A DNA stretch of 47,350 bases, from the NCBI GenBank assembly GCA_046759165.1, contig JBHIBS010000013.1, positions 1 to 47,350 on the forward strand, read 5' to 3'. The DNA is from a bacterium (GTDB taxonomy: Bacteria; UBA6262; WVXT01). The position numbers were made by a program, and so were the translations under genes. The notes under the pieces are model-generated. The model was not told where the DNA came from, searched no databases, and saw only the letters and a program-made list of their open reading frames with translations. Positions 1-47,350 of this stretch are shown one piece after another (position 1 is the stretch's first letter; each line of letters opens with the position of its first letter).

Positions 1-1788
1 GCGAAGTGCTGCTTGCAGGAGGTGAGTGGCTGTGTGGTGCCGGGCTATCTCCTCCCTTTGAGAAATATCGACAGAAGCTATCACCACATCTCCTGTCCCT
101 ACACTACCCCTACCCACTCTGCAATGGTGGACAATTAATCCTTCTACAGGTCTTTTCGTATCAAAGACTTCAAGTTTTGCTTCGATCTCTCCTTCTTTTA
201 ACTCTCTAAGTTTTATATCTTTCAATTTCACGGAAGGCTTCAGTATTTTACCCACATCTCCAACCTGACCACCTGCCTCTCCATAAAAGGGTGTTTCAGC
301 AAGGATAATTTCGACTTCTTCCCCTTGCTTTGCTTCTTCTATCTTCATAACCCTATTGGCTGACTTGTCGAATCTCAAAATCGCCCGTATAGGCGAAGTT
401 AACTCGCCAAAATCGTATCCGCGGAATAGAGTTTCACCCAGCTCTTTTTTTAGTTCTTCATAAAATCCCATATCTACCTCCCCGGAACCTTTCCAGGCTT
501 CTCTTGCCCTTCTCTTCTGGGCCTCCATTTCCTTCTCAAATCCCACAAAGTCAAGGGAGAAGTGTCTCTCTTGACCAATCTCTTTTGTCAAATCTAAAGG
601 GAATCCATAAGTATCGTAAAGTCTGAAAACCTCTTCTCCAGGAATGATCCTCTCTTTTCCTGTAGAGGATAAATTGTCAATCACTCCGTCCAGTATTCGC
701 ATTCCAGCATCCAATGTCTCCTGAAACCTCTCTTCTTCCATTTTGGTCACATTAGCAATATGCTCACGCCGGGAACGGAGAGCTGGATAGGATTGGCCCA
801 TAATTTCCACGACTTTACCAGTCAGTTTATAAAGGAAAGTTCGCTTAACACCTAAAAGGCGTTCCTGACGAACCATCCTGCGCAGTATCCTTCTTAACAC
901 ATATCCTCTCCCCTCATTGGAAGGTAAGACTCCATCAGAAATTAAGAAGGTGATTGCCCTGACATGGTCGGCTATAATTCGCAAGGAAATATCGACTTTC
1001 TCGTCCTGACCGTATTCTAAGCCGGTCAGTTCACCGGTATAATCAATAATAGGTCTTAATAGGTCTGTATCGAAACAGTTCTTCTTTCCATTAACAACTT
1101 CTGCCAGTCGTTCTAACCCCATACCTGTATCGATATTCTTTTGGGGCAGGGGATTTAAATTACCATTCTCATCTTTATCAAACTGGGTGAAAACGAGATT
1201 CCAGACCTCCAACCATCTGTCACAATCGCAGCCGGGAGCACAATCCGGCTTCCCGCATCCCGCTTCCTCTCCCATATCCATCAAAATTTCCGAACAGGGT
1301 CCGCAGGGTCCTGTGGGTCCCATCTCCCAGAAGTTGTCATCTTTCCCCAGCTTGACCACTTTCTCTTCCGGAAGATATCTTTTCCAGAGCTCGTAAGCTT
1401 CTTCATCCTCTCTATATACTGAAGCGTAAAGCCTCTCCTTCTGAAGACCCATCTCTCTGGTCAAAAAATCCCATGCCCACTCAATGGTGTCTTTTTTGAA
1501 GTAGTCGCCAAAGGAGAAATTGCCGAGCATCTCAAAGAAAGTGAGATGCCTCGCTGTGTTTCCTACCTTTTCGATATCTGTTGTGCGAAAACAGGTTTGA
1601 GAAGAGGCTGCTCGACGATAAGTTAGTTTAACTTTGTCCAGGAACATACTCTTAAACTGCACCATTCCAGCACCTGTGAAAAGAAGCGTCGGGTCCTGCG
1701 GAATGAGGCTCATACTGGAGACAACCTTGTGACCCCTCTTTTGGAAATAGTCTAGGAATCTTTTTCTAATTTCATTGCTGGTTAGCAT
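1..1788 (-). CDS. alaS: Alanyl-tRNA synthetase, 3' end runs off the window (absent from the ORF track)
   Basis: Manual translation from ATG at 1788: MLTSNEIRKRFLDYF...DPTLLFTGAGMVQFK...RHLTFFEMLGNFSFGDYFK; editing motif HTATHLL near positions 19-36. Confidence 0.97.
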   Translation of the reverse strand, partial: MLTSNEIRKRFLDYFQKRGHKVVSSMSLIPQDPTLLFTGAGMVQFKSMFLDKVKLTYRRAASSQTCFRTTDIEKVGNTARHLTFFEMLGNFSFGDYFKKDTIEWAWDFLTREMGLQKERLYASVYREDEEAYELWKRYLPEEKVVKLGKDDNFWEMGPTGPCGPCSEILMDMGEEAGCGKPDCAPGCDCDRWLEVWNLVFTQFDKDENGNLNPLPQKNIDTGMGLERLAEVVNGKKNCFDTDLLRPIIDYTGELTGLEYGQDEKVDISLRIIADHVRAITFLISDGVLPSNEGRGYVLRRILRRMVRQERLLGVKRTFLYKLTGKVVEIMGQSYPALRSRREHIANVTKMEEERFQETLDAGMRILDGVIDNLSSTGKERIIPGEEVFRLYDTYGFPLDLTKEIGQERHFSLDFVGFEKEMEAQKRRAREAWKGSGEVDMGFYEELKKELGETLFRGYDFGELTSPIRAILRFDKSANRVMKIEEAKQGEEVEIILAETPFYGEAGGQVGDVGKILKPSVKLKDIKLRELKEGEIEAKLEVFDTKRPVEGLIVHHCRVGRGSVGTGDVVIASVDISQREEIARHHTATHLLQAALR

Positions 1789-1807
1789 TTATCTTTTTCC
1801 TATTTTT

Positions 1808-1925
1808 AGGCGGAGCTTTCGCTCCGCTGCGACCATCAAATCACGGGTTCGATAAATCGAACCACTACATCGATGCAGTTCGGGCGGCCGCAAGGGTCGT
1901 CCCTACCCGATCGCTCTGCGGCTAC
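1808..1925 (-). repeat. Cluster of 3-4 GTAG-type REP-like palindromes
   Basis: Minus strand: GTAGCCGCAGAGC.., GTAGGGACGACCCTTGCGGCCGCCCG, GTAGTGGTTCGATTTATCGAACCCG, GCAGCGGAGCGAAAGCTCCGCC; GTAG/GCAG foot followed by a hairpin in three of the four. Confidence 0.7.
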
Positions 1926-1937
1926 AAATATTTAATA

Positions 1938-2549
1938 TTATGATTTTTTTACGCGGGGCCATACCTTTTTTAAGGAGTTGAGGAGTGTGGAGACTGTCCC
2001 GCGAATTGCTCCTTCTATATCGAAAGATTCATAAGTATAAGAACTTGCCCAGACAACCAATCCACTTTCTACATCAATCATACGGGCACTTATTCCCACC
2101 TCGGCACCTATCAGGAAGACCTCTGACTTAACCTCTCCATACTCGTCTTTGAAATAGATAATATCTTTATGTTCAGGAATATATCTGGTCACCGTCCCTG
2201 TAATCAGTGTGTCTATCCCGGACAATTTACCTAGTCTCTTGGCTGTCTCGGGGTCGAGAAATTTGCCCGCCGATAAATGTTGTTCTCTGAGCAGGCTTTC
2301 CAGCCTCTCTCGCTCAATGACATCAATCCCTCTAAATATTAATTGTCTCATAAATTCATCCGCCACTGCATTTCCAGAGTTTATCTCCTCTCCATAACTG
2401 GTGAATTCTAGGACCCCAATACGATTAATTTTGGTGAAATTGTATCCTTTTCTTATTGCTGTGCGGGGAGCACATCCGAAAAGGAGAGCCAAAAAAGAGA
2501 AATGAAGGATAGAGAGTAAGAGCCAGCTTATAGTCCTATTAGATTTCAT
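1938..2549 (-). CDS. CsgG/HfaB-family lipoprotein
   Basis: Lipobox LLFGC; VIERERLESLLREQ..A.RLGKL.G.D.LITGTV..ISARMIDVESG.VVW pattern. Confidence 0.7.
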   Translation of the reverse strand: MKSNRTISWLLLSILHFSFLALLFGCAPRTAIRKGYNFTKINRIGVLEFTSYGEEINSGNAVADEFMRQLIFRGIDVIERERLESLLREQHLSAGKFLDPETAKRLGKLSGIDTLITGTVTRYIPEHKDIIYFKDEYGEVKSEVFLIGAEVGISARMIDVESGLVVWASSYTYESFDIEGAIRGTVSTLLNSLKKVWPRVKKS

Positions 2550-2992
2550 TCCTTAAATTCCTCCAACCTCTTTATATGCTTCCTCACTCTCTCAGCACGT
2601 TTGCCCTCAGGATTCAGAGCGAGAAATTTATTCCAAGCAGCAATTGCCTGTCCATAATTCATTATCTCTTCGTAAGCCATACCCAGAAGGTAATAGGGGA
2701 TTGCCTTCTCGGGGTCTAAGGCTATTGCTTTCTCAAGGGCTTCTATTGCTTCTCTATACTTTTTCTGGTTCAGGTAAGCTATTCCGATTCCGCAGTAGGC
2801 GTTAACGTATTTAGAATCGATGGCAAGCGCCCGATTGAATTCTTCGATTGCCTCTCGATAATCTCCCTGATTGACATAGCTCACCCCTTCTTGAAAATGG
2901 GCATCTGCCTCAGTTCCACCTATTCCCCTCGACGAACAAACTGAGACAAGGAATATGCTAATAAAAAATACTATAAGCCTCTGTTTAACCAT
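2546..2992 (-). CDS. Exported tetratricopeptide-repeat protein
   Basis: Hydrophobic N-terminus; three TPR-like units (AHFQEG..Y.EAIEEF.RAL; AYCGIG; PYYLLG). Confidence 0.85.
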   Translation of the reverse strand: MVKQRLIVFFISIFLVSVCSSRGIGGTEADAHFQEGVSYVNQGDYREAIEEFNRALAIDSKYVNAYCGIGIAYLNQKKYREAIEALEKAIALDPEKAIPYYLLGMAYEEIMNYGQAIAAWNKFLALNPEGKRAERVRKHIKRLEEFKE

Positions 2993-3013
2993 TTCTACTC
3001 CTGATAATAAATT

Positions 3014-3484
3014 TTATAAAGCAGAGAGGAGCTTCCCAAAAGTATCATCCAGAGATTCCGGAATAATCTTAGTGTTCCCAACAGTAGAAATAAAGCTGGT
3101 ATCTCCTTCCCAACGGGGGACAATATGAATGTGAATATGTCCTTCAACGCCAGCCCCGGCTACTTTGCCCAGATTCAATCCGATGTTGAAGCCTTCTGGT
3201 TTCAAGGTTCTCTTGAGAATTTGAGTGCACTTCTTAACTAGTCCGATCAGTTCCTCTAACTCACTCTCCTCCAAACCATCGAAATCGGGAACGTGCTTAT
3301 AAGGAGCAACTAAAAGGTGGCCATTATTGTAGGGAAAAGTATTAAGAATCACGAAGGCACCTTTCCCACGGAAAAGTACATAATTCTCCCTGTCTCTATT
3401 CTCCTTCGCCTTATCACAGAATATACATCTTTCCTTTTTGCCTAAAATATACTTTATCCTCCAGGGAGCCCAGAGAATCTTCAT
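3014..3484 (-). CDS. HIT-family hydrolase (Ap4A phosphorylase/FHIT-like)
   Basis: LWAPWR, CIFC, LNTFPYNNGH and HIHIHIVPRW histidine triad. Confidence 0.92.
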   Translation of the reverse strand: MKILWAPWRIKYILGKKERCIFCDKAKENRDRENYVLFRGKGAFVILNTFPYNNGHLLVAPYKHVPDFDGLEESELEELIGLVKKCTQILKRTLKPEGFNIGLNLGKVAGAGVEGHIHIHIVPRWEGDTSFISTVGNTKIIPESLDDTFGKLLSAL

Positions 3485-3966
3485 TTAACTTCCTCCTTTA
3501 ACCTCTTCACCAGCCTGGCCACCCTCTGCCCCAAAATTTCACATTGACTACTACTTCTCTCATCAGGACCATAAAGGGCAACAGGCCCATAGTGATCCCC
3601 TCTCGCTTCTCCCTGAACAATCATTCCATGAATGAGAAATGCCCTTAGAATATCCATAATTGTCGTCTCATTCCCCCCTCCTACCCAATGGCTGGAGGTG
3701 AAGGCTGCTCCTACTTTGCCTACTAATTGCCCCTGCAATTTCCTGCTCTCCTCGAATAGTTGCTTGAGCTGAGAAGCCATCGAACCATAATGGGTTGGCG
3801 ACCCTACAATTATACCATCCGCATCTTTGAGTTCATCAACTTTTACATCTTCGACCCTTTTTACTTCCACTTCTACCTTCTCCTTTTCTACCCCTTTTGC
3901 CACTATTTTTGCCATCTTCTCTGTGTTTCCAGTAAGCGAATAGTAGATAATCAAGACTCTGGGCAT
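3481..3966 (-). CDS. WrbA-like flavodoxin / NAD(P)H:quinone oxidoreductase
   Basis: YYSLTGNTEKMA, GSPTHYG, GKVGAAFTS..GGGNET. Confidence 0.88.
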   Translation of the reverse strand: MPRVLIIYYSLTGNTEKMAKIVAKGVEKEKVEVEVKRVEDVKVDELKDADGIIVGSPTHYGSMASQLKQLFEESRKLQGQLVGKVGAAFTSSHWVGGGNETTIMDILRAFLIHGMIVQGEARGDHYGPVALYGPDERSSSQCEILGQRVARLVKRLKEEVK

Positions 3967-3989
3967 AGATTACCCTCCATTTTCTGTCT

Positions 3990-5303
3990 TCATTGCCTGT
4001 TAGAGATGATATAGACCCTTCTTATTACTTCCAGATTTGTTAAGAAAGCCAGAATGGCTAAAGCTATCAATACCTGATTTGTCATGCTTCCTAAAAAAAT
4101 TATGAATATTCTGATATCTCTTCCGATTCTCCACGTATATTTTGAAGTCTTCAACTTTCTTATTAAATAACTATCATATTTATCTGCTGTATAACTATTC
4201 ATAAAAGTTCCCAGGAGAGCCAAAGTACCAACAAGCCAAATAAAGACCTGAGGATTCAAAAGCCACAAATAGTACGTCAATCCTAAAACCATGAATGCGT
4301 CGGCATACCTGTCGAGAACAGCATCAAACCAGCCACCAAAGTCCGTAGATTGGTATTTAAGTCTGGCAATTTCACCATCACATCCATCAATTATAGAAGA
4401 AAATTGAGCCAAAATGCCACCTATGAGAAGGTTAGTATAGTTGCCTATAAAGAAGAAGGCAGCTGCTAAAACCGATATCAAAAAAGAGATTACGGAAATG
4501 TGATTGGGTCTAATGGGAGTTTTTACCAGATATCTGCTTAAAAAGATTGAGAGTGGTCTGTTTAAAATCTTTGAAACGGGTCCATCTGTCTTTTTCTTAA
4601 GCCCCTTTAAAAGAATCCTCTCTCCCTGTTTGAATGAGTTTTCAGTATCTACATCTATCCAGAAAAGGTCTCCGATATCCAGAGCTTTTGCTTTGCCTTT
4701 CCGGGCCAGATGCCTGATTCCACCAGAGAGAGTATCATCCCCTGCTTCTAAACTCTTTTCCAGTGCATCAAAGAGAGCAGGGGAGCATAGAAATACTCCC
4801 GTATCAAAGCCATTATAGTCTCCTAAATTTTTACCAATGTCAATAATCTTTCCACCATCCACCCTTATTCGAGTCACATCTTCTATGTCTATGTAGTTTT
4901 TTCTATTATAATCGACAGCTAAAATAATCTCATCATTTGCAATTTTTTCTCTTTTGATCCTTAATAGTATCTCCTTGTCGATAACATGGTCGCTCATCAT
5001 AAGGACAAATTTTCCATCAGCATAATCTCTTGCTTGAAGACATGAGATTCCATTGCCTTTTTCCCACCGGTCGTTTTCAATATAGATAATCTTAACTCCG
5101 TATTTTTCACCATCCCTAAGATGTTCTTCTATCTTGTCCTTATTGTATCCTACAACAATATAAAGGTCATTTAATCCAGCTTCTCGACAAGTATATATGA
5201 CCCTCTCGATGAGAGGTATCCCCAGAAAAGAAATCAGGGGCTTGGTATCTCCTTTATTCCGTATTCTTTCTCCCTTACCGGCTGCCAGGATCAGGCACTG
5301 CAT
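3990..5303 (-). CDS. Bifunctional NTP transferase / CDP-alcohol phosphotransferase (IPCT/DIPPS-like)
   Basis: N-terminal ILAAGKGER..KPL, WIDVDT; linker DGPVSKILNRPLS; signature DGCDGEIAR-x7-GGWFDAVLD with TM helices. Confidence 0.85.
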   Translation of the reverse strand: MQCLILAAGKGERIRNKGDTKPLISFLGIPLIERVIYTCREAGLNDLYIVVGYNKDKIEEHLRDGEKYGVKIIYIENDRWEKGNGISCLQARDYADGKFVLMMSDHVIDKEILLRIKREKIANDEIILAVDYNRKNYIDIEDVTRIRVDGGKIIDIGKNLGDYNGFDTGVFLCSPALFDALEKSLEAGDDTLSGGIRHLARKGKAKALDIGDLFWIDVDTENSFKQGERILLKGLKKKTDGPVSKILNRPLSIFLSRYLVKTPIRPNHISVISFLISVLAAAFFFIGNYTNLLIGGILAQFSSIIDGCDGEIARLKYQSTDFGGWFDAVLDRYADAFMVLGLTYYLWLLNPQVFIWLVGTLALLGTFMNSYTADKYDSYLIRKLKTSKYTWRIGRDIRIFIIFLGSMTNQVLIALAILAFLTNLEVIRRVYIISNRQ

Positions 5304-5320
5304 ATTTTTTCCCTCTAAGC

Positions 5321-5414
5321 TGCAGTTTGGGCCACCATGAAGGTCACCCTTACGCGCTGGCTATTGCACTTCAAATGCTATTATATCTAATTCGTCAGGC
5401 GAATTCAACCCTAC
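5321..5414 (-). repeat. Two degenerate GTAG-type REP-like palindromes
   Basis: 5321-5353 tgcagtttgggccaccatgaaggtcacccttac resembles 1874-1906 tgcagttcgggcggccgcaagggtcgtccctac; 5389-5414 reads GTAGGGTTGAATTCGCCTGACGAATT on minus. Confidence 0.55.
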
Positions 5415-5448
5415 TTGAAAATATAAAGCACAAAACTGTTGTGATATA

Positions 5449-5624
5449 GGGGCAGTTTGTGAGGAACATCCCAATTTTTAGTGAGGAAGCCATCTCGGCT
5501 ATCTCTCTAATCTAGCAAAAGTTTGTCCGAGTTCCGACGTAGTCGGAACGAGTTTGCTTTTGCATCTGTGGAGAGATGGCTCCCGCAACGTTAAAAAAAT
5601 TGTCAGAGACGAACAAACTGCCTC
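5449..5624. mobile_element. MITE-like nested inverted-repeat element, copy A (~176 bp)
   Basis: Terminal GGCAGTTTGT/ACAAACTGCC, inner GCCATCTC/GAGATGGC, GCAAAAG/CTTTTGC, apical GTTCCGAC-GTA-GTCGGAAC; same layout as 27332-27502. Confidence 0.6.
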
Positions 5625-5650
5625 TTAAATCACAAAGGATTTTCTTTCTG

Positions 5651-6847
5651 CTAAAAAGCAGGCCTTGAAATTTTTCCGATAGAACCAATACTTATGGCTG
5701 CTACCAAACCCAGGACTGTTCCGTAGCAAAACGTCAGTTTGGGACTATAGTTCCATAAGATTCCAGCAAAAATGCTTGCTACAAGCGTGGAGATACCTAT
5801 TGCTGTGTGGAATGTGCCCAACGCTGTTCCTCGTAAATTCTCTTCCACAAAATCTGAAGCGAATGCGCGCTGATTCCCTTCCACCAGGGCAAAAGAGATT
5901 CCATAAAGGCCAAACAGAATAACGAAAGATGTGAGTGATCTCGTGAATGCAAATCCGAGACATGAGAGACCATACGTGAAATAGCCAAGCCTCAAAGTTC
6001 CCCTTCGGCCAATTCTATCTGAGAGCATTCCTCCGGGTAAAGAAAATAGAGCATAAATGATGTTGAACCAGCAATATAGCAGGATGGGAATAGCAATAGC
6101 CAGCCTGTAAGGAAAAATGGGTTGGAAAACATCCTTTGCTCTGAGAATAAAGAACATATAAGTAAAGTTTCCTGAGGCGAAGACAACTGCGACCATGAGG
6201 TATCTTCTAAAGGGGGGAGGAAGCTTTCTCAGACTTATTCTGAATGAACTTCCACCTTTGGGATGGTTGGCAGACACTGTCTCCCTTACCCAGAGAAAAG
6301 GGCTAAGAGCTAAAAAACTAATTAGAGCCGCGATAAGAAGAATGGGTTTAAACTCAAACTTTAAAAACCAGAAGAGAATAAAAGCAAAAAGAGCTCCTAA
6401 GAAGGCACCAAAAGAATCCATCGCACGATGGAATCCGAATGCTTTTCCTCTAACACTCGCTTTAGATGAAGCAGCGATCAAGGCATCACGAGGGGCAGTG
6501 CGGACACCTTTTCCTACCCTTTCCAGAGGCCTTAAGATTAGAAGTTGCGTCCAGTTTGAGACGAAAGGAAAGAAAAGTTTTGCTACCGAAGAGATGGAGT
6601 AGCCAAAGAAGGCAAAAGGTTTCCTCTTTCTCACTCTATCTGACCAGTATCCGGAGAAGACCTTAAGCAAGGAAGCCACACTGTCCCCAATCCCGCCAAT
6701 AAGGCCAATAGCCATCCCGGCTCCACCCAGAGAAGCAATAAAAAGTGGGAGGATCGCCAACATCATCTCGCTGGAGACATCGGTCAAGAGACTTATTATT
6801 CCCAGAAGGAAGATATTAATTCCCAGACCACTTATAAACTTTCTCAT
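5651..6847 (-). CDS. Major facilitator superfamily transporter
   Basis: About 12 hydrophobic segments; GYWSDRVRKRK and GMLSDRIGRR motif A; GKGVRTAPRDALIA. Confidence 0.93.
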   Translation of the reverse strand: MRKFISGLGINIFLLGIISLLTDVSSEMMLAILPLFIASLGGAGMAIGLIGGIGDSVASLLKVFSGYWSDRVRKRKPFAFFGYSISSVAKLFFPFVSNWTQLLILRPLERVGKGVRTAPRDALIAASSKASVRGKAFGFHRAMDSFGAFLGALFAFILFWFLKFEFKPILLIAALISFLALSPFLWVRETVSANHPKGGSSFRISLRKLPPPFRRYLMVAVVFASGNFTYMFFILRAKDVFQPIFPYRLAIAIPILLYCWFNIIYALFSLPGGMLSDRIGRRGTLRLGYFTYGLSCLGFAFTRSLTSFVILFGLYGISFALVEGNQRAFASDFVEENLRGTALGTFHTAIGISTLVASIFAGILWNYSPKLTFCYGTVLGLVAAISIGSIGKISRPAF

Positions 6848-6969
6848 GCTATCATCTCATTTAGGAAAGTTTAAAAAGATAGTTCTTAAATGCTAATAAA
6901 AGAAGGGAATAGAAGACAACAAAAATCTATAAGATTAGTTGATTGGGTTGGCTGGTTGGCTATTAGTTT

Positions 6970-7617
6970 CTATTCAGAATCTTTCCTGTAGTCTTGAAAG
7001 AATCTATCAAGTGTATTCTCTGTAGCCTCAATGGAAAATCCTCGATGAATTAAGAAATCCTTTATTCTCCTGTAGGCTTTCGACTTTTCCAATTTCTGAT
7101 ATCGGGGAATCCTCCTTTCAATTGCTCTCCAGGCCAATTCATCCTCACTTGACGCAATCTTCTTAAAGCCTTGAGCTATTGAATCATCAATTACCTCATT
7201 CTCTATTCCCTTCTTCAAAAGTTCCTGACGTATTAGTCTCTTCCCCCGTTTCTCTCTCAGTCTGCTTTCCACCCATTCTATGGCAAAAGCGCAGTCATCC
7301 AGATAATGGAGGCGTTCTAACTCTTCAACAACCTCCTGGACTACTTCCCTTTCATATCCTTTCTTAAGAAGCCTCTCTGAGATTTCTTGACAGCTTCGCG
7401 CACGATAGGATAATAGGAGAAAGGCGTAATCACGGGCTTCCTTGATCTGTTCCAGGCGAGTAACTCTTCTTATCTCCTGTAGGCCGACATCTTGTCCCAC
7501 TTCCAAGTTCAGGTTGGAAAGCACATCTTTATCTAAATGGAATGCATATTTCCCATCGAGAAATACGGAATAGAAATTCTGCCGATGTTTCTGCTTCTCA
7601 ATTTTAGTTATTTTCAT
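6970..7617 (-). CDS. recX: Regulatory protein RecX
   Basis: MKITKIEKQK N-terminus; LLSYRARS..EI.ERL..KG; YLDD..FA..WV; L..RGF. Confidence 0.9.
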   Translation of the reverse strand: MKITKIEKQKHRQNFYSVFLDGKYAFHLDKDVLSNLNLEVGQDVGLQEIRRVTRLEQIKEARDYAFLLLSYRARSCQEISERLLKKGYEREVVQEVVEELERLHYLDDCAFAIEWVESRLREKRGKRLIRQELLKKGIENEVIDDSIAQGFKKIASSEDELAWRAIERRIPRYQKLEKSKAYRRIKDFLIHRGFSIEATENTLDRFFQDYRKDSE

Positions 7618-8075
7618 TATTCCTTACTTTCCAACTTTTTGAGGGCTTCATTTGCCAGGTCCCAATGGGTGCCCTTCCAGTATATCCTCTGGCAACTTGG
7701 ACAGTATGAAAATTCTTCCTGTGTCTGAAAGACATAACTGGGCACTTTATCTTTAACCTTCTCTTTCTCTATTGACAGGAGAAGTTCATTGCACACTAAG
7801 CACCTGGTGAATATATCGTCAGGGTCTACCTTAATATTTAGCTCAGAAAAAACCTGCCTCAACTGTTCTTCCAGTAAATCGCTATTAATTATAATTAACT
7901 TTATTGCTTTCTTCTTGCTCAACCGGTGGTCCCGGGTCAATATTATCCTCCCCTCTTTGAGGCTTTCATATATCAAATCACTCTTCTTGTCAGACACAAA
8001 ATAGGAGGCGTCGTAACCGAGTAACCTGAGCCATTTGCAGAGCCTGCCAAGCATAAAATCTACCAAGAATTTCAT
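7617..8075 (-). CDS. Mut7-C RNase domain protein (DUF82)
   Basis: FLVDFMLGRL.KWLRLLGYD, RIILTRD, RCLVCN, CPSCQRIYWKGTH. Confidence 0.92.
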   Translation of the reverse strand: MKFLVDFMLGRLCKWLRLLGYDASYFVSDKKSDLIYESLKEGRIILTRDHRLSKKKAIKLIIINSDLLEEQLRQVFSELNIKVDPDDIFTRCLVCNELLLSIEKEKVKDKVPSYVFQTQEEFSYCPSCQRIYWKGTHWDLANEALKKLESKE

Positions 8076-8089
8076 AGGTTACCCTTCAT

Positions 8090-9130
8090 TTATATCCTCA
8101 CCAGCTCGTAATCCCTCGTTCCCATACTTAACTTCTGAGCGTAATTGAGCTGAAAATCCCAATCTGTCCCGGGATAGAGCTGACGAAATACATCCCTTTT
8201 ACCTGCTTCATTAACCAAATTCACAGAAGCTCCATCAATTGCTATGGGATCGGAAGAGACCAAAATGCCAATGTCCCGAACAACGGGGCCGGCAGAGGTG
8301 GCACAGCAGTCACATAGACGGGTAATGAAATTGAGAAAGTTAATAAACAGAGTCTTCTTGTTCTTTAGGACTCCAAAGGCATATTCGACCAACTTCTCCT
8401 GCTCACTCTTGGTTAAATCGCTCCATACGATAGAGAGAGCGCCAAAATTGCAATAAAGGATACATTCTCCACATCCTATGCATTTACCACTATCTATCTT
8501 AACTTTCTTCTTCACTATCTTAATAGCTCCCGCCGGGCACCATGTAACACAGACTTCACATCCAGTACATTTACCCAAGTCTATTTTGGGAACAACGGCT
8601 TCGTGTATCTCATATTTACCAGTGCGAGAAGCACCGCCCATCCCAATATTCTTGAGAGCTCCTCCGAAACCGCCCAATTCATGCCCCTTGAAGTGCGTAA
8701 CAAAAATTAATGCATCAGCGTGATACATAGCACTGGCAACTTTTATCTTTTTGAAATGTTTCTGGCCGATTTCTACTTCCACAAAGCTATTTCCCCTCAA
8801 GCCATCGGCGATTATTATAGGAGCTCCGCAATTTTCCAAATTAAAACCATGAGTTCTGGCAATAGCCAGATGTCTTAAGGCATCGGACCTCTCTCCGACA
8901 TATATGGTATTGGAGTCCGTTAGAAATGGTCGACCTCCTAAAGCTTTCACCTCTTTGACGACCCGATTGACATATTCTGGCTTCACATATCCCTTGTTCC
9001 CTTTCTCTCCAAAGTGGAGCTTTATAGCCACCATGTCATTTTTTGAAACTACCCTATCTAAACCAGCGTAGAGGAGTAGCTTCTTAAACTTTCCGATGGA
9101 GCTGAAATCAATGAAATAGACCTTAGACAA
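8090..9130 (-). CDS. DUF362-domain Fe-S protein with 2x[4Fe-4S] ferredoxin insert
   Basis: VAIKLHFGEKGN, HFKGHELGGFGGALKNIGMG, CTGCEVCVTWCP and CIGCGECILYC; TTG start. Confidence 0.88.
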   Translation of the reverse strand: MSKVYFIDFSSIGKFKKLLLYAGLDRVVSKNDMVAIKLHFGEKGNKGYVKPEYVNRVVKEVKALGGRPFLTDSNTIYVGERSDALRHLAIARTHGFNLENCGAPIIIADGLRGNSFVEVEIGQKHFKKIKVASAMYHADALIFVTHFKGHELGGFGGALKNIGMGGASRTGKYEIHEAVVPKIDLGKCTGCEVCVTWCPAGAIKIVKKKVKIDSGKCIGCGECILYCNFGALSIVWSDLTKSEQEKLVEYAFGVLKNKKTLFINFLNFITRLCDCCATSAGPVVRDIGILVSSDPIAIDGASVNLVNEAGKRDVFRQLYPGTDWDFQLNYAQKLSMGTRDYELVRI

Positions 9131-9137
9131 TTGTCCT

Positions 9138-11592
<2,455 letters not shown>

Positions 11593-11629
11593 CTTTGCCC
11601 CCGTTGAATTCAATAAAGACTTTATATTA

Positions 11630-12097
11630 CTATTCCATCATGGATACCAGATTTACCATTTCGATTGCACTCAATGCTACATGGGACCCTTTATTGCCAG
11701 CCTTGGTTCCCGCCCTCTCGATAGCTTGCTCCAGATTATCGGCAGTGATTATGCCGAACAGCGTCGGCACCCCTGTGGAGAAAGAAGTCTGGGCTATGCC
11801 TTTGGCCACCTGGCTTGCAATATAATCGAAATGGGGTGTGTCACCTCTTATCACTGCTCCCAAACACAATATCGCATCATACCTCTTGCTCAGTGCCATC
11901 TTCCTTGCTATGCAAGGAATTTCAAAAGAACCTGGAACCCAAAAAATTTCGATCCGCTCTTCATCAGCATCATGTCGCCTCAAAACGTCCAGGGCCCCGT
12001 CCAGAAGTTTCTGACTGATAAACTCATTAAACCTGGAAACTACAATCCCAAAATTCTTCCCTTTCGCCACCATCTTTCCTGCATGAACTTTCGCCAT
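11630..12097 (-). CDS. ribH: 6,7-dimethyl-8-ribityllumazine synthase
   Basis: [51 protein letters not shown]. Confidence 0.98.
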
Positions 12098-12121
12098 TTC
12101 CATCCTCCTTTTATTATTTTA

Positions 12122-12148
12122 TTTCCTCTCCCCTATGGGGAGAGGGAA
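12122..12148. repeat. CCTCTCCCC/GGGGAGAGG palindrome between ribBA and ribH
   Basis: tttcctctcccc-tat-ggggagagggaa; no U-tract in the transcribed (minus) direction. Confidence 0.6.
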
Positions 12149-12158
12149 CTATCTTACA

Positions 12159-13358
12159 TTACACTTCCAGCATGTGTCCCAACTTCTTCTTCTTAACCCG
12201 AAGGTACTTCTGGTTTACCCTGGTGGGTCTTATTTCAAGGGGGATCCTCTTCGTTACCTTCAATCCATGGCCTTCTATTCCCACAATCTTACGGGGATTA
12301 TTGGTTAGCAGGACTATGTTGCAAAGCCCCAAGTCTGCGAGTATCTGAGCACCAATGCCATAATCCCTCAAATCTGGTTTAAAACCCAAAACTTTGTTAG
12401 CCTCTACAGTATCTAAACCTTTATCTTGCAATTCATATGCCTTTACTTTGTTCACCAATCCAATACCCCTCCCCTCCTGATGCATATACAATATGACACC
12501 TTGGCCTTTTCTTTCAATTATCTCCATTGCTCGATGTAACTGGGAACCGCAATCGCACCTTAGGGAATGAAGAATATCCCCGGTTAAACAGGAGGAGTGG
12601 ACTCTCACCAGGACGTTCTTCTTGCCCTTCACTTCTCCCTTTACCAGAGCGAGATGATGCTCATTATCCAGAACGGACTCGTAGAGGATTATCTTAAATT
12701 CGCCAAATTCTGTAGGCAATCTGGCCGTAGCCACCCTGTTTATGAATTTCTCTGTTCTCCTCCGATACTCAATCAAGTCAGCAATGGTGATAATGGCCAA
12801 CCTATGCTTTTTAGCGAAGCGGAAAAGTTCAGGCGTCCTGGCCATTCTACCATCTTCGTGCATTATCTCACAAATTACCCCGGCAGGATAAAAACCTGCC
12901 AACTTCGCCAGGTCCACAGCAGCCTCAGTATGACCTGCCCGCACCAGAACACCCCCTTCTCGATAGCGGAGAGGAAAGATATGTCCAGGACTGCAAAGAT
13001 GGGAAGGTTTGGTCTTAGGGTCAATTACTGTTTTCACTGTAGTCGCTCGGTCGTGAGCCGAAATTCCTGTAGTCGTGCCTTTCCTGGCATCAACAGAAAC
13101 TGTAAATGCTGCCTCACGTAACTCCACTCCATTGGCCACCATAGGCTTAATTCCCAGCTTATCCAACCTTTCCCCAACAATTGGCAGACAGACCAATCCC
13201 CGACCATATTTGGCCATGAAATTTATTGCCTCAGAAGTCACTTTCGATGCTGCCATGATCAGGTCGCCTTCATTCTCCCTTTCCTTATCATCAATCACAA
13301 TGGCCATTTTACCTTTTCTAATATCTTCTATCGCTTTAGGAATTGTGTTAAACTTCAT
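12159..13358 (-). CDS. ribBA: Bifunctional DHBP synthase / GTP cyclohydrolase II
   Basis: DDKERENEGD, RAGHTEA, RVHSSCLTGD..SLRCDCG, QEGRGIGL, LLTNNPRK. Confidence 0.98.
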   Translation of the reverse strand: MKFNTIPKAIEDIRKGKMAIVIDDKERENEGDLIMAASKVTSEAINFMAKYGRGLVCLPIVGERLDKLGIKPMVANGVELREAAFTVSVDARKGTTTGISAHDRATTVKTVIDPKTKPSHLCSPGHIFPLRYREGGVLVRAGHTEAAVDLAKLAGFYPAGVICEIMHEDGRMARTPELFRFAKKHRLAIITIADLIEYRRRTEKFINRVATARLPTEFGEFKIILYESVLDNEHHLALVKGEVKGKKNVLVRVHSSCLTGDILHSLRCDCGSQLHRAMEIIERKGQGVILYMHQEGRGIGLVNKVKAYELQDKGLDTVEANKVLGFKPDLRDYGIGAQILADLGLCNIVLLTNNPRKIVGIEGHGLKVTKRIPLEIRPTRVNQKYLRVKKKKLGHMLEV

Positions 13359-13993
13359 AGAAATCCCTTCCTTGACAGAAATTCCCTGCTTATACCAGCT
13401 TTCTCATTTCCTTTATTAATTAGATTCTCAACATATCTTGCTAAAATGTCCACTTCAATATTTACCGAATCGTTCACTTTCAGAAGACCAAAAGTTGTAA
13501 CCCTCTCGGTGTGGGGAATAATAGAGACAGAGAAACCTGCCCCATCCATTACTCGAACTACAGTCAAACTGACTCCATCTACACCAATTGAGCCTTTTGG
13601 CGCAATATATTTCAAAATTTCTGGAGAAGTTGCAATTTCGAAAAGCTTCCCACCTTTCTCTCTTACGATTGTTCTTACCTTTCCCAGACCATCTACATGC
13701 CCGCTGAGTAGATGTCCTCCCAGGCGTTCTCCTAATTTCAGGGCCCTCTCCAGATTTACTCTGCTTCCATTCCTTAAAGCGCCAAGCGTTGTACTCTTAA
13801 GAGTCTGGGGAGATAGATCTGCAGTGAAACTTCCAGATGGTCTGAGATTCTGGCTGCCCGCGACTGTAAGGCAGACACCATTGACAGAAATGGACTCGCC
13901 CACCTTTAAATCCTTCCATTCAGTTTCTATACTAATTCTATTCTGATTCTTCTTTACTACTGTCCCCATCTTCTCGATTATTCCAGTAAACAT
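13355..13993 (-). CDS. ribE: Riboflavin synthase alpha chain
   Basis: MFTGII, SISVNGVCLTV, VNLERAL, GGHLLSGHVDG, KGSIGVDGVSLTV. Confidence 0.97.
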   Translation of the reverse strand: MFTGIIEKMGTVVKKNQNRISIETEWKDLKVGESISVNGVCLTVAGSQNLRPSGSFTADLSPQTLKSTTLGALRNGSRVNLERALKLGERLGGHLLSGHVDGLGKVRTIVREKGGKLFEIATSPEILKYIAPKGSIGVDGVSLTVVRVMDGAGFSVSIIPHTERVTTFGLLKVNDSVNIEVDILARYVENLINKGNEKAGISREFLSRKGFL

Positions 13994-14017
13994 CTCTTCC
14001 CTTTCTTTCGAACCAAC

Positions 14018-15124
14018 TCAGGTCTTCTTAACATATCCTTCAAATAGAATATCATTCCCGAATCTCTTCACCTTGATATCTTTCAATTTTATAGCCTCTC
14101 CAATCTTATTTACTCCCTCTCCTTCCACCGGGGTAATGGAATTCTCTCCACCAACAATTTTTGGGGCGATGAAGAAGAGAAGCTTATCCACCAATCCCAT
14201 CTCTAATGCCGAGGCGTTAACTTTACCTCCTCCCTCGATGAGGATAGAAGTAATTCCGTTTCTAGCCAATTTTTTGATTAGATGCCTCAGGTCAAGCCCT
14301 CTTCGGGGATGTTTTCTCCATCTCGGTATTCGCAGGACTTCAATACCTCTGCCTTCCAAACTCTCTATTCTCTTCTTATTTGCATCTTTCTGGGTGGCCA
14401 CTATGGTGGGAGCCCGAGAATTGAGCACCCGGGCACCTAAAGGAATTCTTAGGTGGCTATCCAGGACTACCCTGATAGGTCTCTTTCCAGAACGGCTACT
14501 CAAAAGTCCAGGGTTATCCTGTAGAACAGTATCTATTCCTACTAGGATAGCATCGACCTGGCTACGTAGCGTTCTGGCATATTTTCGAGATGCTTCGCTC
14601 GTAATCCATTTGGAGTCTCCGCTTGGCGTAGCTATTTTCCCGTCCACAGACATTGCCGATTTCAGAACTACAAAGGGTATTCCTCGGGTGATATATTTTA
14701 TGTAAGGCTCATTCAGTTTAGCACATTCCTCACCTAAGACTCCTAACTTTATCTTAATTCCTCTTGCTTTCAGTTCCCTTAATCCTTCTCCATTTACCAG
14801 AGGATTGGGATCAACCATTCCCACAACAACCTCTTTAACTCCTGCCTCGATAATTGCTTCACTACACGGTGGGGTCTTGCCATAATGGCAGCAAGGCTCT
14901 AAATTAATATACATGGTAGAGCCTTTGGCTTTCGTCCCTGCTTCCCTCAAAACATTGATTTCAGCATGGGGTCCCCCAAAACATTGGTGATACCCACTGG
15001 AGATAATCTTACCCTTCTTAACCAGAACACAGCCAACTTGAGGATTGGGGCTCACCCTGAATGAGCCTTTTCTGGCAAGGGCTATTGCCTTCTTCATAAA
15101 CTGTAATTGACTTTCACACTTCAT
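14018..15124 (-). CDS. ribD: Pyrimidine deaminase/reductase RibD
   Basis: PNPQVG, HAE, LEPCCHYGKTPPC, SVDGKIAT, IEGGG. Confidence 0.98.
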   Translation of the reverse strand: MKCESQLQFMKKAIALARKGSFRVSPNPQVGCVLVKKGKIISSGYHQCFGGPHAEINVLREAGTKAKGSTMYINLEPCCHYGKTPPCSEAIIEAGVKEVVVGMVDPNPLVNGEGLRELKARGIKIKLGVLGEECAKLNEPYIKYITRGIPFVVLKSAMSVDGKIATPSGDSKWITSEASRKYARTLRSQVDAILVGIDTVLQDNPGLLSSRSGKRPIRVVLDSHLRIPLGARVLNSRAPTIVATQKDANKKRIESLEGRGIEVLRIPRWRKHPRRGLDLRHLIKKLARNGITSILIEGGGKVNASALEMGLVDKLLFFIAPKIVGGENSITPVEGEGVNKIGEAIKLKDIKVKRFGNDILFEGYVKKT

Positions 15125-15136
15125 CTTCGTCTGAGT

Positions 15137-15167
15137 AAAAAAAACCCGAAGAAAATTTCTTCGGGAT
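15137..15167 (-). terminator. Intrinsic terminator, expression platform of the FMN riboswitch
   Basis: Minus: CCCGAAGA-AATTT-TCTTCGGG followed by T8; its 5' arm ATCCCGAAGA is complementary to the aptamer 5' end TCTTCGGGAT (antiterminator). Confidence 0.88.
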
Positions 15168-15228
15168 ATTTCGTTTTACTTGAGTGAGGGATGTCTCTAC
15201 ATTATCTATTGATTAGATTCCTTACTGA

Positions 15229-15346
15229 AATCTTCTCCCATCCGGACTTTAACCGTCGGTACTGTAATTTCAACAGTTCGATCCTTATGTTACAGGGGTC
15301 GTGGACTTTCACCACCGATCGGGAATTTCACCCTATCCCGAAGACT
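15229..15346 (-). ncRNA. FMN riboswitch (RFN element)
   Basis: Minus: AGTCTTCGGGATAGGGTGAAATTCCCGATCGGTGGTGAAAGTCCACGA...ACCGACGGTTAAAGTCCGGATGGGAGAAGA, upstream of ribD. Confidence 0.97.
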
Positions 15347-15356
15347 TCTCATTAAT

Positions 15357-15385
15357 AAATTAACAAATATAGTAAATTTTGTCAA
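15357..15385 (-). promoter_or_regulatory. Sigma70-type promoter of the rib operon
   Basis: TTGACA-17 nt-TAATTT with extended TG, about 10 nt before the aptamer. Confidence 0.75.
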
Positions 15386-15405
15386 GAAATTTCTATGGGC
15401 CCCGG

Positions 15406-16146
15406 CTATCTGCCGTAGGCAAGTCTCAGAGCAAGAGCCGTGGGAAGCCCCGCACTTAAAATTTCTTCCTGAGTCTTGGCAATGTCGTACTCTATCCTTT
15501 TTATTCTGAGAGTATTCGTCTCTTCATCGTAGATTCCGCAGCTCACCCTTGGATCGCCATCCCTGGGTTGACCAACGCTTCCGCAATTTATGAGATACTT
15601 ATAGGATGGATTTATTTCCAAAACCGTTCCATCGTCGAGGGAAATTCTGCCAATCTCTTGTGAGGATGTCGTGTAGAAACATATAGGAACATGTGTGTGT
15701 CCTACAAAACAGATATTCTTCTTTATTCTGGGAAGATTTGCCAAGAAAGTTTCCTCCTCAAAGATGTATTCATTGATGGGGTCCCTAGGGCTTCCATGGA
15801 CGAGCATAAAATTATTTTCCTCTATCTCCGAGCCGAGGTTTCTGAGGTAATTCCCATTATCTCCAGTCAAATGGCGTCCAGTCCATTCTACCGCTGCCAG
15901 GGCAATGGGATTAAAGAAACTGGTATCTTCCAAACCAATAGCTCCCCAGTCGTGATTGCCAGCGACTGTGTAGCAATTCTCCAGCTCGCGAATAATTTCC
16001 GTGCACTCATTGGGCCTCGCTCCATATCCAACGATGTCTCCACAACAGATAAATCTATTTATCTTTCCCACGCCTTTTAAGTAATCCAGGACTACATTCA
16101 ATGCTTCGAGATTGCCGTGAATATCGGAAATGATGCCATATTTCAT
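15406..16146 (-). CDS. Calcineurin-like metallophosphoesterase
   Basis: ISDIHGN, GDIVGYG, GNHD, HGSP, GHTH, NCGSVGQPRDGDPR. Confidence 0.93.
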   Translation of the reverse strand: MKYGIISDIHGNLEALNVVLDYLKGVGKINRFICCGDIVGYGARPNECTEIIRELENCYTVAGNHDWGAIGLEDTSFFNPIALAAVEWTGRHLTGDNGNYLRNLGSEIEENNFMLVHGSPRDPINEYIFEEETFLANLPRIKKNICFVGHTHVPICFYTTSSQEIGRISLDDGTVLEINPSYKYLINCGSVGQPRDGDPRVSCGIYDEETNTLRIKRIEYDIAKTQEEILSAGLPTALALRLAYGR

Positions 16147-16155
16147 ATCGATAAA

Positions 16156-16889
16156 CTACCTTCTCATTTCTGTTTGATTACTTTCCATACAAAACATAAT
16201 AACCCTGGCCGCCGACAACCGCCAAGATTCCTGAAGCAAGCGGTAAGTCCGCCCAAAACCTCTCTAGCAAAGCCATCCGGGTGCTCTCCTTAACCTTCCA
16301 GAAATCACGTCCAGGCTACCCCCAATCTTCTTACAAACGGGAACGTTTAGCTCCTGTAGGTTCTCGTGGATCCACTTTCTCCATGAGGTGTACCAATCCA
16401 TAGAAATAAGAAGTCGGGTTTGAGATTCCTAATTTCTTTTAAGATTCTATCGTCTTCGCTCTGTCCAAAATATCCATTGTGCGTCCCCACAATTCTTAGC
16501 CCAGGAAACTTTTTCTCTAGATTTTCCGCTGCCTTCTTTAATACAAATTACGCCAGCCTAACAAATATACAGGGTAGCCTGTCGAAGATGCCAGTCTACA
16601 AAATTTCAACATTAAGTCTATGCCCGGTATGTGAGCAACTTTTCCGCAGGCCAGAAACTCTGAAGCCCAGACAATACCTATGCTATCGGGAAGCACGAGG
16701 TCGGCGTTATGGGAAGCTTCCTTCGATTCAGGGTCTCTTTCTACAGAGTTGACCATCAAAGAATTGGCTCTAATTATCTGTCGGTCTTTTTTGCCTTTTC
16801 AGTTCTGATGAATTCTTCCACAACTTTAACTGCTCTATCCCATTCCAGATTGTCAATAAATATACCTGACATTTTCATCCTTCGATCAT
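16156..16889 (-). pseudogene. Degraded WecG/TagA/CpsF-family glycosyltransferase
   Basis: Fragments in shifting frames: GIFIDNL, ADLVLPDSIGIVWAS, IPGIDL, VYLLG, FPGLRIVGTHNGYF, KWIHENL, GGSLDVISGRLRRAP; frameshifts near 16785, 16550 and 16375 plus an in-frame TAG at 16264-16266. Confidence 0.85.
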
Positions 16890-16937
16890 AACCAGAAAGG
16901 TATTCCCTTGGGCACGTTCACTACCATCAATCTACCT

Positions 16938-16991
16938 GTCTGGAGTCCTCCCGAAAAGGAGGCATAAGTGGAAACCCCGATGAAATTGGGG
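16938..16991. repeat. Palindromic repeats downstream of smc
   Basis: GTCTGGAGTCCTCCCGAAA (18/19 identical to 34688-34706) and ccccgatgaaattgggg hairpin. Confidence 0.5.
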
Positions 16992-17020
16992 AAACCCAGA
17001 GTAGGGATCGGGTTCGCTTT

Positions 17021-20000
17021 TTAGGCGGGGCTCGGCTTTTGGAATTTTACTGAGATGAGTCTGGAGACACCAAACTCTTCCATGGTAATTCCATAAAGGA
17101 CGTCGGACATCTCCATGGTCTTCTTGTTGTGGGTTACAATGATGAACTGCGCTTTATTTACAAATTCTTTTAATAGCCTAGTGAACCTCTGCAGGTTGGC
17201 ATCATCCAGGGCAGCATCGACCTCATCAAGGACGCAAAAAGGGGAGAGCTTAACCATGAAAAGAGCAAATAAAAGTGCAATGGCACAGAGGGCTTTTTCT
17301 CCTCCTGATAAGAGGGATATGTTCTGAAGTCTCTTGCCTGGCGGTTGCGCAACAATATCGACTCCTGTTTCCAATAAATCGGCTTCATTTGTGAGGACTA
17401 GGTCGGCTTCTCCTCCTTCGAAGAGCTGCGTAAATATTTTCTGGAAACTCTTCCGAACGTTCGTGAATGTTTTCTTCAAATTTGCACGGGTAGTTCCATC
17501 AATTTTGCTTATAACTTTGCGAAGATCTTCCGACGACTTAATTAAGTCATCCTCCTGACTCTTGAGAAATTTGTAACGCTCCTCAAGCTTTTCATACTCT
17601 TCAGGAGCACCGAGGTTAACGGGCCCCATTGTCTCAATCCTGCGTTTCAACTTTTCTATATCCATCATATAATCTTCTGAAGTATAAGAAGACTGGGGAA
17701 CCATTCGGAGAGCTTCATCTAAAGAAAGATTGAATTTTTCCCGCAGCCTTTCATTAATTCGATTCAGTTCCAGAGATAGGTGGTTACTATTTATCCTTTC
17801 TTGTGTCAAATCGGTTTGAATCCTCGATAGTTCACTCTTCTTCTGTTCCAAAATAGTCTCTTCTTCCTGCATCTTCTGATTAATCTTTTCTTTCTCCTCT
17901 TGTAACCTTTTTATCTCTATCTCGAGATTATTTTTTGATTGCGAAAGAGACGATATCTCTTTTTCTCCGGAAAGCTTTACCTTTTCTATACCAATTGCTT
18001 TACTTTCCAGATTAGCCAATGCCTCTTTCCTCTGATCAATCAGATTCAACAAGTCTTCTCTCTCATTTCCAAGGTGTGATTTTTCAGATTGTAGAGTAAG
18101 CTCTTTTTCCTTAAGCTGCGTCTTGAGTATCTTGAACTTAACCAGCTTCTCTTTTTCCTCTTTCGCCTGTTCAGCCACAGAATTGTGGTCCTTTTCCAAT
18201 TCTTCTATTATTTCCTGGACATCTTTCTGTGATGTCTCGCCCACTTTCAGGTGTTTCGATACTTGTTCAAAATCGGTGCCGATGGTAGATATGTCCTTTT
18301 CCATGATACTTTGTTCATCGATGAGAAGGCTAATTTCAGAATCGAGCCTTTTCTTAAGCTCTTCCTTCTGCGAAATCACCTCTCCCAGCTGAGCAATACT
18401 AATCTGAGCCTTCTGAGAGAGAGCGCTATTTCTCTCCAGCTGGCTACTTAAGTCAGATATTTTCTCTTCTAATTTTGATCTTTCGGCAATTGTTTCATCC
18501 AATTCTTCCTTTAATTGAGAAACTTCTTTCTCTAATTTCTTAACTTTCTTACCTCGAATCAAAATATCCTCCTCTGGGGACTCCCAACTGCCACCCGAAA
18601 GAATTCCCGAAGTCGTTAAGATATCTCCCTCTTTTGTGACATAAACTATTTCCTTTTTCATTGTTTGCTTTCGACTTTTTTCCTCCTCGCGACTTCCCAT
18701 TTCAATTCGGTCGAGCTGGTCTAGGCTATCCACCAAAAAAACGTTGCCCAGAAGGAATTCCATCACTTTCTGATACTTCTTTTCATATCCCACCTTCTCC
18801 AATAGTGGTGCACCTGTAACATCCCGGGGGGGTACTGGGCCGGGATTTAAGGTGGGTAATTCCTTTATAGGAAGAAAGGCAAGGTAACCTCTCTTCTCTT
18901 TTTTTAGATATTTTATCACTCTTAAAGCACTCCCGGTATGTTCACAAATAAGATATTGTAGGCGTTCACCAAGAACTCTTTTCATGACTGCTTCATATTC
19001 GGGAGGAAAACTCAATAGACTGGCCACAGTCCCGTATATACCGGGGAATCTTCTGGATAATACCTCTTCCAATAAAGCTTCCTTTCGACTCAACTCGCTT
19101 GAGGATTGAAAAAGTGATAACTTAAGACTATATTTTTGTTGTAATTCATTAGCCCTATTCACCGTCTCTTTAAGACTCCTCACAAGAGACTCTCTTTCTT
19201 TGACTAAAAGATTGTTCCCCTTGTCTATCTTTGTCAGCCTCTCTTTTTCCCTTTCCATTTCCTCTTTTTTGCTGGAAATTTCTCCTTCCAAAATTTCGCT
19301 CTCTTGACACTTACGCTTCTGTTCAGTCCTTAACTTCGCCTTTCCTGAAAGTAGGCTCTTTCTATCCAATTCTAAACTGATTAACCGATTCCGAGTCTGA
19401 GCTGTTCTATTCATCAGGTCCACCAGAGCTTCTTTTCTGTCCTCAAGAGAACCACCCAAATGAATGAGTCTCTCTGTAAGTGCCCGAAGAATTTCTTCCT
19501 TGGAAGAGAGGGTGGTGTCGATCTCTTCAAGCTGTTTGGCTAATTTCTCCCAGTCTTTTTCTGTTTGAGAAATCTTTTCATCCAGTACGGTAATTTTATT
19601 ATTACCATTTTCTATCTGTTCCCTCAGTTGCGCTCTTTCTCCTTCTATCTCTTCCTTCCTTTCCTTTCCCAAAAGGAGCCTATCCTCAAATCGGCTAATT
19701 TCAGTGGAGACTGAAAATACTTCTTTCTGAGTTTTCATTAGCTTTTGTTCGCTCTCCCTTAATTGGGTTCGAAGTTGCAAGGTTGAATCCTCTTTTTCTT
19801 TACACTCACTACTTAGCCTCTCCACCTGAGAGGAAAGGGAATCCAAATTTTCTTTTCCTTGGGTGAACTTTTCCTTTAATTTCGTGTAGTTTTCTAAGAG
19901 CCGTCTTATTTCGAGAAGCTTGAGTTCCTCTCTATATTTTTGGTACTGGCGTGCTTTTCTCGCCTGATAATCGAGTGAATTGATCTGCCTCTTCACTTCA

Positions 20001-20587
20001 CCTATTATGTCTGACAATCTCAAAAGATTTGCCTGTGTGCTTTCCAGTTTGCGAAGCGCTTCTTCTTTTCTCCATTTGTATTTCATTATCCCCGCTACCT
20101 CTTCAAAGATTGTTCGGCGCTCCTCTGGCTTACTGTTGAGGATGAAATTGATCTTGTTCTCTTCCATCAAAGAGTAAGTATCCGTCCCCATCCCTGTATC
20201 TAAGAATAGCTCAGTTATGTCTTTAAGGCGGCATGGAGACTTGTTAATGTAGTATTCGGATTCTCCGGAACGAAACAGCCGGCGAGTAATAGTAACTTCT
20301 CGGTACTCAATCGGTAGGATATTTTGCGAGTTGTCTAAACTGAGAGAAACCTCAGCTATCCCTAAGGGCTTACGCGTACGGGAACCACTAAAAATAATAT
20401 CTTCCATCCTGTGAGCACGGAGCTGCTTGGCACTCTGTTCTCCCAGAACCCATCGTATCGCATCGATAATATTGGTTTTTCCACAACCATTGGGGCCAAC
20501 GATACAGGTAATTCCCGATTCGAAATCTACAGTAATCTTATCAGCAAAAGATTTAAACCCAAATATTTCCAGCTTCTTAAAATACAA
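17021..20587 (-). CDS. smc: Chromosome partition protein SMC
   Basis: GFKSF, GPNGCGKTN Walker A, long coiled coils with hinge, LSGGEK, LDEVDAALD; TTG start with GGAG. Confidence 0.98.
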   Translation of the reverse strand: MYFKKLEIFGFKSFADKITVDFESGITCIVGPNGCGKTNIIDAIRWVLGEQSAKQLRAHRMEDIIFSGSRTRKPLGIAEVSLSLDNSQNILPIEYREVTITRRLFRSGESEYYINKSPCRLKDITELFLDTGMGTDTYSLMEENKINFILNSKPEERRTIFEEVAGIMKYKWRKEEALRKLESTQANLLRLSDIIGEVKRQINSLDYQARKARQYQKYREELKLLEIRRLLENYTKLKEKFTQGKENLDSLSSQVERLSSECKEKEDSTLQLRTQLRESEQKLMKTQKEVFSVSTEISRFEDRLLLGKERKEEIEGERAQLREQIENGNNKITVLDEKISQTEKDWEKLAKQLEEIDTTLSSKEEILRALTERLIHLGGSLEDRKEALVDLMNRTAQTRNRLISLELDRKSLLSGKAKLRTEQKRKCQESEILEGEISSKKEEMEREKERLTKIDKGNNLLVKERESLVRSLKETVNRANELQQKYSLKLSLFQSSSELSRKEALLEEVLSRRFPGIYGTVASLLSFPPEYEAVMKRVLGERLQYLICEHTGSALRVIKYLKKEKRGYLAFLPIKELPTLNPGPVPPRDVTGAPLLEKVGYEKKYQKVMEFLLGNVFLVDSLDQLDRIEMGSREEEKSRKQTMKKEIVYVTKEGDILTTSGILSGGSWESPEEDILIRGKKVKKLEKEVSQLKEELDETIAERSKLEEKISDLSSQLERNSALSQKAQISIAQLGEVISQKEELKKRLDSEISLLIDEQSIMEKDISTIGTDFEQVSKHLKVGETSQKDVQEIIEELEKDHNSVAEQAKEEKEKLVKFKILKTQLKEKELTLQSEKSHLGNEREDLLNLIDQRKEALANLESKAIGIEKVKLSGEKEISSLSQSKNNLEIEIKRLQEEKEKINQKMQEEETILEQKKSELSRIQTDLTQERINSNHLSLELNRINERLREKFNLSLDEALRMVPQSSYTSEDYMMDIEKLKRRIETMGPVNLGAPEEYEKLEERYKFLKSQEDDLIKSSEDLRKVISKIDGTTRANLKKTFTNVRKSFQKIFTQLFEGGEADLVLTNEADLLETGVDIVAQPPGKRLQNISLLSGGEKALCAIALLFALFMVKLSPFCVLDEVDAALDDANLQRFTRLLKEFVNKAQFIIVTHNKKTMEMSDVLYGITMEEFGVSRLISVKFQKPSPA

Positions 20588-20669
20588 TCGAATCTCCAGT
20601 TAAGAAATTGACATTGCGTGTGATTTATTACGCAGAACTTCACTTTGCCACTAGATTTTTTATTAAATA

Positions 20670-20698
20670 AATATATCAAAATAGTCTTAAATTATCAA
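20670..20698 (-). promoter_or_regulatory. Probable sigma70 promoter of smc
   Basis: TTGATA-17 nt-TATATT with extended TG. Confidence 0.6.
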
Positions 20699-20755
20699 GA
20701 AAAAAATGGCGTAAAATGGAGGGGAAGGGAAAGATAGATCTGGAGAACAGCTATT

Positions 20756-21985
20756 TCATTCCAGAACTTCTTTCAACCTTTCAGTTAGCGCTGGAACGAC
20801 CTGGAAGAGGTCACCTTCAATACCGTAGGTGGCGACTTTGAAGATGGGAGCATTAGGGTCTTTATTAATTGCCACAATAATTTCTGAAGACTGCATGCCA
20901 ACGAGATGCTGAATGGCTCCAGAAATTCCACAGGCAATATATATTTTGGGACAGACAGTACGACCAGTCTGTCCTACTTGATGCGAATAGGCTATCCAGC
21001 CAGCATCAACTGTTGCTCGACTGGCACCGACAGCACCCCCTAAAGTGCGGGCCAATTCTTCAACAATATGGAAGTTTTCAGGACCCCCTAATCCGCGTCC
21101 TCCCGACACAATGATATCGGCATCGGCGAGCTTCACGGTCTGCGTTATGTCTTCAACCATATTCAAAAGTTTGGTCCTCAAGGAGAGGGCCTTACCGTCC
21201 ACACTCTCTTTTATGACCTCCCCCTGGCGATTCTTCTGCCTTACTCCCTTTTTAAAGACCTTGTGCCTGACCGTAGCCATTTGGGGACGATTGTGTGGGG
21301 TGGTAATAGTGGCCATGATGTTTCCTCCAAAAGCAGGCCTTGTCTGAAGAAGTTGCCTTTTCTTGAGGTCTATGACCAGTTCAGTACAATCGGCAGTAAG
21401 TCCTGTGCCCAGCCTTGCTGCTACACGCGAGGCAAAAGAACGGCCAATTGCGGTAGCGCCCATCAAAACGATCTCGGGCTTTTCCTTCTGGATCAGATCG
21501 GTAAGCACATCGGTATAGGGGTCATCTTGGAAATTTCTTAGGATAGATCCTTCAATTTGATAGACTTTATCTGCCCCACAGGCTATAAGCTCTTTGGCTG
21601 CTTCATCCATTCCCTCTCCTAACGACACACAAGAAAGTTTCTCCCCCAACTGGTCAGCCAACTTCCTTCCCTCGCCAAGAAGTTCATAGACAACTCCTTG
21701 AATTTTACCCTTCTTCTGTTCGGCAAAGACCCATATGCCTTTATACTGGGAGATATCAGGTCGAGGTTTCGCTTCCTCCCGCTCAATCAATATGGCTTGG
21801 AAAGAACAGGGCTCAAGGCAAGCTCCACAAAGATTACAACCTTGTCCAATCACGGCAATTTTCTTATACTTGGGATGCGGCTTGCCGACTTCTTCCCTTG
21901 AGACTATTTTGATTAACCCGAAGGGACAGAATTCTACGCAGAGCGAACAACCTGTACATTTATCTTCAAGAATCTTGATCCCCAA
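20756..21985 (-). CDS. etfA: Electron transfer flavoprotein alpha subunit with N-terminal 2x[4Fe-4S] ferredoxin domain (CarE-like)
   Basis: CTGCSLCVEFCP and CNLCGACLEPC; TGLTADC, RPAFGGN, SGGRG, QVGQTG, GISGAIQH. Confidence 0.95.
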   Translation of the reverse strand: MGIKILEDKCTGCSLCVEFCPFGLIKIVSREEVGKPHPKYKKIAVIGQGCNLCGACLEPCSFQAILIEREEAKPRPDISQYKGIWVFAEQKKGKIQGVVYELLGEGRKLADQLGEKLSCVSLGEGMDEAAKELIACGADKVYQIEGSILRNFQDDPYTDVLTDLIQKEKPEIVLMGATAIGRSFASRVAARLGTGLTADCTELVIDLKKRQLLQTRPAFGGNIMATITTPHNRPQMATVRHKVFKKGVRQKNRQGEVIKESVDGKALSLRTKLLNMVEDITQTVKLADADIIVSGGRGLGGPENFHIVEELARTLGGAVGASRATVDAGWIAYSHQVGQTGRTVCPKIYIACGISGAIQHLVGMQSSEIIVAINKDPNAPIFKVATYGIEGDLFQVVPALTERLKEVLE

Positions 21986-22000
21986 AAGTTTCTCCCGAAA

Positions 22001-22786
22001 TCAGATTACCTTTGCCTCGCGGAGCTTCTCCACTAATTTTCGAGCCTGTTCTTCAGGATTTCCGAGTATCATCTCTCCACCCTTACGAGGAGGCGGAGTA
22101 AATATCTTGTTGACAATTGTGGGAGAACCGGATTGTCCAATCCTGCTCTTTTCACAGGCAATATCGGAAGCATTCCAGATATGAATCTTGGCCTTTCTCG
22201 CCCACAACATTCCTTTTAAAGAGGGAAGCCTCGGCTCGTTAATTTCCTTAACCACTGTAATTAGAGCGGGAAGCCCCATCTCAATTACTTCATATCCCTC
22301 TTCCATCATCCTCTCTACTCTTATGCGAGCTTCGTTTATTTCTTCTATCTTCTTCACATAAGTAACTGCAGGAATTTCCAGTTTTTCTGCAATCCCCGGA
22401 CCGACCTGTGCTGTGTCTCCATCAATAGCCTGTTTACCACATATGACCAGGTCAAATTCGCCTATCTTCCTGATCCCGCACGCCAGGGTATAGGAAGTGG
22501 CTAAGGTATCACTTCCTGCAAAGCCGGGGTCGGTAAGGAGGACAGCTTCATCGCATCCCATAGATAGAGCCTCTCGGAGAGCCGATTCAGCCTGTGGAGG
22601 CCCCATGGAGATTACAGTTACCTTTCTCCCCATTTTCTCTTTGAGCCTCAGGCCTTCCTCGATCGCATAAGTATCGAATGGGTTTACAATGGATTCGATC
22701 CCCTCACGAATCAAAGTGTTGGTCCTAGGGTCAATTTTTACCTCTGTTGTTCCTGGCACCTGTTTAATGCAGACGATGAAGTTCAT
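22001..22786 (-). CDS. etfB: Electron transfer flavoprotein beta subunit (bifurcating-type motifs)
   Basis: CIKQVP, NPFD..AIE, FAGSDTLATS, GKQAIDGDTAQVGP. Confidence 0.96.
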   Translation of the reverse strand: MNFIVCIKQVPGTTEVKIDPRTNTLIREGIESIVNPFDTYAIEEGLRLKEKMGRKVTVISMGPPQAESALREALSMGCDEAVLLTDPGFAGSDTLATSYTLACGIRKIGEFDLVICGKQAIDGDTAQVGPGIAEKLEIPAVTYVKKIEEINEARIRVERMMEEGYEVIEMGLPALITVVKEINEPRLPSLKGMLWARKAKIHIWNASDIACEKSRIGQSGSPTIVNKIFTPPPRKGGEMILGNPEEQARKLVEKLREAKVI

Positions 22787-23946
22787 TTTTTTGTTCTAGC
22801 TGCCTCCTTTATCAAGGCAAGTCCTATTTCATTTCTCATAATCTGGTTTGTCCCTTCATAGATCTGGGTGATTTTGGCATCACGCATTCGCTTTTCCATG
22901 GGATACTCACGCATATATCCATAGCCTCCGTAAACTTGAACAGCGTTAGTGGTAACCCTCATAGCCGTGTCCGAAGCAAAGAGTTTACACATCGCTGCCT
23001 CTTTGGTAACTCTCGCTTTTGGGTCTTTATCGATCATCCTGGCAGTAGCATAAACTAACGCTCGAGCTGCCTCTACTTCGGTTGCCATATCGGCTAAAAG
23101 GTGCTGGATTGCCTGAAAGGAAGAGATGGGCTGTCCGAACTGGATTCTCTCCCTGGAATAATTAATCGCATCCTCCAGAGCACCACAAGCAATCCCAAGA
23201 GCCTGAGCGGCCACCCCAGGGCGTGAAGCATCGAAAGTTTTCAAAGCAATTATAAATCCCTGTCCCTCTCTCCCTAAAAGATTCTCTTTGCCAGTTTTGC
23301 ACTTATTAAAAATCAGTTCTCTTGTCGGAGAACTGCGAATGCCCATCTTCTTCTCTTTCTTTCCAAAAGAGAAGCCAGGAGTATCTTTTTCAACAATGAA
23401 AGCAGATGCTCCCCGGGATCCCTTTGTTTTGTCCGTCATGGCAATTACTACATAAATTTGCGCTTCACCCCCATTGGTAATGAAGCATTTTGTACCATTT
23501 AGGATATAGCTTTCTCCCTCCTTCTTAGCGGTGGTCTGGAGAGCTGAGGCATCGGAACCAGCACCTGGCTCAGTGAGGGCAAAAGCTGCCACTTTCTTAC
23601 CCGCCGCAATATCCGGAAGATATTTCTTCTTCTGTTCATCACTACCGAAAAGGAGAATAGGAAAAGTAGCAAGGGCTGTGGCAGCTAAGATCAAAGCGAT
23701 TCCTCCATCAACTTTGCAGAGCTCTTCCACTGCAAGGCATAGTTCAAATACCCCTCCCCCAGTTCCGCCATACTCCTCAGGAATATAGACCCCACAAAGG
23801 TCTGCTTTAGCCAGCTCCTCCAAAATCGGCCAGGGAAATTCTTCAGTCTCATCATAGTGCTCCCGTACTGGCTTGATCTTCTCCTCAGCAATCCTTCTCG
23901 TTAATTCACGAAGCATCTTTTGTTCTTCAATAAGAAAGTATTCCAT
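22783..23946 (-). CDS. Acyl-CoA dehydrogenase (Bcd/CarC-like)
   Basis: FALTEPGAGSDA, LNGTKCFITNG, KMGIR, R.QFGQPI..FQAIQ, GGYGY, IYEGTNQI catalytic Glu; ATG 23946 with GGAGG. Confidence 0.95.
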   Translation of the reverse strand: MEYFLIEEQKMLRELTRRIAEEKIKPVREHYDETEEFPWPILEELAKADLCGVYIPEEYGGTGGGVFELCLAVEELCKVDGGIALILAATALATFPILLFGSDEQKKKYLPDIAAGKKVAAFALTEPGAGSDASALQTTAKKEGESYILNGTKCFITNGGEAQIYVVIAMTDKTKGSRGASAFIVEKDTPGFSFGKKEKKMGIRSSPTRELIFNKCKTGKENLLGREGQGFIIALKTFDASRPGVAAQALGIACGALEDAINYSRERIQFGQPISSFQAIQHLLADMATEVEAARALVYATARMIDKDPKARVTKEAAMCKLFASDTAMRVTTNAVQVYGGYGYMREYPMEKRMRDAKITQIYEGTNQIMRNEIGLALIKEAARTKK

Positions 23947-24005
23947 ATCGCCCTCCAAAAAACTTAGAGCTGAAAACTTGTGTTTTATTTTGCATTTTCC
24001 CTTTA

Positions 24006-24677
24006 TTATTTCTTAGTTCTAATCTTCTTGAGTGCCTGTTTAGCTGCTTCTTGTTCGGCTGTCTTTTTGCTCCAACCCATGCCACGACCAAAAATTCTCT
24101 TTTTCACTTTTACTTCCATTTCAAAAAATTTCCTGTGGGCCGGACCTGACTCTGTCTTCACCCTATATTCCGGTAAAATCTTATGTCTCTTTTGAATCAA
24201 CTCTTGTAGACGACTCTTATAATCCACCTTCCTTATTCCCTTAAGCATGAAAATCTGTCCCAGAATAAACTTCCTTACCTTATCCCAGTCCTGGTCCTGG
24301 TATATTGCACCAATTAAGGCCTCCAAAGCATTACTTAAGAGAGAAGCTCTCTGGCGACCGCCTGTTGCTTCCTCTTCTTCACTTATCAAAAGATAGTCGC
24401 CCAAGGACAATTTTTTGGCCCAAAGCAGAAGGGACTTTCGGTTTACCAAGCTCGATTTCAGCTTAGTCAACTTCCCCTCGTCGTACGCTGGATACCGATG
24501 ATAAAGGTACTCAGATATCACTAAATTCAGCACGCTGTCCCCCAGAAACTCGAGTCGTTCATTATCTTCTTTTAGACCATACATATAAGCATAAGATTTA
24601 TGTGTCAAAGCCCGCTGAAACAGTTCTTTGTTTTTAAAATTTATCCTTAACTTTCGCTCAAGATCCTTCAAGTTCAT
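24006..24677 (-). CDS. rnc: Ribonuclease III
   Basis: ALTHKS, NERLEFLGDSVL, EALIGAIY, dsRBD DYKSRLQE..SKKTAEQEAA; ATG 24677 preferred. Confidence 0.98.
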   Translation of the reverse strand: MNLKDLERKLRINFKNKELFQRALTHKSYAYMYGLKEDNERLEFLGDSVLNLVISEYLYHRYPAYDEGKLTKLKSSLVNRKSLLLWAKKLSLGDYLLISEEEEATGGRQRASLLSNALEALIGAIYQDQDWDKVRKFILGQIFMLKGIRKVDYKSRLQELIQKRHKILPEYRVKTESGPAHRKFFEMEVKVKKRIFGRGMGWSKKTAEQEAAKQALKKIRTKK

Positions 24678-24723
24678 CTTGCAATAACGCCCCAATCCTT
24701 CGGAAAAGGTCTAATTAGAAACC

Positions 24724-24878
24724 TGCACGACCTGAGGTCGCACCTAAGAGATTTCATTCGAGCAACTGAAAGGAGTATAGTCCCGACCAATCGGGACTTC
24801 GCTTCGTTCATAAATGACAGTCGATAATAAAAATATCTAAATTCAAAACATATGGATCCCCGATTTCATCGGGAATGC
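24724..24878. repeat. Mosaic of short palindromic repeats between fabF and rnc
   Basis: cgacc-tga-ggtcg (24728), agtcccga-ccaa-tcgggact (24779), cttcgcttcgttcataaatgaca, cccgat-ttc-atcggg (24859). Confidence 0.55.
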
Positions 24879-24921
24879 AGGTAATGGCGGCATAGGAATG
24901 CAGAAGACATTATGTCTCTCG

Positions 24922-26157
24922 TCAATACCTTCTTACTATCAAGGTGGCATTATGGCCACCAAAACCTAAAGAGTTGGAGAGAGCTACATTGATTTTTTTA
25001 GGGCGGGCCTTATTGGGGACATAGTCCAGGTCACATTCGGGATCAGGAAATTCATAGTTTATTGTTGGAGGAAGCATCTCTTTCTCCATGCCAAGAATTG
25101 TGGCGATTAATTCTACAATTCCTGCTGCTCCCAGGAGGTGCCCGATCATAGATTTATTCGATGAAATGGGAATCTTGTAGGCATAGTCCCCGAAAACTTT
25201 TTTTATGGCAATGGTTTCTACCTTATCGTTTAAGGGAGTGGAAGTGCCGTGAGCATTTATGTAATCGACTTCTTCGGGCTTTACACCAGCATCGGCTAAA
25301 GCATTAGACATAGCCCGCGCGGCACTCTGCCCGTCAGGAGAGGGAGCAGTAATATGGTAAGCATCGTCTGTAGCGCCGTAACCAATCAGTTCGGCGCAAA
25401 TGGAAGCTCCACGAGAAAGGGCGTGATCTAATGATTCTAAAACGACAATTCCGGCTCCTTCTCCCATCACAAAACCATCTCTCTCCTTATCGAAAGGTCG
25501 ACTAGCATGTTCGGGATCGTCGTTTCGAGTAGACAAGGCTTTGGCTGAGCAGAAGCCAGCAAGACCCAAGGGAGTAACTGCCGCTTCTGAACCGCCTGCA
25601 ATAATTACATCTGCATCCCCATAACAGATAAGGCGTAAAGCATCTCCTACCGTATGGTTACTGGTAGCACAGGCACTCGATAACGAATAGTTCGGCCCCT
25701 GGATACTGTAAGCAATGGCAATTTCTCCAGCAGCAATATTGGTAATTAGCATGGGAATCATGAAAGGACTTACCCGACGAGGCCCCTTCTCTAATAATGT
25801 CCTATGTTCCGCAGCAACAGTGGCTATCCCTCCTATGCCAGAGCCCACGATAACTCCTACTCGAAAAGGATCTTCTCTCTCCATATCAAGCTTTGCGTCC
25901 TCTATGGCTATCTTCGCAGCAGCAAACGCAAATTGAGTAAAACGGTCCATCCTTCTAAGCTTTTTCTTACCAATATATTTTTCTGGCTCGAAATTCTTTA
26001 CTTCAGCACAAATCTGGGATGAGAATTGAGAGACATCAAAGGATGAGACTCTATTTACGCCCGATTTTCCACTAACCAGGGAGTTCCAGAAATCATCTTT
26101 TCCGATTCCGATTGGCGAAATAACTCCGTATCCCGTAATCACTACTCTCCGGTTCAT
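24922..26157 (-). CDS. fabF: 3-oxoacyl-ACP synthase II
   Basis: [54 protein letters not shown]. Confidence 0.98.
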
Positions 26158-26185
26158 TCCCCCTCCAAAAATTCAACCAGAAGAA

Positions 26186-26236
26186 AATAAAATACAAAAC
26201 CGCTACCATGCCAAAAATTCCTGCTGTGTAGCGGTT
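26186..26236 (-). terminator. Stem-loop with T-rich tail after acpP (partial terminator or mRNA stabiliser)
   Basis: AACCGCTAC...GTAGCGGTT 9-bp inverted repeat followed by TTGTATTTT on minus. Confidence 0.5.
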
Positions 26237-26256
26237 CTCTTCCAGTTAGTTTAGGA

Positions 26257-26490
26257 TTAAGATTTATGTTTATTAATATAGTCGATTGCTTTACCAACTG
26301 TATCTAATTTCTCTGCTTCTTCGTCTGGGATCTCAATATTAAATTCTTCTTCCAGTGCCATTACAAGTTCTACAGTGTCCAAAGAATCGGCTCCTAGGTC
26401 GTTAACGAATGAAGCCTCCATAGTCACTTCTTCCGGATCTACCCCGAGCTGTTCAACAATGATTTCTTTTACCTTTTCGGCTACTGACAT
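26257..26490 (-). CDS. acpP: Acyl carrier protein
   Basis: [20 protein letters not shown]. Confidence 0.99.
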
Positions 26491-26553
26491 TTTATTTTTT
26501 CACCTCCACAGAAAATTGTGTAACCAAGTATAAAGTTACATGTTTTGAGACTT

Positions 26554-27294
26554 CTACATCCCCATGCCGCCATCTACTCTAATTACTTCTCCAGTAATAT
26601 AACTGGATTTTTCAGATACTAAAAATAGAACCGCGCTAGCCACATCTTCGGGATTCCCTATCTTACCCAAAGGAATTTGAGAAGATAATTTCTCCTTTAC
26701 TTCCACAGATAATCGTTCGGTCATGCTCGTTTGGATAAAGCCTGGAGCCACAGCATTAACATTTATTTGGCGGCTGGCGAGTTCTTTGGCACACGTCTTG
26801 GTTAAAGCAATCAGCCCTCCCTTAGAGGCTGAGTAGTTAGCTTGACCAGCGTTCCCACTTATCCCCACAATTGAAGCAATATTAACAATCTTTCCAGTCC
26901 TCTGCTTCATCATGACGGGTGAAACCATCTTAATACAATTAAATGCGCCCTTGAGGTTAATATCCAAAACCAGATCCCAATCCTCCTCCTTCATGCGCAT
27001 TACAAGTGCATCTCGGGTTACTCCAGCGTTGTTGATTAATATATCAATTCTGCCAAATTTGTCAAGAGTTTTTTTCACCATTTCTTCAACCGAAGAGAAA
27101 CTGGAGACATCCACCCCAATGGAGATAGCTTCACTCCCTTTTTGGGAAACTTCTTCCGCAGTAGATTTGGCTGTTTCTTCCGCCACATCTGCTATAACTA
27201 CATTTGCCCTAGATAAAGCCAGCTGAGTAGCAATGGACTTTCCAATCCCCCGTGCTCCACCAGTTACAATCGCTACCCTACCTTTTAAATCCAA
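26554..27294 (-). CDS. fabG: 3-oxoacyl-ACP reductase
   Basis: TGGARGIG, NNAGVTRD, GNAGQANYSASK, VAPGFI; TTG start. Confidence 0.97.
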   Translation of the reverse strand: MDLKGRVAIVTGGARGIGKSIATQLALSRANVVIADVAEETAKSTAEEVSQKGSEAISIGVDVSSFSSVEEMVKKTLDKFGRIDILINNAGVTRDALVMRMKEEDWDLVLDINLKGAFNCIKMVSPVMMKQRTGKIVNIASIVGISGNAGQANYSASKGGLIALTKTCAKELASRQINVNAVAPGFIQTSMTERLSVEVKEKLSSQIPLGKIGNPEDVASAVLFLVSEKSSYITGEVIRVDGGMGM

Positions 27295-27331
27295 AATCGA
27301 TCACCCCCTATATCCTCCATATGCCAATTAA

Positions 27332-27502
27332 AAGATAGTTTGTGAAAAGCTTCAGGAATTTTAGCGAAAAAACAAGGACGACTCTTTCGCTTAAAAGCAA
27401 ATCGTTCTTTGACGAGCGAAGCGAGGAGTTCTGATTTGCGCCTTACAGAGTCCGAAGTTTTTTGGCGTTAAAAAATTCCTTTTGCGCTGAACAAGCTATC
27501 TT
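27332..27502. mobile_element. MITE-like nested inverted-repeat element, copy B (171 bp) flanked by TTAA
   Basis: TTAA-AAGATAGTTTGT...ACAAGCTATCTT-TTAA; the right TTAA contains the fabD stop codon; internal layout shared with 5449-5624. Confidence 0.65.
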
Positions 27503-28465
27503 TTAATTGAATGTTTCCAATTTCTTAAGGGTTTCCTGAAGGCTTCCTTCGTCTTCCACATTTAGTCCAGAAGGCCCTTTCGTTATCCTACCTAAAAGTC
27601 CGGTTAAGACCCTCCCTGGGCCCACCTCGACAAAAATCTCTACACCTCTCGTGAGCATCTCCTTTACGCTTTCTTCCCATAGTACAGGATTATCTATTTG
27701 TGAAATCAATGCTTTTCTGATTTCTTCCCGTGAAGTTGCCAGTTTCGCATTATAATTTGTTACCACGGGAATAATTGGGGCTCTCAACTCAAAATTCTCC
27801 AATTCTCTGGCTAGACTCTTGCGGGCTTGGGCCATCAAACTGGAATGGAAAGCTCCGCTAACTTTTAGAATAACAGCTCTCTTTGCCCCTTTTAATTTAG
27901 CTCTCTCTACAGCTCTCTGACAAGCTCTCAATTCTCCCGCAATAACTATCTGAACAGGAGAATTGAAATTCACAGCTTCCAGTACCTCCTCTCTTCTAAC
28001 CTCCCCGATAACTTCTTCTATTTTCCCTCTTTTCAGTCCTATAATCGCTGCCATGGCTCCGGGCTTCTCTCGGGAAGCCTTGTGGATAAACTCAGCCCTT
28101 TTTTGAACCAGTGATAAGGCTTGGGGAAAATCAAAGACCCCTGCAGCAACTAAAGCAGTATATTCTCCGAGGCTATGGCCTGCCACAATTTGCGGTCTTA
28201 AGATTTCCCTAGAAGAGTAACTTTCAGGTCCCTTGAGAACTTCTAAACAAGCGAGACTTATAGTAAAGACGGCGGGTTGAGTAACTAAGGTTTGTTGTAA
28301 CTCCTGTTCAGGGCCATAAAAAATTTTTCTTCTAAGGTCGTAACCTAAAATATCATTAGCCCCATCAATAATCTCCCTCGCCGGGGCGTACCTTTCGTAG
28401 AGTCCTTTCCCCATGCCCACGTATTGTGAGCCCTGACCAGGAAAGAGAAAAGCAACTTTTACCAT
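27503..28465 (-). CDS. fabD: Malonyl-CoA:ACP transacylase
   Basis: FPGQGSQ, TQPA, GHSLGEY, VSGAFHS, EVGPG. Confidence 0.98.
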   Translation of the reverse strand: MVKVAFLFPGQGSQYVGMGKGLYERYAPAREIIDGANDILGYDLRRKIFYGPEQELQQTLVTQPAVFTISLACLEVLKGPESYSSREILRPQIVAGHSLGEYTALVAAGVFDFPQALSLVQKRAEFIHKASREKPGAMAAIIGLKRGKIEEVIGEVRREEVLEAVNFNSPVQIVIAGELRACQRAVERAKLKGAKRAVILKVSGAFHSSLMAQARKSLARELENFELRAPIIPVVTNYNAKLATSREEIRKALISQIDNPVLWEESVKEMLTRGVEIFVEVGPGRVLTGLLGRITKGPSGLNVEDEGSLQETLKKLETFN

Positions 28466-29436
28466 TTAATCACACAGGAACCCCAGGTGAACCCAGCACC
28501 AAAGGCAACCAGTTCTATAATATCTCCTTCTTTAATTCTGCCCTGGTGATGCGCCTGATCCAGAGCAATAGCAACGGTGGCCGCTGAAGTATTTGCACAT
28601 TTATCAATATTTACGAAGATCCTCTCCATAGGCAGAGATAATCTCTTTGCCAATGTTTTTATTATCCTGATATTTGCCTGATGTGGTATCAACAGCGCTA
28701 CGTCTTCTATCTTGAGTCCACAATTTTCCAATCCTCGTTTGACAGAGTTTACCATTTCCGGTATGGCAATTCTGAAAGTCTCGTTTCCCCTCATTTTCAG
28801 GTAATGCAATCTCTTCTTAACTGTTCTGATAGTTGCCGGGAGCCTCGATCCCCCAGCTGGCATGTTCAACAAATCCCCATACTGACCATTTCCATCTAAA
28901 TAACAAGAGAGAATTCCTGACTCACCTTTCTGTTTTCTCAAAACTGCTGCTCCCGCACCATCCCCCAAAAGCACGCAAGTATTCCTATCCTCCCAGTCAG
29001 TAATTTTAGAAAGAGCCTCGGTGGCAATGACAAGCGCTGTTTTATATGTCCCAGTCTGTAAAAATTGCTGAGCAGTGGAAAGAGAGTAAATAAAGCCAGT
29101 GCAGGCAGCATTTAAATCAAAAATAGCGGCATTTTTTATCCCTAACTTAGACTGTATTATACAGGCTGTTGAAGGGAAGAACATATCGGGAGTAACCGTT
29201 GCCACAATAACTAAGTCGATATCTTCAACTTTCACATTAGCATCTTTCAGTGCTCCCTCTGCAGCTTTAATCCCCAGATCAGAGGCAGCCTCTTTATCGG
29301 AAGATATCCTTCTCTGCCTGATTCCGGTACGACTTACAATCCACTCATCGGATGTATGGACCATTTTCTCAAGATCCTTATTGGTTAAGACTTTCTCTGG
29401 CAGATATGACCCAGTTCCAACTATGTGGACCCTCAC
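28459..29436 (-). CDS. fabH: 3-oxoacyl-ACP synthase III
   Basis: TSDEWIVSRTGI, AACTGF, GDGAGA, PHQAN, NTSAA, FGAG; GTG 29436 preferred (GGAG 10 nt upstream). Confidence 0.97.
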   Translation of the reverse strand: MRVHIVGTGSYLPEKVLTNKDLEKMVHTSDEWIVSRTGIRQRRISSDKEAASDLGIKAAEGALKDANVKVEDIDLVIVATVTPDMFFPSTACIIQSKLGIKNAAIFDLNAACTGFIYSLSTAQQFLQTGTYKTALVIATEALSKITDWEDRNTCVLLGDGAGAAVLRKQKGESGILSCYLDGNGQYGDLLNMPAGGSRLPATIRTVKKRLHYLKMRGNETFRIAIPEMVNSVKRGLENCGLKIEDVALLIPHQANIRIIKTLAKRLSLPMERIFVNIDKCANTSAATVAIALDQAHHQGRIKEGDIIELVAFGAGFTWGSCVIKW

Positions 29437-29449
29437 TGTTTTCAAACTC

Positions 29450-30430
29450 CTATAGACTTTCTTTGATTTGTTGATTGATCCTCTTTTCCACAAATTCTCC
29501 TGCTACCCGGATAGCATTTGAAATTGCCTTGGCGTTGGAACTGCCGTGGCAAATAATGGAACAGCCATCGACACCCAAAAGAGGAGCTCCTCCATATTCA
29601 GCATAATCGACTTTCTTCTTGATATCTCTGAAAGCGCCTCTCAACAATATAAGCGCCATTTTTCGGAAAGGATATTTTAGAATTTTATCTCTAAATAGAT
29701 TCATAAATTCTTCAGCTATACCCTCACCAAATTTCAGAAGAATATTGCCCACAAATCCATCACAGACGATAACATCAGCCTTTCCTTTCAGAATATCTCT
29801 CCCTTCTATGTTGCCCACAAAATTCAATCCGCTCTGGCGCAGCAGACGATGAACTTCCACAGTCACCTCATCACCCTTGGCTTCTTCCACCCCGATACTC
29901 AATAGTCCGATGCGGGGAGCCTCTTTCTTCATGATTGTCTTCATATAGATGTTGCCCATTACAGCGAACTGGAGCAAATCTTTTGCCGTAGAGTTAACGT
30001 TTGCGCCAACATCAAGAAGAACGACTGCACCTTTTAGAGTAGGTATTAATACAGCAATACCAGGCCGATCGACTCTTGACAATCTCCCCAGAACCATCAA
30101 TGCTGAGGCCATGACTGCACCCGAGTTTCCTGCAGAAACCATGGCGTCAGCCATACCTTCCTTGATTAATCGGGTAGCAACCATGATTGACGAATCTTTC
30201 TTCTGGCGACAAGCTATCGCAGGCGACTCATCCATACCGATAACCTCTGAACAGTGGCGAATTGAGAGGGGTAGAGATGAACTTCGATAGTTTTTCATCT
30301 CCTCTCTTAACCGGGCTCCATCGCCCACCAAAATTATTTCGTAAAGGTTTCTTTGGGCAGCTTGAACTGCTCCTTCTACAACCACTTTTGGAGCGTGGTC
30401 TCCACCCATGGCATCCACAGCAATTCGCAT
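29450..30430 (-). CDS. plsX: Phosphate acyltransferase PlsX
   Basis: IAVDAMGGDHAP, SAGNSGA, LDVGAN, CDGFVGN, YGGAPLLGV, HGSS. Confidence 0.98.
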   Translation of the reverse strand: MRIAVDAMGGDHAPKVVVEGAVQAAQRNLYEIILVGDGARLREEMKNYRSSSLPLSIRHCSEVIGMDESPAIACRQKKDSSIMVATRLIKEGMADAMVSAGNSGAVMASALMVLGRLSRVDRPGIAVLIPTLKGAVVLLDVGANVNSTAKDLLQFAVMGNIYMKTIMKKEAPRIGLLSIGVEEAKGDEVTVEVHRLLRQSGLNFVGNIEGRDILKGKADVIVCDGFVGNILLKFGEGIAEEFMNLFRDKILKYPFRKMALILLRGAFRDIKKKVDYAEYGGAPLLGVDGCSIICHGSSNAKAISNAIRVAGEFVEKRINQQIKESL

Positions 30431-30445
30431 AAATAAGACCTCTTA

Positions 30446-30661
30446 TTAACTTTTCCCTTTTCTTTTCCTTTCCTCTTCTATCTCTTTTTTCGTCTTAATT
30501 ACCTTTTCTTCATCATAATAGCCGCAATTGAAGCAAGCAAAATGGGGAAGCTTAAATTCCTTACACATCGGGCAAACAGATAGAGTAGGGATATCCAGTT
30601 TCCAGTTGGCTCTTCGTTTATTTCGTCTGGAAACAGAATGTCTTCTCTTGGGATTAGCCAT
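30446..30661 (-). CDS. rpmF: 50S ribosomal protein L32 (zinc-ribbon type)
   Basis: MANPKRRHS..RR.KRR, CPMC..KLPHFACFNCGYY. Confidence 0.97.
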   Translation of the reverse strand: MANPKRRHSVSRRNKRRANWKLDIPTLSVCPMCKEFKLPHFACFNCGYYDEEKVIKTKKEIEEERKRKGKS

Positions 30662-30813
30662 AAGATGCTCCCTTCGGGAGGGTTCACCCCAATCCTACCG
30701 GGGTTGACTGTCACGCGTTAGGGGAAATCAGATTATGGGCAAAGACAAATACCCAATCCCCATCCCGATTTCTAGTTGGGATGCTTTAAGATTCTCTTGA
30801 ACAATAATTTTAA

Positions 30814-30842
30814 ATATTACTAGTTAAAATGGGGATTGTCAA
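30814..30842 (-). promoter_or_regulatory. Sigma70 promoter of the rpmF-plsX-fab operon
   Basis: TTGACA-17 nt-TAATAT on minus. Confidence 0.7.
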
Positions 30843-30848
30843 GAAAAA

Positions 30849-32252
30849 TCACGTGCTTCTGGAGCCCTCCATCAGATATTGATGAATTGCCCCAGCGCTC
30901 CTCCTGCCAGAAGCCATAGCGGAAATGACTGTGGCTGCACCACTCACAATGTCTCCTCCAGCCCAGACATCTTCCTTTGAGGTCTTTCCAGTGGTTTCAT
31001 TTGCTGCAATATAGCCCCATTTGTTTACTTTCAGGTCTGGGGTAGCAGATGGAAGTAGAGGGTTGGCACCAGCGCCGATAGCCATTACTACTACATCAAT
31101 CCCTATGGTGAATTCAGAACCCTTAATCGGTACTGGCCGGCGGCGTCCAGACTCATCAGGCTCTCCTAGTTCCATCCTTATACATTCAATTCCAGTAACC
31201 CAACCCTCCTTATTGCCAAGAATCCGGATCGGATTGGTCAGAAATTTTAATTTCACTCCCTCATCCTCGGCATTTTGAATCTCTTCCAGCCGCGCAGGCA
31301 TTTCTTGTCGGGAACGACGGTAAATATTGAATACCTGTTCAGCTCCTAACCTCAGGGCTGTGCGAGAAGCATCCATTGCCACATTTCCCCCTCCTATCAC
31401 TGCAACCCTCCTGCCAATTTTTACGGGGGTATCGTACTCAGGAAATTGGTATGCCTTCATCAGATTGGTTCTGGTCAAAAATTCGTTCGCTGAATAGACA
31501 CCATTGAGGTTTTCACCGGGAATGTCCATAAACTTGGGTAAACCAGCCCCAATTCCAATGAAAATAGCATCGTACCCCTGGGAAAAAAGTTCATCCAGGG
31601 TATAAATCTTGCCAATCACATAGCCAGTCTTTACTTCCACCCCAAGGGAGCGGATGTACTCTATTTCCTTTTGCACAATAGCTTTGGGTAAGCGAAATTC
31701 TGGAATCCCATAGACCAGAACGCCCCCCGGTTTATGTAATGCTTCGAAAATGGTCAGATTATGCCCCAACCTGGCTAAATCGCCAGCACAAGATAAGCCG
31801 CCAGGACCAGAGCCAACAACCGCCACGCGTTTTCCTGTAGGGGTAGGGAGTCGTGAGCTTTCTCGATTCCCCTTCTGGAGTTCCCGATCAGCAGCGAAGC
31901 GTTCCAGACGTCCAATAGCAACCGGGTCGTACTTTTTAGATAGGGTACAGGCCTTTTCGCAAAGCCCCTCCTGTGGGCATACTCTCCCACACATAGCTGG
32001 TAAGAGATTCTTCTCCTTAATCTTACGGATAGCTGCCTGGTAATCCTTCTCAATAATCCGGGCAATAAAACTAGGAATATCGACTTCCACTGGACAAGCC
32101 TTGATACAGGGAGCCTTCTTACATTGGAGACACCTTCTTGCCTCCTCTTGAGCTTGGTCCTCCGAATAGCCCAAAGCCACCTCATCGAAATTGTTCACCC
32201 TGATTCTGGGCTTCTGACGCGGCATTTTAACTTTTTTAGGAGCAATTTTCAT
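30849..32252 (-). CDS. nfnB: NfnB/SudA large subunit (GltD-like) of bifurcating transhydrogenase
   Basis: EARRCLQC..PC...CP, CGRVCPQE..CE, GSGPGG, YGIPEFRLPK, GGGNVAMD, GGDIVSGAATVI; overlaps nfnA; no gltB nearby. Confidence 0.88.
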   Translation of the reverse strand: MKIAPKKVKMPRQKPRIRVNNFDEVALGYSEDQAQEEARRCLQCKKAPCIKACPVEVDIPSFIARIIEKDYQAAIRKIKEKNLLPAMCGRVCPQEGLCEKACTLSKKYDPVAIGRLERFAADRELQKGNRESSRLPTPTGKRVAVVGSGPGGLSCAGDLARLGHNLTIFEALHKPGGVLVYGIPEFRLPKAIVQKEIEYIRSLGVEVKTGYVIGKIYTLDELFSQGYDAIFIGIGAGLPKFMDIPGENLNGVYSANEFLTRTNLMKAYQFPEYDTPVKIGRRVAVIGGGNVAMDASRTALRLGAEQVFNIYRRSRQEMPARLEEIQNAEDEGVKLKFLTNPIRILGNKEGWVTGIECIRMELGEPDESGRRRPVPIKGSEFTIGIDVVVMAIGAGANPLLPSATPDLKVNKWGYIAANETTGKTSKEDVWAGGDIVSGAATVISAMASGRRSAGAIHQYLMEGSRST

Positions 32253-33094
32253 TTGAGTCTACCATATTTATGGACCGAATTATACCGCTGGAGAGCTTTC
32301 TTCTCCTGTTCTAGGTAAATTCTCTGACGGCTGAGGAGTTGGTCAAAATCTACCTGGTGACCATCGAAATCTGGACCGTCCACACAGACGAACTTTGTTT
32401 TCCCCCCTACCGAAATTCTGCAAGCGCCACACATTCCAGTAGCATCGACCATTATGGGATTGAGACTCACTATAGTCCTCAATTTATAGGGCCTGGTTAC
32501 CTCGCAAACAGCACGCATCATAAGAGTCGGTCCCACTGCAAAGACTAAACCCAACTCTCCCCTTCCTTCCATTAGCCTTCGCAATTCATCAGATACAAAA
32601 CCTTTTCGACCATAAGAACCATCATCAGTAGTAATGTAAATTTCGTCCGAGACAGAGGCTATCTTGTCTTCCCAGATTACGAGTTCCCTGGTGCGAGCAC
32701 CGATAATCGATATAACCCTGTTTCCAAATTCTTTAAAGCCACGAGCCACGGGATAGACGGGTGCTATTCCCACACCTCCAGCTACACAAACTACTGTGCC
32801 TATATTTTCCATATGGGTGGGGATACCTAAAGGCCCAATAACATCAGAAAGGGTATCGCCTGAATTTAACCCTCCTATCTGGTAAGTAGTTTTTCCTGCT
32901 TCCTGAACCACAATGGTTATGGTTCCTTTAGCTCTATCATACTCTGCAATAGTTAAAGGAACTCTCTCTCCTCTCTCATCAATCCTCACCACTACGAATT
33001 GTCCAGGCTGAGCTTTTCTGGCAGTCTCTGGACAAGATATTAGAAATTCTTTTATAGAGGGAGCCAGATTTTGTTTACTTAAAATCTTGTGCAT
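32249..33094 (-). CDS. nfnA: NfnA/SudB small subunit (FAD, [2Fe-2S])
   Basis: PGQFV, GERVPLTIA, GPLG, GGVG, MVDATGMCGACR..CVDGPDF. Confidence 0.9.
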   Translation of the reverse strand: MHKILSKQNLAPSIKEFLISCPETARKAQPGQFVVVRIDERGERVPLTIAEYDRAKGTITIVVQEAGKTTYQIGGLNSGDTLSDVIGPLGIPTHMENIGTVVCVAGGVGIAPVYPVARGFKEFGNRVISIIGARTRELVIWEDKIASVSDEIYITTDDGSYGRKGFVSDELRRLMEGRGELGLVFAVGPTLMMRAVCEVTRPYKLRTIVSLNPIMVDATGMCGACRISVGGKTKFVCVDGPDFDGHQVDFDQLLSRQRIYLEQEKKALQRYNSVHKYGRLK

Positions 33095-33534
33095 TATTTT
33101 TTGTATATTTTCTCTTCCCAGTGATGTATCTCGCTCTCAGAAAAGAAGAACTCAATCTCCTTTACTGCCGATTTAATTGAATCTGCTGCATGAAGGATAT
33201 TGTGGCGGTTATCTTGAGCGTAGAGCCTTCTCAAGGTTCCCTCTTCTGCTTTTTGAGGGTCTGTACTGCCTGCAATATCTCGAATCTTCTGAGTCACGTT
33301 CTCTCCTTCCAAAACCATAACCAGACAAGGATTGGATGACATAAAACTGACCAAAGGTTCATAAAACTCCTTTCCTTTATGTGCTTCATAAAACTCCTCT
33401 GCCTTCTCTCGCGTAAGAAGGATCATTTTGCAGGCGACAATTTTGAAATCCTTCTCTTCAAATGTTCTAATTATTCTTCCTACTATCTTCTTAGAAAGTG
33501 CATCTGGCTTAATAATTACTAATGTGCGTTCCAA
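33094..33534 (-). CDS. ndk: Nucleoside diphosphate kinase
   Basis: ERTLVIIKPD, GSTDP..A..GTLR, NILHAADS; TTG 33534 with GGAG gives the canonical MERT start. Confidence 0.95.
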   Translation of the reverse strand: MERTLVIIKPDALSKKIVGRIIRTFEEKDFKIVACKMILLTREKAEEFYEAHKGKEFYEPLVSFMSSNPCLVMVLEGENVTQKIRDIAGSTDPQKAEEGTLRRLYAQDNRHNILHAADSIKSAVKEIEFFFSESEIHHWEEKIYKK

Positions 33535-33560
33535 GATTATCTCCGGCTTCAAAACTTCAG

Positions 33561-33607
33561 CCCCTTCACTCCGTTCAGGGTGCGACTGTTGAGCTCTTTC
33601 AACAGTC
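33561..33607. repeat. Palindromic repeat remnant between icd and ndk
   Basis: GACTGTTGA-gctctt-TCAACAGTC abutting the icd stop codon, plus cccttcactccgttcaggg. Confidence 0.45.
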
Positions 33608-34666
33608 TCATTCTAAATTTTTGACGATTGCTTTGGCCATCTGAGAAGTTGTAGCAGTTCCGCCGAGATCATGGGTAACTCTCTCTCCTTTAGCAATTAC
33701 CCGAGCCACGGCCTTCTCCAACCTATTTGCCTTCTCTTTGTCTCCCAGATACCTTAACATTAATACCCCTGATAGAATCATTGCAGTGGGATTTACTTTG
33801 TCCATTCCCTTATACTTCGGCGCACTGCCGTGTGTTGCCTCGAAGACAGCAATTCCCTCACCAATATTTGCTCCTGGAGATAAACCGAGTCCTCCCACTA
33901 ATCCCGCGCATAAATCGGAGACTATATCTCCATAGAGATTGGGCAGGACGAGCACATCATAAAGTCCCGGCTTCTGCACTAATTGCATACACATATTATC
34001 CACGATTTTATCCTCAGATTGGATGTCCGGATATTCTCGAGTAACTTCGTGAAAAACTTCCAAAAAGATTCCATCCGAATATTTCATTATATTGGCTTTA
34101 TGTATCCCGGTAACCTTTTTTCTGTTATTCTTCCTCGCATAGTCGAATGCGAAACGAATAATCCGTTCCGAAGCACGCCGGGAAATTGACTTGATACTTA
34201 TTCCAGAATCATCGGAAATCTTCACATTCCTGGAATTCTGAATAAAGTTAATGAGTTCACTGGTCTCAGACTTTCCCTCCTCAAATTCTATTCCTGAATA
34301 TACATCTTCGGTATTCTCTCTCACTACCACTAAATCGACCCCTTCATACCGCGACCTCACACCGGGGTACCACTTACAGGGACGGAGGCAAGCGTACAGA
34401 TCGAGTTTCTGACGGAGGGCAACATTAACGCTGCGAAACCCTGTTCCTACAGGAGTGGTCACAGGACCTTTCAAAGCAACTCTATTTTTCCTTATCGAAT
34501 TAATTACTTGGTCAGGCAAAGGCGTCCCATACTTATCCATAATTTCGGCTCCAGCATCGACTCTTTCCCATTCAATCTTTACCCTTGTGGCCTCAATACA
34601 CTTTCGAGCAGCATCGACCACTTCCGGCCCGACACCATCACCAGGAATTAAAGTAACTCTGTACAT
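33608..34666 (-). CDS. icd: Isocitrate dehydrogenase, probably NADP+-dependent (IDH/IPMDH family)
   Basis: GFRSVNVALRQ (IDH Ser/Asn/Arg substrate motif), RENTED, HKANIMK, NLYGDIVSD, HGSAPKY. Confidence 0.8.
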   Translation of the reverse strand: MYRVTLIPGDGVGPEVVDAARKCIEATRVKIEWERVDAGAEIMDKYGTPLPDQVINSIRKNRVALKGPVTTPVGTGFRSVNVALRQKLDLYACLRPCKWYPGVRSRYEGVDLVVVRENTEDVYSGIEFEEGKSETSELINFIQNSRNVKISDDSGISIKSISRRASERIIRFAFDYARKNNRKKVTGIHKANIMKYSDGIFLEVFHEVTREYPDIQSEDKIVDNMCMQLVQKPGLYDVLVLPNLYGDIVSDLCAGLVGGLGLSPGANIGEGIAVFEATHGSAPKYKGMDKVNPTAMILSGVLMLRYLGDKEKANRLEKAVARVIAKGERVTHDLGGTATTSQMAKAIVKNLE

Positions 34667-34743
34667 AATTGCCCCCTTTTTAGAGAAGTCTGGAGTCCAC
34701 CCGAAAGGGCAGTAAAGAAAAATGACTCTGACCCCTTTTTCTT

Positions 34744-35241
34744 TTACAGTTTGAAACCACCGTGTTTCCGAATGTGTTCCACCAAGCCGCCATCGCGCAA
34801 AATGTTAACCATTACTTGTGAAAGCGGACGGAACGTTAGCTCCAGTTCCCTTTTGCTATTTCTTATCGTACCTTTAATTAAGTCAATTTCCAGTTCCTCT
34901 GCCTGAGTGATCTTCTCGGTTTCGCATTCCAGAACAGGCAGTCCAATATTGACTGCATTGCGAAAGAATATTCTGGCAAAAGACTTGGCTAAGATTGCAT
35001 CTACTCCACACAGTTTGATTATTCTGGGAGCATGCTCCCGGGATGAGCCCAGACCAAAGTTCTTCCCTGCCACAACAAAATCTCCTGGCCTCACTTTCTT
35101 TATAAATTCGGGATCGGCGTCTTCCAGTGTATGTCTAGCCAGCTCTGGCAAATTATTCCTCAAATGGAAATATCTCCCAGGTGCGATCAAGTCTGTGCTA
35201 ATGTTATCCCCAAACTTATGTGCTTTTCCTTTAAGAACCAC
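34744..35241 (-). CDS. LeuD/HacB-type hydro-lyase small subunit
   Basis: FGDNISTD.IAP, GKNFGLGSSREHA, SFARIFFRNAVN.GLP, GGL; GTG start. Confidence 0.92.
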   Translation of the reverse strand: MVLKGKAHKFGDNISTDLIAPGRYFHLRNNLPELARHTLEDADPEFIKKVRPGDFVVAGKNFGLGSSREHAPRIIKLCGVDAILAKSFARIFFRNAVNIGLPVLECETEKITQAEELEIDLIKGTIRNSKRELELTFRPLSQVMVNILRDGGLVEHIRKHGGFKL

Positions 35242-35383
35242 TCTTTCCTCCTTTTTATCGCCTACCAGATTCGTTGATAAGATAATATGTTTATAAATCG
35301 ATAAGTAACCATTGTCTATCCTCGTAACCTGTTAACTTATCAACCTATCAACTGCTTTCCTTAAGACAATTCGTAGAATAAAG

Positions 35384-35572
35384 CCCGTTAGAGGGTTCGG
35401 AAAGGGCTTAAAACCTCCTCTGATCAATAATCCTCTTTTACACCATCTCCGGCCTGAAGGACGGCCCCTTCAGAAATTATGCCTTACCTTCTGCGTAGGC
35501 CCCGGTAGAAATGGAATTTCTAACGGGGTAGGGATATATTTATAACGGGGAGGAGCCTTCTAACGGGGTAAA
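35384..35572. repeat. Nested CCCGTTAGA/TCTAACGGGG repeat element
   Basis: cccgttaga (35384), ccccggtagaaa (35500), tttctaacggggta (35517), tttataacgggg (35539), ttctaacggggtaaa (35558). Confidence 0.65.
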
Positions 35573-35580
35573 TTTGGGCC

Positions 35581-36876
35581 TTACATTATTTCTCGGGGGT
35601 CGCTTATCTTTCCCTTTACCGCTGTCCAGGCAGCTGTAGCCGGAGAAGAAAGATATATCTCGGAATTGGGGTTACCCATTCTGCCTCTAAAATTACGGTT
35701 CCCTGTTGAGAGGCACCTTTCGTTATCAGCTAAAATCCCTCCCTGTATCCCCACGCAGGGTCCGCATCCTGGGCTCAAAATAGTAGCCCCAGCTCCAACG
35801 AGTATCTCAAAAATTCCTTCTCTCACTGCCTGCAGGTAGACCTGGCGGGAGGCTGGAGCAACGATCAACTTGGTTCCAGGAGCACATTTTCGTCCTTTCA
35901 ACATCTTTGCTGCCAGATGCAAATCCTCTATTCGTCCATTAGTACAGGTACCAATGAAAACCTGATCAATTCTGATATTTTTGGTTGATATTTGAGAAAT
36001 TGGTTTAACATTGTTCGGGGTCTCGGGAAAGGCAATCATCGGTTCCAATTTTGAGGCGTCGGTTTCAAAAACTCTTTCGTATTTTGCATCCTTATCTGCC
36101 TTAATTTCTTTATATCTCTTCTCCCGCTGCTTTTCCTTAAGGTAGCCTCTGGTTAGATCATCCGAACCGACAAGTCCAGCTTTAGCTCCTGCTTCTACAG
36201 CCATGTTGCAAAGAGTGAGCCTTCCCGAAATCGACATCTTTTCGACCGTTTCTCCAGCAAATTCCAAAGCTCTGTAACTCGCTCCATCAGCTCCAAGCAT
36301 ACCAATAATGTACAGAATTAAATCCTTAGCATAGACACCTTTGGGAAACTCTCCTTTTACATTAAACAAGAAAGTCTGGGGAACCTTAAGCCAGGTCCTT
36401 CCTGTGGCCATCACCACAGCAACATCTGTAGAGCCCATTCCCGTAGCAAAGGCAGCCAGGGCTCCAGAAGTGCAGGTATGAGAATCAGCACCAACGATAA
36501 TATCGCCTGGATTCACGAAGCTTTCCACCAGCCTCTGATGAGAAATTCCTTCCCCTATTTCCGAGAGATTTACTTTAGTTTCTCTCGCAAAATCTCGCAA
36601 CGCTCTTTGGACATTGGAAATTTCTTTGCGGGGAGGAGGAGCCGCGTGGTCGAGGAAGATAATCGTTTTCTCTGGAGCAAAAATTTTGCACTCAACTGCT
36701 TTGTCGGATTTGCTCAAAGCTCCACCTGTTATTAATTTTCTTAACTGCTTAATAGCGAGGGGACCTGTACCATCCTGCACCATACAGAGGTCTACTGGCA
36801 CAATCACAATATCTCCTGCACCTACTTCTCTTCCCACGCGAGAAGTAATAATTTTTTCAGAGATAGTTTTACCCAT
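35581..36876 (-). CDS. LeuC/HacA-type hydro-lyase large subunit ([4Fe-4S], aconitase family)
   Basis: DH, GISHQ, GADSHTCT, IGTCTNGR, PGCGPC.G, STGNRNFRGRMG. Confidence 0.93.
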   Translation of the reverse strand: MGKTISEKIITSRVGREVGAGDIVIVPVDLCMVQDGTGPLAIKQLRKLITGGALSKSDKAVECKIFAPEKTIIFLDHAAPPPRKEISNVQRALRDFARETKVNLSEIGEGISHQRLVESFVNPGDIIVGADSHTCTSGALAAFATGMGSTDVAVVMATGRTWLKVPQTFLFNVKGEFPKGVYAKDLILYIIGMLGADGASYRALEFAGETVEKMSISGRLTLCNMAVEAGAKAGLVGSDDLTRGYLKEKQREKRYKEIKADKDAKYERVFETDASKLEPMIAFPETPNNVKPISQISTKNIRIDQVFIGTCTNGRIEDLHLAAKMLKGRKCAPGTKLIVAPASRQVYLQAVREGIFEILVGAGATILSPGCGPCVGIQGGILADNERCLSTGNRNFRGRMGNPNSEIYLSSPATAAWTAVKGKISDPREIM

Positions 36877-36885
36877 AACTCATCC

Positions 36886-38037
36886 TTAGGAGTTAATAGT
36901 CGATTTTTCATAGAGGGCTTCTATACTTTTCAACATATGAGTGAAATCAAAAGTAGGATAGACCATCTTCTGGCCTTCCCTGCCCATTCTCTGAGCCAAA
37001 TTTCGATCTTTAATTAACCTAATTACCCTCTCAGAAAATTTTTCTATATTGTGAGGCTCGACTAAAAATCCATTTATTCCCTCAAAAATTGCTTCTTTAG
37101 CGCCGTCCACGGCTGTGGCTACAACCGGCTTCCCAGAAGCCATAGCTTCAGCAAACACAATAGGGAGACCTTCCCAGAGGGAAGTCAGTACTAAAACATC
37201 AATAATCTGCATGATCTCCGGGACATCGCGTCGCCAGCCAGTCAAAATAACCTTTCCCTTTAGTTTAAACCTCCTGATCAATTCCTCCACCTCGTTCCTT
37301 AACTCACCATCTCCCACCAAAAGAAACCTTGTGGATGGCAAAACTTGGCTGACACGCTGGGCAAGAAAAATAAAATCTTGAGGAGCCTTTTGAGGCTTGA
37401 AACAGGCAATCATTGCCACTACGGGGCTTTTAGGGTCGATTCCAAATTCTCTCTTTTTTTGGTCAAAGTCAATTTTTATTTCAGAAAATGCTTTAATATT
37501 TGTGGCACAATGTATCACCTCATATTGTCTTTCTTTCCCAATCTTATTACCCAGTCCTTTTTTTGCATTTTCGGAACAGACCACGATTAACTTATCAGTA
37601 ATCCAGGCAGTCACTCTCTCTACCCAGATAAAAGCCTTCCTCGTCCACCACTTCTGATAATCATTAAAGCCAAAACCGTGGTACGTGTGGAAAATATTAG
37701 GCACACCAGCAAAATGGGCTGCCCACCGGCCAAGAATTCCTGCCTTGGAAGAGTGGGTATGTACTAAGTCAACTTTTTCTGACTTTAAAAGCCTCCATAT
37801 CTTCATTGAGGTAATCGCATCTTTTATAGGATTCACCATCCGAATCAGTTCGGGAATAAAAAATGACTTTATCCTATGATTATTCTTAACTTCTCTGTCC
37901 AGAATTCCCCCACAACCAGAGATTAAAATAGGGCTATATCTGTCACGACTAAGGTTTTCGGTAGTGTAGATAGCGATCTCTTGAGCTCCTCCCAATTCCA
38001 GCTTTGTAATAATTGTCGCCACTTTATACTTTCTCAT
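36886..38037 (-). CDS. Glycosyltransferase family 4
   Basis: LGGAQ, HTHSSKAG, KPQK, VGDGE, SLWEGLP..AEAMASGKPVV. Confidence 0.93.
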   Translation of the reverse strand: MRKYKVATIITKLELGGAQEIAIYTTENLSRDRYSPILISGCGGILDREVKNNHRIKSFFIPELIRMVNPIKDAITSMKIWRLLKSEKVDLVHTHSSKAGILGRWAAHFAGVPNIFHTYHGFGFNDYQKWWTRKAFIWVERVTAWITDKLIVVCSENAKKGLGNKIGKERQYEVIHCATNIKAFSEIKIDFDQKKREFGIDPKSPVVAMIACFKPQKAPQDFIFLAQRVSQVLPSTRFLLVGDGELRNEVEELIRRFKLKGKVILTGWRRDVPEIMQIIDVLVLTSLWEGLPIVFAEAMASGKPVVATAVDGAKEAIFEGINGFLVEPHNIEKFSERVIRLIKDRNLAQRMGREGQKMVYPTFDFTHMLKSIEALYEKSTINS

Positions 38038-38979
38038 CTATTTATCCATTACGGTTTTAATCCATTCTATTTCTTTGAGTAGACCTTCCTTCAAATTAAA
38101 TCTGGGATTATATCCTAACATCTTCTTTGCCTTTTTTATGTCCGCCCAAGTTGCCTGCATTTCTCCTTTTCTCTTTTTTATATATCTAATTCGGGCCCTT
38201 TTTTCAATAATTTCCTCTAATAATTTGATCGCAGCATTTACAGAGATATAGCTGCCACCCCCGATGTTAAAAATTTCGCCTGCGCAAGACTTTTCTGTCA
38301 ACAAAATATCGGAATTCACAGCGTCATCGATATAGGTGAAATCTCGAGTCTGGTTTCCATCGCCGTAGATGGTAATCTCTTCTCCTTTCAACATTGCTCT
38401 GATAAACTTGTGAAAAGCCATATCCGGCCTCTGGCCTGGCCCATAGACCGTGAAATATCTTAAGGACACAGTGGGAACCCCAAAATTTTTCCAATATGAA
38501 TAACACAAATTTTCGCAAGCCAGCTTGGAGACACCGTATGGAGAGACTGGTGAAAGGAATCTATCTTCCCTCATCGGTAACTCGCAATCTCCATAAACAG
38601 AGGAAGACGAGGCAAAAATAAATGATTTCAGGGGAATTTTCTTTGCTGACTCCAGTAATCTCTGTGTGGCCAGAATATTGTTATTTGAATAGGTCTCAAA
38701 GCGCCGTCCCCAGCTGCCGAAAACTCCTGGTTGGGCAGCATGGTGGAAGATATAATCAAACCCTTCCAACAACTTATCTAAATCTATACCCAGAAGGTCT
38801 TCTCTTATAAGAGTGAAGCTCCGTAATTTCAAAAGACCTTGCACATTGGCTTCCTTAATTGTTCGCTTATAATAATCGGTAAAGCAGTCTATTCCAATAA
38901 CCTCAAAGCCGGATTGAATCAACTTCTCGGTCAGATGAGATCCAATAAATCCAGCACAACCAGTAACTAAACAACGCAT
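38038..38979 (-). CDS. NAD-dependent nucleotide-sugar epimerase (UDP-glucuronate 4-epimerase-like)
   Basis: VTGCAGFIG, ASSSSVYG, YGVSK, LRYFTVYGPGQRPDMA. Confidence 0.88.
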   Translation of the reverse strand: MRCLVTGCAGFIGSHLTEKLIQSGFEVIGIDCFTDYYKRTIKEANVQGLLKLRSFTLIREDLLGIDLDKLLEGFDYIFHHAAQPGVFGSWGRRFETYSNNNILATQRLLESAKKIPLKSFIFASSSSVYGDCELPMREDRFLSPVSPYGVSKLACENLCYSYWKNFGVPTVSLRYFTVYGPGQRPDMAFHKFIRAMLKGEEITIYGDGNQTRDFTYIDDAVNSDILLTEKSCAGEIFNIGGGSYISVNAAIKLLEEIIEKRARIRYIKKRKGEMQATWADIKKAKKMLGYNPRFNLKEGLLKEIEWIKTVMDK

Positions 38980-39010
38980 TTTCCCTCCCAAACCTAAGCG
39001 CCCAGCTCCC

Positions 39011-40384
39011 TTACCCCTTGTCGCTTGTCGCCAATCGTTCTCTTATCTTTTTTGCAACTTCCCTGCCTTCTAAAATCGCCTCTTCCATCGTAGAATACTT
39101 CCATCCACCATATCGTCCCACTGAATAAATATTTTTCTCTCTTAGGTACTCCTGAATTATCTCCAAATTTCTATCTCGATTTCGATCGTAAATAACATAA
39201 GCATAGCGTATTTGTATGCACTTACGCACCAAAATTTCATCTTCTCTTTCCAGGATCCCACCCTTTATTAGGTCTTCTTCCGCTTTGGCGATAAGTTTTC
39301 CCTTCTTTTCTCGGTTTATTTCGCCTGGCCTACAGGCGATCTCAACATACACAGAGCTTGTGCCAGGAGGACACATCCCATCTGAAAACTTCTTTGGAAA
39401 GCCGACCCGATAGAAGACATGTTCGTTCTCAGGAAAATACACCCAATGTCCGTGGTCTATATTCTCGCGCTTAACTCCCATATTCAAATTCAACACTGAG
39501 GTATGTCTTAATTTAAGAGCGGCCTTCTTAATCTCTTCTGGCACATTGTCTATTATCTTTAAAATCAATTCTGACAGAGGAACTGTTGAAACCAGAAATT
39601 GGAACTTCTCTTTGAGTTTTCCCCCGTTGAAGTAGGCCGTTTTTTTCCTTATGTTTATCTTGGAAAGGCTTTCGCCCAATTTCAAATTCTTAATCTTCGC
39701 AGCAAATGCATCAGCCAATCTCTGGATCCCGCCTCTTTGGGGATAGTAGAAATAGACATTGTATCCGAAACCTTTTCTCTGCTCTCCCAAAGCTCCGATT
39801 ACTACTTCTTGAACGCTGGGCCAAGGCACGTATTTGGGGTTAACCATTAACCATCCACAGGTTAACTCTCGAGGATGGACTGTCCATATTTTTTGATTAT
39901 AGGGAATCATAAAATGCTTAGCAATACCCTTCCCAAAATTCCGCAGAATCCAATCGTTGAACGATTCTTCGGATGCACCTCTTTCGGAGTGAATAGAACG
40001 GTACTTCGCATCAATGAATCCCAAGACACATTCTTTGACCACTTTCGGCTCTAAACCATGTGTATTTGCCTGAAATGGGTATCTCGTATAGGCCCCTTTT
40101 GAATAGATCCAGGAATCTCTCCTATGGCGCCTGAGATTTTCGTTCAAGAGTTTTTTTACCAATCCTTTTGTATATTCTTTCTTCAGGTGCAGGAGATGTC
40201 CCAAGATGTCGAACGTGAACTCTCCTCCAAATTTAGGGCATCTTACATACTCTGAGCGACATAAGCCTCCGGCCCTTCTCTCCTTCTCATAAACTGAGTA
40301 GTATATTCCTCCCATTTCTTCCAGATGGAAAGCAGTGCTTAATCCGGTCAATCCCGCTCCTATTATTAAGACTTTTCCGGCCAT
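39011..40384 (-). CDS. FAD-dependent oxidoreductase, UDP-galactopyranose mutase/HemY-like
   Basis: GAGLTG, GGLCRS, FDILGH, PYNQKIW, FYYP..GGI, GRYGGWKY. Confidence 0.75.
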   Translation of the reverse strand: MAGKVLIIGAGLTGLSTAFHLEEMGGIYYSVYEKERRAGGLCRSEYVRCPKFGGEFTFDILGHLLHLKKEYTKGLVKKLLNENLRRHRRDSWIYSKGAYTRYPFQANTHGLEPKVVKECVLGFIDAKYRSIHSERGASEESFNDWILRNFGKGIAKHFMIPYNQKIWTVHPRELTCGWLMVNPKYVPWPSVQEVVIGALGEQRKGFGYNVYFYYPQRGGIQRLADAFAAKIKNLKLGESLSKINIRKKTAYFNGGKLKEKFQFLVSTVPLSELILKIIDNVPEEIKKAALKLRHTSVLNLNMGVKRENIDHGHWVYFPENEHVFYRVGFPKKFSDGMCPPGTSSVYVEIACRPGEINREKKGKLIAKAEEDLIKGGILEREDEILVRKCIQIRYAYVIYDRNRDRNLEIIQEYLREKNIYSVGRYGGWKYSTMEEAILEGREVAKKIRERLATSDKG

Positions 40385-41394
40385 CACTCCACCCTGATAT
40401 AAATCAAACGAGTCGCGAAAAGGATAGCAAAAGCGATAATCGCTGCATATATAATCACTGCAAGCTCAAATTTAACTACTGTAATCAAAAATGCTGTAAC
40501 TCCCAATATTATTGAAAGATAGTAATTAATAAGAACAACTTTCTTCCTATCGTAACCCATTGCTTCCAGCCTGAAGGCAAAATGGTCACGACTTCCAGCA
40601 AATATCGACTTCCCCTTAAGTATCCGGGAAAATATGACCAACAATGTATCATAGATTGGGATCCCTAAGACTAGAAACGGAGCGAATAGTCCAATATTAT
40701 TTATTGTTGTGTAACTTTCCCCCATTGAGACAGCAGCCAGAATGAACCCGATAAACAGGCTCCCAGAATCGCCCATAAATATCTTGGCTGGTTGCCAGTT
40801 ATATCTTAAGAAACCGAGGCAACTTCCAGCCAGAGCTAATGCAGCAAAGTTGACATAAATCTTTTCAGTGGGTAAAGCAATGAAGGAAAAAGCTAGACCC
40901 GCAATCACTGCCACTCCCGCAGCCAAACCATCCATTATATCAATAATGTTAATTGCATTAGTTATGCCCACTACCCAGAAAATGGTTAGAAAAATGGCCA
41001 GGGGAAGATTGGAAATAAATTCTATTCTGATATTGTAGATAATCAGGATGAGGCTAGCAATGAACTGTCCAAAGAATTTTACCCTGTAGTCGAGCCTCCA
41101 TATGTCATCGATAAGTCCTAAGACCATTATCAAAGTTCCTCCATAGAAGATACCACGGAGGTTGCGAAGAGTCCCCGAAGGAAAATGGCTAAATAGCCTG
41201 ACTCCCAAGAGAGTAACAATAAAAGCCAACCAGATAGCTAACCCTCCTAAATAAGGGACTGGTTTTGAATGAATTTTTATATTTGGGACCGGATGGTCGA
41301 GAATTTCAAACTTGACTGCTATTTTCCGGAATATAGGAGTCAAAGCATACGCTAGAGCCAGAGCAAAGAAAAATGCCGCTACATAGGAAACCAT
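40384..41394 (-). CDS. WecA/TagO-type polyprenyl-phosphate GlcNAc-1-P transferase (MraY family)
   Basis: H..PVPYLGG, GLIDD, NAINIIDIMDGL, N..PAKIFMGDSGS, DHF..RL. Confidence 0.92.
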   Translation of the reverse strand: MVSYVAAFFFALALAYALTPIFRKIAVKFEILDHPVPNIKIHSKPVPYLGGLAIWLAFIVTLLGVRLFSHFPSGTLRNLRGIFYGGTLIMVLGLIDDIWRLDYRVKFFGQFIASLILIIYNIRIEFISNLPLAIFLTIFWVVGITNAINIIDIMDGLAAGVAVIAGLAFSFIALPTEKIYVNFAALALAGSCLGFLRYNWQPAKIFMGDSGSLFIGFILAAVSMGESYTTINNIGLFAPFLVLGIPIYDTLLVIFSRILKGKSIFAGSRDHFAFRLEAMGYDRKKVVLINYYLSIILGVTAFLITVVKFELAVIIYAAIIAFAILFATRLIYIRVE

Positions 41395-41396
41395 AG

Positions 41397-42419
41397 CTAT
41401 CTCCCCAGGTATCTATCTAAATACTTAATCCTGTTACGTGCAACATCAGTCCATATGCTTTCAGGATAATTCGTTGAAATCAAACTGTAGGCATCTTTTG
41501 CTTCTTGCCAATTCCTCAATTCCTCAAAACACTGACCTATATAGAATTGGGCGTAGTCGGAATAGCCATATTGGGTGTAATCTCTTATGAATTTCCTGTA
41601 GGCTTCAATTGCCTCTTGCCACTTTTCCAGTTTACGACAACATTCGGCAGTCTTAAATTGGGCATTGGCCGCAAATCTATTTTGCGGAAACCTCTGGATA
41701 AGATTCTGATATTCATCCATTGCCTTCCTGTAATCTTTAAGCTTAAAGTGATATATGTCACCCAAGAAATATAAGGCCTCAATGGACAGTCCTGATTTGG
41801 GATATTCTGCAATGATATTAAGCAACCTTTGGATGCTCTGTTTATATTTTCCCTGTTCAAAATATTTCTCTGCAAGAATATAATTATTTAATGCCTCCGG
41901 ATATTCGAGATTATTTCTAACGAGCTCGACCCTCTCCTTGGCAATGGTTACCCATTTAGATTGAGGGTATCTATCGAGTAACTCTTGATATACATCGCAG
42001 ACTTTCTGATGAGCGAACTTCTCAAAGAAGAGAACATTTCCCAACCTGAATAGACTCTCTTCGTGAAAAGGGTAATCCGAAAATTCCCTCCCTATCCCTG
42101 TATAGCAATCAATTGCTTTCTCAAGGTAATCTTTATTGCGATAGGGATTATTATGGTAAAATTGAGCCAGAAGCCACTTGCCCCAGGCTTTCACATCCTT
42201 ATCCTTAGTCATCCTGATACATCCCTCATATTCAGAAACCAGGTACCTTCTGTCCACTCCTTTCTCTTTAGAGAGAGGTTTGATCCTTCTCCTTATCCTC
42301 TCTTCCACTTTCCTATACCTCTTTTTCCTAGAAAGCGAGTCTGACAGTCTTTTTAACAAGCTGTATAATATGATGGAAATGCTAACCACTACAATGGCAA
42401 TTATTAACTTAATAATCAT
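41397..42419 (-). CDS. Membrane-anchored TPR protein (BamD/CpoB-like repeats)
   Basis: N-terminal TM helix; repeated Y..L...YP.S...A.Y/F..G units. Confidence 0.8.
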   Translation of the reverse strand: MIIKLIIAIVVVSISIILYSLLKRLSDSLSRKKRYRKVEERIRRRIKPLSKEKGVDRRYLVSEYEGCIRMTKDKDVKAWGKWLLAQFYHNNPYRNKDYLEKAIDCYTGIGREFSDYPFHEESLFRLGNVLFFEKFAHQKVCDVYQELLDRYPQSKWVTIAKERVELVRNNLEYPEALNNYILAEKYFEQGKYKQSIQRLLNIIAEYPKSGLSIEALYFLGDIYHFKLKDYRKAMDEYQNLIQRFPQNRFAANAQFKTAECCRKLEKWQEAIEAYRKFIRDYTQYGYSDYAQFYIGQCFEELRNWQEAKDAYSLISTNYPESIWTDVARNRIKYLDRYLGR

Positions 42420-42467
42420 CTTTCTTTTGATTACCCTCCTTTCAGAAAGCCTCGAGCCTTCCGGAAT

Positions 42468-43406
42468 TTAGGAAAGAGCATCTCTAAGCCATTGAACAGT
42501 CTTTTCCAGACCGGTATCGAACCCGATCTCAGGTGAATAATGAAGAGTCTTCTGAGCCTGAGAGATATCTGCCAAAGAATGTCTCACATCACCTTTTCTT
42601 GGACTCTGATAAGTAGGCTCTATTCCGATTTGGAGAATCCCATTCAGTCTCTGCACCAATTCATTTATAGTAACGCTCTTACCGCAAGCAATATTGAAGA
42701 CTCCTCCAGATGCCCCTTTTGCTTTGCATGCTTCTAAATTTGCTTCTACCACATTATCTATAAAAGTGAAATCTCTCGATTGCTCGCCATCACCATAAAT
42801 AGGGGGTGATTCCCCTCTCAACATGAGCGTGATGAATTTGGGAATGACTGCTGCATATTGCGAACCGGGATCCTGCCTAGGACCAAAAACATTAAAGTAA
42901 CGGAGACAGACTATCTCCAGTCCATAACTGGAATAGTATATCCGACAATACTCTTCTCCAATCAACTTAGTGACGGCATAGGGAGACTGAGGACCGGTTT
43001 TCATTCCTTCTTTTTTAGGTAAAGTTGGAGTATCTCCGTAAACCGAGGATGAAGAAGCATAAACCACTCTCTTGACTCCCACCTGAAGCGCCACTAATAG
43101 GACATTCAATGTTCCCAGAATGTTAACTCTAGTAGTGGTGAGAGGATCTTTTATTGACCTCTCTACAGAGGGCAGAGCTCCCTGGTGAAGGACAAAATCG
43201 ACTCCAACCATTGCCCTCCTGACTATTTCCAAATCCCTGAGGTCTCCTTCAATGAGCTCGATACCATCTTTAAACTTAACAATATTTTCTCTCTTACCTG
43301 TAGAGAAATTATCCAGTATTCTGACTTTCTCCCCCCTTTTAACCAGTTCTTCAGAAATATTTGAGCCAATAAAACCAGCCCCTCCAGTCACTAAATATAA
43401 TGCCAA
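42468..43406 (-). CDS. UDP-N-acetylhexosamine C4 epimerase (WbpP/TviC-like SDR)
   Basis: TGGAGFIG, HQGALPSV.RSI.DP, SPYAVTK, RYFNVFGPRQDP.SQYAAVIP. Confidence 0.88.
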   Translation of the reverse strand: MALYLVTGGAGFIGSNISEELVKRGEKVRILDNFSTGKRENIVKFKDGIELIEGDLRDLEIVRRAMVGVDFVLHQGALPSVERSIKDPLTTTRVNILGTLNVLLVALQVGVKRVVYASSSSVYGDTPTLPKKEGMKTGPQSPYAVTKLIGEEYCRIYYSSYGLEIVCLRYFNVFGPRQDPGSQYAAVIPKFITLMLRGESPPIYGDGEQSRDFTFIDNVVEANLEACKAKGASGGVFNIACGKSVTINELVQRLNGILQIGIEPTYQSPRKGDVRHSLADISQAQKTLHYSPEIGFDTGLEKTVQWLRDALS

Positions 43407-43433
43407 TCCTCGCTCCTTTCCTTCTGTTGGTTA

Positions 43434-44717
43434 TCATAATTTTATTATCTTCTTACTTTTTATTTCTTTAGTTGCATTTCTGGAATCGATAATGAGCTTT
43501 GCGTTTTCTACAATCTCCTTATAGTCATAGTCGCTGTGAGCAGTGGTAATTACCACGCAATCGGCATTTCTTAAAGAACTCCTTGTCAGGCGAATCGATT
43601 TCAGTCTCTCTACTTGAGGCACATAAGGGTCGTTATATACGACCTTTCCTCCTCTCTCTTTGAGAAGCCTCATAACGTCCAAAGCTGGTGATTCCCGGAT
43701 GTCCGAGACATTACTCTTGTAGGCTACCCCTAAGATGAGGATTTTAGATCCATTTATGCTTTTCTTTCTCTCATTCAGTGCAGCATCAATCTTACCGACC
43801 AGAAACTCAGGCATTTTACTGTTTATTTCACCAGCCAGTTCAATAAAACGGGCATAAAAGTTTAAAGCTTTCAGTTTCCAGGAAAGATAGTGGGGATCTA
43901 CAGGCACGCAGTGGCCTCCTAGACCAGGGCCTGGATAGAAAGGCATAAAACCGAATGACTTTGTGGCAGCCGCGTCTATCACCTCCCAGGTATCCAATTT
44001 CAGCCTGTCGCAGATAAGGGCGATCTCATTAACCAATCCCACGTTGACAATGCGAAAGGTATTCTCCAGAAGTTTTACCATCTCTGCAGATTCCGTTGAA
44101 GAGACGGGAACCACCTCATCAATTATCTGTTCATAGAGAGTAACAGCAATACTGGTGCATTTCTTTGTGATCCCACTTACAATTTTGGGTGTATTCTTTA
44201 TAGTGTAAATCTTATTACTAGGATCTATACGTTCTGGCGAGAAAGCCAGAAAGAAGTCCCTTCCTGCTTGAAGATTTCCTGCTTCCAATCGGGGGAGAAT
44301 CACTTCTCTCGTTGTGCCTGGATAGGTTGTGCTTTCAAGTATAACGAGCTCTTCCGGGTGCAAATATTTAGCGACTTCTTCAACGGCGGAAATAATATAA
44401 GAGATATCAGGGTCTCTAGTCTTACGCAAAGGAGTTGGGACGCAAATGCTCACTGCATCGACTCCTTTCAATACACTGAAATCCGAAGTTGCTTCCAATT
44501 TTTTATTCTTTACCAACTTTTGAAGTTCTCCTTCCGGGATATCTTTAATATAGCATTTTCCTCGGTTAACCATATCTGTTTTATCTCTGTTAGTTTCAAC
44601 GCCTTTAACGTGAAAACCTGCTTTCCCAAACTCCACTGCCAGTGGTAGTCCTACATATCCTAACCCAATAACACCGATTTTAGCCTTGTGTTGAACAATT
44701 TTCTCCTTCAATCCCAT
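43434..44717 (-). CDS. UDP-N-acetylhexosamine 6-dehydrogenase (WbpA/TviB-like)
   Basis: GLGYVGLPLA, ICVPTP, ESTTYPGTT, KLLENTFR, GPGLGGHC. Confidence 0.92.
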   Translation of the reverse strand: MGLKEKIVQHKAKIGVIGLGYVGLPLAVEFGKAGFHVKGVETNRDKTDMVNRGKCYIKDIPEGELQKLVKNKKLEATSDFSVLKGVDAVSICVPTPLRKTRDPDISYIISAVEEVAKYLHPEELVILESTTYPGTTREVILPRLEAGNLQAGRDFFLAFSPERIDPSNKIYTIKNTPKIVSGITKKCTSIAVTLYEQIIDEVVPVSSTESAEMVKLLENTFRIVNVGLVNEIALICDRLKLDTWEVIDAAATKSFGFMPFYPGPGLGGHCVPVDPHYLSWKLKALNFYARFIELAGEINSKMPEFLVGKIDAALNERKKSINGSKILILGVAYKSNVSDIRESPALDVMRLLKERGGKVVYNDPYVPQVERLKSIRLTRSSLRNADCVVITTAHSDYDYKEIVENAKLIIDSRNATKEIKSKKIIKL

Positions 44718-46220
44718 TTATCTTCCTCCTGGAGGGAACATTTTCTTAACCGTTTCACAAGCCAAAGCGATGAAAAACTTTGGCTGTTTAAAGAATCGCT
44801 TTACCACTCTCTCATAAAAAGCAGATGGGCTCCTGAAGAAGAGTTCTAAGCGAGAAATAAAGTTAACCTTGGAGACCATCTTCTCTACTTCTTTAGCAGT
44901 AAACTGAGGGGTATCAATTTGACCTCTGCGAGACCTGATGGCTTTAAAGTTAAAATTTGGCCTGAGATAGTTTTCTCTTTGGCAAATTTCATAGAGACGC
45001 GTACCTGGATGTGGAGTAGCAAGGGTAATACTCAAGTTATCTACTTTCAAATTTAGGGCAAAGCTCAAAGTCTTTTCCATCTGCTCTTTCGTCTCTCCAG
45101 GAAAACCCACCACAAAAAACGCATCTACAGCCATCCCCAATTTCCTACAGAAATTGATTACGGGCTTTACCTTTTTGAGGTTCAAGGGTTTCTGAATGAT
45201 ACGGTGCAGAACATAATCATCCCCAGACTCTATGCCAAGACTTATCTTATAGCACCCGCTTTCCCTCATTTTCCTCAGCAATTCTTCATCAAGGGTCCAA
45301 ATTGCAACCCCGTTTGGAGTAGTCCACAACAGGTTAAGTTTTCTTTTAATCATTTCGTCGAAAATCCGAAAAGCCCTCACTTTATCGAATGTCAGGTTGT
45401 CGTCATAGAATTGTAATTCTTTTACTCCGTACTTTCTTACCACATATTCTATCTCGTTTATCACATTTTCTGGCGTACGGGTTCTATATTTTCTACCCCA
45501 AATCGTATGGATGGAACAGAAAATACAATTAGCAGGGCAGCCTCTCGATGTGGAAAGGCAAGTATTCGGTATTCTGCGAGCTGTAGTTCCCATTGGACTA
45601 TTTATTTTAAAATATTTTTCCATTGAAAGCAAATGTCTCGCTGGAAAAGGAAGTCTATTCAGGTCTTGAATATAATTCGTCTTCGGTAAAACTCTTACAC
45701 TTCCATTTTTTCTGAAGGCCAATCCATCCAGCGCTGAAAACTCCCTTCCGGTCTCTAACGCCTTAAGTAAGCCCCGGGTAGTATACTCCCCCTCCCCAAT
45801 CATAGCGAAGTCAACATTGTCATCCTCCATGACTAACTCCGGAAGGGCCGAAGGATGTGCTCCACCAAACAGTGTAATTATATTTGGGTTTACTTCCTTG
45901 GCAAGCTTGACAACTTTATGAGAATTTTCAGCCTGAGTAGAAAAAAGACAAGAAACTCCCACAACATCAGGGACAAATTCTTCTATTTCCCTTTTTATTT
46001 CATCGAAATGTAGACCATATCTCTTGAAATCCCTGTCGATAACTTCTTCTTTTTCGTAACCCTCTACAACAGCATCCAGTATCTTCACCTCATAGTTTTT
46101 CTCTAAAACAGCAGCCAAATAGGCCAAGCCCAGTGGAGGCTGCGCGCCCTTGGGTTCGATGCTTAAAATGTCATAAGGCGGCTGGATCAGTAATATTTTC
46201 TTTATCTTTCTGGAAACCAA
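44718..46220 (-). CDS. Cobalamin-binding (class B) radical SAM protein
   Basis: PPLGLAYLAA, GGAHPS, GEGE, SRGCPANCIFC, DDN, GIESG, GFPGET. Confidence 0.92.
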   Translation of the reverse strand: MVSRKIKKILLIQPPYDILSIEPKGAQPPLGLAYLAAVLEKNYEVKILDAVVEGYEKEEVIDRDFKRYGLHFDEIKREIEEFVPDVVGVSCLFSTQAENSHKVVKLAKEVNPNIITLFGGAHPSALPELVMEDDNVDFAMIGEGEYTTRGLLKALETGREFSALDGLAFRKNGSVRVLPKTNYIQDLNRLPFPARHLLSMEKYFKINSPMGTTARRIPNTCLSTSRGCPANCIFCSIHTIWGRKYRTRTPENVINEIEYVVRKYGVKELQFYDDNLTFDKVRAFRIFDEMIKRKLNLLWTTPNGVAIWTLDEELLRKMRESGCYKISLGIESGDDYVLHRIIQKPLNLKKVKPVINFCRKLGMAVDAFFVVGFPGETKEQMEKTLSFALNLKVDNLSITLATPHPGTRLYEICQRENYLRPNFNFKAIRSRRGQIDTPQFTAKEVEKMVSKVNFISRLELFFRSPSAFYERVVKRFFKQPKFFIALACETVKKMFPPGGR

Positions 46221-47350
46221 GATTTATTACCTCTTTTTTCTCCTCTTTTCTTCTCAATTAATTCCTCATAAAGTCTTCCGGTTTCACTTACCACTCTTTC
46301 TATTGTAAATTTCTCCTCTATCCGTCTTCTTCCCGCACCACCCATTTGTTTCCTTAAATTATCATCCTTTAATAATATTAGTATCCGCTCAGCCAGACTC
46401 TCCGAATCCCGGGGCCGTACCAGAAATCCCGTAACTCCATCAACAATCACTTCAGGATTTCCCACCACATTAGTTGTAACCACCGGCTTGGCCATTACCA
46501 TTGCTTCCAAAATCACCATAGATAATCCTTCCCAGAGTGTAGCCAGGGCAAAGATATCGAACAGAGCCAAGACACGAAGGACATCTCTCCTGTAGCCAGT
46601 AAAGGTAATATGCTCCTTCAATCCCAAATTAAATGCCGACTTGACTAACTCTTCACGTTGAGGCCCGTCTCCCACAATAAGAAAGTGCACCTCAGGATAT
46701 TCTCTTATTATAATCCTTGCAGCATTTAAAAGATATTGGTGTCCCTTCTCCTTCGCCAATCGACTCACCACACCTACGATAGCCACATTAGGCTTTAAAC
46801 CAAGTTCCTCTCTTTCTATTGGCGTCACTTTCGCTTCAATAAGGCCGATTCCGTTACGGATGGTCACTATCTTCTTAGGATCTATATGGGCTTTTTGAAT
46901 GATATAAATCCTTATGGCATCCGAGACTGCAGTGAACTTATCTACCAAAGGTGAAGTCAGCTTCTCAAGAAACAGAGGACACTTCCTAGTCACCTCTATA
47001 CCTTGCATAGAAGAGATCACCACTGGCACTCTAGCCAATTTTGCAGCTATACGGCACAATATATTTGCACGGAATAGGTAAGAGTGGATAATATCAATCT
47101 TTTTATTCTTCATCAAGTAAAATAATTTGATAACTGCCCTAAAGCTGTCAAGAAGAATCAAAAAACCGGGACCTCTCGGCATATTCAAATATTCCACCTT
47201 GATACCCCTTTCTTTCAATTCATTTGACAAGGCCGCCTGGCCTTTTAGGCAACAAACTGAAAGATTGTACCTGGCTTTATCGAACAATGGAAGGAACTGA
47301 ACAAACATCTTTTCCGTACCCCCCACAGTCAAACCAGGAACAACTTGCAA
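46202..47350 (-). CDS. Glycosyltransferase family 4, 5' end probably just outside the window
   Basis: GGTE, SRLAKEKG, VGDGP, WEGL..VILEAM...KPVV. Confidence 0.92.
   Translation of the reverse strand: MQVVPGLTVGGTEKMFVQFLPLFDKARYNLSVCCLKGQAALSNELKERGIKVEYLNMPRGPGFLILLDSFRAVIKLFYLMKNKKIDIIHSYLFRANILCRIAAKLARVPVVISSMQGIEVTRKCPLFLEKLTSPLVDKFTAVSDAIRIYIIQKAHIDPKKIVTIRNGIGLIEAKVTPIEREELGLKPNVAIVGVVSRLAKEKGHQYLLNAARIIIREYPEVHFLIVGDGPQREELVKSAFNLGLKEHITFTGYRRDVLRVLALFDIFALATLWEGLSMVILEAMVMAKPVVTTNVVGNPEVIVDGVTGFLVRPRDSESLAERILILLKDDNLRKQMGGAGRRRIEEKFTIERVVSETGRLYEELIEKKRGEKRGNKSWFPER

What the first reader, a model, noticed from the sequence alone, without database searches (positions are those of the whole stretch)
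20756..30661. Fatty-acid synthesis operon without an enoyl-ACP reductase but with an embedded bifurcating Bcd/EtfB/Fd-EtfA module: candidate electron-bifurcating enoyl reductase for FAS II
Seen: rpmF-plsX-fabH-fabD-fabG-acpP-fabF-rnc runs into an acyl-CoA dehydrogenase 59 nt after the rnc stop, with no strong terminator visible, then etfB and etfA. smc follows with its own promoter-like sequence. No fabI/fabK/fabL/fabV occurs in the window, and no thiolase, crotonase, hbd or CoA-transferase accompanies the dehydrogenase. Known: rnc-smc are often adjacent and fabK commonly sits in this cluster in anaerobes; Bcd/EtfAB and CarCDE reduce enoyl-CoA with NADH while reducing ferredoxin. Inference: this trio may do the enoyl-ACP reduction of each elongation cycle and conserve energy as reduced ferredoxin; alternatively it supplies acyl-CoA primers for FabH. 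Caveat: fabZ is also absent, so the cluster is not self-contained.
Basis: partly seen in the sequence, partly recalled or inferred. Interest (0 to 1): 0.8.

Follow-up and report, generated by a model that had tools for sequence, protein, structure and literature searches.

The report
Candidate flavoprotein enoyl reductase for lipids
In this uncultured anaerobe the fatty-acid synthesis genes run into a three-gene flavoprotein complex of the type that reduces enoyl-CoA while also making reduced ferredoxin; the genome and its relatives show none of the four known enzymes for the last step of fatty-acid elongation, so this complex probably does that step, which would be a new, energy-saving kind of enoyl reductase, though it is still untested.

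Summary
On the minus strand lie rpmF-plsX-fabH-fabD-fabG-acpP-fabF, a 226-244 nt structured spacer, rnc, then 59 nt on acd, etfB (4-nt overlap) and a ferredoxin-fused etfA, then smc.

The reading is supported by comparative evidence only.
- **Own genome (92% complete):** this is its only acyl-CoA dehydrogenase and only Etf pair. No crotonase or thiolase was found, and no FabI, FabK, FabL or FabV.
- **Own phylum:** the other 11 genomes sampled also carry this Acd and lack all four reductases and crotonase.
- **The one FabK-like gene:** it is a FabX homologue (unsaturated-fatty-acid enzyme), not FabK.
- **Synteny:** Acd orthologues (58-93% identity) form one clade that holds all 29 fab-linked copies of 100 sequences. 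They sit in three different slots of fab clusters in several phyla.

Against:
- 11 of 55 clade-bearing genomes also have a canonical reductase.
- 10 of 23 non-clade genomes show none, so the catalogue of reductases is incomplete.
- Nothing shows ACP recognition, direction or bifurcation.

Best explanation (about 0.55): a CarCDE/Bcd-EtfAB-type, NADH-dependent, ferredoxin-reducing enoyl-ACP reductase of FAS II.

This scan has noted the same pattern before on other DNA. Six library searches found no paper proposing it.

The parts
30446..30661 (-). rpmF (ribosomal protein L32), head of the cluster
   Evidence: PF01783, TIGR01031
29450..30430 (-). plsX, phosphate acyltransferase (takes acyl-ACP into phospholipid synthesis)
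   Evidence: TIGR00182, 365 bits, cut-off 243
28459..29493 (-). fabH, ketoacyl-ACP synthase III
   Evidence: NF006829, 436 bits
27503..28465 (-). fabD, malonyl-CoA:ACP transacylase
   Evidence: TIGR00128, 334 bits
26554..27294 (-). fabG, 3-oxoacyl-ACP reductase
   Evidence: TIGR01830, 333 bits, cut-off 298
26257..26490 (-). acpP, acyl carrier protein (DSL motif invariant in alignment A4)
   Evidence: NF002149, 130 bits; alignment
24922..26157 (-). fabF, ketoacyl-ACP synthase II
   Evidence: TIGR03150, 647 bits
24696..24921 (-). fabF-rnc spacer with a terminator-like hairpin (24876-24856) and two further hairpins; possible terminator, attenuator or processing site
   Evidence: MFE -70.6 kcal/mol, z = -1.9
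24006..24695 (-). rnc, RNase III (likely start ATG at 24677)
   Evidence: TIGR02191, 258 bits; sequence
22783..23946 (-). acd, Bcd-like acyl-thioester dehydrogenase/reductase; catalytic Glu364 in IYEGT is invariant; proposed enoyl-ACP reductase subunit
   Evidence: Pfam three ACAD domains; PDB 5OL2_C 434 bits, 4L1F 424, 6FAH_C 335; invariant E364 in 45 orthologues; only ACAD in the genome
22001..22786 (-). etfB, small Etf subunit of the bifurcating type; start overlaps the acd stop by 4 nt
   Evidence: PDB 6FAH_B CarD 272 bits; all 5 matches at E<=1e-30 are from bifurcating complexes
20756..21985 (-). etfA with an N-terminal 2x[4Fe-4S] ferredoxin domain (CxxCxxCxxxCP and CxxCxxCxxxC), CarE-like
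   Evidence: Pfam Fer4 + ETF + ETF_alpha; PDB 6FAH_A CarE 429 bits, aligned from residue 1 to 406
20670..20698 (-). promoter-like site ahead of smc
   Evidence: 10 of 12 with TG; consensus match only
30849..33094 (-). nfnA-like (32249-33094) and nfnB/gltD-like (30849-32252) pair directly upstream of rpmF; possible NADPH supply from NADH plus reduced ferredoxin
   Evidence: NF004862, 411 bits; TIGR01316, 612 bits; the same order is seen in the 7 family genomes whose fetched DNA reaches upstream of rpmF

Best explanation
acd-etfB-etfA encode a CarCDE/Bcd-EtfAB-type flavoprotein complex that serves as the enoyl-ACP reductase of type II fatty-acid synthesis in this organism.

Proposed mechanism, by homology:
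- NADH reduces the bifurcating FAD on EtfB.
- One electron goes uphill, through the two [4Fe-4S] clusters of the N-terminal domain of EtfA, to ferredoxin.
- The other goes through the FAD of EtfA to the FAD of Acd.
- After two rounds, Acd reduces trans-2-enoyl-ACP to acyl-ACP, with Glu364 as the proton donor.
- Net reaction: enoyl-ACP + 2 NADH + Fd(ox) gives acyl-ACP + 2 NAD+ + Fd(red).

Shown: gene content and homology; the tight coupling of the three genes; that they are the only ACAD and only Etf pair found in the genome; no known enoyl-ACP reductase and no enoyl-CoA pathway found; and the conserved link to fab genes.

Inferred: ACP as the carrier of the substrate, the reductive direction, and bifurcation to ferredoxin.
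For: (1) Homology.
- Acd matches the Bcd of bifurcating complexes best: 5OL2_C 434 bits, 4L1F 424 bits.
- EtfA aligns full-length to CarE, ferredoxin domain included (429 bits).
- EtfB matches CarD best, and only bifurcating Etfs pass E<=1e-30.

(2) Own genome (92.4% complete).
- One ACAD and one Etf pair.
- 0 crotonase, 0 thiolase C-domain, and only 23-26-bit Rossmann hits for Hbd.

(3) FAS II is otherwise complete and is needed. The fab cluster and plsX are present. LpxC-FabZ lies inside a bamA-skp-lpxD-lpxC/fabZ-lpxA-lpxI-lpxB-msbA cluster.

(4) No canonical reductase in the own genome.
- FabK model: best hit 127 bits against a cut-off of 453. That gene is a FabX homologue (7E1Q 244 bits against FabK 81 bits; four-Cys motif).
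- The 3 non-FabG SDRs show no FabI or FabL among their top families.
- FabI, FabL and FabV models gave 0 hits, and tblastn with exemplars agrees.
- The FabV model does ring elsewhere: G058, G064 and G082 are over cut-off.

(5) Own phylum. 12 of 12 genomes (76-98% complete) have the Acd. 0 of 12 have FabI, FabK, FabL or FabV, and 0 of 12 have crotonase.

(6) Synteny.
- fab...fabF-rnc-acd is seen in the window and 9 phylum genomes, and in G013, G015, G022, G025 and G027 of other lineages.
- In named MAGs, acd follows fabF or rnc (Omnitrophota and others), lies between fabH and fabG (Desulfobulbus-type), or lies ahead of rpmF/fabD (Dehalococcoidia). This covers 15 of 37 loci with Acd >=58% identical.
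- 0 of 43 loci below 58% are fab-linked.

(7) Tree of 100 Acd sequences. All 29 fab-linked copies fall in one 57-tip clade (support 0.92), and none of the 43 outside it is fab-linked.

(8) Neighbours. In 12 clade loci not next to fab genes, 52 neighbouring ORFs were scanned. 0 is a crotonase, Hbd, thiolase or CoA-transferase.

(9) Crotonase. 16 of 18 clade-bearing genomes of the first sample lack it, against 1 of 7 comparators with several ACADs.
Against: - **Co-occurrence with known reductases.** 11 of 55 clade-bearing genomes also carry a canonical or near-canonical reductase.
  - G027, G063 and G070 have FabL over cut-off plus a FabK-like gene.
  - G071 and G073 (Desulfobulbus-type, acd-etfBA inside the fab cluster) have FabL.
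  - G047 has FabI; G058 and G064 have FabV; G057, G065 and G076 have FabK-like genes of 237-421 bits.
  - Strict replacement therefore does not hold.
- **Incomplete catalogue.** 10 of 23 non-clade genomes of the first sample (9 of them with FabF) show none of the four reductases. Their fab clusters hold no acd. An unrecognised reductase could exist here too.
- **Possible hitch-hiking.** rnc and smc are common neighbours of fab genes. acd-etfBA-smc also occurs without fab genes (L046). Part of the linkage could be hitch-hiking in a housekeeping supercluster.
- **Transcription.** A 226-244-nt structured spacer with a terminator-like hairpin separates fabF from rnc-acd.
- **Etf adjacency.** In G013, G015, G022 and G027 no etfBA follows acd. 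Etf genes lie elsewhere in those genomes.
- **Substrate.** No residue-level or structural evidence for ACP docking was obtained. All characterised close relatives use CoA thioesters.
- **Data quality.** Most genomes are MAGs, and completeness is not reported for G041-G090.
Confidence: 0.55

Rival explanations
1. An ordinary bifurcating enoyl-CoA reductase (Bcd/Car/Acr-like) acting on a CoA thioester not yet recognised. Its place after fabF-rnc reflects hitch-hiking in a conserved housekeeping cluster. The true enoyl-ACP reductase is an unrecognised protein elsewhere.
For: - All characterised close homologues use CoA esters. The best NCBIfam model is acryloyl-CoA reductase AcrC, at 483 bits, below its 640 cut-off.
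- 10 of 23 non-clade genomes also lack any recognised reductase, so unknown reductases exist.
- acd-etfBA-smc occurs without fab genes in L046.
- 22 of 37 loci with Acd >=58% identical show no fab gene nearby, though many of those contigs are short.
Against: - No crotonase, thiolase or real Hbd in the genome.
- No crotonase in 12 of 12 phylum genomes.
- It is the only ACAD in the genome.
- No CoA-pathway gene among 52 neighbours in 12 non-fab loci.
- The fab linkage recurs in three different gene orders in different phyla, which hitch-hiking behind rnc does not explain.
Confidence: 0.17
2. An acyl-ACP dehydrogenase working in the oxidative direction for anaerobic unsaturated-fatty-acid synthesis. 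This would be the role FabX plays in Helicobacter pylori, with Etf carrying the electrons away.
For: - FabX shows that a flavoenzyme can dehydrogenate acyl-ACP within FAS II (PMC8626469: abstract and passages).
- No FabA, FabB or FabM-type route was seen; the only FabA-family hit is the LpxC-FabZ fusion.
- This reading would explain co-occurrence with FabL, FabK or FabV in 11 of 55 genomes.
Against: - The genome already has a FabX homologue with the four-Cys cluster motif.
- Under this reading the whole phylum (12 of 12) would have no enoyl-ACP reductase at all.
- The 8 family relatives keep acd-etfBA but have no FabX-like gene at E<=1e-20. The conserved, apparently essential function therefore sits with acd-etfBA.
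Confidence: 0.1
3. It is the FAS II enoyl reductase, but it does not bifurcate. Either plain NADH-to-Etf-to-Acd transfer occurs, or reduced ferredoxin is the donor through the Fe-S domain of EtfA.
For: - Bifurcation is inferred from homology only.
- In G027 the Etf elsewhere in the genome has a 329-aa EtfA frame, too short for a ferredoxin domain.
- Some clade genes have no adjacent Etf.
Against: - EtfB and EtfA are closest to CarDE and to the Etfs of Bcd and Lct complexes. No non-bifurcating EtfB passes E<=1e-30.
- Both Cys motifs of the ferredoxin domain are intact.
Confidence: 0.12
4. It supplies saturated short acyl-CoA primers to FabH.
For: fabH lies in the same cluster.
Against: - No route to an enoyl-CoA precursor: no crotonase, thiolase or real Hbd.
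- By established knowledge (recalled), branched primers come from 2-oxoacid oxidoreductases without an ACAD.
Confidence: 0.03

Closest known systems
CarCDE, the caffeyl-CoA reductase-Etf complex of Acetobacterium woodii (PDB 6FAH)
   Same: Three subunits in the same roles. EtfA carries the same N-terminal two-cluster ferredoxin domain (429 bits, aligned over residues 1-406). EtfB is closest to CarD (272 bits).
   Different: Acd is nearer to clostridial Bcd (434 bits) than to CarC (335 bits). The genomic context is fatty-acid synthesis, not phenylacrylate respiration. The proposed substrate is carried on ACP, not CoA.
Bcd-EtfAB, the electron-bifurcating butyryl-CoA dehydrogenase complex (C. difficile 5OL2; A. 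fermentans 4L1F/4KPU; M. elsdenii 1BUC)
   Same: The best sequence matches of Acd (E 4e-129 and 4e-126). Same acd-etfB-etfA gene order. Catalytic Glu in YEGT conserved.
   Different: No thiolase, Hbd or crotonase genes in the genome. The Acd belongs to a separate clade from the Bcd genes of butyrate-type loci such as L112, L030 and L084. EtfA has an extra ferredoxin domain.
Canonical enoyl-ACP reductases FabI, FabL (SDR), FabK (NMO/FMN) and FabV
   Same: The proposed reaction and the place in the pathway. In some genomes acd-etfBA lies between fabH and fabG, a slot that I recall fabK occupying in Firmicutes.
   Different: Unrelated fold and cofactors: ACAD/FAD plus Etf instead of a single NAD(P)H enzyme. 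Three subunits. Predicted co-reduction of ferredoxin.
FabX of Helicobacter pylori (PDB 7E1Q-7E1S; PMC8626469)
   Same: A flavoenzyme that acts on acyl-ACP inside FAS II and passes electrons through an Fe-S cluster. It sets a precedent for non-canonical redox enzymes in FAS II.
   Different: Different fold (NMO) and a different reaction (dehydrogenation/isomerisation). This genome has its own FabX homologue elsewhere (G000:C21).
ACAD-fold enzymes that act on carrier-protein-bound substrates (MbtN acyl-ACP dehydrogenase; prolyl-carrier-protein dehydrogenases such as PDB 4IRN)
   Same: They show that the ACAD fold can accept phosphopantetheine-tethered substrates on a carrier protein (family names as given).
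   Different: Only distant similarity: MbtN model 64 bits against a 700 cut-off, RedW model 271 against 650, 4IRN 221 bits. They oxidise, and they work in secondary metabolism.

Membership tests
Bifurcating Bcd/Car-type acyl-thioester dehydrogenase-Etf complexes | ACAD subunit with three ACAD domains and the catalytic Glu | tested here: met
   PF02771, PF02770 and PF00441. E364 in IYEGT is invariant in 45 orthologues. 5OL2_C 434 bits.
Bifurcating Bcd/Car-type acyl-thioester dehydrogenase-Etf complexes | EtfB and EtfA of the bifurcating (NADH-binding, two-FAD) type | tested here: met
   By homology only. The 5 EtfB matches at E<=1e-30 all come from bifurcating complexes (6FAH, 7KOE, 5OL2, 4KPU, 7QH2). 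The same five lead for EtfA. Individual NADH and FAD contact residues were not checked.
Bifurcating Bcd/Car-type acyl-thioester dehydrogenase-Etf complexes | CarE-type N-terminal 2x[4Fe-4S] ferredoxin domain on EtfA | tested here: met
   Fer4 families. Two CxxCxxCxxxC motifs, aligned with CarE from residue 1.
Bifurcating Bcd/Car-type acyl-thioester dehydrogenase-Etf complexes | A CoA-thioester substrate supplied by pathway genes (thiolase/Hbd/crotonase, or CoA-transferase/ligase) | tested here: not met
   0 crotonase, 0 thiolase C-domain and no real Hbd in the genome. None in the window. 0 crotonase in 12 of 12 phylum genomes.
Bifurcating Bcd/Car-type acyl-thioester dehydrogenase-Etf complexes | NADH-dependent, ferredoxin-reducing activity | not testable with these tools
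   Needs enzymology.
Canonical enoyl-ACP reductases (FabI, FabL, FabK, FabV) | Sequence membership of any gene in the genome | tested here: not met
   TIGR03151 best hit 127 bits against 453. NF005717, NF005975 and NF010177 gave no hit. SDRs scanned. tblastn with exemplars.
Enoyl-ACP reductase (function, whatever the fold) | Acts on ACP-bound trans-2-enoyl substrates of C4-C16 | not testable with these tools
One complex prediction gave no verdict (see Tried and rejected).
Enoyl-ACP reductase (function, whatever the fold) | Genomic association with FAS II and complementarity with the known reductases | tested here: met
   Fab linkage in three arrangements. Clade-bearing genomes with a canonical reductase: 11 of 55, against 23 of 36 others. 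The complementarity is imperfect.
FabX (for the NMO-family gene at G000:C21, not for acd) | NMO fold with a C-terminal four-Cys [4Fe-4S] subdomain in place of the NAD(P)H site | tested here: met
   7E1Q 244 bits against FabK 7L00 81 bits. C-x3-C-x3-C-x7-C near the C-terminus, compared with C300/C304/C308/C320 in FabX (PMC8626469).

The most novel reading that the evidence does not exclude
In this phylum and many other anaerobic lineages, the primary enoyl-ACP reductase of FAS II is a flavin-based electron-bifurcating Acd-EtfB-(Fd)EtfA complex. Each elongation cycle then returns one reduced ferredoxin.

In this family the adjacent NfnAB-like pair uses that ferredoxin plus NADH to make the NADPH that FabG consumes. 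Lipid synthesis would then run on NADH alone as a closed redox loop and would conserve energy. This would be a fifth, mechanistically distinct class of enoyl-ACP reductase.
Probability: 0.3. Interest if true: 0.9.

Novelty: new variant of a known kind. Interest (0 to 1): 0.8.

Why it matters
Enoyl-ACP reduction is the step that pulls each fatty-acid elongation cycle forward. It is also a classic antibiotic target. Four reductase families are known (recalled), yet many anaerobic phyla have no recognisable one. One search gives one published example of a missing fabI.

If an ACAD/Etf complex does this step, three things follow:
- The gap is filled for a wide range of uncultured anaerobes: Omnitrophota, Planctomycetia, Dehalococcoidia, Elusimicrobia, Desulfobulbus-type bacteria and this vent lineage.
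- Flavin-based electron bifurcation is linked to an anabolic core pathway for the first time. This changes energy and redox budgets, and lipid hydrogen-isotope interpretation, for such organisms.
- A triclosan-type-insensitive reductase becomes available for engineering anaerobic fatty-acid production.

The idea is directly testable with standard enzymology and fabI(Ts) complementation.

Tried and rejected
- **Complex prediction.** Complex prediction with Acd x2 + FAD x2 + AcpP, using alignments A3 and A4 (job, collected): no verdict (score 0.01, mark 0.32). This is not evidence either way.
- **Expression.** The look-up of sequencing runs: no RNA holder listed, so expression and co-transcription could not be examined.
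- **Literature.** Six full-text searches found no paper proposing an ACAD/Etf enoyl-ACP reductase. Most subscription journals are outside that library. No supplements were opened.
- **The NMO-family gene at C21 as FabK.** Rejected: it is FabX-like, and no such gene was found in the 8 family relatives.
- **Other SDR or MDR genes as hidden reductases.**
  - The C36 FabG-like SDR and the neighbouring Tdh-like MDR sit in an inositol/sugar-uptake cluster.
  - The C19 SDR is KduD-like.
  - The C84 SDR is a contig-end fragment whose best families are acetoin reductase and FabG.
  - None can be excluded biochemically.
- **A reductase next to FabZ.** The lipid A cluster holds only a GFO/IDH/MocA oxidoreductase.
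- **Clade-specific residues.** The clade is less acidic (mean net charge -2.4 against -6.3). It has K/R-enriched columns at window residues 23, 25, 28, 209, 303 and 310. Without coordinates I could not place these near the substrate entrance, so I treat this as a hint only.
- **Promoter and terminator scan.** Totals are no higher than in shuffles, so operon structure stays open.
- **Rfam.** No match in the fab-acd region.
- **The FabL-model hit in G015 (189 bits).** This is the cluster's own fabG and was not counted as FabL.
- **Thresholds.** My thresholds for 'FabK-like' (237 bits or more) and 'FabI' (230 bits or more) are my own. FabX-like proteins scored 120-190 bits on the FabK model.

Full report
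**What is there.**

All genes of the finding lie on the minus strand. Pfam and NCBIfam name them without ambiguity: rpmF, plsX, fabH, fabD, fabG, acpP, fabF, rnc, then an acyl-CoA dehydrogenase (acd, 22783-23946), etfB (22001-22786) and etfA (20756-21985), then smc.

The spacing is as follows:
- The rnc stop (24008-24006) and the acd ATG (23946, behind GGAGGG) are 59 nt apart, with no terminator-like site between them.
- acd and etfB overlap by 4 nt.
- etfB and etfA are 15 nt apart.
- A promoter-like site lies before smc.

It is 226-244 nt long and holds a terminator-like hairpin and two other hairpins (fold z = -1.9). It is therefore open whether acd is transcribed with fabF or only with rnc. 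The observation itself is confirmed.

**What the three proteins are.**

- **Acd** matches best the butyryl-CoA dehydrogenases of electron-bifurcating complexes: 5OL2_C 434 bits, 4L1F 424 bits, 1BUC 381 bits, CarC 6FAH_C 335 bits. It keeps the catalytic Glu in IYEGT.
- **EtfA** aligns from its first residue with CarE of the caffeyl-CoA reductase complex. This includes the N-terminal domain with two CxxCxxCxxxC motifs (429 bits).
- **EtfB** is closest to CarD. The only EtfB chains that pass E<=1e-30 come from bifurcating complexes.

By homology this is a CarCDE/Bcd-EtfAB-type complex.

**The rest of the genome.**

The window is contig C13 of a 1.89-Mb MAG in 165 contigs, 92.4% complete.
- This acd is its only ACAD, and this is its only Etf pair.
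- No crotonase family member, no thiolase C-domain and no real 3-hydroxyacyl-CoA dehydrogenase were found. The controls rang in 12-14 of 14 reference genomes.
- FabZ exists as an LpxC-FabZ fusion inside a bamA-skp-lpxD-lpxC/fabZ-lpxA-lpxI-lpxB-msbA cluster.

The organism therefore makes lipid A and needs long acyl-ACPs.

None of the four canonical enoyl-ACP reductases was found.
- The FabK model gives one hit of 127 bits against a cut-off of 453.
- The FabI, FabL and FabV models give none. The FabV model is validated by hits over cut-off in G058, G064 and G082.
- Besides FabG, three SDRs were found: a KduD-like one, a FabG-like one in a sugar/inositol cluster, and a contig-end fragment.
- tblastn with FabI, FabK, FabL and FabV exemplars agrees.

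The 127-bit gene (G000:C21, 361 aa) is not FabK.
- It matches H. pylori FabX (7E1Q) at 244 bits, against 81 bits for the best FabK.
- It has a C-x3-C-x3-C-x7-C motif where FabX binds its [4Fe-4S] cluster (C300/304/308/320; PMC8626469, passages read).
- According to that paper, the cluster domain replaces the NAD(P)H site of FabK.

**Relatives.**

The first sample was 41 genomes: the own genome plus 40 relatives.
- The Acd has orthologues of 89-93% identity in all 8 genomes of the family.
- It has orthologues of 65-66% identity in the 3 other genomes of the phylum.
- It has orthologues of 61-68% identity in six genomes listed only as 'same domain' (G013, G015, G022, G024, G025, G027).

Synteny:
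- The order fab...fabF-rnc-acd is seen in the window, in 9 phylum genomes, and in G013, G015, G022, G025 and G027.
- The contigs of G010, G011 and G024 are too short to tell. G011 shows rnc-acd.
- In G013, G015, G022 and G027 no etfBA follows acd, but Etf genes lie elsewhere in those genomes.

The second sample came from a scan of one genome per species, using an alignment of eight orthologues. It returned 80 named loci.
- Of the 37 loci with Acd >=58% identical, 15 show fab genes next to acd, in three different orders:
  - behind fabF or rnc (five Omnitrophota loci, L033, L055, L062);
  - between fabH and fabG (L048, two Desulfobulbus loci, L063, L066);
  - ahead of rpmF/fabD-fabG-acpP (two Dehalococcoidia loci).
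- None of the 43 loci below 58% is fab-linked.

A tree of 100 Acd sequences was built. One partial sequence, L066, was dropped.
- All 29 fab-linked copies fall in one clade of 57 tips (support 0.92).
- None of the 43 sequences outside it is fab-linked.

In 12 clade loci without fab neighbours, 52 neighbouring ORFs were scanned. They are unrelated housekeeping genes, and none belongs to a butyrate or beta-oxidation pathway.

**Complementarity with known reductases.**

My thresholds were: FabK-like 237 bits or more, FabI 230 bits or more, FabL and FabV strong or over cut-off.

| Sample | Group | Genomes with a canonical reductase | Calls |
|---|---|---|---|
| First | Clade-bearing | 1 of 18 (G027: FabL 358 bits, FabK-like 303 bits) | 34-37 |
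| First | Others | 13 of 23 | 34-37 |
| Named | Acd >=58% identical | 10 of 37 | 47, 58, 59, 77 |
| Named | Acd <58% identical | 10 of 13 | 47, 58, 59, 77 |
| Both | Clade-bearing | 11 of 55 | as above |
| Both | Others | 23 of 36 | as above |

In the own phylum the count is 0 of 12, at completeness 76-98%.

These genomes are related to one another, so no statistical test is offered.

Two results count against a simple replacement model.
- Five genomes with acd inside or behind the fab cluster have FabL over its curated cut-off: G027, G063, G070, G071 and G073.
- Ten non-clade genomes of the first sample show none of the four reductases. Nine of them have FabF, and their fab clusters are plain rpmF-plsX-fab-rnc without acd. 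The list of known reductases, or my detection of them, is therefore incomplete.

Crotonase gives a cleaner contrast.
- It was found in 0 of 12 phylum genomes, and also not in G015, G022, G024 or G025.
- It is present only in G013 and G027, which belong to the subclade that also has other ACADs and canonical reductases.
- It is present in 6 of 7 comparators with several ACADs.

**How it most likely works.**

The most economical reading is that Acd-EtfB-(Fd)EtfA is the enoyl-ACP reductase of FAS II here.

From established knowledge of Bcd-EtfAB and CarCDE (recalled, not from a call):
- NADH reduces the bifurcating FAD on EtfB.
- One electron goes to ferredoxin, here probably through the Fe-S domain of EtfA.
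- The other goes through the FAD of EtfA to the FAD of Acd, which reduces the enoyl thioester.
- The enoyl/acyl thioester couple, near -10 mV (recalled), is what makes the uphill reduction of ferredoxin by NADH possible. The same thermodynamics would hold for an ACP thioester.

Shown here: the parts, their homology, their uniqueness in the genome, the missing alternatives, and the conserved association with fab genes.

Inferred: the ACP substrate, the direction, and bifurcation.

I put this reading at about 0.55. It would be higher for 'some role in FAS II' and lower for the full bifurcating mechanism.

**Rivals.**

(a) A CoA-specific reductase for an unrecognised substrate, with an unknown enoyl-ACP reductase elsewhere (0.17). 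All characterised homologues use CoA, and unknown reductases evidently exist. However, the genome has no route to an enoyl-CoA, and the linkage recurs in three gene orders.

(b) An acyl-ACP dehydrogenase for unsaturated fatty acids, like FabX (0.10). This would explain co-occurrence with FabL, FabK or FabV. But the genome already has a FabX homologue, and the phylum would be left with no reductase.

(c) A reductase that does not bifurcate, or that takes electrons from ferredoxin (0.12).

(d) Primer supply for FabH (0.03).

**Comparison with what is known, and novelty.**

The complex is a member, by sequence, of the bifurcating ACAD-Etf family. It is not a member of any known enoyl-ACP reductase family. 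Its proposed job would make it a new class of that enzyme function.

ACAD-fold enzymes that work on carrier-protein-bound substrates exist (MbtN and prolyl-carrier-protein dehydrogenases; family names), but they are only distantly related.

Six searches of the open-access library and bioRxiv found no paper proposing this. Subscription journals are largely outside that library.

This scan has noted the same pattern before on other DNA: Bacteroidales, Nitrospirota, Omnitrophota, Saganbacteria and others. Those are unchecked AI notes. I formed the reading before seeing them.

This report adds:
- the whole-phylum absence of FabI/K/L/V and crotonase;
- the identification of the FabK-like gene as FabX-like;
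- the clade test on a tree;
- the counter-examples (FabL, FabK-like or FabV together with the clade);
- the baseline of 10 non-clade genomes without any recognised reductase.

**What could not be done.**

- No RNA run holds the region.
- The one complex prediction of Acd dimer with AcpP gave no verdict.
- No structure coordinates were available to place the clade-specific basic residues.

**Verdict.**

Comparative evidence supports it well, but it is biochemically untested.

Noticed in passing
window 30849-33094 (-): An NfnAB-like pair (NF004862, 411 bits; TIGR01316, 612 bits) lies directly upstream of rpmF. The order ndk-nfnA-nfnB-rpmF-plsX-fab is kept in the 7 family genomes whose fetched DNA reaches that far, but not in G009. 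It could turn reduced ferredoxin plus NADH into the NADPH that FabG needs.
   Followed up: partly
G000:C21:26479-27618 (-) = L011:8477-9562: A FabX homologue (7E1Q 244 bits) with a C-x3-C-x3-C-x7-C motif. Similar 120-190-bit NMO genes occur in many clade-bearing genomes: G009, G015, G024, G025, G041, G043-45, G053, G060, G062, G071-74 and G077. No such gene was found in the 8 family relatives.
   Followed up: partly
G000:C37:8018-9346 (-) = L012:6016-7341: An LpxC-FabZ fusion (NF009667, 509 bits) inside a bamA-skp-lpxD-lpxC/fabZ-lpxA-lpxI-GFO/IDH-lpxB-msbA cluster. This is the only FabA/FabZ-family gene found, and it shows that the organism is a diderm with lipid A.
   Followed up: yes
window 15226-15349 (-): An FMN riboswitch (RF00050, 105 bits) ahead of ribD-ribE-ribBA-ribH-nusB (11170-15124).
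   Followed up: no
L020:8926-10242 (G006) and L017-L019 (G004, G003, G008): The rnc-acd junction tolerates insertions. In G006 a 348-aa membrane protein (my reading: ACR3-like) and a small protein with a CTGNSCRS motif (my reading: ArsC/LMW-phosphatase-like; neither was scanned) sit between rnc and acd. In G003, G004 and G008 hairpin-forming repeats lengthen the spacer. The TTTTTTGGAGGG-N4-ATG region before acd stays conserved.
   Followed up: partly
window 24696-24921 (-): The structured fabF-rnc spacer has three hairpins. It could be a terminator or attenuator, or an RNase III autoregulatory site.
   Followed up: partly
L114-L122 (G040, G014, G019, G026, G033, G034, G037, G038, G039): Nine genomes with FabF and ordinary fab clusters have none of FabI/K/L/V and no clade Acd. 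Further unrecognised enoyl-ACP reductases probably exist.
   Followed up: partly
L046:10001-16621 and L052: acd-etfB-etfA-smc adjacency recurs in a Planctomycetia MAG without fab genes upstream, and in an Omnitrophota MAG behind fabF.
   Followed up: no
window 8090-9130 (-) and 36886-47350 (-): A DUF362 protein with a two-cluster ferredoxin insert. Further on lies a long envelope-polysaccharide cluster: glycosyltransferases, epimerases, UDP-glucose dehydrogenase, and a B12-binding radical SAM protein.
   Followed up: no
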